Assembly (NCBI GenBank): GCA_025349965.1
Contig: CP075337.1
Location: forward strand, 450,001-482,000
DNA from: Candidatus Saccharimonadota bacterium
Lineage (GTDB): Bacteria > Patescibacteriota > Saccharimonadia > Saccharimonadales > Saccharimonadaceae
DNA length: 32,000 bases
Direction of reading: 5' to 3'
The notes beneath the pieces were generated by a model. It saw only the letters and a list, made by a program, of their open reading frames with translations. It was not told the origin of the DNA and did not search any database. Below, piece by piece: positions 1-32,000 of the stretch (position 1 is the stretch's first letter; every line of letters begins with the position of its first letter). Made by a program: the position numbers and the translations under genes.

Positions 1-738
1 CAGAACTTCCTTCGCTCACCCAAGTTGGTTGCGGAACTTCTTCGTAAATCTTCTATTAAATCTTCTGACACCGTGTATGATATCGGTGCAGGAAGCGGGG
101 TGATTACTTCTGTGCTCGCTCCTTGCGTCGCCGAAGTCGTTGCAATTGAAGTTGACCCAAAGACTGCCGACATACTGCGTCGTAACGTTGAAGAGATTCA
201 CAAATTTAAGAATGTCACCATCATCGAGAAAGATTTCTTATCATTACCACTCCCCAAGAACCCCTACAAGATTTTTTCAAATATTCCGTTTCACATTAGT
301 GCCAAAATAGTACGTCGCCTCTTTAATACTCCTTTCAGCCCAGAGGCGGCATATCTTATCGTCCAAAAACAATTTGGTCAAAAGCTCATCTCCTCAGATA
401 CAAAACGCTTTACAAGCCAGATTGGCATGCTCCTCGGTGCAGAATATGCTATCAAGATTATCAAAAATCTAAATAAAACAGACTTCACCCCCGCACCGGC
501 GGTGGATACGGTCTTTATTGAATTGAAAAAACGCCCCCAACCACTCGTTGAACGCTCCCGACTCCCTGCCTATGAAGCATTTACTGAACGCTGCTTCTCA
601 GACCCTCGCTTTCTCGCAAAACAACACCTTGAACTAATCGGTGCAACCCCAGGACTTTCGCCATCACGCCTGTCGCTCAGTCAATGGCTGCTTTTATTCA
701 ACGCGAGCGAACTGCCCGCCAGCCAACAGAATAGGTGA
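1..738 (+). CDS. Erm-like 23S rRNA adenine-N6 methyltransferase (Erm/KsgA family), 5' end cut by window edge
   Basis: Frame 1 is open from nt 1 (QNFLRSPKLV...), which is the conserved N-terminal QNF motif. It has a SAM-binding DIGAGSG. YKIFSNIPFHIS resembles the Erm YKIFGNIPY loop, FTPAPAVDTVFIELKKR resembles the ErmC FHPKPKVNSSLIRLNRK, and the tail LSQWLLLFN resembles the Erm FLSLFN. Confidence 0.75.
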   Translation, partial: QNFLRSPKLVAELLRKSSIKSSDTVYDIGAGSGVITSVLAPCVAEVVAIEVDPKTADILRRNVEEIHKFKNVTIIEKDFLSLPLPKNPYKIFSNIPFHISAKIVRRLFNTPFSPEAAYLIVQKQFGQKLISSDTKRFTSQIGMLLGAEYAIKIIKNLNKTDFTPAPAVDTVFIELKKRPQPLVERSRLPAYEAFTERCFSDPRFLAKQHLELIGATPGLSPSRLSLSQWLLLFNASELPASQQNR

Positions 739-767
739 AATAGCTAAAACCCTTTATACTAGAGGGC

Positions 768-2219
768 ATGGATGACATCTCGTTAACGACGTGGTTTATC
801 ACGATACTTATTTTTGGTATTGATTTACTTATTCGCATTTGGCTGGTGACCTACGTACCAAAGCGCCGCAAACCCACCGCTGCCATGGCGTGGCTCCTGC
901 TTATTTTCATTATTCCTATTTTCGGAACAGTCCTTTTCTTCATTATTGGAAATACAAAACTCTCCCGCAAACGTCGAGCAGAACAGGTGCAAATAACCGA
1001 TATGCTCCGCCACTATACAAAAGAGCTTAATAAAGCAGCCTTGACGCAAGAAATTGTATATCCGTATGATGCGACTGCAAATCTCGCCACAGAGCTCACT
1101 GGCCTTATGCCCACCAAGCACAATGCAGCGCATATCCTTACGGGGTACGATGAAATTATTGACGATATCATAGAGAAAATTAACGCTGCCACTCATTATA
1201 TCTACATTGAGTTTTACATTATTGCCCTCGATGCAACAACGGAGCCATTCTTCCAAGCATTAGAAGACGCCAAAAAACGCGGCGTCGCGGTATACGTACT
1301 CTTTGACACCTGGGGTTCTCACAAGTTCCCTCGCTACAAAGAAATGATGAAACGGCTAAGTGAAGTAACAACCGATTGGCGCAAGATTCTCCCCCTAGGA
1401 CTTTCTTTCAAGAAGTACAATCGCCCCGATCTCAGAAACCACCGCAAAATAGTTGTAGTTGATAATACCGCTGCATATATCGGGTCACTCAACATGATTG
1501 ACAAAACATATCACCGCAAAGATGACATTAGCTACATTGAACTTGCCGTGCGCCTCGAAGGCCCTTCGGTAAACAATGCCGCTGCGGTGTTCGCAAGCGA
1601 CTGGTATAGCGAAACAAATATCGCACTGACCAATTTTATGACGAATTCTACCATCGCTAAGTGCGGCGAGACGCCAATTCAAATCATCCCAAGTGGTCCG
1701 AGTTATCAGTATCAAAACAACCTTAAAACATTTGTATCACTTATCTATAGCGCCCGGCACTCTATTGTCATTACCAATCCCTATCTTGTACCGGACGAAT
1801 CGCTTCTGAGCGCCCTTATTTCAGCAGCAAAAAGAGGTGTAAAAGTCTCCGTGCTTAACTCTGAAGCAATGGACCAGTGGCTCGTGGGGCATGCGCAGCG
1901 CTCGTACTATAGCGAACTTCTTGAGGCTGGCGTTTCAATTTCGCTCTACAAGAAGCCGCAGCTTGTTCACGAAAAGTATATTTCGATAGACGACACTATT
2001 GGCGTGATTGGCTCGAGCAATCTTGATATTCGCTCGTTTGAACTTAACCTTGAGTGTGTTGTAGTCGCCTATGACGCCAATGTTGCAAAACAACTTACAG
2101 CGCGACACAATGAACTCCTGCAGCACAGCAAGAGCGTTTCACTTGCGGCATGGAAAAAGCGCAGTAACTGGCAGAACTTCCTTGATAGTATTGCGCGCCT
2201 TACTTCAGCGCTTCAGTAG
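768..2219 (+). CDS. cls: Cardiolipin synthase (phospholipase D superfamily)
   Basis: There are two N-terminal TM helices and two HKD motifs (HRKIVVVDNTAAYIGSLN and HEKYISIDDTIGVIGSSNLD). The 483 aa length is typical. Confidence 0.9.
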   Translation: MDDISLTTWFITILIFGIDLLIRIWLVTYVPKRRKPTAAMAWLLLIFIIPIFGTVLFFIIGNTKLSRKRRAEQVQITDMLRHYTKELNKAALTQEIVYPYDATANLATELTGLMPTKHNAAHILTGYDEIIDDIIEKINAATHYIYIEFYIIALDATTEPFFQALEDAKKRGVAVYVLFDTWGSHKFPRYKEMMKRLSEVTTDWRKILPLGLSFKKYNRPDLRNHRKIVVVDNTAAYIGSLNMIDKTYHRKDDISYIELAVRLEGPSVNNAAAVFASDWYSETNIALTNFMTNSTIAKCGETPIQIIPSGPSYQYQNNLKTFVSLIYSARHSIVITNPYLVPDESLLSALISAAKRGVKVSVLNSEAMDQWLVGHAQRSYYSELLEAGVSISLYKKPQLVHEKYISIDDTIGVIGSSNLDIRSFELNLECVVVAYDANVAKQLTARHNELLQHSKSVSLAAWKKRSNWQNFLDSIARLTSALQ

Positions 2220-2222
2220 GTG

Positions 2223-3614
2223 CTATTCTTTACTCCGGCGCCCTCGGCCAAAAATAAATAAACCTATAAACGCCCAGAAAAGCATTACTCCCGCACAAAT
2301 AGCAACGAAAGTGGGCAAGCCAAGTGTGATAATGAAGGGCATGGAAAGCGCCGTCACGAGCCCTCCGCCCATCAATGGCTCAAACATCAACTGCTTATAG
2401 CCAAAGCCCTCGACAGCATTAGTTTTATTCTTAGGGTCTACCATCTGCGCAAACAGCAACCCGGTTGCGGTCATACCCATTGCTTGGCCATAGCTAATGA
2501 TGGCATTCTGAAACCAGTAGCGCCTGAACATCCGCCGCGCCAAGAAGAAGAAAGCGAAGAGAATCCATACCACACCAGCCCCGTAGAGAAGCCCAAAGAC
2601 TGCTGCGTCTTTTACGAGGAATTCAAGCGACATCGTGCCAATTGCCGCCATAATAAGAAGTGTCAGAGTAAGCGTAGAGATAAGGTCAACTACCTCGCGA
2701 TTAATGGTGCCGCCAAGTTTACGCCAAATAAACTGCGCCGCCATACCACCAAACATTGCAAAGGTGAACAATGGAACGTACGCGAAGAATTTGTGCTCGC
2801 CGCCGCGGCCCCAGGTATTTGCCTCTACGAGGAGTAATCCCTGGTGAATGAGCCAGCCAATGAGCACGCCGAAAAGTAGCAGGGCAATATGAAGAAAGAG
2901 CGAACGAATCGTGACGACTTTCCTAAAACTCACCCCTTTACGCCGCACCTCGGCAACAATAGTGTGGTAATACACCTTATTACGAGCAACTCGAATCGGC
3001 CCACCCGTTTTAATGTGTCCGCGACGACGCGCCCAGTTAATCAAAATAACGCCAGTCACAAGCGCCGTTAAAAGACTCGCCGTTGCAAGTCCAGTTGCAA
3101 TTTGGCGGCCATCCTCAAAACCTAGGTCATTAAATACCGGCGTCATACCCGCCACTGTGCCGTGCCCACCCTCAAAACTAATTTCAAGAAGTGATGCGAC
3201 ATACGCAGGCATACCAAAAACAGGAATCAACACGAGGAGCGTTAATAGACCCGCGACAACGTACTGACCCCATGCAATAGTCTGACCAAAGGCAACCTGT
3301 GGCCCCGCCAACTTCCACATATCACGAATAGAGATGAGAGGCTTGCCGAGAAAGAGTCCTGCAAACACCAATGTAATCATGTATTTCGGAAGTACCTTCC
3401 ACATTTCATAGAATTCACTAGGAATTTGGAATTGAGGGAAATGAACACCAGCCACCTGGGGCCCAAAAATGAGGAGCAATATACCTGCCGCAAGGGAAGT
3501 TGGGATAAAGAGGCGGCGAATCAGTGGCAAACGAGCCAAGACATAGCCACCTATAACGGCGCCGAGAAGGAGCAGCCCAGCAATAATATATTGAGTAAGC
3601 ATAACTTCATTCAT
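2223..3614 (-). CDS. Sodium/glutamate symporter-like membrane transporter (GltS/ESS family-like)
   Basis: The protein is polytopic. EISFEGGHGTVAGM aligns by eye with the E. coli GltS SITLSGGHGTGAAW. I prefer the ATG at 3614 (MNEVML). The track start at 3671 is a TTG lying inside a TGTATAAG -10-like box. Confidence 0.6.
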   Translation of the reverse strand: MNEVMLTQYIIAGLLLLGAVIGGYVLARLPLIRRLFIPTSLAAGILLLIFGPQVAGVHFPQFQIPSEFYEMWKVLPKYMITLVFAGLFLGKPLISIRDMWKLAGPQVAFGQTIAWGQYVVAGLLTLLVLIPVFGMPAYVASLLEISFEGGHGTVAGMTPVFNDLGFEDGRQIATGLATASLLTALVTGVILINWARRRGHIKTGGPIRVARNKVYYHTIVAEVRRKGVSFRKVVTIRSLFLHIALLLFGVLIGWLIHQGLLLVEANTWGRGGEHKFFAYVPLFTFAMFGGMAAQFIWRKLGGTINREVVDLISTLTLTLLIMAAIGTMSLEFLVKDAAVFGLLYGAGVVWILFAFFFLARRMFRRYWFQNAIISYGQAMGMTATGLLFAQMVDPKNKTNAVEGFGYKQLMFEPLMGGGLVTALSMPFIITLGLPTFVAICAGVMLFWAFIGLFIFGRGRRSKE

Positions 3615-3699
3615 TGTATCACGAAAGGGGGAGATGAGTGATTGAGCTACGTCAGTTACAGACTTATACAAATCTTGTATAGATTATGTATGAAAATTG

Positions 3700-3735
3700 T
3701 ATAAAACGAAAACACCCCAAAAGAGGGGTGTTCGT
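3700..3735 (-). terminator. Rho-independent terminator after the DEAD-box helicase gene
   Basis: An 8-bp stem pairs AACACCCC (3711-3718) with GGGGTGTT (3725-3732) around a 6-nt loop. On the minus strand it is followed by TTCGTTTTAT. Confidence 0.7.
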
Positions 3736-3755
3736 TCAATTTCGCAACTTCAGTA

Positions 3756-5027
3756 CTACTTGTGCGGTGGCACAAAAGTAAGTGCCTTACCGGTCGCAGT
3801 TCCACGTCCAGTTCGGCCAATACGGTGCACGTAATCTTCGTAGGTTGCTGGCTGATCAAAGTTAATCACGTGGCTCACGTTTGGAATATCAAGTCCGCGT
3901 GCTGCAACATCAGTTGCAACAAGTACCTTCACGTGGTCGTTCTTAAACGCACGGAGGGCACGTTGACGCTGTGATTGTGACTTATTACCGTGAATTGCCG
4001 CAGAAGGGATACCGCTGTTATCAAGGTGGTCAGAAAGACGCTGTACGCCAAACTTTGTTTCACCAAAGAGGAGCACCTTTTCAAACTCATCCTTACCAAG
4101 CATATCTTGAAGCTTTTCAAGTTTTTCTTCTTTTGTTGCTGCAATAACAATGTCCTGATCAACGCGTTCGCTGGTGTCAGCTGTACGTACAGAAATAACT
4201 TCAGGGTTGTTAAGGAACTCGTCCATAAGCTTCTGAATTTGTGGTGTAATTGTAGCACTAAAGAAAAGCGTCTGACGCTCATTTGGCGTAAGGCCAATAA
4301 TCTCGCGGATATCGTTTACGAATCCCATATCAAGCATGCGGTCAGCTTCGTCAAGAACAACAGTGTTAATCTGTCCAAGGTTGAGCTTCTTGCGCTTAAT
4401 AAGATCCATAACGCGTCCAGGCGTACCAATCACAACGTGTGGACGGCGAACGAGCTGCTTCATCTGGCGGTCAATATTCGCACCACCAACAAGAAGTGTC
4501 GAGAAGAGCTTCATCCCGTAAGAGAAATCACGAAATTGTTCGTCAATCTGCTGCGCAAGCTCGCGAGTTGGCGCAAGAATAAGCACAGAAGTTGGCACAG
4601 GATTACTATAAAGATTGTTAAGAATTGGCAAAAGGAATGCCGCAGTCTTACCAGTACCAGTGTTTGCAAGACCAAGTACGTCACGTCCTTCAAGGGTAAA
4701 TGGAATCGACTGATCCTGAATTGCACTTGGTGTCGTGTACTTCTTATGCGCAATGTTCTTGTGAAGCGCTGGGTGGAAAGGGAAGTCCGCAAAGGTATGC
4801 TTTGGCTCGTATGGAGTCTCTTCTCCTGAAATAGTTGCCTTATTTACAAACTTGCTTGGGTGGATGTATGCTCCGCGGTGATTTGACTTGCCACGTCGTG
4901 ACCCGCCACCATTGCTTGGGCGACGCTTGTGGAAGGGACGATTTGTCTGGTTTGAACGCTGACCGCCTTGTCCTCCGCGTGTTCCACGTGAGTTACCGCC
5001 GCGTCCTGAGCCGTGTTGATATGCCAT
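3756..5027 (-). CDS. DEAD-box ATP-dependent RNA helicase with N-terminal Arg/Gly-rich tail
   Basis: Motifs present are the Q motif (PSAIQDQSIP), motif I ANTGTGKTAAF, DEAD, SAT and HRIGRTGRG. The ATG at 5027 is preceded by AAAGAGG. The longer track ORF to 5162 lacks an RBS. Confidence 0.9.
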   Translation of the reverse strand: MAYQHGSGRGGNSRGTRGGQGGQRSNQTNRPFHKRRPSNGGGSRRGKSNHRGAYIHPSKFVNKATISGEETPYEPKHTFADFPFHPALHKNIAHKKYTTPSAIQDQSIPFTLEGRDVLGLANTGTGKTAAFLLPILNNLYSNPVPTSVLILAPTRELAQQIDEQFRDFSYGMKLFSTLLVGGANIDRQMKQLVRRPHVVIGTPGRVMDLIKRKKLNLGQINTVVLDEADRMLDMGFVNDIREIIGLTPNERQTLFFSATITPQIQKLMDEFLNNPEVISVRTADTSERVDQDIVIAATKEEKLEKLQDMLGKDEFEKVLLFGETKFGVQRLSDHLDNSGIPSAAIHGNKSQSQRQRALRAFKNDHVKVLVATDVAARGLDIPNVSHVINFDQPATYEDYVHRIGRTGRGTATGKALTFVPPHK

Positions 5028-5231
5028 AGGTAATAAACCTCTTTCTTTTTTTGAATTTTGACGCTTTAGCGCTTCTTGGCTGCGGCCACTGTATGCTGAT
5101 ATACAAAACAGGGGTGCGTCGTGTCTATGTCGCGCTGCAGACGAACAGCGAGAACTTCCCATTACCCCACCAAATACACGTTGTATATGCTTTTAGCTGA
5201 AAGAAAGTATCCATTCGGATGCAATAGGTCT

Positions 5232-5240
5232 ATTATAGCA
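5232..5240 (-). promoter_or_regulatory. Extended -10 promoter (TGCTATAAT) for the DEAD-box helicase
   Basis: The reverse complement of ATTATAGCA is TGCTATAAT. This implies a 5' UTR of about 190-200 nt before the ATG at 5027. Confidence 0.5.
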
Positions 5241-5275
5241 CACTTTTTGGTTTTACGCTAGTACCTTGGGCGTAG

Positions 5276-5281
5276 TACAAT
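5276..5281 (+). promoter_or_regulatory. -10 box TACAAT for the glycosyltransferase gene
   Basis: The sequence is TAGTACAAT, 9 nt upstream of the ATG at 5291. The same TAGTACAAT occurs upstream of the ATG at 17301. Confidence 0.45.
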
Positions 5282-5290
5282 AGAGAAAGT

Positions 5291-6367
5291 ATGAAATTAT
5301 TCTTTGATGCTCGCTGGACGCGCACTGATTATCATGACGGTATTAGCCGATATACCAGCGGGCTTCTTGAGGGCTTTTCACAGAGTAACCTTCCCGTAAC
5401 GGCTATTATCTGTGATAAAAAGCAACTTAAACTTTTGCCAGCCGGAATTGAGTATATTCTTGTTAATCATCCAGTGTCTATTAAAGAGCCCTTCATTGCC
5501 AAAAAGCTAAACAAACTCGGCGCAGATGTTGTTTTCAGCCCACTACAGGTAATGGGCTTCTGGGGACGACGCTATAAACTCATCCTTACCCTTCAAGATG
5601 TAATCTATTATCGGCACCCGAAGCCACCAACGAATCTTCCGTGGTATGTTCGTACAGTTTGGCGGCTATTTCATATGGCGCACTGGCCGCAACGACTTCT
5701 TCTCAATAGGGCTGATTATGTCACCACGGTAAGCAAGACATCAAAAAAATATATTGAAGCAATGCACCTAACTGACCGAGAAATTGGTGTTATCTATAAT
5801 GCTACCAGTATGGCAATCAAGGGTGAGTCCCAGGTCAGCCCCGGGCAAAATACCAAGAACATCCTCTATATGGGTTCATTCATGCCCTACAAGAACGCCG
5901 AAACCCTCATTAAGGCGATGGAATTTCTTCCAGATGAGTTTACACTCCAACTTTTGAGCCGTATTTCACCACAGCGAAAAGCAGAACTTGAGACGTTGAT
6001 ACCTACGGGCAAACGGGTTGTTTTTAGAAACGGCACCTCAGAAGAAGAGTACGCATCGCTCCTTGCAACGGCGCACTGCCTTGCAACTGCCTCGAAGGAG
6101 GAGGGCTTCGGACTCCCCATTACAGAGGCGCAAACCTATCAAACAGCCGTTGTTTGCTCTGACATGGATATTTTCCATGAAGTTGCCGGAAATGGCGCGC
6201 TCTTTTGCGACCCTGATAATCCAAAGGCATTTGCTGATGCAATTACATCACTTACTGACCCCGCGGTACGAACTGACCTTATAGCAAAAGGTGTGGCTCA
6301 TACCGCACAGTTCACTTGGGCAAACTCAGCCAAGGAAATTTGGAAGCTAGCAGAAGCGATACGTTAG
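5291..6367 (+). CDS. Glycosyltransferase, GT4 (GT-B fold) family
   Basis: The C-terminal EEGFGLPITEAQ motif is typical of GT1/GT4 retaining glycosyltransferases. Length is 358 aa. Confidence 0.85.
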   Translation: MKLFFDARWTRTDYHDGISRYTSGLLEGFSQSNLPVTAIICDKKQLKLLPAGIEYILVNHPVSIKEPFIAKKLNKLGADVVFSPLQVMGFWGRRYKLILTLQDVIYYRHPKPPTNLPWYVRTVWRLFHMAHWPQRLLLNRADYVTTVSKTSKKYIEAMHLTDREIGVIYNATSMAIKGESQVSPGQNTKNILYMGSFMPYKNAETLIKAMEFLPDEFTLQLLSRISPQRKAELETLIPTGKRVVFRNGTSEEEYASLLATAHCLATASKEEGFGLPITEAQTYQTAVVCSDMDIFHEVAGNGALFCDPDNPKAFADAITSLTDPAVRTDLIAKGVAHTAQFTWANSAKEIWKLAEAIR

Positions 6368-7032
6368 CGTACTTTTTCGAGGGGCACCTTCATAGCCCAC
6401 GCGCATACATACTGTGCTACAAAAAAGAATGCAGTCGGCACTGCCAAGACGGCCGCTGCAAGCAGCGCCATATCAAGCGAGAGTACTTGCTCGCCAATAA
6501 ATTGAGACGCCCACGCAAGCCCAAGTGGCACAGCCACCATTAGTACCTTAAGAACAATAATAATACGTCCACTTATTTTCAATGTATTTTTCTTGGTTTC
6601 AGGAAGGTGTTGCGCCTTTAATACCAGCGGGGCTGCCTGCTTTGCAACCACCGTAGCGGCCTTACTTCCGGCACGAGATACGAGGCGAGGAAAAACAATC
6701 AAAGCGTAAATAGTGACGCCGATCATAGCCAGCGCAAAGAGTGCGAGAAGTACAGTGACAAACGGCGAAGGCGCTTCAAATGAAGGAACCGCTGGAGCAG
6801 GCGTAGGTGCTGGCGTATTTGGTGTTGCAGTAGGCTGCATTGGCACCAGAAAGTACGTGTATATCCAGACGAAGTAGAGCGCAAACGCCATCAGCCATTG
6901 AATGACCGCGAAGAAATAGCCCGTTGCACCAAAACCGCTCACGAACCGCTCACGTCGCGAGCGTGGTGGAGACTTTCTCGTATTGTTTCGCACGGTCCTC
7001 ATTACGGTTATAATACCACATTCTTTGTCCAT
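6364..7032 (-). CDS. Hypothetical membrane protein with a Pro/Thr/Ala-rich loop
   Basis: The ORF is long with about 4-5 hydrophobic helices. The ATG at 7032 is preceded by GAGCAGGA, and the track start at 7053 is a TTG. Its stop overlaps the GT4 stop by 4 nt (TTAG). Confidence 0.6.
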   Translation of the reverse strand: MDKECGIITVMRTVRNNTRKSPPRSRRERFVSGFGATGYFFAVIQWLMAFALYFVWIYTYFLVPMQPTATPNTPAPTPAPAVPSFEAPSPFVTVLLALFALAMIGVTIYALIVFPRLVSRAGSKAATVVAKQAAPLVLKAQHLPETKKNTLKISGRIIIVLKVLMVAVPLGLAWASQFIGEQVLSLDMALLAAAVLAVPTAFFFVAQYVCAWAMKVPLEKVR

Positions 7033-7078
7033 GCGATCCTGCTCAATAGTCAATATGTTTGCATTTTAAAAAAAATCT

Positions 7079-7086
7079 TGTATAAT
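7079..7086 (+). promoter_or_regulatory. -10 promoter (TG+TATAAT) upstream of the surface protein gene
   Basis: A perfect TATAAT at 7081-7086 is directly preceded by TG, in an AT-rich spacer. Confidence 0.45.
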
Positions 7087-7157
7087 AATACTGCACAACA
7101 GAATGAAGCTGATTTCACCTATTGTGTTGTTCATTTCAACTAAGGATTGGGGACCAA

Positions 7158-9083
7158 TTGCGCAAGCAGAATGGGGTACTCGCGATAGTTCTCGCGGGTA
7201 TGCTCGCAGTCGGCTATCCGACGGTTGCATTTGCCGATGATGGCAGTGCGCCGACGGAAGTCGCCACCGTGAATTCTGAAGAGAGTTCAAGTCTCGTCGA
7301 AGAGACCTCCGCGGCTACGGAAGCTCCGCAGCCGTCCACAGAAGCTCCCGCCGAGGAGCCGGTCAGCGAACCTCAGCCCGAGGTCGCCACTGAAGTACCG
7401 GCACCGCCAGCAGAGCCCGTCGTCGTGGACGAACCTGTCGCAGCTCCCGTGGTTTCTTCGGAACCCGCGGAAGAAGCGACTACGCCCGAAGTTGCACCGG
7501 AGGAGCCGTCCAGCCCACCGGTAGCAGCACCCACCGCAACGCAGATGAAGGCCTCCTCGCCGGCTCCGGCCGCAAAGAAGCCCGACACTGCCAAGAAGGT
7601 ATGGGTCTGTAAGTTCGTTGGCACCCCTGGTGTAAACGAGCGCCTCAAGAGCGGGAAGAATCCCATCTCGGTGTCGGTCAACTCGATTGGCCACAACACC
7701 TGGAATGGTTCCGTTCCCGGTTGGTTCTCCGACGCGCACGATCGCTCATTTGTGATCGCGTACGACACTGGTGGTTCAGGCCCCAGTGCGGCGGACTGTG
7801 AAGGCGTGATCGTCAAGAAGGACGCCTCGGCATCCGTCTCGGTCACGCCGGCCACGTGCGATGCTCCGGCAAAGCTCGTCTACGGCGAGGCTGTCAACGC
7901 TACGCTCAGCGGAACTCCGAACGGTACTGCCGGTCCGGGGAACTACAACGTGACGGCGACCAGTACCTCTGGCCACGTCTTCGCCGATGGAACCTCCAGT
8001 CAGCTGTTCTCCGGAACGCTGGATGGAAAGATTCCGACACAGAACACCAACCCGAATGGCCCGTGCTACGAGCCGCCCGTGTTGGTGAAGGACGCCTCGG
8101 CATCTGTCTCGGTTACCCCGGCCACGTGCGACGCTCCGGCGATGCTCGTGTACGGTGATGTTGCACATGCCTCATTCAGCGGTACCGCCAATGGCACCAC
8201 TGGTCCGGGAAGTTACGACGTCACGGCAACCAGTGATACGGGTCACGCCTTCAGTGATGGAGAATTGACCAAATCGTTCACTGGAACACTGGACGGCAAG
8301 CTCCCGTCGCAAAGTGAGAATCCGGAAGGTTCGTGCTACGAACCGCCCGCTCCCACGCTGGATGCTTCGGCGTCCGTTTCGGTGACACCCGCTACCTGCG
8401 ATGCTCCGGCAACGTTGGTCTACGGCGACATCGAGAATGCCACGTTCAGTGGAACCCCGGACGGTACTACCGGCCCGGGAGACTACAGCGTGGTGGCGAC
8501 GAGTGACGAGGGTCACCTCTTTGCAGATGAGTCATCCACCAAGTCGTTCTCCGGAACACTGGCGGATAAACTCCCCACGCAGAGTGAGGATCCCGAGGGT
8601 TCGTGCTACGAGCCCCCGGTGGTTCTGAAGGATGCCGAGGCTTCGGTCACGGTTACCTTGGCGACCTGTGATGTCCCGGCAAAACTCGTCTACGGCGAGG
8701 CTGTCAACGCTACGTTCGACGGCACCGCTGATGGCACGAACGGCCCTGGCGACTACACCGTGGTTGCTACGGCCAACGAGGGCCATCTCTTCGCCGACGA
8801 AAGTGCGACGCAGACGTTCTCCGGAACGTTGAGCGGCAAGCTTCCGCAGCAGAGCGTAGACCCGGCGAAGCCGTGCTTCAAGGCGCTGGTTCCGCCGTCG
8901 AACCCGCCCATTCCGGGTAACCCCATCCCGCCGACACCCCCGGCCACACCGGTGAGCACTCCTCATGGGCAGCTCGCCGTGACCGGTACCGGTTCAGCAG
9001 ATTACAGCCTGCTGATCGCGCTCGGCCTTGTGACACTCAGCGGGCTGGCCTTCAGCCTCCGTCGTCGCAACAAGGTGTCGTAG
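7158..9083 (+). CDS. Cell-wall-anchored (LAxTG sortase signal) surface protein with a Pro-rich stalk and four 90-aa tandem domains
   Basis: A TTG at 7158 follows AAGGATTGGGG and gives the signal peptide RKQNGVLAIVLAGMLAVGYPTVAFA/DD. The alternative ATG at 7122 gives a poor N-terminus. The C-terminus is LAVTG, then a hydrophobic helix, then RRRNKVS. Composition is GC-rich and GC3-rich, unlike the neighbouring genes. Confidence 0.85.
   Translation: MRKQNGVLAIVLAGMLAVGYPTVAFADDGSAPTEVATVNSEESSSLVEETSAATEAPQPSTEAPAEEPVSEPQPEVATEVPAPPAEPVVVDEPVAAPVVSSEPAEEATTPEVAPEEPSSPPVAAPTATQMKASSPAPAAKKPDTAKKVWVCKFVGTPGVNERLKSGKNPISVSVNSIGHNTWNGSVPGWFSDAHDRSFVIAYDTGGSGPSAADCEGVIVKKDASASVSVTPATCDAPAKLVYGEAVNATLSGTPNGTAGPGNYNVTATSTSGHVFADGTSSQLFSGTLDGKIPTQNTNPNGPCYEPPVLVKDASASVSVTPATCDAPAMLVYGDVAHASFSGTANGTTGPGSYDVTATSDTGHAFSDGELTKSFTGTLDGKLPSQSENPEGSCYEPPAPTLDASASVSVTPATCDAPATLVYGDIENATFSGTPDGTTGPGDYSVVATSDEGHLFADESSTKSFSGTLADKLPTQSEDPEGSCYEPPVVLKDAEASVTVTLATCDVPAKLVYGEAVNATFDGTADGTNGPGDYTVVATANEGHLFADESATQTFSGTLSGKLPQQSVDPAKPCFKALVPPSNPPIPGNPIPPTPPATPVSTPHGQLAVTGTGSADYSLLIALGLVTLSGLAFSLRRRNKVS
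7821..8900 (+). repeat. Four in-phase 270-bp (90-aa) tandem coding repeats
   Basis: Units start at 7821, 8091, 8361 and 8631 (GACGCCTCGG / GATGCTTCGG / GATGCCGAGG). Each encodes D-A-S/E-A-S-V-S/T-V-T-P/L-A-T-C-D-A/V-P-A...G-x-C-Y/F. Confidence 0.9.
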
Positions 9084-9097
9084 CAATACGGCATAAC

Positions 9098-9150
9098 AGC
9101 CTCCTCGGGCATACATTCACTTGTATGTCCGAGGAGGCTCTTTTCATTTT
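9098..9150 (+). terminator. Rho-independent terminator of the surface protein gene
   Basis: An 18-bp stem pairs AGCCTCCTCGGGCATACA (9098-9115) with TGTATGTCCGAGGAGGCT (9122-9139), including one G-U pair. It is followed by CTTTTCATTTT. Confidence 0.8.
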
Positions 9151-9168
9151 GACCATAAATAATAAAGA

Positions 9169-9177
9169 TGTTATAAT
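9169..9177 (+). promoter_or_regulatory. Extended -10 promoter TGTTATAAT
   Basis: TGTTATAAT lies about 40 nt upstream of the ATG at 9220, which has a GGGGAGG RBS. Confidence 0.5.
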
Positions 9178-9219
9178 AATAAAATCCTATTCCACACAAC
9201 AACCGAGGGGAGGTGTAGG

Positions 9220-9843
9220 ATGTTCCTTAGTACTCGTATGTTTTTGTCACAACACAAGGGGATGTTCATCTTCGTCCTTGTACTGTTTAGCCTTGTCCTT
9301 GGCATGAACACGTGGCTTTTTGGTTCGATGCTTGGCTTTCTCATAAGCGGAAGCTTCGACACAAAAGAAATTCCCGTCGTCGTTTGGTTCATGGGAGTCT
9401 TTGCACTCGCTAGTATCTATAGTGTCGGCGCGTATGTCGTGTGGATTGTGAAGTACCGCTACTTCTTCAAGCTCCATAAGCTACTAAAGGCACGGATGGC
9501 GGGCGCAACACTGATCACCGTGAAGCTCAAGGGGAGTGAGTACGAGATTGCCTTTGAAAAAGGCGAGTATCGGATTGCTCAACTGAACATAGAGACGCAC
9601 AGCACCGAAGCGCTTGTTGTACTTGGTAGCGACTACTTCGACGAGACAGACAAGCAGGCAAGCTACATTTCCGGCTCGCCAGCAGCAGTCCGCTATCTTG
9701 GTCCTATGCGAAATCTCAGTGATGCCAAGACCTTCAAGTATTGGTTTGTAACGCTGTACGCAGCTCGGACAGTTGATCGTTGTAATCTGCCGAATCCCAT
9801 TACACGTCGCAACGAGACGAAAGAAAAAGGAGCGCCCTCATAG
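9220..9843 (+). CDS. Hypothetical membrane protein
   Basis: A strong RBS (GGGGAGG) sits 7 nt upstream. There are two N-terminal TM helices and then a soluble domain. I recognise no family. Confidence 0.65.
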   Translation: MFLSTRMFLSQHKGMFIFVLVLFSLVLGMNTWLFGSMLGFLISGSFDTKEIPVVVWFMGVFALASIYSVGAYVVWIVKYRYFFKLHKLLKARMAGATLITVKLKGSEYEIAFEKGEYRIAQLNIETHSTEALVVLGSDYFDETDKQASYISGSPAAVRYLGPMRNLSDAKTFKYWFVTLYAARTVDRCNLPNPITRRNETKEKGAPS

Positions 9844-9844
9844 C

Positions 9845-9900
9845 GCCCCGGCCCAGAGATGAGCACCGCCTCTCTTTGGGGCGGGGCTTATTTCTTTTCT
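9845..9900 (+). terminator. Probable terminator hairpin between convergent genes
   Basis: An imperfect GC-rich hairpin pairs GCCCCGGCCCAGAGA with TCTCTTTGGGGCGGGGC (9845-9887). It is followed by TTATTTCTTTTCT. Confidence 0.45.
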
Positions 9901-10355
9901 CGCCACTTTTTACGAAAGAGTAGGAGCGAAAGTACAAGTAACGTGACGTACAACATGCCTGTATAGGGTAGGTGATACACCTCGCCCTTGGTCACTCCTG
10001 TAGTATGAAGTCCAAAAAGTATTAATAGCGTAACGGCGTACCCAACCCAAAAGACGAGGCGTGACGCGCCGTACTTATAGAGCATTCGGTGCGTATACAC
10101 CGCCCACCAAATAACCAATCCAGCCACACCCAGCCATAATGCAAAAGAAAAGAATACAAAGGCAATATGCGCCGTAGACCACATATCTGGAAAAATATCT
10201 ATAAAGCGTACCGCAATCCAAAAGACGAGTGCGCCAAAAAGAGGCACCGTGAGCCATGGAGCTTTTGGAAGGCGTTGACGCAGGCGCTCTTGGCGAAGAC
10301 GGTCATCTTCGTCGCGTTGTTGTTGGGTTTTAGGGGTGGGGTAGAGGGAGCTCAT
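9888..10355 (-). CDS. Hypothetical membrane protein (about 4 TM helices)
   Basis: The 155-aa ORF has a charged N-terminus (QQQRDEDDRLRQERLRQR) followed by hydrophobic helices. A TATACT box lies 8 nt upstream of its ATG. Confidence 0.6.
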   Translation of the reverse strand: MSSLYPTPKTQQQRDEDDRLRQERLRQRLPKAPWLTVPLFGALVFWIAVRFIDIFPDMWSTAHIAFVFFSFALWLGVAGLVIWWAVYTHRMLYKYGASRLVFWVGYAVTLLILFGLHTTGVTKGEVYHLPYTGMLYVTLLVLSLLLFRKKWREKK

Positions 10356-10363
10356 TATCTGTT

Positions 10364-10369
10364 AGTATA
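10364..10369 (-). promoter_or_regulatory. -10 box TATACT, 8 nt from the ATG (leaderless-type)
   Basis: The reverse complement of AGTATA at 10364-10369 is TATACT. The ATG is at 10355. Confidence 0.45.
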
Positions 10370-10406
10370 TACTATTTCACAAATACTAGCATAAGTTAAT
10401 ATGTAC

Positions 10407-10415
10407 TGATATACT
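10407..10415 (+). promoter_or_regulatory. Extended -10 promoter TGATATACT for the LLM gene
   Basis: The same 9-mer TGATATACT recurs at 20635 and 21396. It is followed by the inverted repeat TACTATA-N5-TATAGTA. Confidence 0.5.
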
Positions 10416-10456
10416 ATATAAAGTATAGTAAACTTGACGTAAAAGAAACGGACAAA

Positions 10457-11524
10457 ATGGCAGCAGAAGGCGCAAAAACCACAAAAGAAGAAAAGAAAAT
10501 CCTTTTCGGGCTTGATACATTTGGTGATATTCCAGTAGACAAGGATGGCAAAAAATTCACGCATGCCGCTGCAATTCGACAAGTAGTGGAAGAGGCTATT
10601 CTTGCGGACAAGCTTGGCGTTGATAGTATTGGCGTTGGCGAGCACCACCGCGAAGATTTTTCTATCTCTAGCCCCGAGACTGTTCTTGCAGGTATTGCAA
10701 CTCGCACAAAGAATATCAAGCTTGCTACTGCCGTTACCGTGCTAAGTTCTGATGACCCTGTGCGCGTTTTTGAACGTTTCGCCACCTTGGATGCACTTTC
10801 AAATGGCCGCGCACAAGTGATTCTTGGTCGCGGTTCGTTTACCGAATCATTCCCACTCTTTGGGTATGACCTCCGCGATTACAATGAACTTTTTGAAGAA
10901 AAAGTAGAACTCTTCCATAAGTTACTTGATGAAAAGCCCGTCACCTGGGAAGGTGAAACCCGCGCTGCATTAAAAGACGCCGACGTCTTCCCGAAGACAG
11001 AATCTGGCCGGCTTGATGTTGCCATTGGCGTTGGTGGTTCACCTGAATCTGTCATTCGCGCGGCTCGATACGGCTTCCAAATCGTCTTTGCTATTATCGG
11101 TGGCGCTCCGGAACGCTTCGCACCATACGTAGAGCTTTATCGCCATGCCGCCGAAGATCTCGGTACACCCGTCCTTCCAATTGGTGTGCACTCCCCGGGC
11201 TTTATTGCCGAAACAGACGAAGAAGCAATGGAGATGGCGTGGTCAAACTTTAAAACACTCTGGGACGCAGTAGGGAAGAGTCGCGGCTGGCCACCATATA
11301 GCTACGATCAGTTTAAGTACGAAGTAGCGGAAGGTTCGTTATATGTTGGATCACCAGAGACAGTTGCGCAAAAAATCGTCAAAACTATTAAAACGCTTGG
11401 TGCTGAACGATTTGATATGGTCTATGGTGGTGGAAATGTACCCGCAGACGTACGCCTCAAAATGGTTGAACTCTACGGAAAAGAAGTCATTCCACGCGTT
11501 CGTGAATTGTTAAAAGAATCTTAA
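10457..11524 (+). CDS. Luciferase-like monooxygenase (LLM) class flavin-dependent oxidoreductase
   Basis: The LLM hallmarks are present by eye: FGLDTFGD..., GVGEHHREDF, VLSSDDPVRVFERFATLDALSNGRAQVILGRGSF. Confidence 0.8.
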   Translation: MAAEGAKTTKEEKKILFGLDTFGDIPVDKDGKKFTHAAAIRQVVEEAILADKLGVDSIGVGEHHREDFSISSPETVLAGIATRTKNIKLATAVTVLSSDDPVRVFERFATLDALSNGRAQVILGRGSFTESFPLFGYDLRDYNELFEEKVELFHKLLDEKPVTWEGETRAALKDADVFPKTESGRLDVAIGVGGSPESVIRAARYGFQIVFAIIGGAPERFAPYVELYRHAAEDLGTPVLPIGVHSPGFIAETDEEAMEMAWSNFKTLWDAVGKSRGWPPYSYDQFKYEVAEGSLYVGSPETVAQKIVKTIKTLGAERFDMVYGGGNVPADVRLKMVELYGKEVIPRVRELLKES

Positions 11525-11527
11525 ATT

Positions 11528-12154
11528 ATGATAAAAACTATTGGAATTCTTGGGGCGGGGAAGGTTGGGGTTACGTTGGCCCAGCTTGCTCGTAAAGCAG
11601 GGTATGAGGTAGTCATTGCCGGGTCTGGCGATCCAGCGAAAATCGCTCTTAGTATTAAGGTACTTGCGCCTGGTGCACATGCGGTCGCGAAAGAAGAGGC
11701 GGCGCTCCGTGGCGATATAGTCATACTAGCATTGCCGCTCAGCAAATACGCAACCATTCCAAAAGATGCACTAAAGGGAAAGCTTGTTATTGACTCCATG
11801 AATCATTGGCACGAAGTTGATGGGCCGCGCGAAGATACAATCCCCGAAGACATCACCTCAAGCGAACACTTGCAGTCGTTTCTTCCCGAATCGCGCGTCG
11901 TTAAGGCGCTCAGCCATATGGGGTACCACGAACTTCACGATCACGCCAAACCAAAAGGTTCAGATGGCAGAAAAGCCATCGCTATCGCAGGCGATATAAA
12001 AGAAGACACTGAGACAGTCGCACATCTTGTTAACACACTTGGGTTTGACCCGCTTATTATCGGTGTATTAAAAAAGGGTCGCCAGCTTGAACCCGGCAAC
12101 CCTGGTTTTGGTGCAAGCATCAGCCGTGAGGACCTCCACCTGCGTACACGTTGA
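11528..12154 (+). CDS. NAD(P)-binding oxidoreductase, NADPH-dependent F420 reductase (NpdG)-like family
   Basis: It has an N-terminal Rossmann motif IGILGAGKVG and is about 208 aa. It starts 4 nt after the LLM stop, so it is probably co-transcribed. Confidence 0.65.
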   Translation: MIKTIGILGAGKVGVTLAQLARKAGYEVVIAGSGDPAKIALSIKVLAPGAHAVAKEEAALRGDIVILALPLSKYATIPKDALKGKLVIDSMNHWHEVDGPREDTIPEDITSSEHLQSFLPESRVVKALSHMGYHELHDHAKPKGSDGRKAIAIAGDIKEDTETVAHLVNTLGFDPLIIGVLKKGRQLEPGNPGFGASISREDLHLRTR

Positions 12155-12157
12155 GCC

Positions 12158-14479
12158 TTACTTTAGCGCAGACTCGTCACCTTCAATTGAAATCTTTGGC
12201 AGTATCTTATCGAGCCACTTTGGAATCCACCAAGCGGCCTTTCCCAGGTAAGACATTACAATCGGCACAATAACCATGCGTACAATAAACGCATCCACAA
12301 ATACGCCTACCGCAAGGGCAAAGCCAATTGATTGAATTGTTGCGTCATGATTGGTAATGAAGCCAGCGAACACAGCAACCATGATAAGACCCGCCGCAAC
12401 AACAACACGACTACCAATAGCAAAGCCGTGAATAACCGCCGCCTTTGGTTTTTTCCCGTGATGATACGATTCTTGCATACTTGAAACAAGGAAGAACTCA
12501 TAATCCATTGCAAGCCCGAAGAGAATACCCGTTGCAATAATTGGGATGAAACTCACAATTGGACTTGGCGCCTCCGCAATGCCAAGCCAGCCCCACTGGA
12601 AAACAGCGACAAGGGCACCGAACATTGCAAACACCGATAGAAGAAATCCGAGTGTCGCCTTAATAGGAATCAAGATGGAGCGGAATGCAACAAGAAGAAT
12701 GATAAACGAAAGTCCCACGACCACGCCCAGATATACAGGAAGCGCATCGGCAAGTTTTGCATCAATATCAATCTGTAGCGCCGTCGTACCTGTTACAGCA
12801 AATGTCGCCTTTGTTCCGTTCGCAAGCGTTTGCTGTGTTGTATCGCTCCGCAACGTTTCAACGAGCTGTTTCGTCGCCTCGTCAGAAGGACCAGTTGATG
12901 GAATAACCTGAATCACACCCTTCGCGCCATCATCAGTAACAAGTACCGCTTGAGCAGCACTTACGTTATCAAGCTTTGTAACGCGTTCAGCAATCTGCTG
13001 GAGTGAATAGTAGGGTAGATACGTAGCAACTTGCTGTTCAGGCTTCGTCATCATTTGCCGCTGCACCTCAGGTGGCATGAGCCGTATTGCTTCAGGAGTA
13101 GCACCAGATTGCTGCTGATACCGCTCGGTGATTTGCGTACGGAGAGCACTCTTATCGGCTTCTGTTGGAATTGGGGCGTTCTCTACGACAACCATAAGAG
13201 GGCTATTGTAGCCAGCGCCAAATCCCTTTGCTAGGAGGTCATATGACTGGCGTGCAGATGAACCATCGGCAGCTGTTTCTGCAGTTGGAAGCCCGAGGCG
13301 AAGCTGATTCATTGGCAGTGCAAGAACTACAATAGCAAGAATCGAAACAATAAAGACCGGAAGACGGTATTTGATAATACGCTCACCAAGACGGAACCAG
13401 ATGGTTTTTTCAACCGGCGTACCTACAGGCCCAGTCTTTTCTTTTTGAGCACGACGAATCGCATCACGCTCTTTCCGACTAAAGACATGCGAACCAGCAA
13501 TACCAAGAAGAGAGGGGATAAGAGTTACTGCAACAATTGCCGCAAGTGCTACCGTTGCAGCCGCCGCAAGTCCCATTGTTGTCATGAACGGAATCTGTAC
13601 TACAGAAAGTGCAGCAAGTGCAATCACAACAGTTGCCGCGGCGAATATAACCGCATTACCAGCAGTCGCAATAGCGCGTCCTGCTGCATCGCGGTAACTA
13701 AATCCATCTTTTACAAATGTTCTGTATCGATTCACGATAAAGAGGGAGTAGTCGATACCTACCGCTAGACCAAGCATCACCGCAAGAACCGGAGCAGTAT
13801 TTGTTATCTCGATAGTATTACTTAACGCAAACAGACCCGCCATACTTGCGCCAACCGTAACAATCGCAATGATAATAGGCATTCCCGCCGCTATGAGCGA
13901 ACCAAGCGTAATAACGAGCACAATAAGTGCAACCACCACGCCAATAACCTCACCAACACCAAGAATTTCGCCGAGCTGAGCAGAGAGAAGATCACCACCC
14001 GCTACAACAGTGAGGCCATCCTTGTTCATGGCTGCCATGAGCGCGTCAATTGCTTCGATAGTTTTCGTACTAACATGGTCGCCCTCAGGCTTGAGCTGTA
14101 CGGTAATAAATGCAATCGTGCCGTCCTTTGAGATAGACCCTTCGAGGTCAAACGGACTTACTGCATTAGTCACTTCATCGACCTTTGCAATGTCCGTAGT
14201 AAGCGACGCTATCGAGTCCTTATACTCTGCAACCGTCTTACCTTCCGGGGAGGCAATAACAACCTTCGCAGAGGAAGCACCTGCATCCGGGAAGAGTTCT
14301 CCAAAACGGTCGAGCGTCTGCTGCGCCTGCGTGCCCGGTATAGAAAGAGAGTCTGTCGTCTTAGGGCCTACTTGAAGCATAACAACACTCAGCGCCGCAA
14401 TAACGACAGTCCAAAAGAGTACCGTCCACCACTTCAGTTTAAACATCGTTGTTCCTAGTTTTTGTAGTCCGTTTGTCAT
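12158..14479 (-). CDS. MMPL/RND-superfamily membrane transporter
   Basis: The layout is two 6-TM bundles, each preceded by a large extracytoplasmic domain. The ATG at 14479 is preceded by AAGGGGGGG. The track start at 14584 would overlap the upstream ArsR gene. Confidence 0.85.
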   Translation of the reverse strand: MTNGLQKLGTTMFKLKWWTVLFWTVVIAALSVVMLQVGPKTTDSLSIPGTQAQQTLDRFGELFPDAGASSAKVVIASPEGKTVAEYKDSIASLTTDIAKVDEVTNAVSPFDLEGSISKDGTIAFITVQLKPEGDHVSTKTIEAIDALMAAMNKDGLTVVAGGDLLSAQLGEILGVGEVIGVVVALIVLVITLGSLIAAGMPIIIAIVTVGASMAGLFALSNTIEITNTAPVLAVMLGLAVGIDYSLFIVNRYRTFVKDGFSYRDAAGRAIATAGNAVIFAAATVVIALAALSVVQIPFMTTMGLAAAATVALAAIVAVTLIPSLLGIAGSHVFSRKERDAIRRAQKEKTGPVGTPVEKTIWFRLGERIIKYRLPVFIVSILAIVVLALPMNQLRLGLPTAETAADGSSARQSYDLLAKGFGAGYNSPLMVVVENAPIPTEADKSALRTQITERYQQQSGATPEAIRLMPPEVQRQMMTKPEQQVATYLPYYSLQQIAERVTKLDNVSAAQAVLVTDDGAKGVIQVIPSTGPSDEATKQLVETLRSDTTQQTLANGTKATFAVTGTTALQIDIDAKLADALPVYLGVVVGLSFIILLVAFRSILIPIKATLGFLLSVFAMFGALVAVFQWGWLGIAEAPSPIVSFIPIIATGILFGLAMDYEFFLVSSMQESYHHGKKPKAAVIHGFAIGSRVVVAAGLIMVAVFAGFITNHDATIQSIGFALAVGVFVDAFIVRMVIVPIVMSYLGKAAWWIPKWLDKILPKISIEGDESALK

Positions 14480-14489
14480 ATACCCCCCC

Positions 14490-14804
14490 TTAACAGTCAA
14501 TGATTTTGTCAGCTTTATCAAGAAACACCCGAATACTATCCACTGCAGTACGAAGTGACGGCTGATAGTACGTACGTACTCCACTCTTTTGCTCCTTCAA
14601 CAACCCAGCATCCTTCAATATTTTTATATGGTGAGAAACTGTTGGACGAGGCATATTTAGTAGATGGGCGAGATCCTTTACGGTCATGTCTTTGTTATCC
14701 CAAAGCGCAACCATCACATCTTGACGCCGATAATCGCCAAAAGCAACAAAAAACTTTCGGTTCAACCGAAACAGCTCTTCGAGTTCTTGATATTCTTTAT
14801 CCAT
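14490..14804 (-). CDS. ArsR/SmtB-family winged-helix transcriptional regulator
   Basis: The HTH is LAHLLNMPRPTVSHHIKILKDAGLL. The ATG at 14804 is preferred. The track start at 14843 is a TTG inside a palindrome. Confidence 0.8.
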   Translation of the reverse strand: MDKEYQELEELFRLNRKFFVAFGDYRRQDVMVALWDNKDMTVKDLAHLLNMPRPTVSHHIKILKDAGLLKEQKSGVRTYYQPSLRTAVDSIRVFLDKADKIIDC

Positions 14805-14840
14805 ACAATATCTTAGTGTAAGGTATTGGTTTATTTTTTT

Positions 14841-14853
14841 CAACCAATGGTTG
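14841..14853. promoter_or_regulatory. Candidate ArsR operator palindrome
   Basis: CAACCA-A-TGGTTG is a perfect 6-1-6 inverted repeat. A further ATTGGTT half-site lies at 14825-14831, directly upstream of the ArsR gene. Confidence 0.35.
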
Positions 14854-14859
14854 GGTTTA

Positions 14860-14920
14860 AATTAAAAAGCCGTGTATAAGAGGTTGCCAGATTTCTTTGA
14901 CAACCCCGCATACACGGGCG
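14860..14920 (-). terminator. Terminator after the RelA/SpoT-domain gene
   Basis: The outer stem pairs CCGTGTAT (14870-14877) with ATACACGG (14910-14917). The inner stem pairs GGTTGCCA with TGACAACC. On the minus strand it is followed by GGCTTTTTAATTT. Confidence 0.6.
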
Positions 14921-14948
14921 GTTACTCAGTAAGCAGGAGCACGTAAGG

Positions 14949-16049
14949 CTATTTGGTCCTCATTGGAAAACGCTTTGGCTCACCAAGCTCAGCAACAACC
15001 TGCTTCCAGACACGATACATATCCTTAATAATTTTGCCACGCCCACCAATACTTCCAAGCCATTGAGTAGCCTCGACATCGTCGCGCTGCGCAGCGAGTA
15101 TATATCCTAGATAGAAGAGTGACACGCCCTGAGGGAATTCGGTGCGCGCTGCGGTGCCATTGATACGAGCGAGCCATTTCTCTGCAAACACACGTATGTA
15201 TGCATCATAGTGGTCCATTGCCCTAAGGAGTTCATCGAGATTCTTCAGCCCGAGTATTTTTAAATCAGTCGCCCTGTTACCCAGGTATGTCTGATCGATA
15301 TTCGAAGCAACGACAACCTTGTCTATAGCCGCAATGGCTCCATCTAACTGTTTAATAATCGCCTCAGACTCAACAGCAGCCATTAGTGTTGACTGGTCAA
15401 TTGGAAGAATTTGAGGGGACGTAGTGATAGTCTGTTGCACGCGCTCTTCGTACTCGTCCAACCCTGCGCGAAGGCGCTCAAACTCTTCATCGGCGAGCTC
15501 CAAGATACCCGCAAGACGTGAAAAGCTTCGACGCATTTCATCAGGAATGGCACCGGCTGATTTGTACCCAAGATCATGCTCAATCTCTGCCCATGCATGC
15601 TGCAGGATTGAACGAACCTGTATTTCAAATTTGATATCAGCAAACTGCTTATACTCCACAAGCCTGCTACGCTCTTTATTTATGGACGCAATAACATGAA
15701 TTGATAAGTACCCAAACCTATCCGGATCAAGCTGTTTCCGTTTATCAACCGAGTTTTCTTCATCAATAGTAAACTCTTTGCGGATAATGTCGGCGACCTT
15801 ATCAACATCCCGGGGGAAATAGGTGATAATTCGCACACCGAGCAAATCGGTCAAATCTCCAAGGCCTTTATACCTGTCCGACTTCAGTGATAATTTACGC
15901 TGAGCACTGTCCGCAGCTTTCACCCTGTGCGTAACATATTGAAACTGGATGCCCTCCTGACGAAGCAACGCTTCAATAAGCGAACAAATAATTCGTCCGC
16001 CTTGATCCATTCCTCCGACCAGTTTTGGATACTCCCGTGCGTCTGCCAT
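14949..16049 (-). CDS. RelA/SpoT-domain nucleotidyl/pyrophosphotransferase (small alarmone synthetase / toxSAS-like) with a C-terminal extension of about 170 aa
   Basis: The synthetase motifs are HRVKAADSAQRKL, DLLGVRIITYF, FGYLSIHV and FEIQVRSILQHAWAEIEHDLGYK. There is no HD hydrolase domain. The ATG at 16049 is preferred because the track start at 16088 lies inside the tRNA terminator stem. Confidence 0.8.
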   Translation of the reverse strand: MADAREYPKLVGGMDQGGRIICSLIEALLRQEGIQFQYVTHRVKAADSAQRKLSLKSDRYKGLGDLTDLLGVRIITYFPRDVDKVADIIRKEFTIDEENSVDKRKQLDPDRFGYLSIHVIASINKERSRLVEYKQFADIKFEIQVRSILQHAWAEIEHDLGYKSAGAIPDEMRRSFSRLAGILELADEEFERLRAGLDEYEERVQQTITTSPQILPIDQSTLMAAVESEAIIKQLDGAIAAIDKVVVASNIDQTYLGNRATDLKILGLKNLDELLRAMDHYDAYIRVFAEKWLARINGTAARTEFPQGVSLFYLGYILAAQRDDVEATQWLGSIGGRGKIIKDMYRVWKQVVAELGEPKRFPMRTK

Positions 16050-16060
16050 AGTCTTACTAG

Positions 16061-16069
16061 TGTATATCA
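16061..16069 (-). promoter_or_regulatory. Extended -10-like promoter TGATATACA for the RelA/SpoT-domain gene
   Basis: The reverse complement of TGTATATCA is TGATATACA, 11 nt from the ATG at 16049 and just downstream of the tRNA terminator. Confidence 0.4.
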
Positions 16070-16074
16070 ATATA

Positions 16075-16116
16075 CCAAAAGAAAACACCCGAGATACCGT
16101 TAACTCAGGTGTTTTC
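16075..16116 (-). terminator. Rho-independent terminator after tRNA-Gln
   Basis: A 9-bp stem pairs GAAAACACC (16081-16089) with GGTGTTTTC (16108-16116). On the minus strand it is followed by TTTTGG. Confidence 0.7.
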
Positions 16117-16118
16117 TA

Positions 16119-16193
16119 TGGCTGGGGATGAGGGATTCGAACCCCCGAATGCCGGGACCAGAACCCGGTGCCTTACCACTTGGCGAATCCCCA
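16119..16193 (-). tRNA. tRNA-Gln (anticodon CUG), CCA encoded
   Basis: The reverse complement reads TGGGGATTCGCCAAGTGGTAAGGCACCGGGTTCTGGTCCCGGCATTCGGGGGTTCGAATCCCTCATCCCCAGCCA. It has a 7-bp acceptor stem, an anticodon loop TTCTGGT, and a GGTTCGAATCC T-arm. It closely resembles E. coli tRNA-Gln. Confidence 0.95.
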
Positions 16194-16286
16194 GTAGTGT
16201 AAGCGATTACAGTAGGTAATTATACAGCTTTACAGCATAATACGCAAGATAGGCTGGCGGCCGGTTGGCAGGTGCGCGCACTTCGG

Positions 16287-16294
16287 TGTACAAT
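16287..16294 (+). promoter_or_regulatory. -10 promoter TG+TACAAT, 6 nt from the ATG (leaderless-type)
   Basis: TGTACAAT is at 16287-16294 and the ATG is at 16301. Confidence 0.5.
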
Positions 16295-16300
16295 ACATTT

Positions 16301-16798
16301 ATGAAACAAAGCGTAAGCGAAATGCTCAATCGAAAACAAAAAGGATTCACCCTTATTGAACTTGTTATCGTTGTCGCTGTCATTATTATTCTTACCTCTA
16401 TCGCGGCGGCAGGTATGACAATTTATTTGAAAGATGCGCGGGATAATGAACGTGCAGGGAAAATGACGATCCTCGTTGAGGCGCTTGAAAGATATTATGA
16501 TCAAAACGGCGAGTATCCAAGTTGTGCAGTCCTATCGGACAGTAATGTCTCAAGTGCAGCTCAGGCACTTGGAGGGATTGATCTACAAACCTTTGTTGCA
16601 CCATCAGCCGAGGAAGGCACAACTAATTCAATTAACTGTAGTTCAGACCAGCCAACAGGCCAACCGGATACGTTTAATTACTCATCAACACCTGCCGTAG
16701 CATCCAACACAGCAATGCGTAATTACACTTTACGATACTGGAGTGAAGGTAATAATAGCGTCGAGACCGTTATGGGACGACGCGGCCGAGAGCCATAA
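16301..16798 (+). CDS. Type IV pilin-like protein (prepilin N-terminal cleavage/methylation domain)
   Basis: The class III signal is MKQSVSEMLNRKQKG/FTLIELVIVVAVIIIL, with G-1, F+1 and E+5. The track start at 16265 is a non-ATG codon. Confidence 0.85.
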   Translation: MKQSVSEMLNRKQKGFTLIELVIVVAVIIILTSIAAAGMTIYLKDARDNERAGKMTILVEALERYYDQNGEYPSCAVLSDSNVSSAAQALGGIDLQTFVAPSAEEGTTNSINCSSDQPTGQPDTFNYSSTPAVASNTAMRNYTLRYWSEGNNSVETVMGRRGREP

Positions 16799-16812
16799 GC
16801 TCGCTGTAATGC

Positions 16813-17301
16813 TTAGCTTGTTTTAATGCGTCGATAGCTAAACTTTGAGTGAGGACGCCAACCACCACGCGCATCACTGTCAAACTGATAGATAGTGCCG
16901 TTTTTTACTTCACGAATCATAATGAGTGCAGGGCTATAGGGTGCAAGTGTTTTATAGAAAGCAATGTCGTGCTCGCTCACTGCTTTACGCCCTGGAAATA
17001 CCTCATTGAACTTTTGCACACCGACTTCGTCAAAATAATGAGGGTGCCCTCTAGGTGGAAGATACATCTCAGCTGCAAGTCCAGCGCGGCTAACGATCTT
17101 TCGAACATCAGAAAGAAGAAGAGGTGCTTCACCATGCACATAAAGCATCAATAATTTCTTTTTTGTAAGATAGAGTGTCGCTTCTAGACTTCGCCCCACC
17201 GGAAAGTTCCGAGCAACAACCGAATCAATATCGCCATGCACACCAAACTGGGCAGTAATCTGACGTTCCATGGCGACATCTTCATAAAGTTGGTCGTTCA
17301 T
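16813..17301 (-). CDS. Hypothetical protein (162 aa, soluble, no recognised domain)
   Basis: It is a clean ORF with an ATG start. A TACAAT box lies 9 nt upstream, followed by GGGGG. It is divergent from the helicase gene across a 41-bp gap. Confidence 0.6.
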   Translation of the reverse strand: MNDQLYEDVAMERQITAQFGVHGDIDSVVARNFPVGRSLEATLYLTKKKLLMLYVHGEAPLLLSDVRKIVSRAGLAAEMYLPPRGHPHYFDEVGVQKFNEVFPGRKAVSEHDIAFYKTLAPYSPALIMIREVKNGTIYQFDSDARGGWRPHSKFSYRRIKTS

Positions 17302-17310
17302 AATACCCCC

Positions 17311-17316
17311 ATTGTA
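17311..17316 (-). promoter_or_regulatory. -10 box TACAAT (in TAGTACAAT) for the 162-aa ORF
   Basis: The reverse complement of ATTGTA is TACAAT. It sits back to back with the helicase -10 box. Confidence 0.4.
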
Positions 17317-17329
17317 CTACGGCGTGGGG

Positions 17330-17335
17330 TATACT
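17330..17335 (+). promoter_or_regulatory. -10 box TATACT, 7 nt from the helicase ATG
   Basis: TATACT is at 17330-17335 and the ATG is at 17343. Confidence 0.45.
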
Positions 17336-17342
17336 AAAAGGA

Positions 17343-20300
17343 ATGAGCTTTGATACCCGCTACAACCGCCTAAACGATGCACAAAAACAAGCTGTCACTA
17401 CTATTGACGGACCTGTCATGATCGTAGCTGGGCCGGGGACGGGAAAAACCGAACTTTTGAGCGTCCGCATTGCCAATATTCTTCAAAAAACCGACACACT
17501 TCCAGAGAATATTCTTTGTCTTACTTTTACTGAAAGCGGGCAGGCAGCCATGCGTGAACGCTTGGTTGGTATTATCGGCAAAGATGCCTACAAAGTAGCG
17601 ATTCACACCTTCCACAGTTTCGGGAGTGAAATCATTAGTCAGAACCGAGAATACTTCTATAATAACGCGCAGTTTGAGCCGGCAGATGAGCTAAAGCAAT
17701 ATGAAATTATCCGCGGAATCTTCGAGGAACTACCCTTTGATAGTCCACTAGCCAGTATGCAGAATGGCGAATACACCCATCTTCGTGATGCGCTCAAAAC
17801 AATTTCCGAGCTCAAGCGAAACAGCGCCCTCACAAGTGACGAGCTTCGTGCCATAATTGAGCAAAATGAAGCATCGCTTGATTTTATCGAACCACTCCTA
17901 CAGCCCATCCTTGAGGCGCGCGTCGGCAAGCAAACCGCCTCGCAACTTGCAGAACTGCTCGTACCAATTACAGGGCATACTCAGGGCCTTGAGCCGCTCT
18001 ACGGTATTATTCCATTCGCACAGGTTTTTCTCAATTCGCTCGCCAATGTTATCCAAGAAGCCGAGACGATCCATCCAACGAAACCTATCTCCGCGTGGAA
18101 AACGCATTGGCTTGAGCGCGATGCAAATAAGCGACTCGTATTCAAGGATCGTAAACGCCTTACAAAGCTCAAAGAGGTTGTTCACATTTATTTCCAATAT
18201 CTTACGCGCATGGAGAAAGCCGCTCTTTACGACTTCGACGATATGATCATGCAAGTAGTGCACGCCGTCGAAACACAACCAGATCTTCGCTACAATCTTC
18301 AAGAAAAATATTTATACATTATGGTTGACGAGTTTCAGGACACCAACCTCGCCCAACTTCGTATTCTTCATAATCTCACTGACAATCCTGTCAACGAAGG
18401 TGCCCCGAATATCCTGGTTGTAGGGGATGACGACCAGGCTATCTACAGCTTCCAAGGTGCCGACATCAGTAATATTCTCACATTCTCAGACACTTACCCA
18501 ACACGGTCGCTCGTCGTACTAACAGAAAACTATCGGTCAGGGGCGGCGATACTGACATCATCCCGCGAAGTCATTACGCAAGGAGGCGATCGTCTTGAAA
18601 CACGCATCCCCGAACTCAATAAACAACTCTCTGCCAACCAAAAAGACGCGGGCTCAATCTCGCTCTGGGAAGCTTCGTCGGTTCAAGCTGAACGACAAGC
18701 AATTATTACCGACATCGGCAAACGTATTGCCGAGGGGGCGCTTGCGTCTAGTATTGCCGTTCTGGCTCGCCATCACGCGGACATAAAAAGCCTCCTTCCG
18801 TACTTCGCGCACGCAGGTATTCCAGTACGATACGAGCACCAAGAGAATGCACTGGACGCAGAACCTATACTTGCATTGACATCAGTCGCAGAGCTTGTTG
18901 TTGCGCTTTCAAATGGAGACCATGACACCGTGGAGGCGCTTCTGCCAACAATCCTCGCGCATCCAGCTTGGAATATACCCGCAACCTCTCTCTGGAAGCT
19001 GAGCCTTACTGCCTATAAGAATCATCAAAATTGGACAGAAATCATGGCGACAACACCAGAATTCGTACCTGTTCTAGAATGGCTTCTTGCGCGTGCTCAA
19101 GAGTCGGCCACTTTTACCCTTGAAGCGAGCATCGACCGCCTCATTGGTGTGCCCGAAGAAGGTGAGTGGGCTCCTTATTACGACTATTTCTTTTCAAGCG
19201 AAAAACTTACCGCTCACCCAAGTCGCTATCTCGAGCACCTTAATGCACTTCGTGTCATTCGCACTCGACTTCGTGAGTATGGCGGAGCTGAAAATCCAAC
19301 GCTAAAGGAATTCGTATCCTTCGTCGCACTCCATCGACAACTGGACATCCGCATCGCTGTCACACAAGACACACTCACGGAAGATGGCGACGCTGTTCAT
19401 CTCATGACTGCACACAAATCAAAGGGGCTTGAGTTTGAAACTGTCTACGTATTCAATGGAGTAGACTCTATTTGGGGACAGAGCGTCCGCTCAAGAAGCA
19501 GCTCCATTGCATATCCGGCCAATCTTCCCCTTACTGCCAATAGTAATACAGCGGATGAACGCATGCGCCTTTATTACGTAGCGATGACCCGTGCAAAGAG
19601 CACCCTCATTCTTACATATAGCACCCTCAATGACACTGACAAGGCTACACTCAAAGCTGATTTTCTTGTTGCACTCGATACACCCATTGACCACATCGAT
19701 CCAAAAGAACAAGGCTCTGTCATGGAAATAAACGAGATTGCCGATTTAGCGTGGCACGGTCAGCGACGGCTTTCCGAACCCACTACCGATTTAGAGGTAC
19801 TTCTTCAGCCAACACTGGCGAATTTCAAGCTAAGCGCCACTTCTCTTAATAATTTCCTCGATGTCACAAGAGGTGGCCCGCGCACCTTCCTTTTGAATAA
19901 TCTCCTCCGCTTTCCAAGCGCTAAAAGTGCTGCTGCAACATACGGAACAGCCGTTCACACCACCATGCAAAAAGCGCACACGCACATTCGAGCAGTGGGC
20001 GAACAGAAGCCACTTGAAGATATCTTGCATGATTTTGAAGTTTCACTAAGAAACAGTCGCCTCTCTAAGAAAGATTTTGAATTTTACCTTGCACAGGGAA
20101 GGGCGCACCTCACCACCTTCATCGAGTCTGGAATTCTTCCTATGACAACAACCCAGAAAGCTGAAGTTAACTTTGCCTCTCAAGGAGTCCACTGTGACGA
20201 TGCGCACATAACAGGGGCACTTGACCTTATCGATATCAACGAAGAGGAAAAAACAATCACTGTTACAGACTATAAGACCGGTAGCCCCGCAAACGCATGG

Positions 20301-20630
20301 GGTAGGGGCACAGAGTATACCAAGGTAAAACTCCATAAGTATCGACAACAGCTCTTGTTTTACAAGTTACTCATAGAGAATTCTGGCCTTTACACGGGAT
20401 ATACGGTAACACATGGTCAGCTGGCTTTTATACAGCCAGATAAGTCGGGCGCGCCCGTAGTCCTCAGTATGGAGTTCTCGGATAAGGAAGAGTTAGAACG
20501 AACACGGAAGCTCATCAATGCAACGTGGAAAAGGATTACCTCGCTTGACCTGCCGGATACTACAGCATACCCCGAGACACTTGAGGGTATTATCGCTTTT
20601 GAAGACACCCTTATTGACGAAGTAGTATAA
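17343..20630 (+). CDS. UvrD/PcrA/AddA-type SF1 helicase fused to a C-terminal PD-(D/E)xK (RecB/Cas4-like) nuclease domain
   Basis: The helicase motifs are Walker A AGPGTGKT, DEFQDTN, VGDDDQAIYSFQGA, ENYRS and VHLMTAHKSKGLEF..YVAMTRAK. The C-terminal nuclease signature is GALDLID...VTDYKTG...KYRQQLLFYKLL. Confidence 0.85.
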   Translation: MSFDTRYNRLNDAQKQAVTTIDGPVMIVAGPGTGKTELLSVRIANILQKTDTLPENILCLTFTESGQAAMRERLVGIIGKDAYKVAIHTFHSFGSEIISQNREYFYNNAQFEPADELKQYEIIRGIFEELPFDSPLASMQNGEYTHLRDALKTISELKRNSALTSDELRAIIEQNEASLDFIEPLLQPILEARVGKQTASQLAELLVPITGHTQGLEPLYGIIPFAQVFLNSLANVIQEAETIHPTKPISAWKTHWLERDANKRLVFKDRKRLTKLKEVVHIYFQYLTRMEKAALYDFDDMIMQVVHAVETQPDLRYNLQEKYLYIMVDEFQDTNLAQLRILHNLTDNPVNEGAPNILVVGDDDQAIYSFQGADISNILTFSDTYPTRSLVVLTENYRSGAAILTSSREVITQGGDRLETRIPELNKQLSANQKDAGSISLWEASSVQAERQAIITDIGKRIAEGALASSIAVLARHHADIKSLLPYFAHAGIPVRYEHQENALDAEPILALTSVAELVVALSNGDHDTVEALLPTILAHPAWNIPATSLWKLSLTAYKNHQNWTEIMATTPEFVPVLEWLLARAQESATFTLEASIDRLIGVPEEGEWAPYYDYFFSSEKLTAHPSRYLEHLNALRVIRTRLREYGGAENPTLKEFVSFVALHRQLDIRIAVTQDTLTEDGDAVHLMTAHKSKGLEFETVYVFNGVDSIWGQSVRSRSSSIAYPANLPLTANSNTADERMRLYYVAMTRAKSTLILTYSTLNDTDKATLKADFLVALDTPIDHIDPKEQGSVMEINEIADLAWHGQRRLSEPTTDLEVLLQPTLANFKLSATSLNNFLDVTRGGPRTFLLNNLLRFPSAKSAAATYGTAVHTTMQKAHTHIRAVGEQKPLEDILHDFEVSLRNSRLSKKDFEFYLAQGRAHLTTFIESGILPMTTTQKAEVNFASQGVHCDDAHITGALDLIDINEEEKTITVTDYKTGSPANAWGRGTEYTKVKLHKYRQQLLFYKLLIENSGLYTGYTVTHGQLAFIQPDKSGAPVVLSMEFSDKEELERTRKLINATWKRITSLDLPDTTAYPETLEGIIAFEDTLIDEVV

Positions 20631-20634
20631 AATG

Positions 20635-20643
20635 TGATATACT
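20635..20643 (+). promoter_or_regulatory. Extended -10 promoter TGATATACT driving the noncoding/GC-rich unit
   Basis: The 9-mer is identical to the dus (21396) and LLM (10407) promoters. It lies 5 nt after the helicase stop. Confidence 0.5.
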
Positions 20644-20649
20644 ATAGAT

Positions 20650-21100
20650 ATAGACACGATGAGTCGCAACAATTGTGTATTTCTTCATCTTGAAAGTGAA
20701 AAAGTGCATAGCTGTTGCGATTCTCTGTCTGTACATTGACAGAGATAGCACTAATGTTCTGATACGTGGCATTGCCCGCCTCCGATCCCCCAAATATTCG
20801 GAGGCTACCCACTTCCCCCTCGGGTAGTATCAGAACGCCGCCCGCTGGGCAAGAAAGGCAATGGTGCGTGGATTCCGAGAAATGACTCTCCGCGCACTTG
20901 TAGCACTCTTGTCCAGCGGGCCCCAAGCTTCCGCCCGTCAAGTGGAAGAAAACAGGGGGGATCTCTCACGGTTAGGCGAAAGAGAGCAGGGGACGACAAA
21001 GGCGTCGTCGTCAGCTCTTCGTCTGAGAGATCCCCCCGCCAAGCTTTATACACCCTCATTTTACGCACATCGCGTAAAATACCTTCAACCGAAAGGAAAT
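20650..21100 (+). ncRNA. Candidate structured RNA or long structured leader, unclassified
   Basis: The helices, in order, are:
- 20722-29 pairing with 20738-45.
- The hairpin at 20778-20805.
- The hairpin at 20805-20827.
- 20840-53 pairing with 20908-21 (14 bp, 1 G-U).
- 20864-71 pairing with 20890-97 (8 bp, 1 G-U).
- The 83-nt rod hairpin at 20955-21037.
- The 9-bp hairpin at 21058-21080.
The G-U pairs are allowed only on the plus-strand transcript. No coding signal is visible. Confidence 0.45.
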
Positions 21101-21101
21101 C

Positions 21102-21260
21102 ATGGGAGGATACCAGGACGAGCTGGCGCGTAAGGCGCGCGAAAAGGCTAACCAGGCCAAGGGTACGCCCGAGTACGACAAGCTCGCTCGAGAGGCAGAT
21201 GCCCGTGAAGCGGACGTCAACGATTCGCTTCGGCGAGCAGGGCAGAACGCGAAGTACTAA
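21102..21260 (+). CDS. Small ORF, 52 aa (MGGYQDELARKAREKANQAKGTPEYDKLAREADAREADVNDSLRRAGQNAKY), below the ORF-track cutoff
   Basis: The ATG is preceded by GAAAGGA at a 4-nt spacing. The product is charged and probably helical. Codons are GC3-rich (AAG, GAG, GAC, CGC), like the surface protein gene. I recognise no family. Confidence 0.4.
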   Translation: MGGYQDELARKAREKANQAKGTPEYDKLAREADAREADVNDSLRRAGQNAKY

Positions 21261-21344
21261 CCTTCGGCCCGAGCGGACGTCATGCGGTACTCATTCCTGA
21301 GTTCGGCTGGCGCAAAACCTGGGACAACAACTGCTATCTCTGTC

Positions 21345-21393
21345 CGCTCAACTCGTTTCACAAAGTATTGTGGCCCGAGTTGAGCGTTTTTTT
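21345..21393 (+). terminator. Rho-independent terminator (two-tier hairpin plus T7)
   Basis: An 11-bp stem pairs CGCTCAACTCG (21345-55) with CGAGTTGAGCG (21376-86). An inner 5-bp stem pairs CACAA with TTGTG. It is followed by TTTTTTT (21387-93). Confidence 0.8.
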
Positions 21394-21395
21394 AA

Positions 21396-21404
21396 TGATA
21401 TACT
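21396..21404 (+). promoter_or_regulatory. Extended -10 promoter TGATATACT for dus
   Basis: It lies 10 nt upstream of the ATG at 21415. Confidence 0.5.
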
Positions 21405-21414
21405 AGGTAAAGTA

Positions 21415-22386
21415 ATGGATAACTTCTGGAACAATCTCCCAAAACCGTTTTTTATTCTTGCCCCGATGGAGGCGGTGACTGACGTTGTCTTTCGTCACGT
21501 CGTCATGAAGGCGGGCCGTCCTGACATTTTCTTTACCGAGTTCACTAACACTGCAAGCTTCTGTAGCCCAAAGGGGATTCATAGCACTCGCGGACGTCTT
21601 GCATTTACTGAAGATGAACACCCGATGGTGGCACAAATTTGGGGCGCTCGCCCTGAACATTTCCGCGAGATGGCACATGGCCTTAAAGAGCTTGGCTTCA
21701 AAGGCATTGATGTAAATATGGGCTGCCCAGATAAGTCCGTCGTAAAGAGCGGGGGAGGCAGTGGCCTTATTCGCACCCCGGAACTGGCTGCTGAAATTGT
21801 TGCCGCAACCAAAGAAGCTGGACTCCCCGTAAGCGTTAAGACACGCCTTGGTGATGTTCGCACCGACGAATGGCGCGACTGGCTGACACACATCCTCAAA
21901 CAGGATGTCGTTAACCTCACTATCCACCTCCGCACCCGCAAAGAGATGAGTAAAGTGGAAGCGCACTATGAACTTATTCCTGAAATTAAAGCGCTCCGTG
22001 ATGAAATTGCCCCGCAAACACTCCTTACTATTAACGGTGACATTCGTGACCGTAAGCACGGACTTGAACTAGCAGAGCAGTATGGTATTGACGGCATCAT
22101 GATTGGTCGAGGTATATTCAAAGACCCGTTTGCATTCACAGAAGGACAGTGGAAATCATTATCTGCCGAAGCGCAGCAAAAAGCGCTATTTGAGCTTCTT
22201 CACTTACACCTCGACCTGTTCGACAAATACACCAAAGAGCTCGAACATCGACCCTATGACGTACTAAAACGCTTTTTTAAAGTATACCTTCATAGCTTTC
22301 CAGGCGCCGCTGAACTTCGCGACAAAATGATGCACACCAAGAACACTGATCAAGCACGCGAAGCGCTCAGTCTCTTTGCTCAATAA
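21415..22386 (+). CDS. dus: tRNA-dihydrouridine synthase
   Basis: Motifs are [22 protein letters not shown] and TIHLRT. The ATG at 21415 is preferred because the track start at 21370 lies inside the upstream terminator hairpin. Confidence 0.9.
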
Positions 22387-22398
22387 GCACGCCGCTTA

Positions 22399-22407
22399 TG
22401 CTATAAT
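22399..22407 (+). promoter_or_regulatory. Consensus extended -10 promoter TGCTATAAT, 7 nt from the ATG (leaderless-type)
   Basis: TGCTATAAT is at 22399-22407 and the ATG is at 22415. Confidence 0.55.
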
Positions 22408-22414
22408 CAGTCCA

Positions 22415-23044
22415 ATGATCTTGAAAAAAGAAAAGCTGGTTGGGTTTACAATTGTAGAGCTTCTTATCGTGATAGTAGTTATAGCCATCTTGGCGACCAT
22501 TACCGTCGTCGCCTATGAGGGCATTTCCGTAAAAGCAAGAAATGCCTCAACACTCCATGCTATTAAAACATACGAGAAAGCACTTAAATCGTACGCATCT
22601 CAACATGATGCGTACCCCGATTTCTGGGGGTCGGTGTGTCTTGGCGAGGGCTACCTCGATAGAAATAATGATTCCCTAGGCGACTGCGGTGCCGAAGATT
22701 ACCCAGCACTAGAGAGCACGGCCTTTAACGCTAGCCTTCGCACTATTGTTTCGTCGCTTCCGCCGGTAAGCACTAAAAGTATCTCTGCGCCAGGTGGGAA
22801 TATAGGGTGGGTGGGCGCCTTTATTATGCGCTGGGACGACATCACCTTTAATGGGCATACCGCACCGTATACAATTGCTTATATTCTAGAAGGGTCAGCT
22901 CAACAGTGTGGCCACGGCGCTACAATGGAGACCATCCCTGGCCAGAATTGGCCGACCACCCGAACAAGTACCACTGGGTATTCATGGACAGACAGCAGGT
23001 CAACCGTCTGCCATATTTCGCTTCCAAACCCCTCTCAGCTATAA
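22415..23044 (+). CDS. Type IV pilin-like protein (prepilin N-terminal methylation domain)
   Basis: The class III signal is MILKKEKLVG/FTIVELLIVIVVIAILATI, followed by a Cys-containing C-terminal globular part. Confidence 0.85.
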   Translation: MILKKEKLVGFTIVELLIVIVVIAILATITVVAYEGISVKARNASTLHAIKTYEKALKSYASQHDAYPDFWGSVCLGEGYLDRNNDSLGDCGAEDYPALESTAFNASLRTIVSSLPPVSTKSISAPGGNIGWVGAFIMRWDDITFNGHTAPYTIAYILEGSAQQCGHGATMETIPGQNWPTTRTSTTGYSWTDSRSTVCHISLPNPSQL

Positions 23045-23077
23045 AAAATAACCGTTCCATTCAAGAACGGTTATTTT
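23045..23077. terminator. Bidirectional terminator between the pilin gene and atpC
   Basis: A perfect 13-bp stem pairs AAAATAACCGTTC with GAACGGTTATTTT around a 7-nt loop. A-runs and T-runs flank it on both sides. Confidence 0.8.
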
Positions 23078-23090
23078 AAAATACTCCACC

Positions 23091-23513
23091 TTATCGGCGT
23101 CGGCGTCGCTGCAACTCTGCCACACGCAGACGTACTGTATGACGGTCAATGAGCTGGTGCGCCTTATCAAGTTCAACTTGATCCTGCGCCTCATCACGAA
23201 GCTTCAGTGCACGCTCAAGCGCGGCCTGTGATTCAGCCTCAATGATATCATCGCCATGATCAGCTTCGTCAACTAGCACACGGATAGAATCAGGATTTAC
23301 CTCAATCACTCCGCCGCTAATAGCGAAGTACTCAAGCTTATCATCGCCGTCCTTTTTGTCGTGGCGAACCACAAGTGTTCCTGGGGCGGCCATCGTTACG
23401 AGTGGCTCGTGCCCTGGGAACACCGCAATATCACCAGCGGTTGTTGGCGCCATAAGCTCATAGATCTTATCATCGACGCTAACGCCGCTGAGGGTAATGA
23501 GCTGCAAGTGCAT
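23091..23513 (-). CDS. atpC: F1 ATP synthase subunit epsilon
   Basis: It is the last gene of the atp operon. The beta-sandwich N-terminus is typical (LQLITLSGVSVDDKIYELMAPTTAGDIAVFPGHEPL). Confidence 0.9.
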   Translation of the reverse strand: MHLQLITLSGVSVDDKIYELMAPTTAGDIAVFPGHEPLVTMAAPGTLVVRHDKKDGDDKLEYFAISGGVIEVNPDSIRVLVDEADHGDDIIEAESQAALERALKLRDEAQDQVELDKAHQLIDRHTVRLRVAELQRRRRR

Positions 23514-23515
23514 GA

Positions 23516-25790
<2,275 letters not shown>

Positions 25791-27320
25791 TTACGCTTCC
25801 TCGAATCCCTTCGCGGCAGCCTTAGCTACCTTTGCCACAACAGCAAGAAGCTCTTCGGTTGGCTTACCACCCTTATCAAGTTCTTGCATCTCCTTCTTAT
25901 GGTCAGCCCAGAGACGGGTCAGCGCTGCTGATTGCGCAGCCTTCACTGAATGAGCTGGCACTTCGTCAAAATGACCTGCAGTAATAAAGAGGATGCTTGC
26001 TGTCTGCTCCCATACACTTAGTGGCTGGTACTGAGGTTGCTTAAGTAGCTCAGTAAGGCGTTGACCACGTTCAATCTGCTTCTTAGTTGAATCGTCAAGG
26101 TCGCTTCCAAATTGCGCAAAGCTTGCAAGTTCACGGAATTGTGAAAGGCCAAGCTTAAGGTTACCACTGACTGATTTCACCGCACCGGTTTGCGCCGCAC
26201 CACCAACACGTGACACAGAGAGTCCGGCTGAGATCGCTGGGCGAATACCCTGGTAGAAGAGGTCAGTCTCAAGGAAGATCTGGCCGTCGGTGATAGAAAT
26301 CACGTTGGTTGGAATGTATGCAGAGATGTCACCAGCTTGCGTTTCAATAATTGGAAGGGCTGTAAGTGAACCCGCACCAAGCTCGTCAGAAAGCTTCGCT
26401 GAACGCTCAAGGAGGCGAGAGTGGAGGTAGAATACGTCTCCTGGATACGCCTCACGTCCTGGTGGACGGCGTAGAAGAAGTGACATCTGACGGTAAGCAA
26501 CGGCGTGCTTAGTAAGATCGTCGTAGATCATCAAAGCATGCTGCGCGTTATCGCGGAAATATTCGCCCATAGCAGTTGCTGCGTACGGCGCAAGATAGAG
26601 AAGTGAAGCAGGGTCAGACGGGCTAGTTGCCACGATAATCGTCTGCTCCATCACGCCTTCACGCTCAAGACGCTCAACAAGGCGGGCTACCTTTGAACGC
26701 TTCTGTCCAATTGCAACGTACACGTTAATAACGCCTGTTTTTTGCTTTGCCTGGTTGATCATAGTGTCGATTGCGAGTGCAGTCTTACCAGTTTGGCGGT
26801 CACCAATGATAAGCTCACGCTGACCACGGCCAATAGGGAACATTGCGTCAATTGACACAATACCGGTCATAAGTGGTTCGTGAACTGACTTGCGCGCCAT
26901 CACGCCAGGAGCGTCACGCTCAACAACTCCTTGCTGCTTCGTCTTGATAGCACCCTTGCCATCAAGTGGGCGCCCGAGCGGGTCAACCACGCGACCAAGG
27001 AGCTCAGGCCCAACCGGAACAGTCAGTACTGTACCCTTAAGACGAACTGTCTGGCCAGCCTTTACCTCGGCGTCACTTCCAAGAAGGACGGCACCGATTT
27101 CATCTTCCATAAGGTTAAGGGCAAATGCCTCAACCACACCGCTTTTTGTTTCAATCTCTACAACTTCGCTATATCCAGCAGCACGAAGACCGTGAATCCA
27201 GGCGACACCGTCACCTACACGAAGCACAACACCCACTTCATCAAGATTACCTGCGGTTTCAAGGCTCTCAATGGCGTGGCGGAGTTCTTTAGATAATTCT
27301 GTAATTGATAGTTTGCTCAT
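25791..27320 (-). CDS. atpA: F1 ATP synthase subunit alpha
   Basis: It has Walker A GDRQTGKT and conserved alpha-subunit motifs. Confidence 0.95.
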
Positions 27321-27332
27321 TCTGATTTCCTT

Positions 27333-27734
27333 TTAGGCTTTCTTGTATCGGGTTTTTAGTGCTTGGAGTTGGTGGGCGATGGTTGCGTCAAGTTCAGCAC
27401 CTGGAGTTTCAATCTTAACACCCCCAATGACTGATTCATCAATATTCATCGCCACCGACACCTCTTTTGCCCCTGTCGCGTCTTTTACAAGCTTCTTTAC
27501 TGCCGCTTCAGATGCAGCACCGAGCGTCTCCGCAACGGTCACCGTTGCCTCAACGTAGCCGGCTTCCGCAAGATGGTGTGAAACATCCCGGAGAATTGTT
27601 TCCATCTCGTTCGTGCGGCGATGCAGAAGAAGGTATGCAGCAAGTTGCGTTGCGAGCTTGTCTGTTTTCTCACCTGCAATAAGTTGCGTTGCAACATAAC
27701 GAGCGATTACGCGACGAGACAGTGGGCGAGCCAT
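27333..27734 (-). CDS. atpH: F1 ATP synthase subunit delta (OSCP), unusually short at 133 aa
   Basis: It sits between atpF and atpA. The C-terminal VIGGVKIETPGAELDATI matches the delta consensus. Confidence 0.8.
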   Translation of the reverse strand: MARPLSRRVIARYVATQLIAGEKTDKLATQLAAYLLLHRRTNEMETILRDVSHHLAEAGYVEATVTVAETLGAASEAAVKKLVKDATGAKEVSVAMNIDESVIGGVKIETPGAELDATIAHQLQALKTRYKKA

Positions 27735-27736
27735 GG

Positions 27737-28285
27737 CTACCGAGCTCCCTTCGTTGCTTCTGAAAGTGACTCTGCAATCACTTTTTCGTTTGCAGTCTTC
27801 GTAAGCGCACCCTTTACAACCTTTTCAGTTGCAAGTGAAACAAGTTCAAGCGTTTCATTATGCAACTCACGCTTCGCAGCCTCGATATCCTTCTGAAGTT
27901 GCACTTGCGCTTCAGCAACAATCTTTTCAGCGGTTGCCTTTGCTTTTGATTCAGTGCTGTTCTTCATTTCAGTCGCTTCAAGCTTTGCTGTAGCGATGAT
28001 ATCTGAAGCCTCTTTGCGCGCTTCATTAAGAAGCTTTGCTGTCTCTGCTTGGCTTTCAGCCGCAGCTTCTTGCGCCTTTGAAGCCGCCTTTGCCGCAGCT
28101 TCAATGTTTTCTTGACGCTCATCAACTGACTTCATGAGCCATGGGTACACGAACTTACCAAGTACTACAACTAACACTAAGAATGCAACGATTTGCAAAA
28201 TAAGCAATCGCCAATCAATTCCCAAAGCCTCAACAATACCGCCGTTAGCTTCAGGTGCAGATGCGAGTTGTGTAATAAAGTTCAC
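27737..28285 (-). CDS. atpF: Fo ATP synthase subunit b
   Basis: It has a single N-terminal TM helix followed by a long Ala/Glu/Lys-rich helix. The start is GTG, preceded by AAGAGGT. Confidence 0.9.
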   Translation of the reverse strand: MNFITQLASAPEANGGIVEALGIDWRLLILQIVAFLVLVVVLGKFVYPWLMKSVDERQENIEAAAKAASKAQEAAAESQAETAKLLNEARKEASDIIATAKLEATEMKNSTESKAKATAEKIVAEAQVQLQKDIEAAKRELHNETLELVSLATEKVVKGALTKTANEKVIAESLSEATKGAR

Positions 28286-28297
28286 TTAAACTACCTC

Positions 28298-28510
28298 TTA
28301 TAGGAACTTCGCGATAATCGCTACAATGATACCGATAATCGCAAGTGAGTCTGCGAAAACGATAGCTGTAATCATAAGTGTACGGATATCGCTGAGCTTT
28401 TCTGGGTTACGACCAAATGCGTTAAGCGCCGCAGCACCAATAAAGCCGATACCAAGTGCAGCACCTACTGCTGGTAGACCGTATGTTAGACCAAATGCTA
28501 ATGCATCCAT
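28298..28510 (-). CDS. atpE: Fo ATP synthase subunit c
   Basis: The 70-aa two-helix hairpin has a loop RNPE and an acidic residue (D) in helix 2. An AAGGAG RBS is present. Confidence 0.9.
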   Translation of the reverse strand: MDALAFGLTYGLPAVGAALGIGFIGAAALNAFGRNPEKLSDIRTLMITAIVFADSLAIIGIIVAIIAKFL

Positions 28511-28540
28511 GTTGTTATTCTCCTTTAAACTATTGACCTA

Positions 28541-28549
28541 ATTATAACA
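28541..28549 (-). promoter_or_regulatory. Internal extended -10 promoter TGTTATAAT upstream of atpE
   Basis: The reverse complement of ATTATAACA is TGTTATAAT, about 30 nt upstream of the atpE ATG and its AAGGAG RBS. Confidence 0.45.
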
Positions 28550-28569
28550 TTTTTGTGAGAGGCTGACTC

Positions 28570-28681
28570 TGCACAGATCTTACTTCTTGTTCACCGTAGC
28601 AATCTTGAGATTCTTGATGTACACATCAGGAGTCTCAAGCATCACTAGCGTAAAGAGTGAACCAGAAACAAGATCTGCGCA
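28570..28681 (-). promoter_or_regulatory. Long imperfect hairpin (about 112 nt) in the atpB-atpE intergenic RNA
   Basis: The 25-nt arms at 28570-28594 and 28657-28681 are complementary at 21 of 25 positions. Three of the four mismatches are G-U pairs on the minus-strand RNA. The inner stems are CTTGAGA/TCTCAAG and TGATG/CATCA. Confidence 0.55.
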
Positions 28682-28699
28682 GCATCCCTCATCACTAAA

Positions 28700-29512
28700 C
28701 TATACCTTTGCTCCTGATTTTACAGGAGAAGCTTTCGTTTTCTTTGATGCGGCCTCAACCTCATGATGCTCCTCAGGGCCATGATGCGACACGGCGAGGG
28801 AGGTGAAGATAAGGGTGAGGACGAAGAATACGTATGCCTGAATAAAACCAATAAAGAGCTCAAATAGCATGAAGAACGGAAGGGTGACGGCCGCAAAATA
28901 ACTTGTCAAAATAGCAATCACAATAAGGAGGATTTCGCCAGCAAAGGCGTTACCAAAAAGACGAAGCGCCAGGGCCGCACCACGTGATACTTCACCGATA
29001 AGCTCAAGAATACCCTCAAACGCACCAACCGGATCCTTAAAAGGATTACGGAAATAGCGTGCACCATTTGCAAAGACACCAAGGTACTTAATAGCGTAAA
29101 TCTGCACCGTTACAATAGTGATGATTGCAAGTCCAACGGTAAAGTTGAGGTCCGCCGCAAGACTACGGATAAGCGGAACACCGTTAAACTTAATCGTTTC
29201 AAGTCCAGGGATAACACTCAGCCAGTAGTTAAGAAGTACAACAAAGAAAATAGTTACCGCAAGGGGAGTAATCTTCCGTGCAATCTTCTTATCCGGAACA
29301 ACGTTGTCAATCTGGTTAAGGAGTCCTTCAAAAACCCACTGCACCAGCCCGACGAAACGATTATACTTTCCGCGTTTCACCTTGCCACCTACGTACCAAA
29401 GTATTGCGATAACAAGAAGCCCACCAAGTACACCGGTAAGCAGAGCATTTGTAACAGGAAACCCACCAATAGTGAAAAGCGTTTCCGCGGACATTGAAAT
29501 GTGTAAATCCAT
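28700..29512 (-). CDS. atpB: Fo ATP synthase subunit a
   Basis: The protein is polytopic and carries the conserved LALRLFGNAFAGE motif. Its start codon overlaps the atpZ stop (TAATG). Confidence 0.9.
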   Translation of the reverse strand: MDLHISMSAETLFTIGGFPVTNALLTGVLGGLLVIAILWYVGGKVKRGKYNRFVGLVQWVFEGLLNQIDNVVPDKKIARKITPLAVTIFFVVLLNYWLSVIPGLETIKFNGVPLIRSLAADLNFTVGLAIITIVTVQIYAIKYLGVFANGARYFRNPFKDPVGAFEGILELIGEVSRGAALALRLFGNAFAGEILLIVIAILTSYFAAVTLPFFMLFELFIGFIQAYVFFVLTLIFTSLAVSHHGPEEHHEVEAASKKTKASPVKSGAKV

Positions 29513-29748
29513 TATTTGTGAGGGTTCCTTACATTATTTAATTGACGAATAATAAGTAGTCCGCTAACAACAACACCCAAAATAAGACAGATAATTGTTG
29601 CGATAGGAGCTGTAGAAAAAAGATGGTCAAGTCCAATTCCGGCGAATGTCCCCGCAAGTATCGGAGTAAACATGCGCCACGTTGTATCAAGCGCGGTCAT
29701 AAAGATCATAACAGTCGCTGAACGAGACGAGCGGTCTTCTTTGGCCAT
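29512..29748 (-). CDS. AtpZ/AtpI-like small membrane protein (putative F0F1-ATPase accessory subunit)
   Basis: It is the first gene of the atp operon, 78 aa with two TM helices, and is translationally coupled to atpB. Confidence 0.7.
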   Translation of the reverse strand: MAKEDRSSRSATVMIFMTALDTTWRMFTPILAGTFAGIGLDHLFSTAPIATIICLILGVVVSGLLIIRQLNNVRNPHK

Positions 29749-29756
29749 ACCCGCTT

Positions 29757-29765
29757 ATTTTAACA
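29757..29765 (-). promoter_or_regulatory. Extended -10 promoter TGTTAAAAT for the atp operon, 8 nt from the ATG
   Basis: The reverse complement of ATTTTAACA is TGTTAAAAT. The ATG is at 29748. Confidence 0.45.
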
Positions 29766-29802
29766 GAAAGCAGGTATGGGGTGAAGGGTGATTTTCTTTT
29801 GA

Positions 29803-32000
29803 CTAGAAGTAGCGACGTGGGCCGACGAGGAGGTAGGAGGGGAGGTAGTTTTGAGAGGGGACGTTGAGTGTGGCAACGGGGGAGGATTTGTTGGTCGTTG
29901 TGCCGTCGCCAAGCTGGCCGGAGGTGCCAGCTCCCCAGCAGTAGGCCTTGTTGTCGGAGGCAAGGGCGCAGGTGTGGCTACCACCGGCTGTGAGTTGGCC
30001 GATGGCGACACCGTCTGGAATGGCACCTTGGAGAACAGCGACAGGGGAGGACTTGTTGGTCATTGTGCCGTCGCCAAGCTGGCTGGAAGTGCCAAGACCC
30101 CAACAATAGGCTTTATTGTCGGAGGCAAGGGCGCAGGTGTGGCTACCACCGGCTGTGAGTTGGCGGATGGTAGTGCCGGCCGGAATGGCTCCCTGGAGAA
30201 CAGCGACAGGGGAGGACTTACTGACCGTAGTGCCGTCGCCAAGCTGGCTGGAGGTGCCAGCTCCCCAGCAGTAGGCCTTGTTGTCGGAGGCAAGGGCGCA
30301 GGTGTGGCTAGCACCAGGCGCAAGCTGGCGGATGGTAGTGCCGGCTGGAATGGCCCCCTGGAGAACAGCAACAGGGGAGGATTTGTTGGTCGTTGTGCCG
30401 TCGCCAAGCTGGCCGGAGGTGCCAGCCCCCCAGCAGTAGGCCTTGTTGTCGGAGGCAAGGGCGCAGGTGTGGTTGGTACCCGTTGCAAGCTGGCGGATGG
30501 TAGTGCCAGCCGGAATGGCACCCTGGAGAACAGCAACAGGGGAGGATTTACTGACCGTTGTGCCGTCGCCAAGCTGGCTGGAGGTGCCAAGACCCCAGCA
30601 GTAGGCCTTGTTGTCGGAGGCAAGGGCGCAGGTGTGAAGATTACCGTTAATAACCTGCCGGATAGTAACACCGGCTGGAATGGCCCCCTGGAGAACGGCG
30701 ACAGGGGAGGATTTGTTGGCCGCTGTGCCGTCGCCAAGCTGGCTGTAGGTACCATTTCCCCAGCAGTAGGCCTTGTTGTCGGAGGCAAGGGCGCAGCTGT
30801 GGCTACCACCGGCCGTGAGTTGGCGGATGGTGGCACCGTCTGGAATGGCACCCTGGAGAACAGCGACAGGGGAGGATTTGTTGGCCGTTATGTCAGCTCC
30901 CCAGCAGTAGGCCTTGTTGTCGGAGGCGAGGGTGCAGGTGTGGCTATTACCGGCTGTGAGTTGGCGGATGGTAGTGCCAGCCGGAATGGCACCCTGGAGA
31001 ACAGCAACAGGGGAGGATTTACTGACCGTTGTGCCGTCACCGAGTTGACCATTTGTGTTTGTACCCCAGCAATAGGCTTTGCTGTCGGAGGCGAGGGTAC
31101 AGGTGTAGTTAGAGCCGATGGTAACTTGCCGAAAGGATACACTAGTCAAAACTTCAGCCGGATAGAATTTACTAGTAGTTGTACCGTCGCCAAGCTGGCC
31201 AACACTGTTATACCCCCAGCAATAGGCTTTATTGTTAGCTGTAAGGGCGCAAGTATGATTGATGCCGGGTATAATGCGACGAATCGTAACTCCGGCTGGG
31301 ATTTCACCCTGAGAGACGGCGACGGGAGAGAATTTGTCATCTGCGGTACCGTTACCAAGTCGACCGTTTGCATTCTGCCCCCAGCAATAAGCTTTGTTAT
31401 CGGAAGCGAGGGTACAGATGTAGCCAACGCCAGCAGTAAGCTGCCGAATGGTGGCACCGGCTGGGATTTCACCCTGAGAGACGGCGACGGGAGAGAATTT
31501 ATTGACAGTCGTGCCGTCGCCGAGCTGACCTGATGTATTCTGCCCCCAGCAATACGCCCTGTTGTCGGAGGCGAGGGCGCAGGTATTATGCCCCCCTGCT
31601 GTGATTTGCCGAATCGCAACTCCGGACGGGATAGCCCCCTGGAAGACAGCAACAGGAGTAACTCTATTGGTACTAATACTACTACCGCCGGCCTGTCCGT
31701 AGGCGTTATACCCCCAGCAGTAGACTTTATTATCGGAGGTAAGTGCACAGGTGTGGCTAGAGCCGGCTACAAGTTGCCGAATCGTAACTCCGGCTGGGAT
31801 TTCACCCTGAGAGACGGCGACAGGGGAACTCTTTTGAATAGTCGTACCGTCACCTAGCTGACCGTAATTGCTATACCCCCAGCAATAGATTTTATTATCT
31901 GAAGCGAGGACACAAGTATAGTTAACCCCGGTTACAAGTTGCCGAATCGTAACTCCGGCTGGGATTTCACCCTGAGAGACGGCGACAGGGGAACTCTTTT
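29803..32000 (-). CDS. RCC1-repeat (beta-propeller blade) protein, N-terminus beyond the window edge
   Basis: I checked every triplet from 31150 to 32000 by hand. The frame has no stop and no ATG/GTG/TTG, and it keeps encoding blades (..SPVAVSQGEIPAGVTIRQL..HTCAL.SDNK.YCWG.N..GQLGDGT..). The track start at 31149 (TTG) is therefore an artefact. At least 13 blades are present. Confidence 0.85.
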   Translation of the reverse strand, partial: KSSPVAVSQGEIPAGVTIRQLVTGVNYTCVLASDNKIYCWGYSNYGQLGDGTTIQKSSPVAVSQGEIPAGVTIRQLVAGSSHTCALTSDNKVYCWGYNAYGQAGGSSISTNRVTPVAVFQGAIPSGVAIRQITAGGHNTCALASDNRAYCWGQNTSGQLGDGTTVNKFSPVAVSQGEIPAGATIRQLTAGVGYICTLASDNKAYCWGQNANGRLGNGTADDKFSPVAVSQGEIPAGVTIRRIIPGINHTCALTANNKAYCWGYNSVGQLGDGTTTSKFYPAEVLTSVSFRQVTIGSNYTCTLASDSKAYCWGTNTNGQLGDGTTVSKSSPVAVLQGAIPAGTTIRQLTAGNSHTCTLASDNKAYCWGADITANKSSPVAVLQGAIPDGATIRQLTAGGSHSCALASDNKAYCWGNGTYSQLGDGTAANKSSPVAVLQGAIPAGVTIRQVINGNLHTCALASDNKAYCWGLGTSSQLGDGTTVSKSSPVAVLQGAIPAGTTIRQLATGTNHTCALASDNKAYCWGAGTSGQLGDGTTTNKSSPVAVLQGAIPAGTTIRQLAPGASHTCALASDNKAYCWGAGTSSQLGDGTTVSKSSPVAVLQGAIPAGTTIRQLTAGGSHTCALASDNKAYCWGLGTSSQLGDGTMTNKSSPVAVLQGAIPDGVAIGQLTAGGSHTCALASDNKAYCWGAGTSGQLGDGTTTNKSSPVATLNVPSQNYLPSYLLVGPRRYF
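29870..32000 (-). repeat. Tandem 165-bp (55-aa) coding repeats
   Basis: The period was measured from TAGGC anchors at 29942, 30107 and 30272, which are 165 nt apart. Eight near-identical units span about 29870-31100 and five or more diverged units lie upstream. Confidence 0.9.

Follow-up and report, generated by a model that had tools for sequence, protein, structure and literature searches.

Why a single surface-protein gene should stand out as a GC-rich island is the question raised by the window, a 32,000-nucleotide stretch of bacterial genome. The original prediction had explained the island by acquisition from a high-GC Gram-positive donor and had supposed a Saccharibacteria-like genome whose hosts are actinobacteria. 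The second supposition was right: the window proteins match UTX51061.1 and UTX51047.1 exactly, and the organism is Candidatus Saccharibacteria TM7i, which has been cultured with the actinobacterium Leucobacter aridicollis J1 as its host (PMC9894109). This host, one of the Microbacteriaceae, has a high GC content.

The listed open reading frame covers positions 7122-9083 on the plus strand, and its likely start is the TTG at 7158, which gives a 641-aa product and a coding sequence (7158-9083, plus strand) that coincides with the island (GC 0.622, GC3 0.688, GC4 0.696). The gene is monocistronic and has its own AT-rich promoter and terminator. The sigma-70-like promoter (7058-7086, plus strand, 10 of 12 matches) consists of TTTGCA, a 17-nt spacer and the previously noted TATAAT at 7081-7086, and a Shine-Dalgarno-like AAGGAT (7142-7147, plus strand), read directly from the sequence, lies about 11 nt 5' of the start codon. 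A strong hairpin (inverted repeat I1, 9098-9139) with an 18-bp stem and a 6-nt loop begins 15 nt past the stop codon and, together with a T-run, resembles an intrinsic terminator (9098-9149, plus strand). On the other side, a divergent gene (6364-7053, minus strand) encodes a 229-aa membrane protein without Pfam hits; this conserved neighbour (39% amino acid identity) defines the synteny with the distant relative L005. At the borders of the surface gene we found no IS element and no integrase, the nearest tRNA being at 16119, and no flanking direct repeats beyond promoter-like matches containing TATAAT.

The encoded protein is built, in this order, from a signal peptide, an acidic linker, an N-domain, four repeats, a Pro-rich stalk, LAVTG, a membrane segment and RRRNK. 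The Sec-type signal peptide (M)RKQNGVLAIVLAGMLAVGYPTVAFA (7158-7238, plus strand) has a basic n-region (RK), a hydrophobic core and an AxA site (AFA), and these features, recognized by eye, predict cleavage before DD. The acidic low-complexity linker (aa 28-143; 7239-7586, plus strand) is rich in Pro, Glu, Ala, Thr and Val and has similar counterparts in the homologues P0005, P0006 and P0014. The N-domain ('VCKYVGTPG'; aa 144-216; 7587-7805, plus strand) defines the family by its invariant columns, KKVWVCKFVGTPGVNERLKSGKNPISV...WFSDAHDRSF...C, includes the conserved Cys151 and Cys214, and occurs in 795 clusters at 50% identity. Its AF2 model (pLDDT 82.9) is a small beta domain with no fold match in the PDB. 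The four tandem repeats of about 92 aa (aa 217-310, 311-402, 403-494 and 495-585; 7806-8912, plus strand) all have a pair of Cys residues at their borders (TPATC ... CYEPP). They are 57-72% identical to one another in amino acids and 61-71% in nucleotides, and TRF detected no DNA tandem array in this region. Their AF2 model is all-beta, with a beta-sandwich fold (pLDDT 92.3), for which generic Ig/FN3 ectodomains were the best PDB hits (E 0.12 or worse); no Pfam or NCBIfam model matches either the N-domain or the repeats.

The Pro-rich stalk PGNPIPPTPPATPVSTPH (8913-8966, plus strand) is followed by the sorting motif. The original reading of this motif as LAVTG was correct: it occupies aa 606-610 (8973-8987, plus strand), is also present in P0005 and P0006, and precedes the hydrophobic membrane segment YSLLIALGLVTLSGLAFSL (aa 616-634) and the basic tail RRRNKVS (aa 635-641; segment and tail at 9003-9080, plus strand). 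The score for the LPXTG_anchor model TIGR01167 was marginally above its cutoff (16.1 vs 15.9 bits), and that for the Pfam model Gram_pos_anchor (PF00746) was below it (14.8 vs 20). Given this sortase-type signal at the C-terminus, covalent attachment of the protein to the peptidoglycan of the epibiont is most likely, and its N-domain and repeats would point outward. Anchored in this way, it would serve as an adhesin or host-contact protein.

The sharpness of the island and its coincidence with the surface gene were confirmed: the gene has a GC content of 0.622 (0.62) against a window mean of 0.494 (0.49), and when 1926-nt windows are compared along the 32 kb, GC peaks, about 3.8 standard deviations above the mean, in the one that starts at 7151. 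In 60-nt windows, GC rises at the left edge from 0.32-0.42 (7081-7111) to 0.53-0.62 (7141-7201) and drops at the right edge from 0.58 (9051) to 0.33 (9111). The spacers are indeed AT-rich (0.308 upstream, 7054-7157; 0.404 downstream, 9084-9219), and the GC values originally counted by hand were reproduced (0.700 at 7321-7380, 0.433 at 5291-5350). GC is elevated in every segment of the gene: signal peptide 0.59, linker 0.62, N-domain 0.685, repeats 0.61-0.77 and anchor 0.73. GC3 is about 0.68-0.69, compared to 0.37-0.57 in the 24 other open reading frames of the window.

Such an island could be a triviality of a protein rich in Ala, Pro, Gly and Thr, or a chimera of assembly or binning. The protein does contain 12.5% Ala, 10.9% Pro and 8.7% Gly, and its composition lifts the expected GC to 0.539, which accounts for about 0.06 of the overall GC excess of 0.14. 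When amino acid usage was controlled for, however, GC3 was still 0.688 against 0.435 expected with native codons (z = 13), and GC at fourfold sites was 0.696 against 0.417 in native genes. The shift is not driven by amino acids, an alternative that had been raised beforehand. A chimera is contradicted by identical junctions in an independent assembly, that of the sister strain L001, and by islands of other genomes that lie far from the ends of contigs 0.35-0.9 Mb long. We therefore regard the artefact reading, hardly credible in either form, as refuted by the amino acid control and the L001 assembly.

The codon usage itself is of an actinobacterial kind. Pro is encoded by CCG at a frequency of 0.60 (0.19 in native genes) and by CCA at 0.03 (0.41), CTT makes up 0.06 of the Leu codons (0.47), and CTG, TCG and ACG are raised; these codons, CCG and CTC are used as in Microbacterium-like genes. 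The mean log-likelihood ratio of actinobacterial over native codon usage was -0.20 for the surface gene and -0.9 to -1.7 for native genes, and GC3 lies about midway to the 0.935 expected under Microbacterium-like codon usage. The signal is uneven: Pro, Leu, Gln, Tyr and Phe are atypical, whereas Asp, Glu, Gly, Ala and His are native-like. Of the original codon claims, the preference for AAG as the Lys codon holds (88%, 21/24), whereas the statement that Asp and Glu are encoded almost only by GAC and GAG was wrong, since GAC (50-51%) and GAG (55%) are used at native-like frequencies. Native genes do not favour AAA either, AAG amounting to 56% of their Lys codons overall and to 79% in the atp operon. 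Translational selection was considered as the cause of the shift and ruled out: the highly expressed native atp genes prefer CCA, CTT and TCA, all three of which the surface gene avoids, and codon choices that run against native translational preferences cannot be due to ordinary codon selection. The window has a second GC-rich block with a similar GC3 (0.667), an RCC1-repeat gene on the minus strand (29803 to beyond 32000). It differs from the surface gene in codon bias, is a 165-bp DNA tandem array that was amplified recently, and has syntenic orthologues that lack the high GC.

Presence or absence in sister strains had been proposed as an informative check, and the gene proved not to be strain-specific. 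The independent MAG contig L001 carries the same gene at the same locus with the same junctions; both spacers are 100% identical, and the protein (P0001) shares 99% of its amino acids with that of TM7i. The two strains do not differ at all over 1344 bp (6830-8173), probably a recent recombination tract, which begins within the upstream gene, spans the promoter and takes in the first approximately 1 kb of the coding sequence. Silent-site divergence from L001 is 1.74% in the gene and 5.96% in the six flanking genes (Fisher p = 3.6e-6), and the alignment is mosaic elsewhere, too: positions 5001-6000 also show few differences and are not GC-elevated.

A hotspot of homologous exchange among strains or paralogues, combined with biased repair, could in principle have raised GC locally by gene conversion, with no foreign origin. 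In all three close-strain comparisons (3/3), silent divergence of the island gene is 2.5-4 times below that of the flanks, the 5' part of the gene falls within the difference-free tract, and some genomes contain several copies (L007, the tandem pair of L095, and L090/L091 on one contig). The GC step, however, is exact to the open reading frame, whereas the tract reaches into the AT-rich spacer and the neighbour of normal GC, and the other regions in which TM7i and L001 differ little are not GC-elevated. Moreover, the internal repeats are old (61-71% nucleotide identity) and show no concerted evolution, and native-GC paralogues coexist in the same genomes. We consider biased gene conversion an improbable explanation.

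The age of the island is informed by L005, which is much more distant: the surface gene is syntenic there, and the neighbouring protein is only 39% identical. The two surface genes form a clade with 94-98% bootstrap support. They have the same base at 37.6% of fourfold sites, saturation corresponding to 25.6%, and their GC3 values are lower and unequal (0.69 in TM7i, 0.55 in L005), which fits decay. Starting from a GC4 of about 0.9, a simple decay model predicts about 0.6, and 0.64 and 0.52 were observed in TM7i and L005, respectively; this model, like the parsimony polarization used below, is crude. A recent acquisition is thus not supported, the gene being at the same locus in L001 and in the distant L005. 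Two observations favour direct uptake from L. aridicollis or another contemporary high-GC donor: the host is a high-GC bacterium of the Microbacteriaceae, and the closest homologue from actinobacteria is Microbacterium-like and has the LAVTG motif. Nevertheless, GC3 is only halfway to actinobacterial values, silent sites are near saturation between the syntenic copies, the best hits in actinobacterial context (among 5.8 billion proteins) are 45-51% identical over 39-52% of the query, and the best 80 of 119 hits among GTDB species representatives include no Leucobacter locus. This makes a recent origin from such a donor very improbable.

An old acquisition from the host phylum, since then partly ameliorated, is the best reading of the GC island, and we give it about an even chance. 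The coding sequence would descend from a gene of a high-GC actinobacterium, would have entered Saccharibacteria before the split of TM7i and L005, and would have landed beside the gene for the 229-aa membrane protein. Its silent sites would since have decayed about halfway from an actinobacterial GC3 of about 0.93 to the native value of about 0.44, and strains would still exchange the gene by homologous recombination. DNA-uptake genes and phages shared with Actinobacteria are plausible routes of transfer (PMC9894109; PMC10746230). We counted in favour of transfer the GC3 midway to the Microbacterium-like value, the kind of codons, the syntenic clade with L005, its fit to the decay model and the recombination tract, and, from the family data described below, the native composition of the family in actinobacterial contexts, the Microbacterium-like homologue with LAVTG, a cluster that is losing GC, the two paralogues of L007 and the island copies in other backbone slots. 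Counted against it were the lack of supported nesting and of a close donor, the N-domain's greater closeness to the Saccharibacteria copy L088, island copies that are no closer to actinobacteria, steps exact to the open reading frame without mobile elements, the persistence of high GC3 in L020/L168/L169, the uneven codon signal and the lack of a sortase in the window. The original proposal of an actinobacterial acquisition is partly supported: codon usage bears it out, no close donor or border signature was found, and the trees link the gene to an actinobacterial sequence with weak support or not at all.

The family is common to both phyla. The originally suggested resemblance of the VWVCKFVGTPGVNE segment to actinobacterial proteins was borne out: the N-domain occurs in more than 100 loci (104) of actinobacterial composition or title, in which GC of the gene minus that of its flanks is -0.06 to +0.03. 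A search among 5.8 billion proteins revealed no close donor of the window gene. Judged by the N-domain or by the repeat module, the gene is closest to Saccharibacteria copies, of the island as well as the native-GC type. In the N-domain, the Saccharibacteria copy L088, with GC3 barely above its flanks, is 85% identical, compared to 73% at most for sequences in actinobacterial context. In line with the original idea, the nearest actinobacterial homologue, P0006 in L002 (identity 69-72% for the N-domain, 56% for the repeat), carries LAVTG and belongs to a Microbacterium-like genome, of the host's family. In neighbour-joining trees with bootstrap (70 and 163 columns), in which all deeper nodes are weak, a group of TM7i, L005 and L002 received only 42%, and the 163-column tree placed the TM7i clade beside native-GC Saccharibacteria copies with 38%; no tree gave a supported placement inside an actinobacterial clade.

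The anomaly extends far beyond TM7i. Approximately 24-25 of 48 dereplicated copies in low-GC contexts of Saccharimonadia type are islands exact to the open reading frame, mean GC rising from 0.44 over the 150 nt upstream to 0.65-0.67 within the gene; GC steps at the ends of the open reading frame in every one of these loci, without foreign flank. The island copies in L008, L024, L021, L013 and L014 occupy other slots of the conserved backbone than the window gene does. L007 holds a native-GC and an island paralogue in one genome, so the family does not have high GC as an inherent feature. Recent gene transfer in its simple form does not fully account for an anomaly that is common to about half of the family copies, and the literature that could be searched contained no description of this pattern.

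These observations bring in another reading, that the genes are long resident in Saccharibacteria, their GC-rich codons being actively maintained so that the island is a stable property of the class. Silent-site selection, GC-biased fixation or repeated allele replacement would be the cause, and any transfer between phyla would be too old to account for the present composition. It is consistent with the frequency of the islands, and with the fact that island copies cluster together and resemble actinobacterial sequences no more than their native-GC counterparts do (76.6% vs 79.0%). The L020, L168 and L169 loci are collinear. Their flanking orthologues retain 0.08-0.22 of fourfold sites at a GC4 of 0.33-0.55, whereas the island orthologue has a GC3 of 0.855-0.935 (0.86-0.94) despite near-saturated silent sites, where neutral decay would leave 0.70 at most; high GC3 can therefore not be read as a simple clock of transfer. 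Shared G/C fourfold sites are near random in base (60% the same, 53% expected). Swaps between G and C are common in island genes (16, vs 19 between G/C and A/T) and rare in native ones (0/115 and 20/198), and for island genes an equilibrium GC3 of 0.6-0.7 is implied, compared to 0.51 for flanking genes in the same genomes. The copy with GC3 of 0.935 (L020) has no apparent donor, no relative above 62% identity being present among 5.8 billion proteins. On the other hand, the window gene and L005 (GC3 0.69 and 0.55) fit decay, and a related cluster with GC3 of about 0.88 is significantly losing GC (31 S-to-W vs 6 W-to-S changes, p = 4e-5). The codon choices oppose native translational preferences, native-GC and island paralogues share one genome, and GC-biased gene conversion should not halt at the edges of an open reading frame, given that the L001 tract covers the 0.31-GC spacer and part of the normal-GC neighbour. 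Finally, maintenance has no known mechanism, and the parsimony polarization and decay model behind it are crude. We regard it as a serious rival, though less probable than the old acquisition.

In its general form, the proposal that Saccharimonadia keep a whole class of sortase-type surface genes at host-like codon usage far longer than neutral amelioration permits, by gene-specific fixation favouring GC or by continual replacement with host alleles, is put forward only tentatively. If it is true, islands exact to the open reading frame represent a persistent pool of surface genes common to host and epibiont. If the islands are maintained, an unexplained force would act on the silent sites of particular genes in strongly reduced genomes, and the islands would be a warning against GC3 as a clock of gene transfer; islands that are transfers, as in the old acquisition that we prefer, would record the flow of surface genes from host to epibiont. 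Beyond type IV pili, host recognition and attachment by Saccharibacteria are largely unexplained, and the gene described here is a concrete candidate for a host-contact protein in one of the few cultured CPR-host pairs. Because TM7i is cultured with its host, the LAVTG protein is experimentally tractable.

According to the concept of Lawrence and Ochman, transferred genes are reportedly recognized by atypical GC and codon usage and undergo amelioration. The TM7i gene shares with such genes the sharp island, donor-like codons, an intermediate GC3 and, in a related cluster, net S-to-W change. It differs in that the island is exact to a single open reading frame, has no mobile-element signature and recurs in about half of the copies across the class, in that no tree nests it in the donor phylum with support, and in that it outlasts neutral amelioration in one lineage.

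With the sortase-anchored MSCRAMM-like adhesins of the LPXTG/LAXTG type, the protein has in common the signal peptide, tandem beta-sandwich repeats, a Pro-rich stalk, L-x-x-T-G, the hydrophobic segment and the basic tail, with TIGR01167 just over its cutoff. In contrast to them, its N-domain and repeats have no Pfam or NCBIfam match and no significant fold match, and its carrier is a CPR epibiont rather than a classical Gram-positive bacterium. LAXTG is the signal of class E sortases, by which Streptomyces chaplins are anchored (SrtE1/SrtE2; PMC5148588), and LAVTG, with Ala at P3, fits this signal, as does that of the nearest actinobacterial homologue. The original link to class E sortases is conjectural. 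We found no sortase in the 32-kb window (tblastn E above 0.7; Pfam scans). In the relatives L006, L007, L014, L020, L086-L088, L090 and L169, a sortase is encoded directly downstream, and the sortases adjoining family members in Saccharibacteria are not of class E (24-30 bits vs a cutoff of 160, NF033747) but closest, weakly, to class F; the sortase adjacent to L002 is of class C (267 bits). Furthermore, LAxTG is also found in native-GC Saccharibacteria copies, and it is not significantly associated with islands (p = 0.31).

Known host-contact structures of Saccharibacteria include the type IV pili that TM7i has (PMC9894109) and the Pam pili described in Mycosynbacter (bioRxiv 10.64898/2026.03.03.709456). 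Like these, the LAVTG protein is predicted to be extracellular, beta-rich and Ig-like and belongs to an obligate epibiont of Actinobacteria, which makes it a plausible attachment factor. It is neither a pilin nor a subunit of donor-strand exchange, and its predicted anchoring to the wall is by a sortase signal. Whereas Pam pilins are reported to be exclusive to CPR (bioRxiv 10.64898/2026.03.03.709456), this family of surface proteins is common to Saccharibacteria and Actinomycetota.

The listed open reading frame of the surface protein gene (7122-9083, forward strand) most likely starts at TTG 7158, which is preceded by AAGGA, and translation from this codon gives the 641-aa product of the original prediction. 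The GC content is 0.622 in the gene, 0.308 in the upstream spacer and 0.404 in the downstream one, and among all 1926-nt windows of the 32 kb the GC maximum starts at 7151. The GC3 of the gene is 0.68, with 0.37-0.57 in 24 other ORFs of the window; when the protein sequence was fixed and native codon frequencies were used, a GC3 of 0.435 was expected and 0.688 was observed (z = 13). With this z score and the maximum at 7151, the proposed coincidence of a GC and codon-usage island with the surface gene was borne out. The hand-counted values behind that proposal were exact (0.700 at 7321-7380 and 0.433 at 5291-5350), and the TATAAT box is indeed present at 7081-7086. The gene has a sigma-70-like promoter (7058-7086) on its 5' side and a strong hairpin terminator (9098-9139) on its 3' side. 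GC is raised in every segment of the gene, including the non-repeated linker, the N-domain and the anchor.

Amino-acid composition contributes about 0.06 of the total GC excess of 0.14; as the sole cause it is ruled out by the GC3 deviation (z = 13) and by a GC4 of 0.696 vs 0.417 in native genes. Homogenisation of the internal repeats can also be dismissed, as these are 61-71% identical at the nucleotide level and TRF reported no array. The island is not an assembly artefact, since an independent MAG contig of a sister strain (L001; 97.8% nucleotide identity over 9.2 kb) carries this gene too, between spacers that are both 100% identical to those of the window; these identical junctions rule out a chimera. 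No insertion scars or mobile elements were found at the gene. The promoters at 7070-7090 (surface gene, TGTATAATAATA) and 9161-9181 (downstream 207-aa gene, TGTTATAATAATA) are alike in their extended -10 element, which probably reflects a promoter consensus and not a scar left by insertion. The downstream gene itself (9220-9843, forward strand) encodes a membrane protein without a Pfam match and has a mildly raised GC3 (0.57, z = 3.1).

The codon choices of the surface gene are actinobacterial in kind. The proline codon CCG makes up 0.60 vs 0.19 in native genes and CCA 0.03 vs 0.41, CTT falls to 0.06 vs 0.47, and CTG, TCG and ACG are all elevated. Lysine is encoded by AAG in 88% of cases, as had been noticed by eye; the accompanying statements did not hold, as AAA is not preferred in native genes and the use of GAC (50%) and GAG (55%) is native-like. 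Translational selection on a highly expressed gene was excluded, because the choices are the reverse of those in the atp operon, which is native and highly expressed and whose genes favour CCA, CTT, TCA and GGT, all four avoided by the surface gene.

The encoded protein begins with a signal peptide, followed by an acidic linker of 116 aa rich in Pro, Glu and Ala, the conserved N-domain of about 70 aa (KKVWVCKFVGTPGVNERLKSGKNPISV...WFSDAHDRSF...C), four repeats of about 92 aa, each enclosed by a Cys pair, and a C-terminal part in which a Pro-rich stalk leads to LAVTG, a hydrophobic segment and RRRNKVS. Curated models recognise the anchor alone (TIGR01167, 16.1 bits; cutoff 15.9). AlphaFold2 predicted a confident all-beta structure for the N-domain with two repeats (pLDDT 92.3); in Foldseek searches against the PDB, this three-domain model had no significant match, the best being generic Ig/FN3 ectodomains, and the N-domain alone (pLDDT 82.9) had none. 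At 50% identity, the N-domain family falls into 795 clusters among 1.84 billion representatives. Judging from this architecture, the protein is most likely a wall-anchored adhesin or host-contact protein.

Once the sister strain is set aside, the top matches to the whole protein showed 44-55% identity with partial query coverage. P0002 (locus L004, flank GC 0.73) and P0006 (locus L002, flank GC 0.67) lie on actinobacterial DNA; P0006 carries LAVTG and adjoins a SpaA pilus operon, and the ribosomal proteins of L002 group with Microbacterium. P0005, from the distant relative L005, lies on Saccharibacteria-like DNA, carries LAVTG and has a GC3 of 0.55 at a flank GC of 0.46. The L005 locus is syntenic with the window, since the gene upstream of P0005 is a homologue of the 229-aa neighbour in the window; beyond that, conservation of this neighbour is weak (23% identity, E about 5e-4). 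In neighbour-joining (NJ) trees of short alignments, the window gene and its L005 counterpart formed a clade with 94-98% bootstrap. P0008 (locus L006) is also on Saccharibacteria-like DNA, has no GC island and is directly followed by a sortase gene; the luciferase-like and F420-oxidoreductase genes of L006 are 77% and 68% identical to those of the window. In six Nocardioidaceae/Marmoricola loci (L033, L034, L050, L056, L061, L084), a DEAD-box helicase on the minus strand lies about 2.6 kb upstream of an N-domain surface protein, a class-F-like sortase follows the surface gene, and UvrD-like helicases are found about 6 kb downstream. This resembles the order in the window: DEAD helicase (3756-5162, minus strand), surface gene, AddA-like helicase (17343-20630).

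An N-domain scan of GTDB species representatives and JGI metagenomes, in which metagenome loci were classed by flank GC rather than taxonomy and ORFs were called by simple rules, recovered about 160 loci. In the 104 loci of actinobacterial composition or title, gene GC matched flank GC. Where the context is low in GC and of the Saccharimonadia type (flanks mostly 0.46-0.55), roughly half of the copies are islands: after dereplication, these are 24 copies and the window gene (GC3 0.55-0.93), and 23 copies match their own genome. The islands are ORF-exact; mean GC rises from 0.44 over the 150 nt before the gene to 0.65-0.67 within it. High GC is not intrinsic to the family, since one genome (L007) contains two paralogues, one of native GC with a sortase and one island with GC3 0.83; they lie at 17-1249 and 9168-10886 (minus strand). 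The L007 contig is labelled 'Dongiaceae bacterium'; its Saccharibacteria-like genes (ksgA 60% identical to that of the window, sortase 58% to that of L006) suggest that it was mis-binned. Island copies occupy differing slots of a conserved backbone (L008, L024, L021, L013, L014); in L008 the copy sits between two genes that are adjacent in the window, just downstream of a homologue of the window's type IV pilin-like gene. In the window, this gene (16265-16798, forward strand; N_methyl motif, GC3 0.37) adjoins tRNA-Gln(CTG) (16119-16193, minus strand). On L086, a 479-kb contig of Saccharibacteria composition (flank GC 0.48), an island gene and sortase are directly followed by a carotenoid-type cluster (9042-13928) with polyprenyl synthase, phytoene synthase, desaturase, lycopene cyclase and a UbiA-family gene.

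Horizontal acquisition from a high-GC donor, as originally predicted, agreed with the actinobacterial codon choices, but supported nesting of the surface gene in an actinobacterial clade was seen in no NJ tree. The N-domain is 85% identical to that of L088, a Saccharibacteria copy with GC3 barely above its flanks, vs at most 73% to any actinobacterial sequence, and the repeats are nearest to Saccharibacteria copies (L007_b 70%, L005 65%, L006 59%; Microbacterium-like L002 56%). Across the family, island copies mostly group with one another and are no closer to actinobacterial sequences (76.6%) than native-GC copies (79.0%; one-sided p = 0.93). The window and L005 genes share the same base at 37.6% of fourfold sites, with 25.6% expected at saturation, i.e. 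they are near but not at full saturation. Simple decay from a GC4 of about 0.9, in a one-parameter sketch, predicts about 0.6, and 0.64 and 0.52 were observed. Net GC loss is seen in a related cluster whose GC3 is about 0.88 (31 S-to-W vs 6 W-to-S silent changes, polarised by parsimony; p = 4e-5). The decay fit, this loss and the codon choices favour an actinobacterial origin. We see an even chance that the gene is an old acquisition: a high-GC actinobacterial gene would have entered Saccharibacteria before TM7i and L005 separated, its composition would have been partly ameliorated since, and it would now be a resident, wall-anchored host-contact protein exchanged between strains.

As a serious but less likely alternative, active maintenance would account for the GC-rich codons of this gene class. 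L020 (GC3 0.935), by appearance the most recent of the islands, yielded no donor, as no relative above 62% identity was found among 5.8 billion proteins; its best relatives are other Saccharibacteria islands (49-62%), and the closest two, L168 and L169, are islands too. The three loci are orthologous, since they are collinear. Their flanking orthologues (protein identity 72-86%) retain only 0.08-0.22 of fourfold sites and have a GC4 of 0.33-0.55; the island orthologue has a GC3 of 0.855-0.935, and neutral decay would leave about 0.70 at most. Because this level is exceeded, GC-rich silent sites are maintained or repeatedly replaced in the L020 lineage. The choice of base at G/C sites held in common is close to random, and exchanges of G for C or C for G occur often in island genes and seldom in native ones. 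The three island proteins (L020:9914-11017, L168:627-1697, L169:6001-7095) end in ...PA[VYI]A[HN]TG[RH]* without a hydrophobic tail, an unusual form of sorting signal, and each gene is followed by a divergent sortase-like gene.

As to exchange between strains, silent sites of the window and L001 differ by 1.74% in the surface gene, compared with 5.96% over six genes that flank it (p = 3.6e-6). A difference-free tract of 1344 bp (6830-8173) extends from the upstream gene into the CDS and is best read as a recent homologous exchange within a mosaic alignment. Two further strain sets likewise showed a 2.5- to 4-fold deficit of silent divergence in island genes, and their flanking genes are at compositional equilibrium (implied equilibrium GC3 0.51). 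In L095, both of two tandem island genes (2813-4972 and 5230-7545; GC3 0.79 and 0.74), which also occur in L093 and L098, have about four times lower silent-site divergence than their native neighbours.

The second GC block of the window (GC 0.61, GC3 0.667, GC skew +0.2) is an RCC1-repeat ORF (29803-32000, minus strand) that runs past the right edge. Its product has 14 or more CWG/QLGDG repeats in a minimum of 765 aa, and the 448-aa ORF as listed covers no more than the 3' portion of the gene. We rejected this gene as evidence that repeat-rich secreted proteins are generally GC-rich here, because its bias is towards C- and T-ending codons without GTG, CTG and TCG, a 165-bp DNA tandem array of 81-85% identity makes up the GC-rich portion (29879-31106), and in L170 the syntenic orthologues beside the atp operon are not rich in GC, their GC3 being equal to that of their flanks. 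Another RCC1-repeat gene, of native-like GC3 (0.48; L171:5001-6518, CAYMBV010000002.1), is found in the genome to which L008 belongs, where rpsH (S8) and rplF (L6) of the ribosomal-protein operon flank it.

The LAVTG motif had been taken as a signal for class E sortases. LAXTG is indeed the documented signal of the actinobacterial class E enzymes (PMC5148588), but the sortases adjoining Saccharibacteria family members are not of this class: they scored at most 30 bits against the class E cutoff of 160 and were weakly closest to class F (NCBIfam). In a PDB sequence search, the L006-type sortase was weakly nearest to class A and C enzymes, and the L014-type had no match. No sortase was found within the 32-kb window. 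LAxTG also occurs in native-GC Saccharibacteria copies, and its association with island status was not significant (Fisher p = 0.31).

Recurrent ORF-exact islands in host dialect, as seen across Saccharimonadia, seem to have no description in the searchable literature, and sortases, LPXTG proteins and gene transfer all go unmentioned in the paper describing TM7i (PMC9894109). The expectation that the genome is Saccharibacteria-like and its host an actinobacterium proved correct: AtpA and the luciferase-like oxidoreductase of the window exactly match proteins of Candidatus Saccharibacteria bacterium TM7i, encoded on a 780,698-bp contig, and the partner of TM7i in co-culture was Leucobacter aridicollis J1, which belongs to the Microbacteriaceae and has a high GC content (PMC9894109).

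Follow-up and report, generated by a model that had tools for sequence, protein, structure and literature searches.

Saccharibacteria genomes measure about 0.8-1 Mb and contain very little non-coding DNA, and nonetheless they retain at one locus, between a helicase gene and dus, an intergenic structured region of 460-1100 nt (21 related genomes measured). What does this region encode, and what would its structure be for? We addressed these questions in a window of 32,000 nt from Ca. Saccharibacteria TM7i, in which a preliminary description had placed a self-contained plus-strand promoter-to-terminator unit and had left three options for it: a large ncRNA, a dual-function RNA, or the regulatory RNA of a small acquired module. 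The analysis below supported the unit and left the dual-function RNA standing, while the large ncRNA and the acquired module did not hold.

Transcription unit and genomic setting

As shown in Table 1, the signals read from the DNA showed that 20631-21394 forms one plus-strand transcription unit of TM7i. The ORF list confirmed that the helicase ORF stops at 20630, and the -35 hexamer (20614-20619) lies within the final helicase codons, with an 18-nt spacer to the -10. The promoter scored 10/12 matches plus the TG extension. Its 9-mer, which had been described as common to several promoters, recurred at 21396 and 10407, giving three copies in the window against 0.16 expected. An extended -10 (mostly TGCTATAAT) was also found in 39 of 61 homologous elements, 48-123 nt 5' of the 5' strand of the long-range helix described below. 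At the other end, the strong terminator reported earlier was borne out by an outer stem (21345-55/21376-86) with 11/11 pairs, an inner stem (21358-63/21368-73) and a T7 tract (21387-93); a simple terminator scan had missed it for the sole reason that its loop exceeds 8 nt. A near-consensus promoter in the end of the helicase gene is therefore predicted to give a transcript of ~745 nt (~20649-21393), ending at the intrinsic terminator immediately 5' of the dus promoter. The TM7i paper reported a transcriptome, with tables confined to pilus genes (PMC9894109).

Table 1 Features of the unit in window coordinates
Feature	Position	Strand	Remarks
Promoter	20614-20643	+	-35 TTGACG; extended -10 TGATATACT at 20635-20643
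P1, 5'-terminal hairpin	20649-20733	+	~34 bp (85 nt); window fold
Closing helix, 5' strand GACAGAGAUAGCA	20738-20750	+	13/13 pairs with 21332-21344
D1, three-way junction	20756-20836	+	closing stem GUUCUGAUAC/GUAUCAGAAC; predicted fold
D2, long hairpin	20840-20921	+	includes the 14-bp and 8-bp helices; predicted fold
D3, small hairpin	20928-20948	+	CUUCCGC...GUGGAAG; fold and consensus of 4 relatives
D4, long hairpin	20955-21037	+	apical CGAC-AAAGGC-GUCG (20994-21007); predicted fold
D5, hairpin	21058-21080 (of 21058-21096)	+	predicted fold
RBS-bearing small hairpin AAAGGAAA	21082-21096	+	predicted fold
52-aa ORF, KI440_02505	21102-21260	+	annotated 'hypothetical protein'; ORF list
Post-ORF spacer	21262-21331	+	GGACGUC hairpin (21278-21312), A-rich run AAAACCUGGGA; predicted fold
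Closing helix, 3' strand UGCUAUCUCUGUC	21332-21344	+	pairs with 20738-20750
3' hairpin/intrinsic terminator	21345-21393	+	abuts closing helix without spacer; U7 tail

We compared the locus with 23 genome loci in which the helicase gene lies beside dus (intergenic length measured in 21) and with 80 fetched metagenome loci. In the window and 66 related Saccharibacteria loci, the element adjoined the UvrD/PDDEXK helicase gene, usually before dus, and in the contexts looked up the genes called nearby were the helicase, dus, an acyltransferase and subunits of ATP synthase. The locus, which is single-copy and syntenic, is inherited vertically and has no mobile-DNA setting.

These data bear on the earlier suggestion that the unit is compositionally foreign. 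The hand-counted GC values behind it (0.533, 0.633 and 0.433) were reproduced exactly; the 43 % sample taken as native proved unrepresentative, the window having 49.4 % and the unit 53.1 %. Intergenic GC in 21 relatives differed from that of the locus by between -4 and +8 points and lay above it in most, which fits a stem-rich RNA and not import. An acquired module was also expected to be absent from relatives, whereas the helicase-dus region was occupied in the 21 measured and the same post-helicase position was kept in the 66 related loci. No copy was found in viral contigs. Separately, a phage origin was considered and rejected: a 16-mer of the 5' strand matched 70 viral contigs, about chance by rough estimate, and the partner strand was missing from every one.

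The same signals allow the region to be read as belonging to a flanking gene, as its cis-regulatory leader or operon partner: either the 5' leader controlling dus or a structured helicase 3' UTR. This would agree with the -35 lying inside the helicase ORF and with the lack of a terminator between the helicase stop and P1. Moreover, six loci (L023, L157, L158, L164, L171 and L193) lack a U tract, and their 3' hairpin adjoins the dus start codon, so that dus must be co-transcribed there. In the window and most relatives, however, dus has both a U tract and an extended -10 of its own upstream. Little primary sequence is conserved, and that in short stretches, unlike in a ligand-sensing leader: the interior could barely be aligned even between close relatives, showing no conserved ligand pocket, and the ORFs downstream belong to unrelated families and not to functionally related genes. 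Since this reading also leaves the enclosed conserved ORFs unexplained, we consider it unlikely.

Covariation in the closing helix, P1 and the 3' hairpin

The plus strand of 20645-21100 folded at -206 kcal/mol (z = -12.2, 0/100 shuffles as good) and the minus strand at -186.5 kcal/mol (z = -6.9), so the dense folding noted previously is non-random. Both helices singled out at that time were recovered, the 14-bp helix 20840-53/20908-21 with 14/14 and the 8-bp helix 20864-71/20890-97 with 8/8 positions paired and one G-U each. The argument for the plus strand drawn from these G-U pairs pointed in the right direction; better evidence came from the 3' hairpin, in which 36 sequences held 80 G-U against 19 A-C cells.

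No Rfam 15 family explained the unit. At gathering score the window gave only tRNA-Gln (16122-93), and 20500-21500 searched at E up to 10 gave only chance-level miRNA and snoRNA matches far below gathering. Nothing except tRNAs was found in 31 related loci (16, then 15). The OLE, ROOL, GOLLD and raiA models had no match in the window at E up to 10 or in 15 relatives at E up to 0.05, and ARAGORN found no tmRNA. With Rfam and ARAGORN empty for the unit, the earlier statement that it carries no RNase P, tmRNA, SRP or riboswitch signature was upheld. A literature search found no described Saccharibacteria structured RNA.

The full-length RNA had an MFE of -340 kcal/mol, and in this fold a 13-bp helix enclosing ~580 nt formed unprompted. 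Among 51 distinct homologues, 94.3 % of the cells of this closing helix were paired and 12/14 pairs showed changes on both sides. This covariation was matched by 0/500 shuffles, and slid controls gave 28-48 %. In a motif-free test, a 12/12 complement was present in 23/32 loci as compared with 0/192 controls. A core sequence of the helix, GACAGAGAUAG, is conserved. The preliminary description had overlooked this helix (20738-50/21332-44). Its G-U pairs, once taken as proof of strand, were withdrawn as such, for the helix is almost purely Watson-Crick (10 G-U vs 15 A-C); its RNA nature rests on context and not on wobble pairs.

That context is given by the two hairpins flanking the helix. P1 starts at or adjacent to the transcript start predicted from the -10, no more than a few nt away, and a hairpin was predicted at this position in most homologues. 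RNAalifold on 18 sequences gave 22 P1 pairs, 19 of them with compensatory changes. The 3' hairpin, with a conserved upper stem UCACAA/UUGUGG, had 17 pairs in 36 sequences, 15 with compensatory changes. A covariance model of it, R1, scored 60.5 bits on the plus strand of the window and 28.1 on the minus strand, and matched the plus strand in the 66 related loci (L044 has two matches). There was no second copy in the 32-kb window, and no R1 match in dus loci of Firmicutes and other phyla or in the loci of less closely related rumen or oral Saccharibacteria. L183 and L229 carry a tRNA gene in place of the 3' hairpin, immediately after the closing-helix 3' strand. RNase P cleavage there would bury the 3' end in the closing helix, an arrangement that would protect the end independently of a terminator.

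As judged by comparative alignment, these results showed that the predicted P1, closing helix and 3' hairpin are held by compensatory substitutions across dozens of genomes and metagenome contigs. The predicted mRNA takes the form of a closed frame: P1, then the closing helix around D1-D5, the ORF and the post-ORF hairpin, then the terminator. Within this frame the interior sequence turns over fast, and the enclosed protein family changes too while the frame is kept.

Co-varying arms around exchanged cargo would also be accounted for if the 13-bp inverted repeat acted on DNA, forming the arms of a cassette that inverts or recombines. The almost purely Watson-Crick repeat (G-U 10 vs A-C 15), its conserved core and the differing ORF families between genomes fit such a cassette. 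Nevertheless, the recognisable ORFs all run in the direction of the promoter, and the few minus-strand ORFs led by GGAGG all lie in frames also holding a plus-strand family ORF. No recombinase gene was called among the neighbours, and the examined loci showed neither both orientations nor a nearby recombinase. Given further the two flanking hairpins with RNA-type covariation and a strand-specific G-U excess, we regard a DNA cassette as highly improbable.

The enclosed ORF and its leader

To the 52-aa ORF at 21102-21260 the preliminary description gave no weight. An identical protein has been recorded from Ca. Saccharibacteria bacterium TM7i. Third codon positions took 27/42 and 30/51 of the substitutions relative to L151 and L152, respectively, which indicates that the ORF is under purifying selection. 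The AlphaFold2 model (pLDDT 89.6) has two helices and the protein has a GRAVY of -1.45; on this model the product is a soluble hydrophilic helical hairpin. Neither a sequence profile nor Foldseek with this confident model found a PDB match. The family forms 25 clusters among 5.8 billion, and all contexts looked up read helicase-ORF-dus wherever the contig extends far enough; for two ORF families, all contexts looked up lie directly 3' of the helicase. The coding evidence thus showed the predicted transcript to be a putative mRNA for a 52-aa hydrophilic two-helix protein.

Nearly every homologous frame contained a small ORF with a strong ribosome-binding site (RBS) GGAGGUGA, and the ORF sizes were 43-87 aa. 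The idea of a pure large non-coding RNA, or of a recently acquired foreign module, had in its favor that no conserved ORF occurs in the first 450 nt, that the GC lies above that of the flanks and that Rfam has no match. It is largely refuted by the purifying selection on the ORF, the deep synteny, the raised intergenic GC of most relatives and the empty viral contigs. The enclosed ORFs fall into at least six unrelated orphan families. Ten representative proteins gave only sub-threshold zinc-finger-type matches in Pfam, PHROGs, NCBIfam and PADLOC, the best, DnaJ CXXCXGXG/anti-TRAP RtpA, scoring 16.7 bits where the cutoff is 65.

In most homologues the RBS, which lies at 21090-98 in the window, is written (U)CACC-N-GGAGGUGA on a hairpin of 4-6 bp. 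Over 38 frames, partition-function calculation gave the RBS a mean unpaired probability of 0.50, compared with 0.35 for the whole RNA. In the full-length fold it sits in a hairpin loop and is not sequestered. RBS sequestration as a control point was accordingly dropped, finding no support in these accessibilities, which ignore pseudoknots, so that a loop-loop contact could still mask the RBS.

These findings bear on whether the RNA is a type I toxin mRNA of the hok/AapA1 kind, in which 5'-3' pairing would hold back translation of a toxic small protein pending 3' processing, with an antisense RNA as the neutralising agent. The 5'-3' long-distance pairing of a highly structured mRNA with a small ORF (43-87 aa) resembles the architecture described for AapA1 and hok (PMC5416894), and CUCUGUC at 20723-29, as read from the sequence, offers an alternative local partner for the closing-helix 5' strand. 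Against this, 16/16 representative products were hydrophilic (GRAVY -0.13 to -1.45) and none had a membrane helix (best 15-residue hydropathy window <=0.71), so no small hydrophobic membrane-active toxin was found among them. A search of 61 elements for an antisense promoter of the extended -10 type gave one isolated, chance-level minus-strand match against 39 on the plus strand. The closing helix excludes the RBS, whose predicted accessibility exceeds the average, and the locus is single-copy, syntenic, vertical and off mobile DNA. A type I toxin is therefore very unlikely.

The leader between the closing helix and the ORF was predicted to adopt the same architecture, D1-D6, in four relatives despite near-zero blastn similarity of the interior. 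The D1 closing stem showed compensatory changes also in L151, L002 and L001, and a D2-equivalent hairpin with different stem sequences was read by eye from the printed folds of the same three loci. The consensus of D3 and D4 over 4 relatives had 28 pairs, 10 with a compensatory change, and the D4 apical motif recurred in 9 homologues spanning different clades and ORF families. Downstream of the ORF, a GGACGYC hairpin and an AAAACAGRA run were common to many homologues, a perfect G+C hairpin being present in others; the stop codon lies 71 nt from the closing helix in the window and usually 40-70 nt in homologues. Pairing of 6-7 bp between the CGACAAnGGCGUCG loop and the post-ORF GGACGYC was possible, by eye, in the window, L001, L002, L004 and L050, and was dropped because it is absent in L006 and L012 and both partners lie within local stems.

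Proposed function and relation to known systems

We propose, with a probability of roughly 55 %, that the element is an expression platform for a small non-toxin protein, with an end-locked, stabilised message that is tuned post-transcriptionally. The frame would leave neither the 5' nor the 3' end free, so that end-dependent RNases should be kept off the message and the RNA should be long-lived. The RBS would be displayed on a small hairpin loop within an otherwise paired RNA, and with the stop codon 40-70 nt before the closing helix a ribosome could translate the ORF while the frame stays closed. Translation is probably tuned by the leader with its exposed C-rich loops, either through contact with the G-rich RBS or through a protein partner.

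The closest parallels to an end-locked message are the hok mRNA of plasmid R1 and the aapA1 mRNA of Helicobacter pylori, which are likewise compact, with joined 5' and 3' ends and possible alternative local pairings near the 5' end; their 5'-3' long-distance interaction is held responsible for high transcript stability (PMC5416894). In our element this interaction was found both as covariation and in the predicted fold. The hok and aapA1 mRNAs are very stable and encode proteins of ~30-50 aa. Here, in contrast, the cargo proteins are hydrophilic and of differing families, there is no evident antisense gene, the RBS is not sequestered by the closing helix, the transcript has two to three times their length and a multi-domain leader of 350-450 nt, and the position is fixed on the chromosome in one bacterial order. 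The ompA and ermC leaders are examples of 5'-terminal stabiliser hairpins, and bacterial mRNAs also have protective 3' hairpins. The element similarly combines a hairpin at or near +1 with a stable 3' hairpin, each of which should act as a barrier to end-dependent RNases; unlike in those stabilisers, the ends are also tied by a conserved helix, and the whole is kept as a unit in the window and 66 loci.

The C-rich loops raise the question of whether the RNA itself is the main product and the small ORF a secondary passenger, as in a dual-function riboregulator similar to RNAIII. Staphylococcus aureus RNAIII binds Shine-Dalgarno regions through C-rich hairpin loops. By analogy, the D1 loops, which in the predicted fold include two unpaired CCCCC stretches (20787-91 and 20815-19), would pair with G-rich RBSs of other mRNAs or titrate an RNA-binding protein. 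Within the first 200 nt inside the frame, C runs of at least 4 numbered 130, compared with 72 +/- 7 after shuffling, and in MFE folds 46 % of C runs were unpaired versus 9 % of G runs, so C-rich seed loops are exposed on the predicted folds. The frame is also far better conserved than its cargo, whose family changes between genomes. By sequence evidence the element is, like RNAIII and the dual-function RNAs SR1 and SgrS, an independent unit with its own strong promoter and terminator, ~500-750 nt in size with many hairpins; long-range domain-closing helices, predicted C-rich unpaired loops and an embedded small ORF are further likenesses to RNAIII. It differs in having no sequence or Rfam relationship and no known targets, in placing the ORF in the 3' half, and in swapping the ORF family between genomes while keeping the frame. 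The ORF is moreover under purifying selection within families and has a strong RBS in nearly every frame, CCCCC outnumbers the exact anti-Shine-Dalgarno CCUCC (72 vs 23), no target can be named, and the accessibility of the loops is a prediction. We thus find it rather doubtful that the RNA is the main product, although the C-rich leader loops may, on these models, add an RNAIII-like regulatory role to the expression platform.

Stabilisation alone leaves several features unexplained, namely the sequence conservation of the GACAGAGAUAG helix, of the 3' hairpin's upper stem and of the CGACAAnGGCGUCG loop, and the enrichment of unpaired C runs. Such features speak for a specific partner or for a second function. 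More tentatively, then, the conserved RNA frame itself could be the selected entity, an undescribed class of large structured RNA with its own function, acting as a 'cage' in which small-protein genes are born, overprinted or replaced. A specific protein or RNA partner would recognise the GACAGAGAUAG helix, the UCAYAA/UUGUGR stem and the C-rich loops, and the frame would provide a fixed, highly expressed slot, its function exceeding message stabilisation. The orphan families, some of which would be zinc-binding on this reading, are confined to this slot, sometimes with two per frame or in tandem frames. As in OLE, ROOL, GOLLD and the raiA motif, a long G+C-enriched intergenic structure with covariation is found in a compact genome, sometimes beside tRNA genes; those RNAs are non-coding, whereas a translatable small ORF is always enclosed here.

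If the expression platform is real, it would represent a natural end-to-end locked bacterial mRNA with non-toxin cargo, and its large RNA structure with compensatory changes would be new to Rfam. The predictions are directly testable, as TM7i is cultivable with its Leucobacter host. The turnover of orphan small proteins in an unchanged frame offers a tractable case for the origin and replacement of small genes. The analysis also flags small ORFs mostly overlooked by gene callers: many frame ORFs have UUG or GUG as their start codon, and one family is represented by a single database entry.

Position and origin of the unit

The unit lies on the plus strand at about 20649-21393 and is bordered by the stop codon of a helicase gene and by dus. 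The preliminary description had given it a promoter of its own, a terminator and a densely folded RNA, and all of these were recovered: both promoter elements are present, the -10 9-mer occurs again at 21396 and 10407 (3 copies versus 0.16 expected), and the terminator stem pairs and runs into U7. The reported 14-bp and 8-bp helices are completely paired with one G-U apiece, and the segment 20645-21100 folds at -206 kcal/mol on the plus strand (z = -12.2; minus strand, z = -6.9). The three hand-counted GC values were exact, but the 43 % sample taken as native is unrepresentative of the window (49.4 %; unit, 53.1 %).

Features of the unit and of the rest of the window
Feature	Position	Strand	Remarks
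UvrD/PDDEXK helicase gene	17343-20630		1095 aa; stop codon is upstream border of unit
-35 element	20614-19		TTGACG
Extended -10 element	20635-43		TGATATACT
Closing helix, 5' strand	20738-50	+	GACAGAGATAGCA
D1	20756-20836	+	Predicted fold; two unpaired CCCCC loops
D2	20840-20921	+	Predicted fold; contains the 14-bp and 8-bp helices
D3	20928-48	+	Predicted fold
D4	20955-21037	+	Predicted fold; apical CGAC-AAAGGC-GUCG motif
D5	21058-80	+	Predicted fold
52-aa ORF	21102-21260		Identical to KI440_02505
Closing helix, 3' strand	21332-44	+	TGCTATCTCTGTC
Terminator stem	21345-55/21376-86	+	Followed by U7
dus (tRNA-dihydrouridine synthase gene)	21415-22386		ATG at 21415; downstream border of unit
653-aa ORF	7122-9083	+	G+C island
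Pilin-like protein	16265-16798	+	N_methyl motif in Pfam
Pilin-like protein	22376-23044	+	N-terminus ...GFTIVELLIVIVVIAILA...
RCC1-repeat protein	29803-31149	-	448 aa, beta-propeller

A Dus search returned 80 genome loci, and in 23 Saccharibacteria loci the helicase gene stands 5' of dus, with a gap of 460-2400 nt (measured in 21 of the 23). A further 80 metagenome loci came from a search with the helicase C-terminus. Because the helicase-gap-dus order is conserved among relatives, the unit is not an insertion; intergenic GC differs from locus GC by -4 to +8 points in 21 relatives and is the higher in most, so the proposal of a compositionally foreign module was rejected. The Saccharibacteria Dus (window dus and loci L014-L053) is 59-66 % identical to Dus of Bacillaceae, Paenibacillus and Enterococcus, but only 52-59 % to that of some other Saccharibacteria, which suggests an old lateral transfer of dus between Firmicutes and this lineage.

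A conserved frame of three helices

When the unit was compared with the window by blastn, a 13-nt inverted repeat was found, and the same pair borders the gap in relatives (genomes and metagenome contigs, here with L numbers) as matched variants of both arms (for example GACAGGAATAG/CTATTCCTGTC, GACAGAGAGAG/CTCTCTCTGTC, GATAGTGATAG/CTATCACTATC, GTCAGAGATAG/CTATCTCTGAC and GACAGATGCAG/CTGCATCTGTC). Across 51 distinct sequences, 94.3 % of cells in the 14-bp closing helix were paired and 12 of 14 pairs showed two-sided changes (95 cells); none of 500 shuffles was as good, and slid controls were 28-48 % paired. Since this detection presupposed complementarity, the test was repeated free of the motif, anchored on R1, a covariance model of the 3' hairpin. 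The 12 nt directly 5' of the R1 hairpin had a 12/12 complement 275-645 nt upstream in 23 of 32 distinct loci, versus 0 of 192 for neighbouring 12-mers. In the full-length minimum free energy fold of the window's unit (745 nt, -340 kcal/mol) the helix formed without constraint.

The closing helix is flanked by two covarying hairpins. P1, the hairpin at the 5' end, begins no more than a few nucleotides from where the -10 element would place it, and 19 of its 22 pairs are compensatory (subset of 18 sequences). In the 3' hairpin 15 of 17 consensus pairs are compensatory, and its upper stem is almost invariant (UCAYRA/UYGUGR). R1 matched the window and 66 related loci on the plus strand (40-68 bits; minus strand at most 31), once per source except twice in L044, and no match was found in dus loci of Firmicutes or other phyla. 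The closing helix, almost purely Watson-Crick (10 G-U versus 15 A-C cells), is by itself uninformative on strand; the RNA was assigned to the plus strand because of the promoter and the G-U excess in the 3' hairpin (80 versus 19 A-C cells). A DNA inverton, with the arms acting as inverted repeats on DNA, would also be expected to have co-varying arms, and the closing helix alone is compatible with it. However, every recognisable ORF keeps the promoter's orientation, no recombinase gene was found nearby and the flanking hairpins covary as RNA, making an inverton very improbable.

Within 20722-20745, the 3' strand of the P1 base (CUCUGUC, 20723-29) is also complementary to GACAGAG (20738-44), with which the 5' strand of the closing helix begins, and UGUACAUU would be the loop between them. 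As P1 base and closing helix are near-duplicates, a local hairpin could compete with both; the GACAGGAAUAG clade does not keep this pairing.

The 3' end varies among relatives. The elements of L023, L157, L158, L164, L171 and L193 lack a U tract; their 3' hairpin extends up to or into the start codon of dus, which is preceded by no recognisable ribosome-binding site. Judged from this arrangement, dus must be co-transcribed with the element there and is perhaps translationally coupled to it. A leader for dus is plausible only in such genomes and is inapplicable in the window, because dus has its own promoter there. In L183 and L229 the closing helix is followed directly by a tRNA gene in place of the 3' hairpin, and another lies within the frame of L077 (3215-3290; arms 3017-30 and 3610-23), so that element and tRNA would be co-transcribed in some genomes; tRNA genes also accompany the elements of L044 (3346-3418) and L008 (3844-3913).

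Variable leader domains and exchanged small ORFs

Inside the frame, blastn showed almost no similarity even to close relatives. L151, L002 and L001, folded independently, gave the window's domain order with different stem sequences, and 10 of 28 pairs in a four-sequence D3-D4 consensus were compensatory. The predicted fold continues after D5 with a small ribosome-binding-site hairpin, the ORF and a post-ORF hairpin. Across clades, runs of at least four C were enriched in the first 200 nt within the frame (130 versus 72 ± 7), and 46 % of C runs were predicted unpaired versus 9 % of G runs.

The 52-aa ORF encodes a hypothetical protein of Candidatus Saccharibacteria bacterium TM7i (genome CP075337), which has been cultivated as an episymbiont of Leucobacter (PMC9894109). 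It is 77 % identical to its L151 homologue and 67 % to that of L152. Because substitutions were concentrated at third positions (27 of 42 and 30 of 51, respectively), it was judged a real coding sequence, and the suggestion of a pure non-coding RNA was rejected. AlphaFold2 confidently predicted a two-helix hairpin (pLDDT 89.6), and nothing similar was found in Pfam, PHROGs, NCBIfam, PADLOC or PDB.

Almost all homologous frames contain a small ORF of 43-87 aa, preceded by GGAGGUGA on a short predicted hairpin with upstream (U)CACC(U) and ending 40-70 nt before the closing-helix 3' strand. At least six unrelated families are represented among the enclosed proteins: the window's helical family, a Cys/His-rich family (CxGCCPY...CSTC...TGH), a zinc ribbon with ICINPxC...CPHC, a DnaJ-like CxxCxGxG pair, a family with ...P..R(T/S)..EQ.LV...VKN.DH.A...R.HG, and others. 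Two ORFs share one frame in L163 and L167, and L161 (3185-3860) has two frames in tandem; L240/L241 (2820-3220) also belong to this group of tandem-frame or two-ORF loci, which includes a further 65-70-aa family (...KCE...LANAK...SYG..R). Where frames stand in tandem, a single promoter precedes both, and each frame has a closing helix and an ORF of its own. Of 5.8 billion protein clusters, 25 belonged to the window's family, 22 to a second family and 1 to the zinc-ribbon family, and all contexts looked up for the first two were directly 3' of the helicase gene; by these searches the families are very small and occur in this slot only. The start codon of many small ORFs is UUG or GUG, preceded by a perfect GGAGGUGA (e.g. 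L004, L006, L007, L166, L167, L193), and public gene callers largely overlook these ORFs.

Proposed function and other features of the window

From this anatomy and its conservation we infer a mechanism. With P1, the closing helix and a directly abutting 3' hairpin, neither RNA end would be free, the same arrangement as in AapA1 and hok mRNAs, where end-to-end pairing is held to account for stability (PMC5416894). A type I toxin mRNA is very unlikely, failing on hydrophobicity, on antisense promoters (of the extended -10 type) and on ribosome-binding-site masking. In L183 and L229, RNase P cleavage at the tRNA would still leave the 3' end buried in the closing helix, in keeping with a shared role of the frame in end protection. 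Predicted accessibility is higher at the ribosome-binding site than in the rest of the RNA (0.50 versus 0.35), and the stop codon is spaced such that ribosomes would be able to terminate with the frame still closed. We therefore favour a long-lived, end-locked mRNA that would be translated from a loop-displayed ribosome-binding site. Stability alone is insufficient for the conserved helix sequence, the 3'-hairpin upper stem, the D4 loop and the C-rich loops; because these are left unaccounted for, the RNA may have a second, RNAIII-like function or bind a specific partner.

No Rfam model matched the unit, and no published structured RNA of Saccharibacteria was found in the literature searched. 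The general kind, a structured small-ORF RNA with end-to-end pairing, is already known; what is new is the size of this RNA, how deeply the frame is conserved and that its cargo is exchanged. It seems possible, but rather doubtful, that the frame itself constitutes a functional class of RNA.

Elsewhere in the window, the 653-aa ORF has no Pfam match at E <=0.001 and sits on a sharp G+C island (60-66 % over 7201-9000, window about 49 %); as a candidate for foreign DNA it is preferable to the unit. The RCC1-repeat gene lies in another stretch of high G+C (about 60 %; plus-strand GC skew +0.19 to +0.32), and a 560-aa plus-strand ORF overlapping it, with no Pfam match, is probably spurious. Type IV pilin-like N-termini occur in two small proteins, of which the one at 22376-23044 has no Pfam match; these N-termini fit the reported pilus-dependent lifestyle of TM7i.
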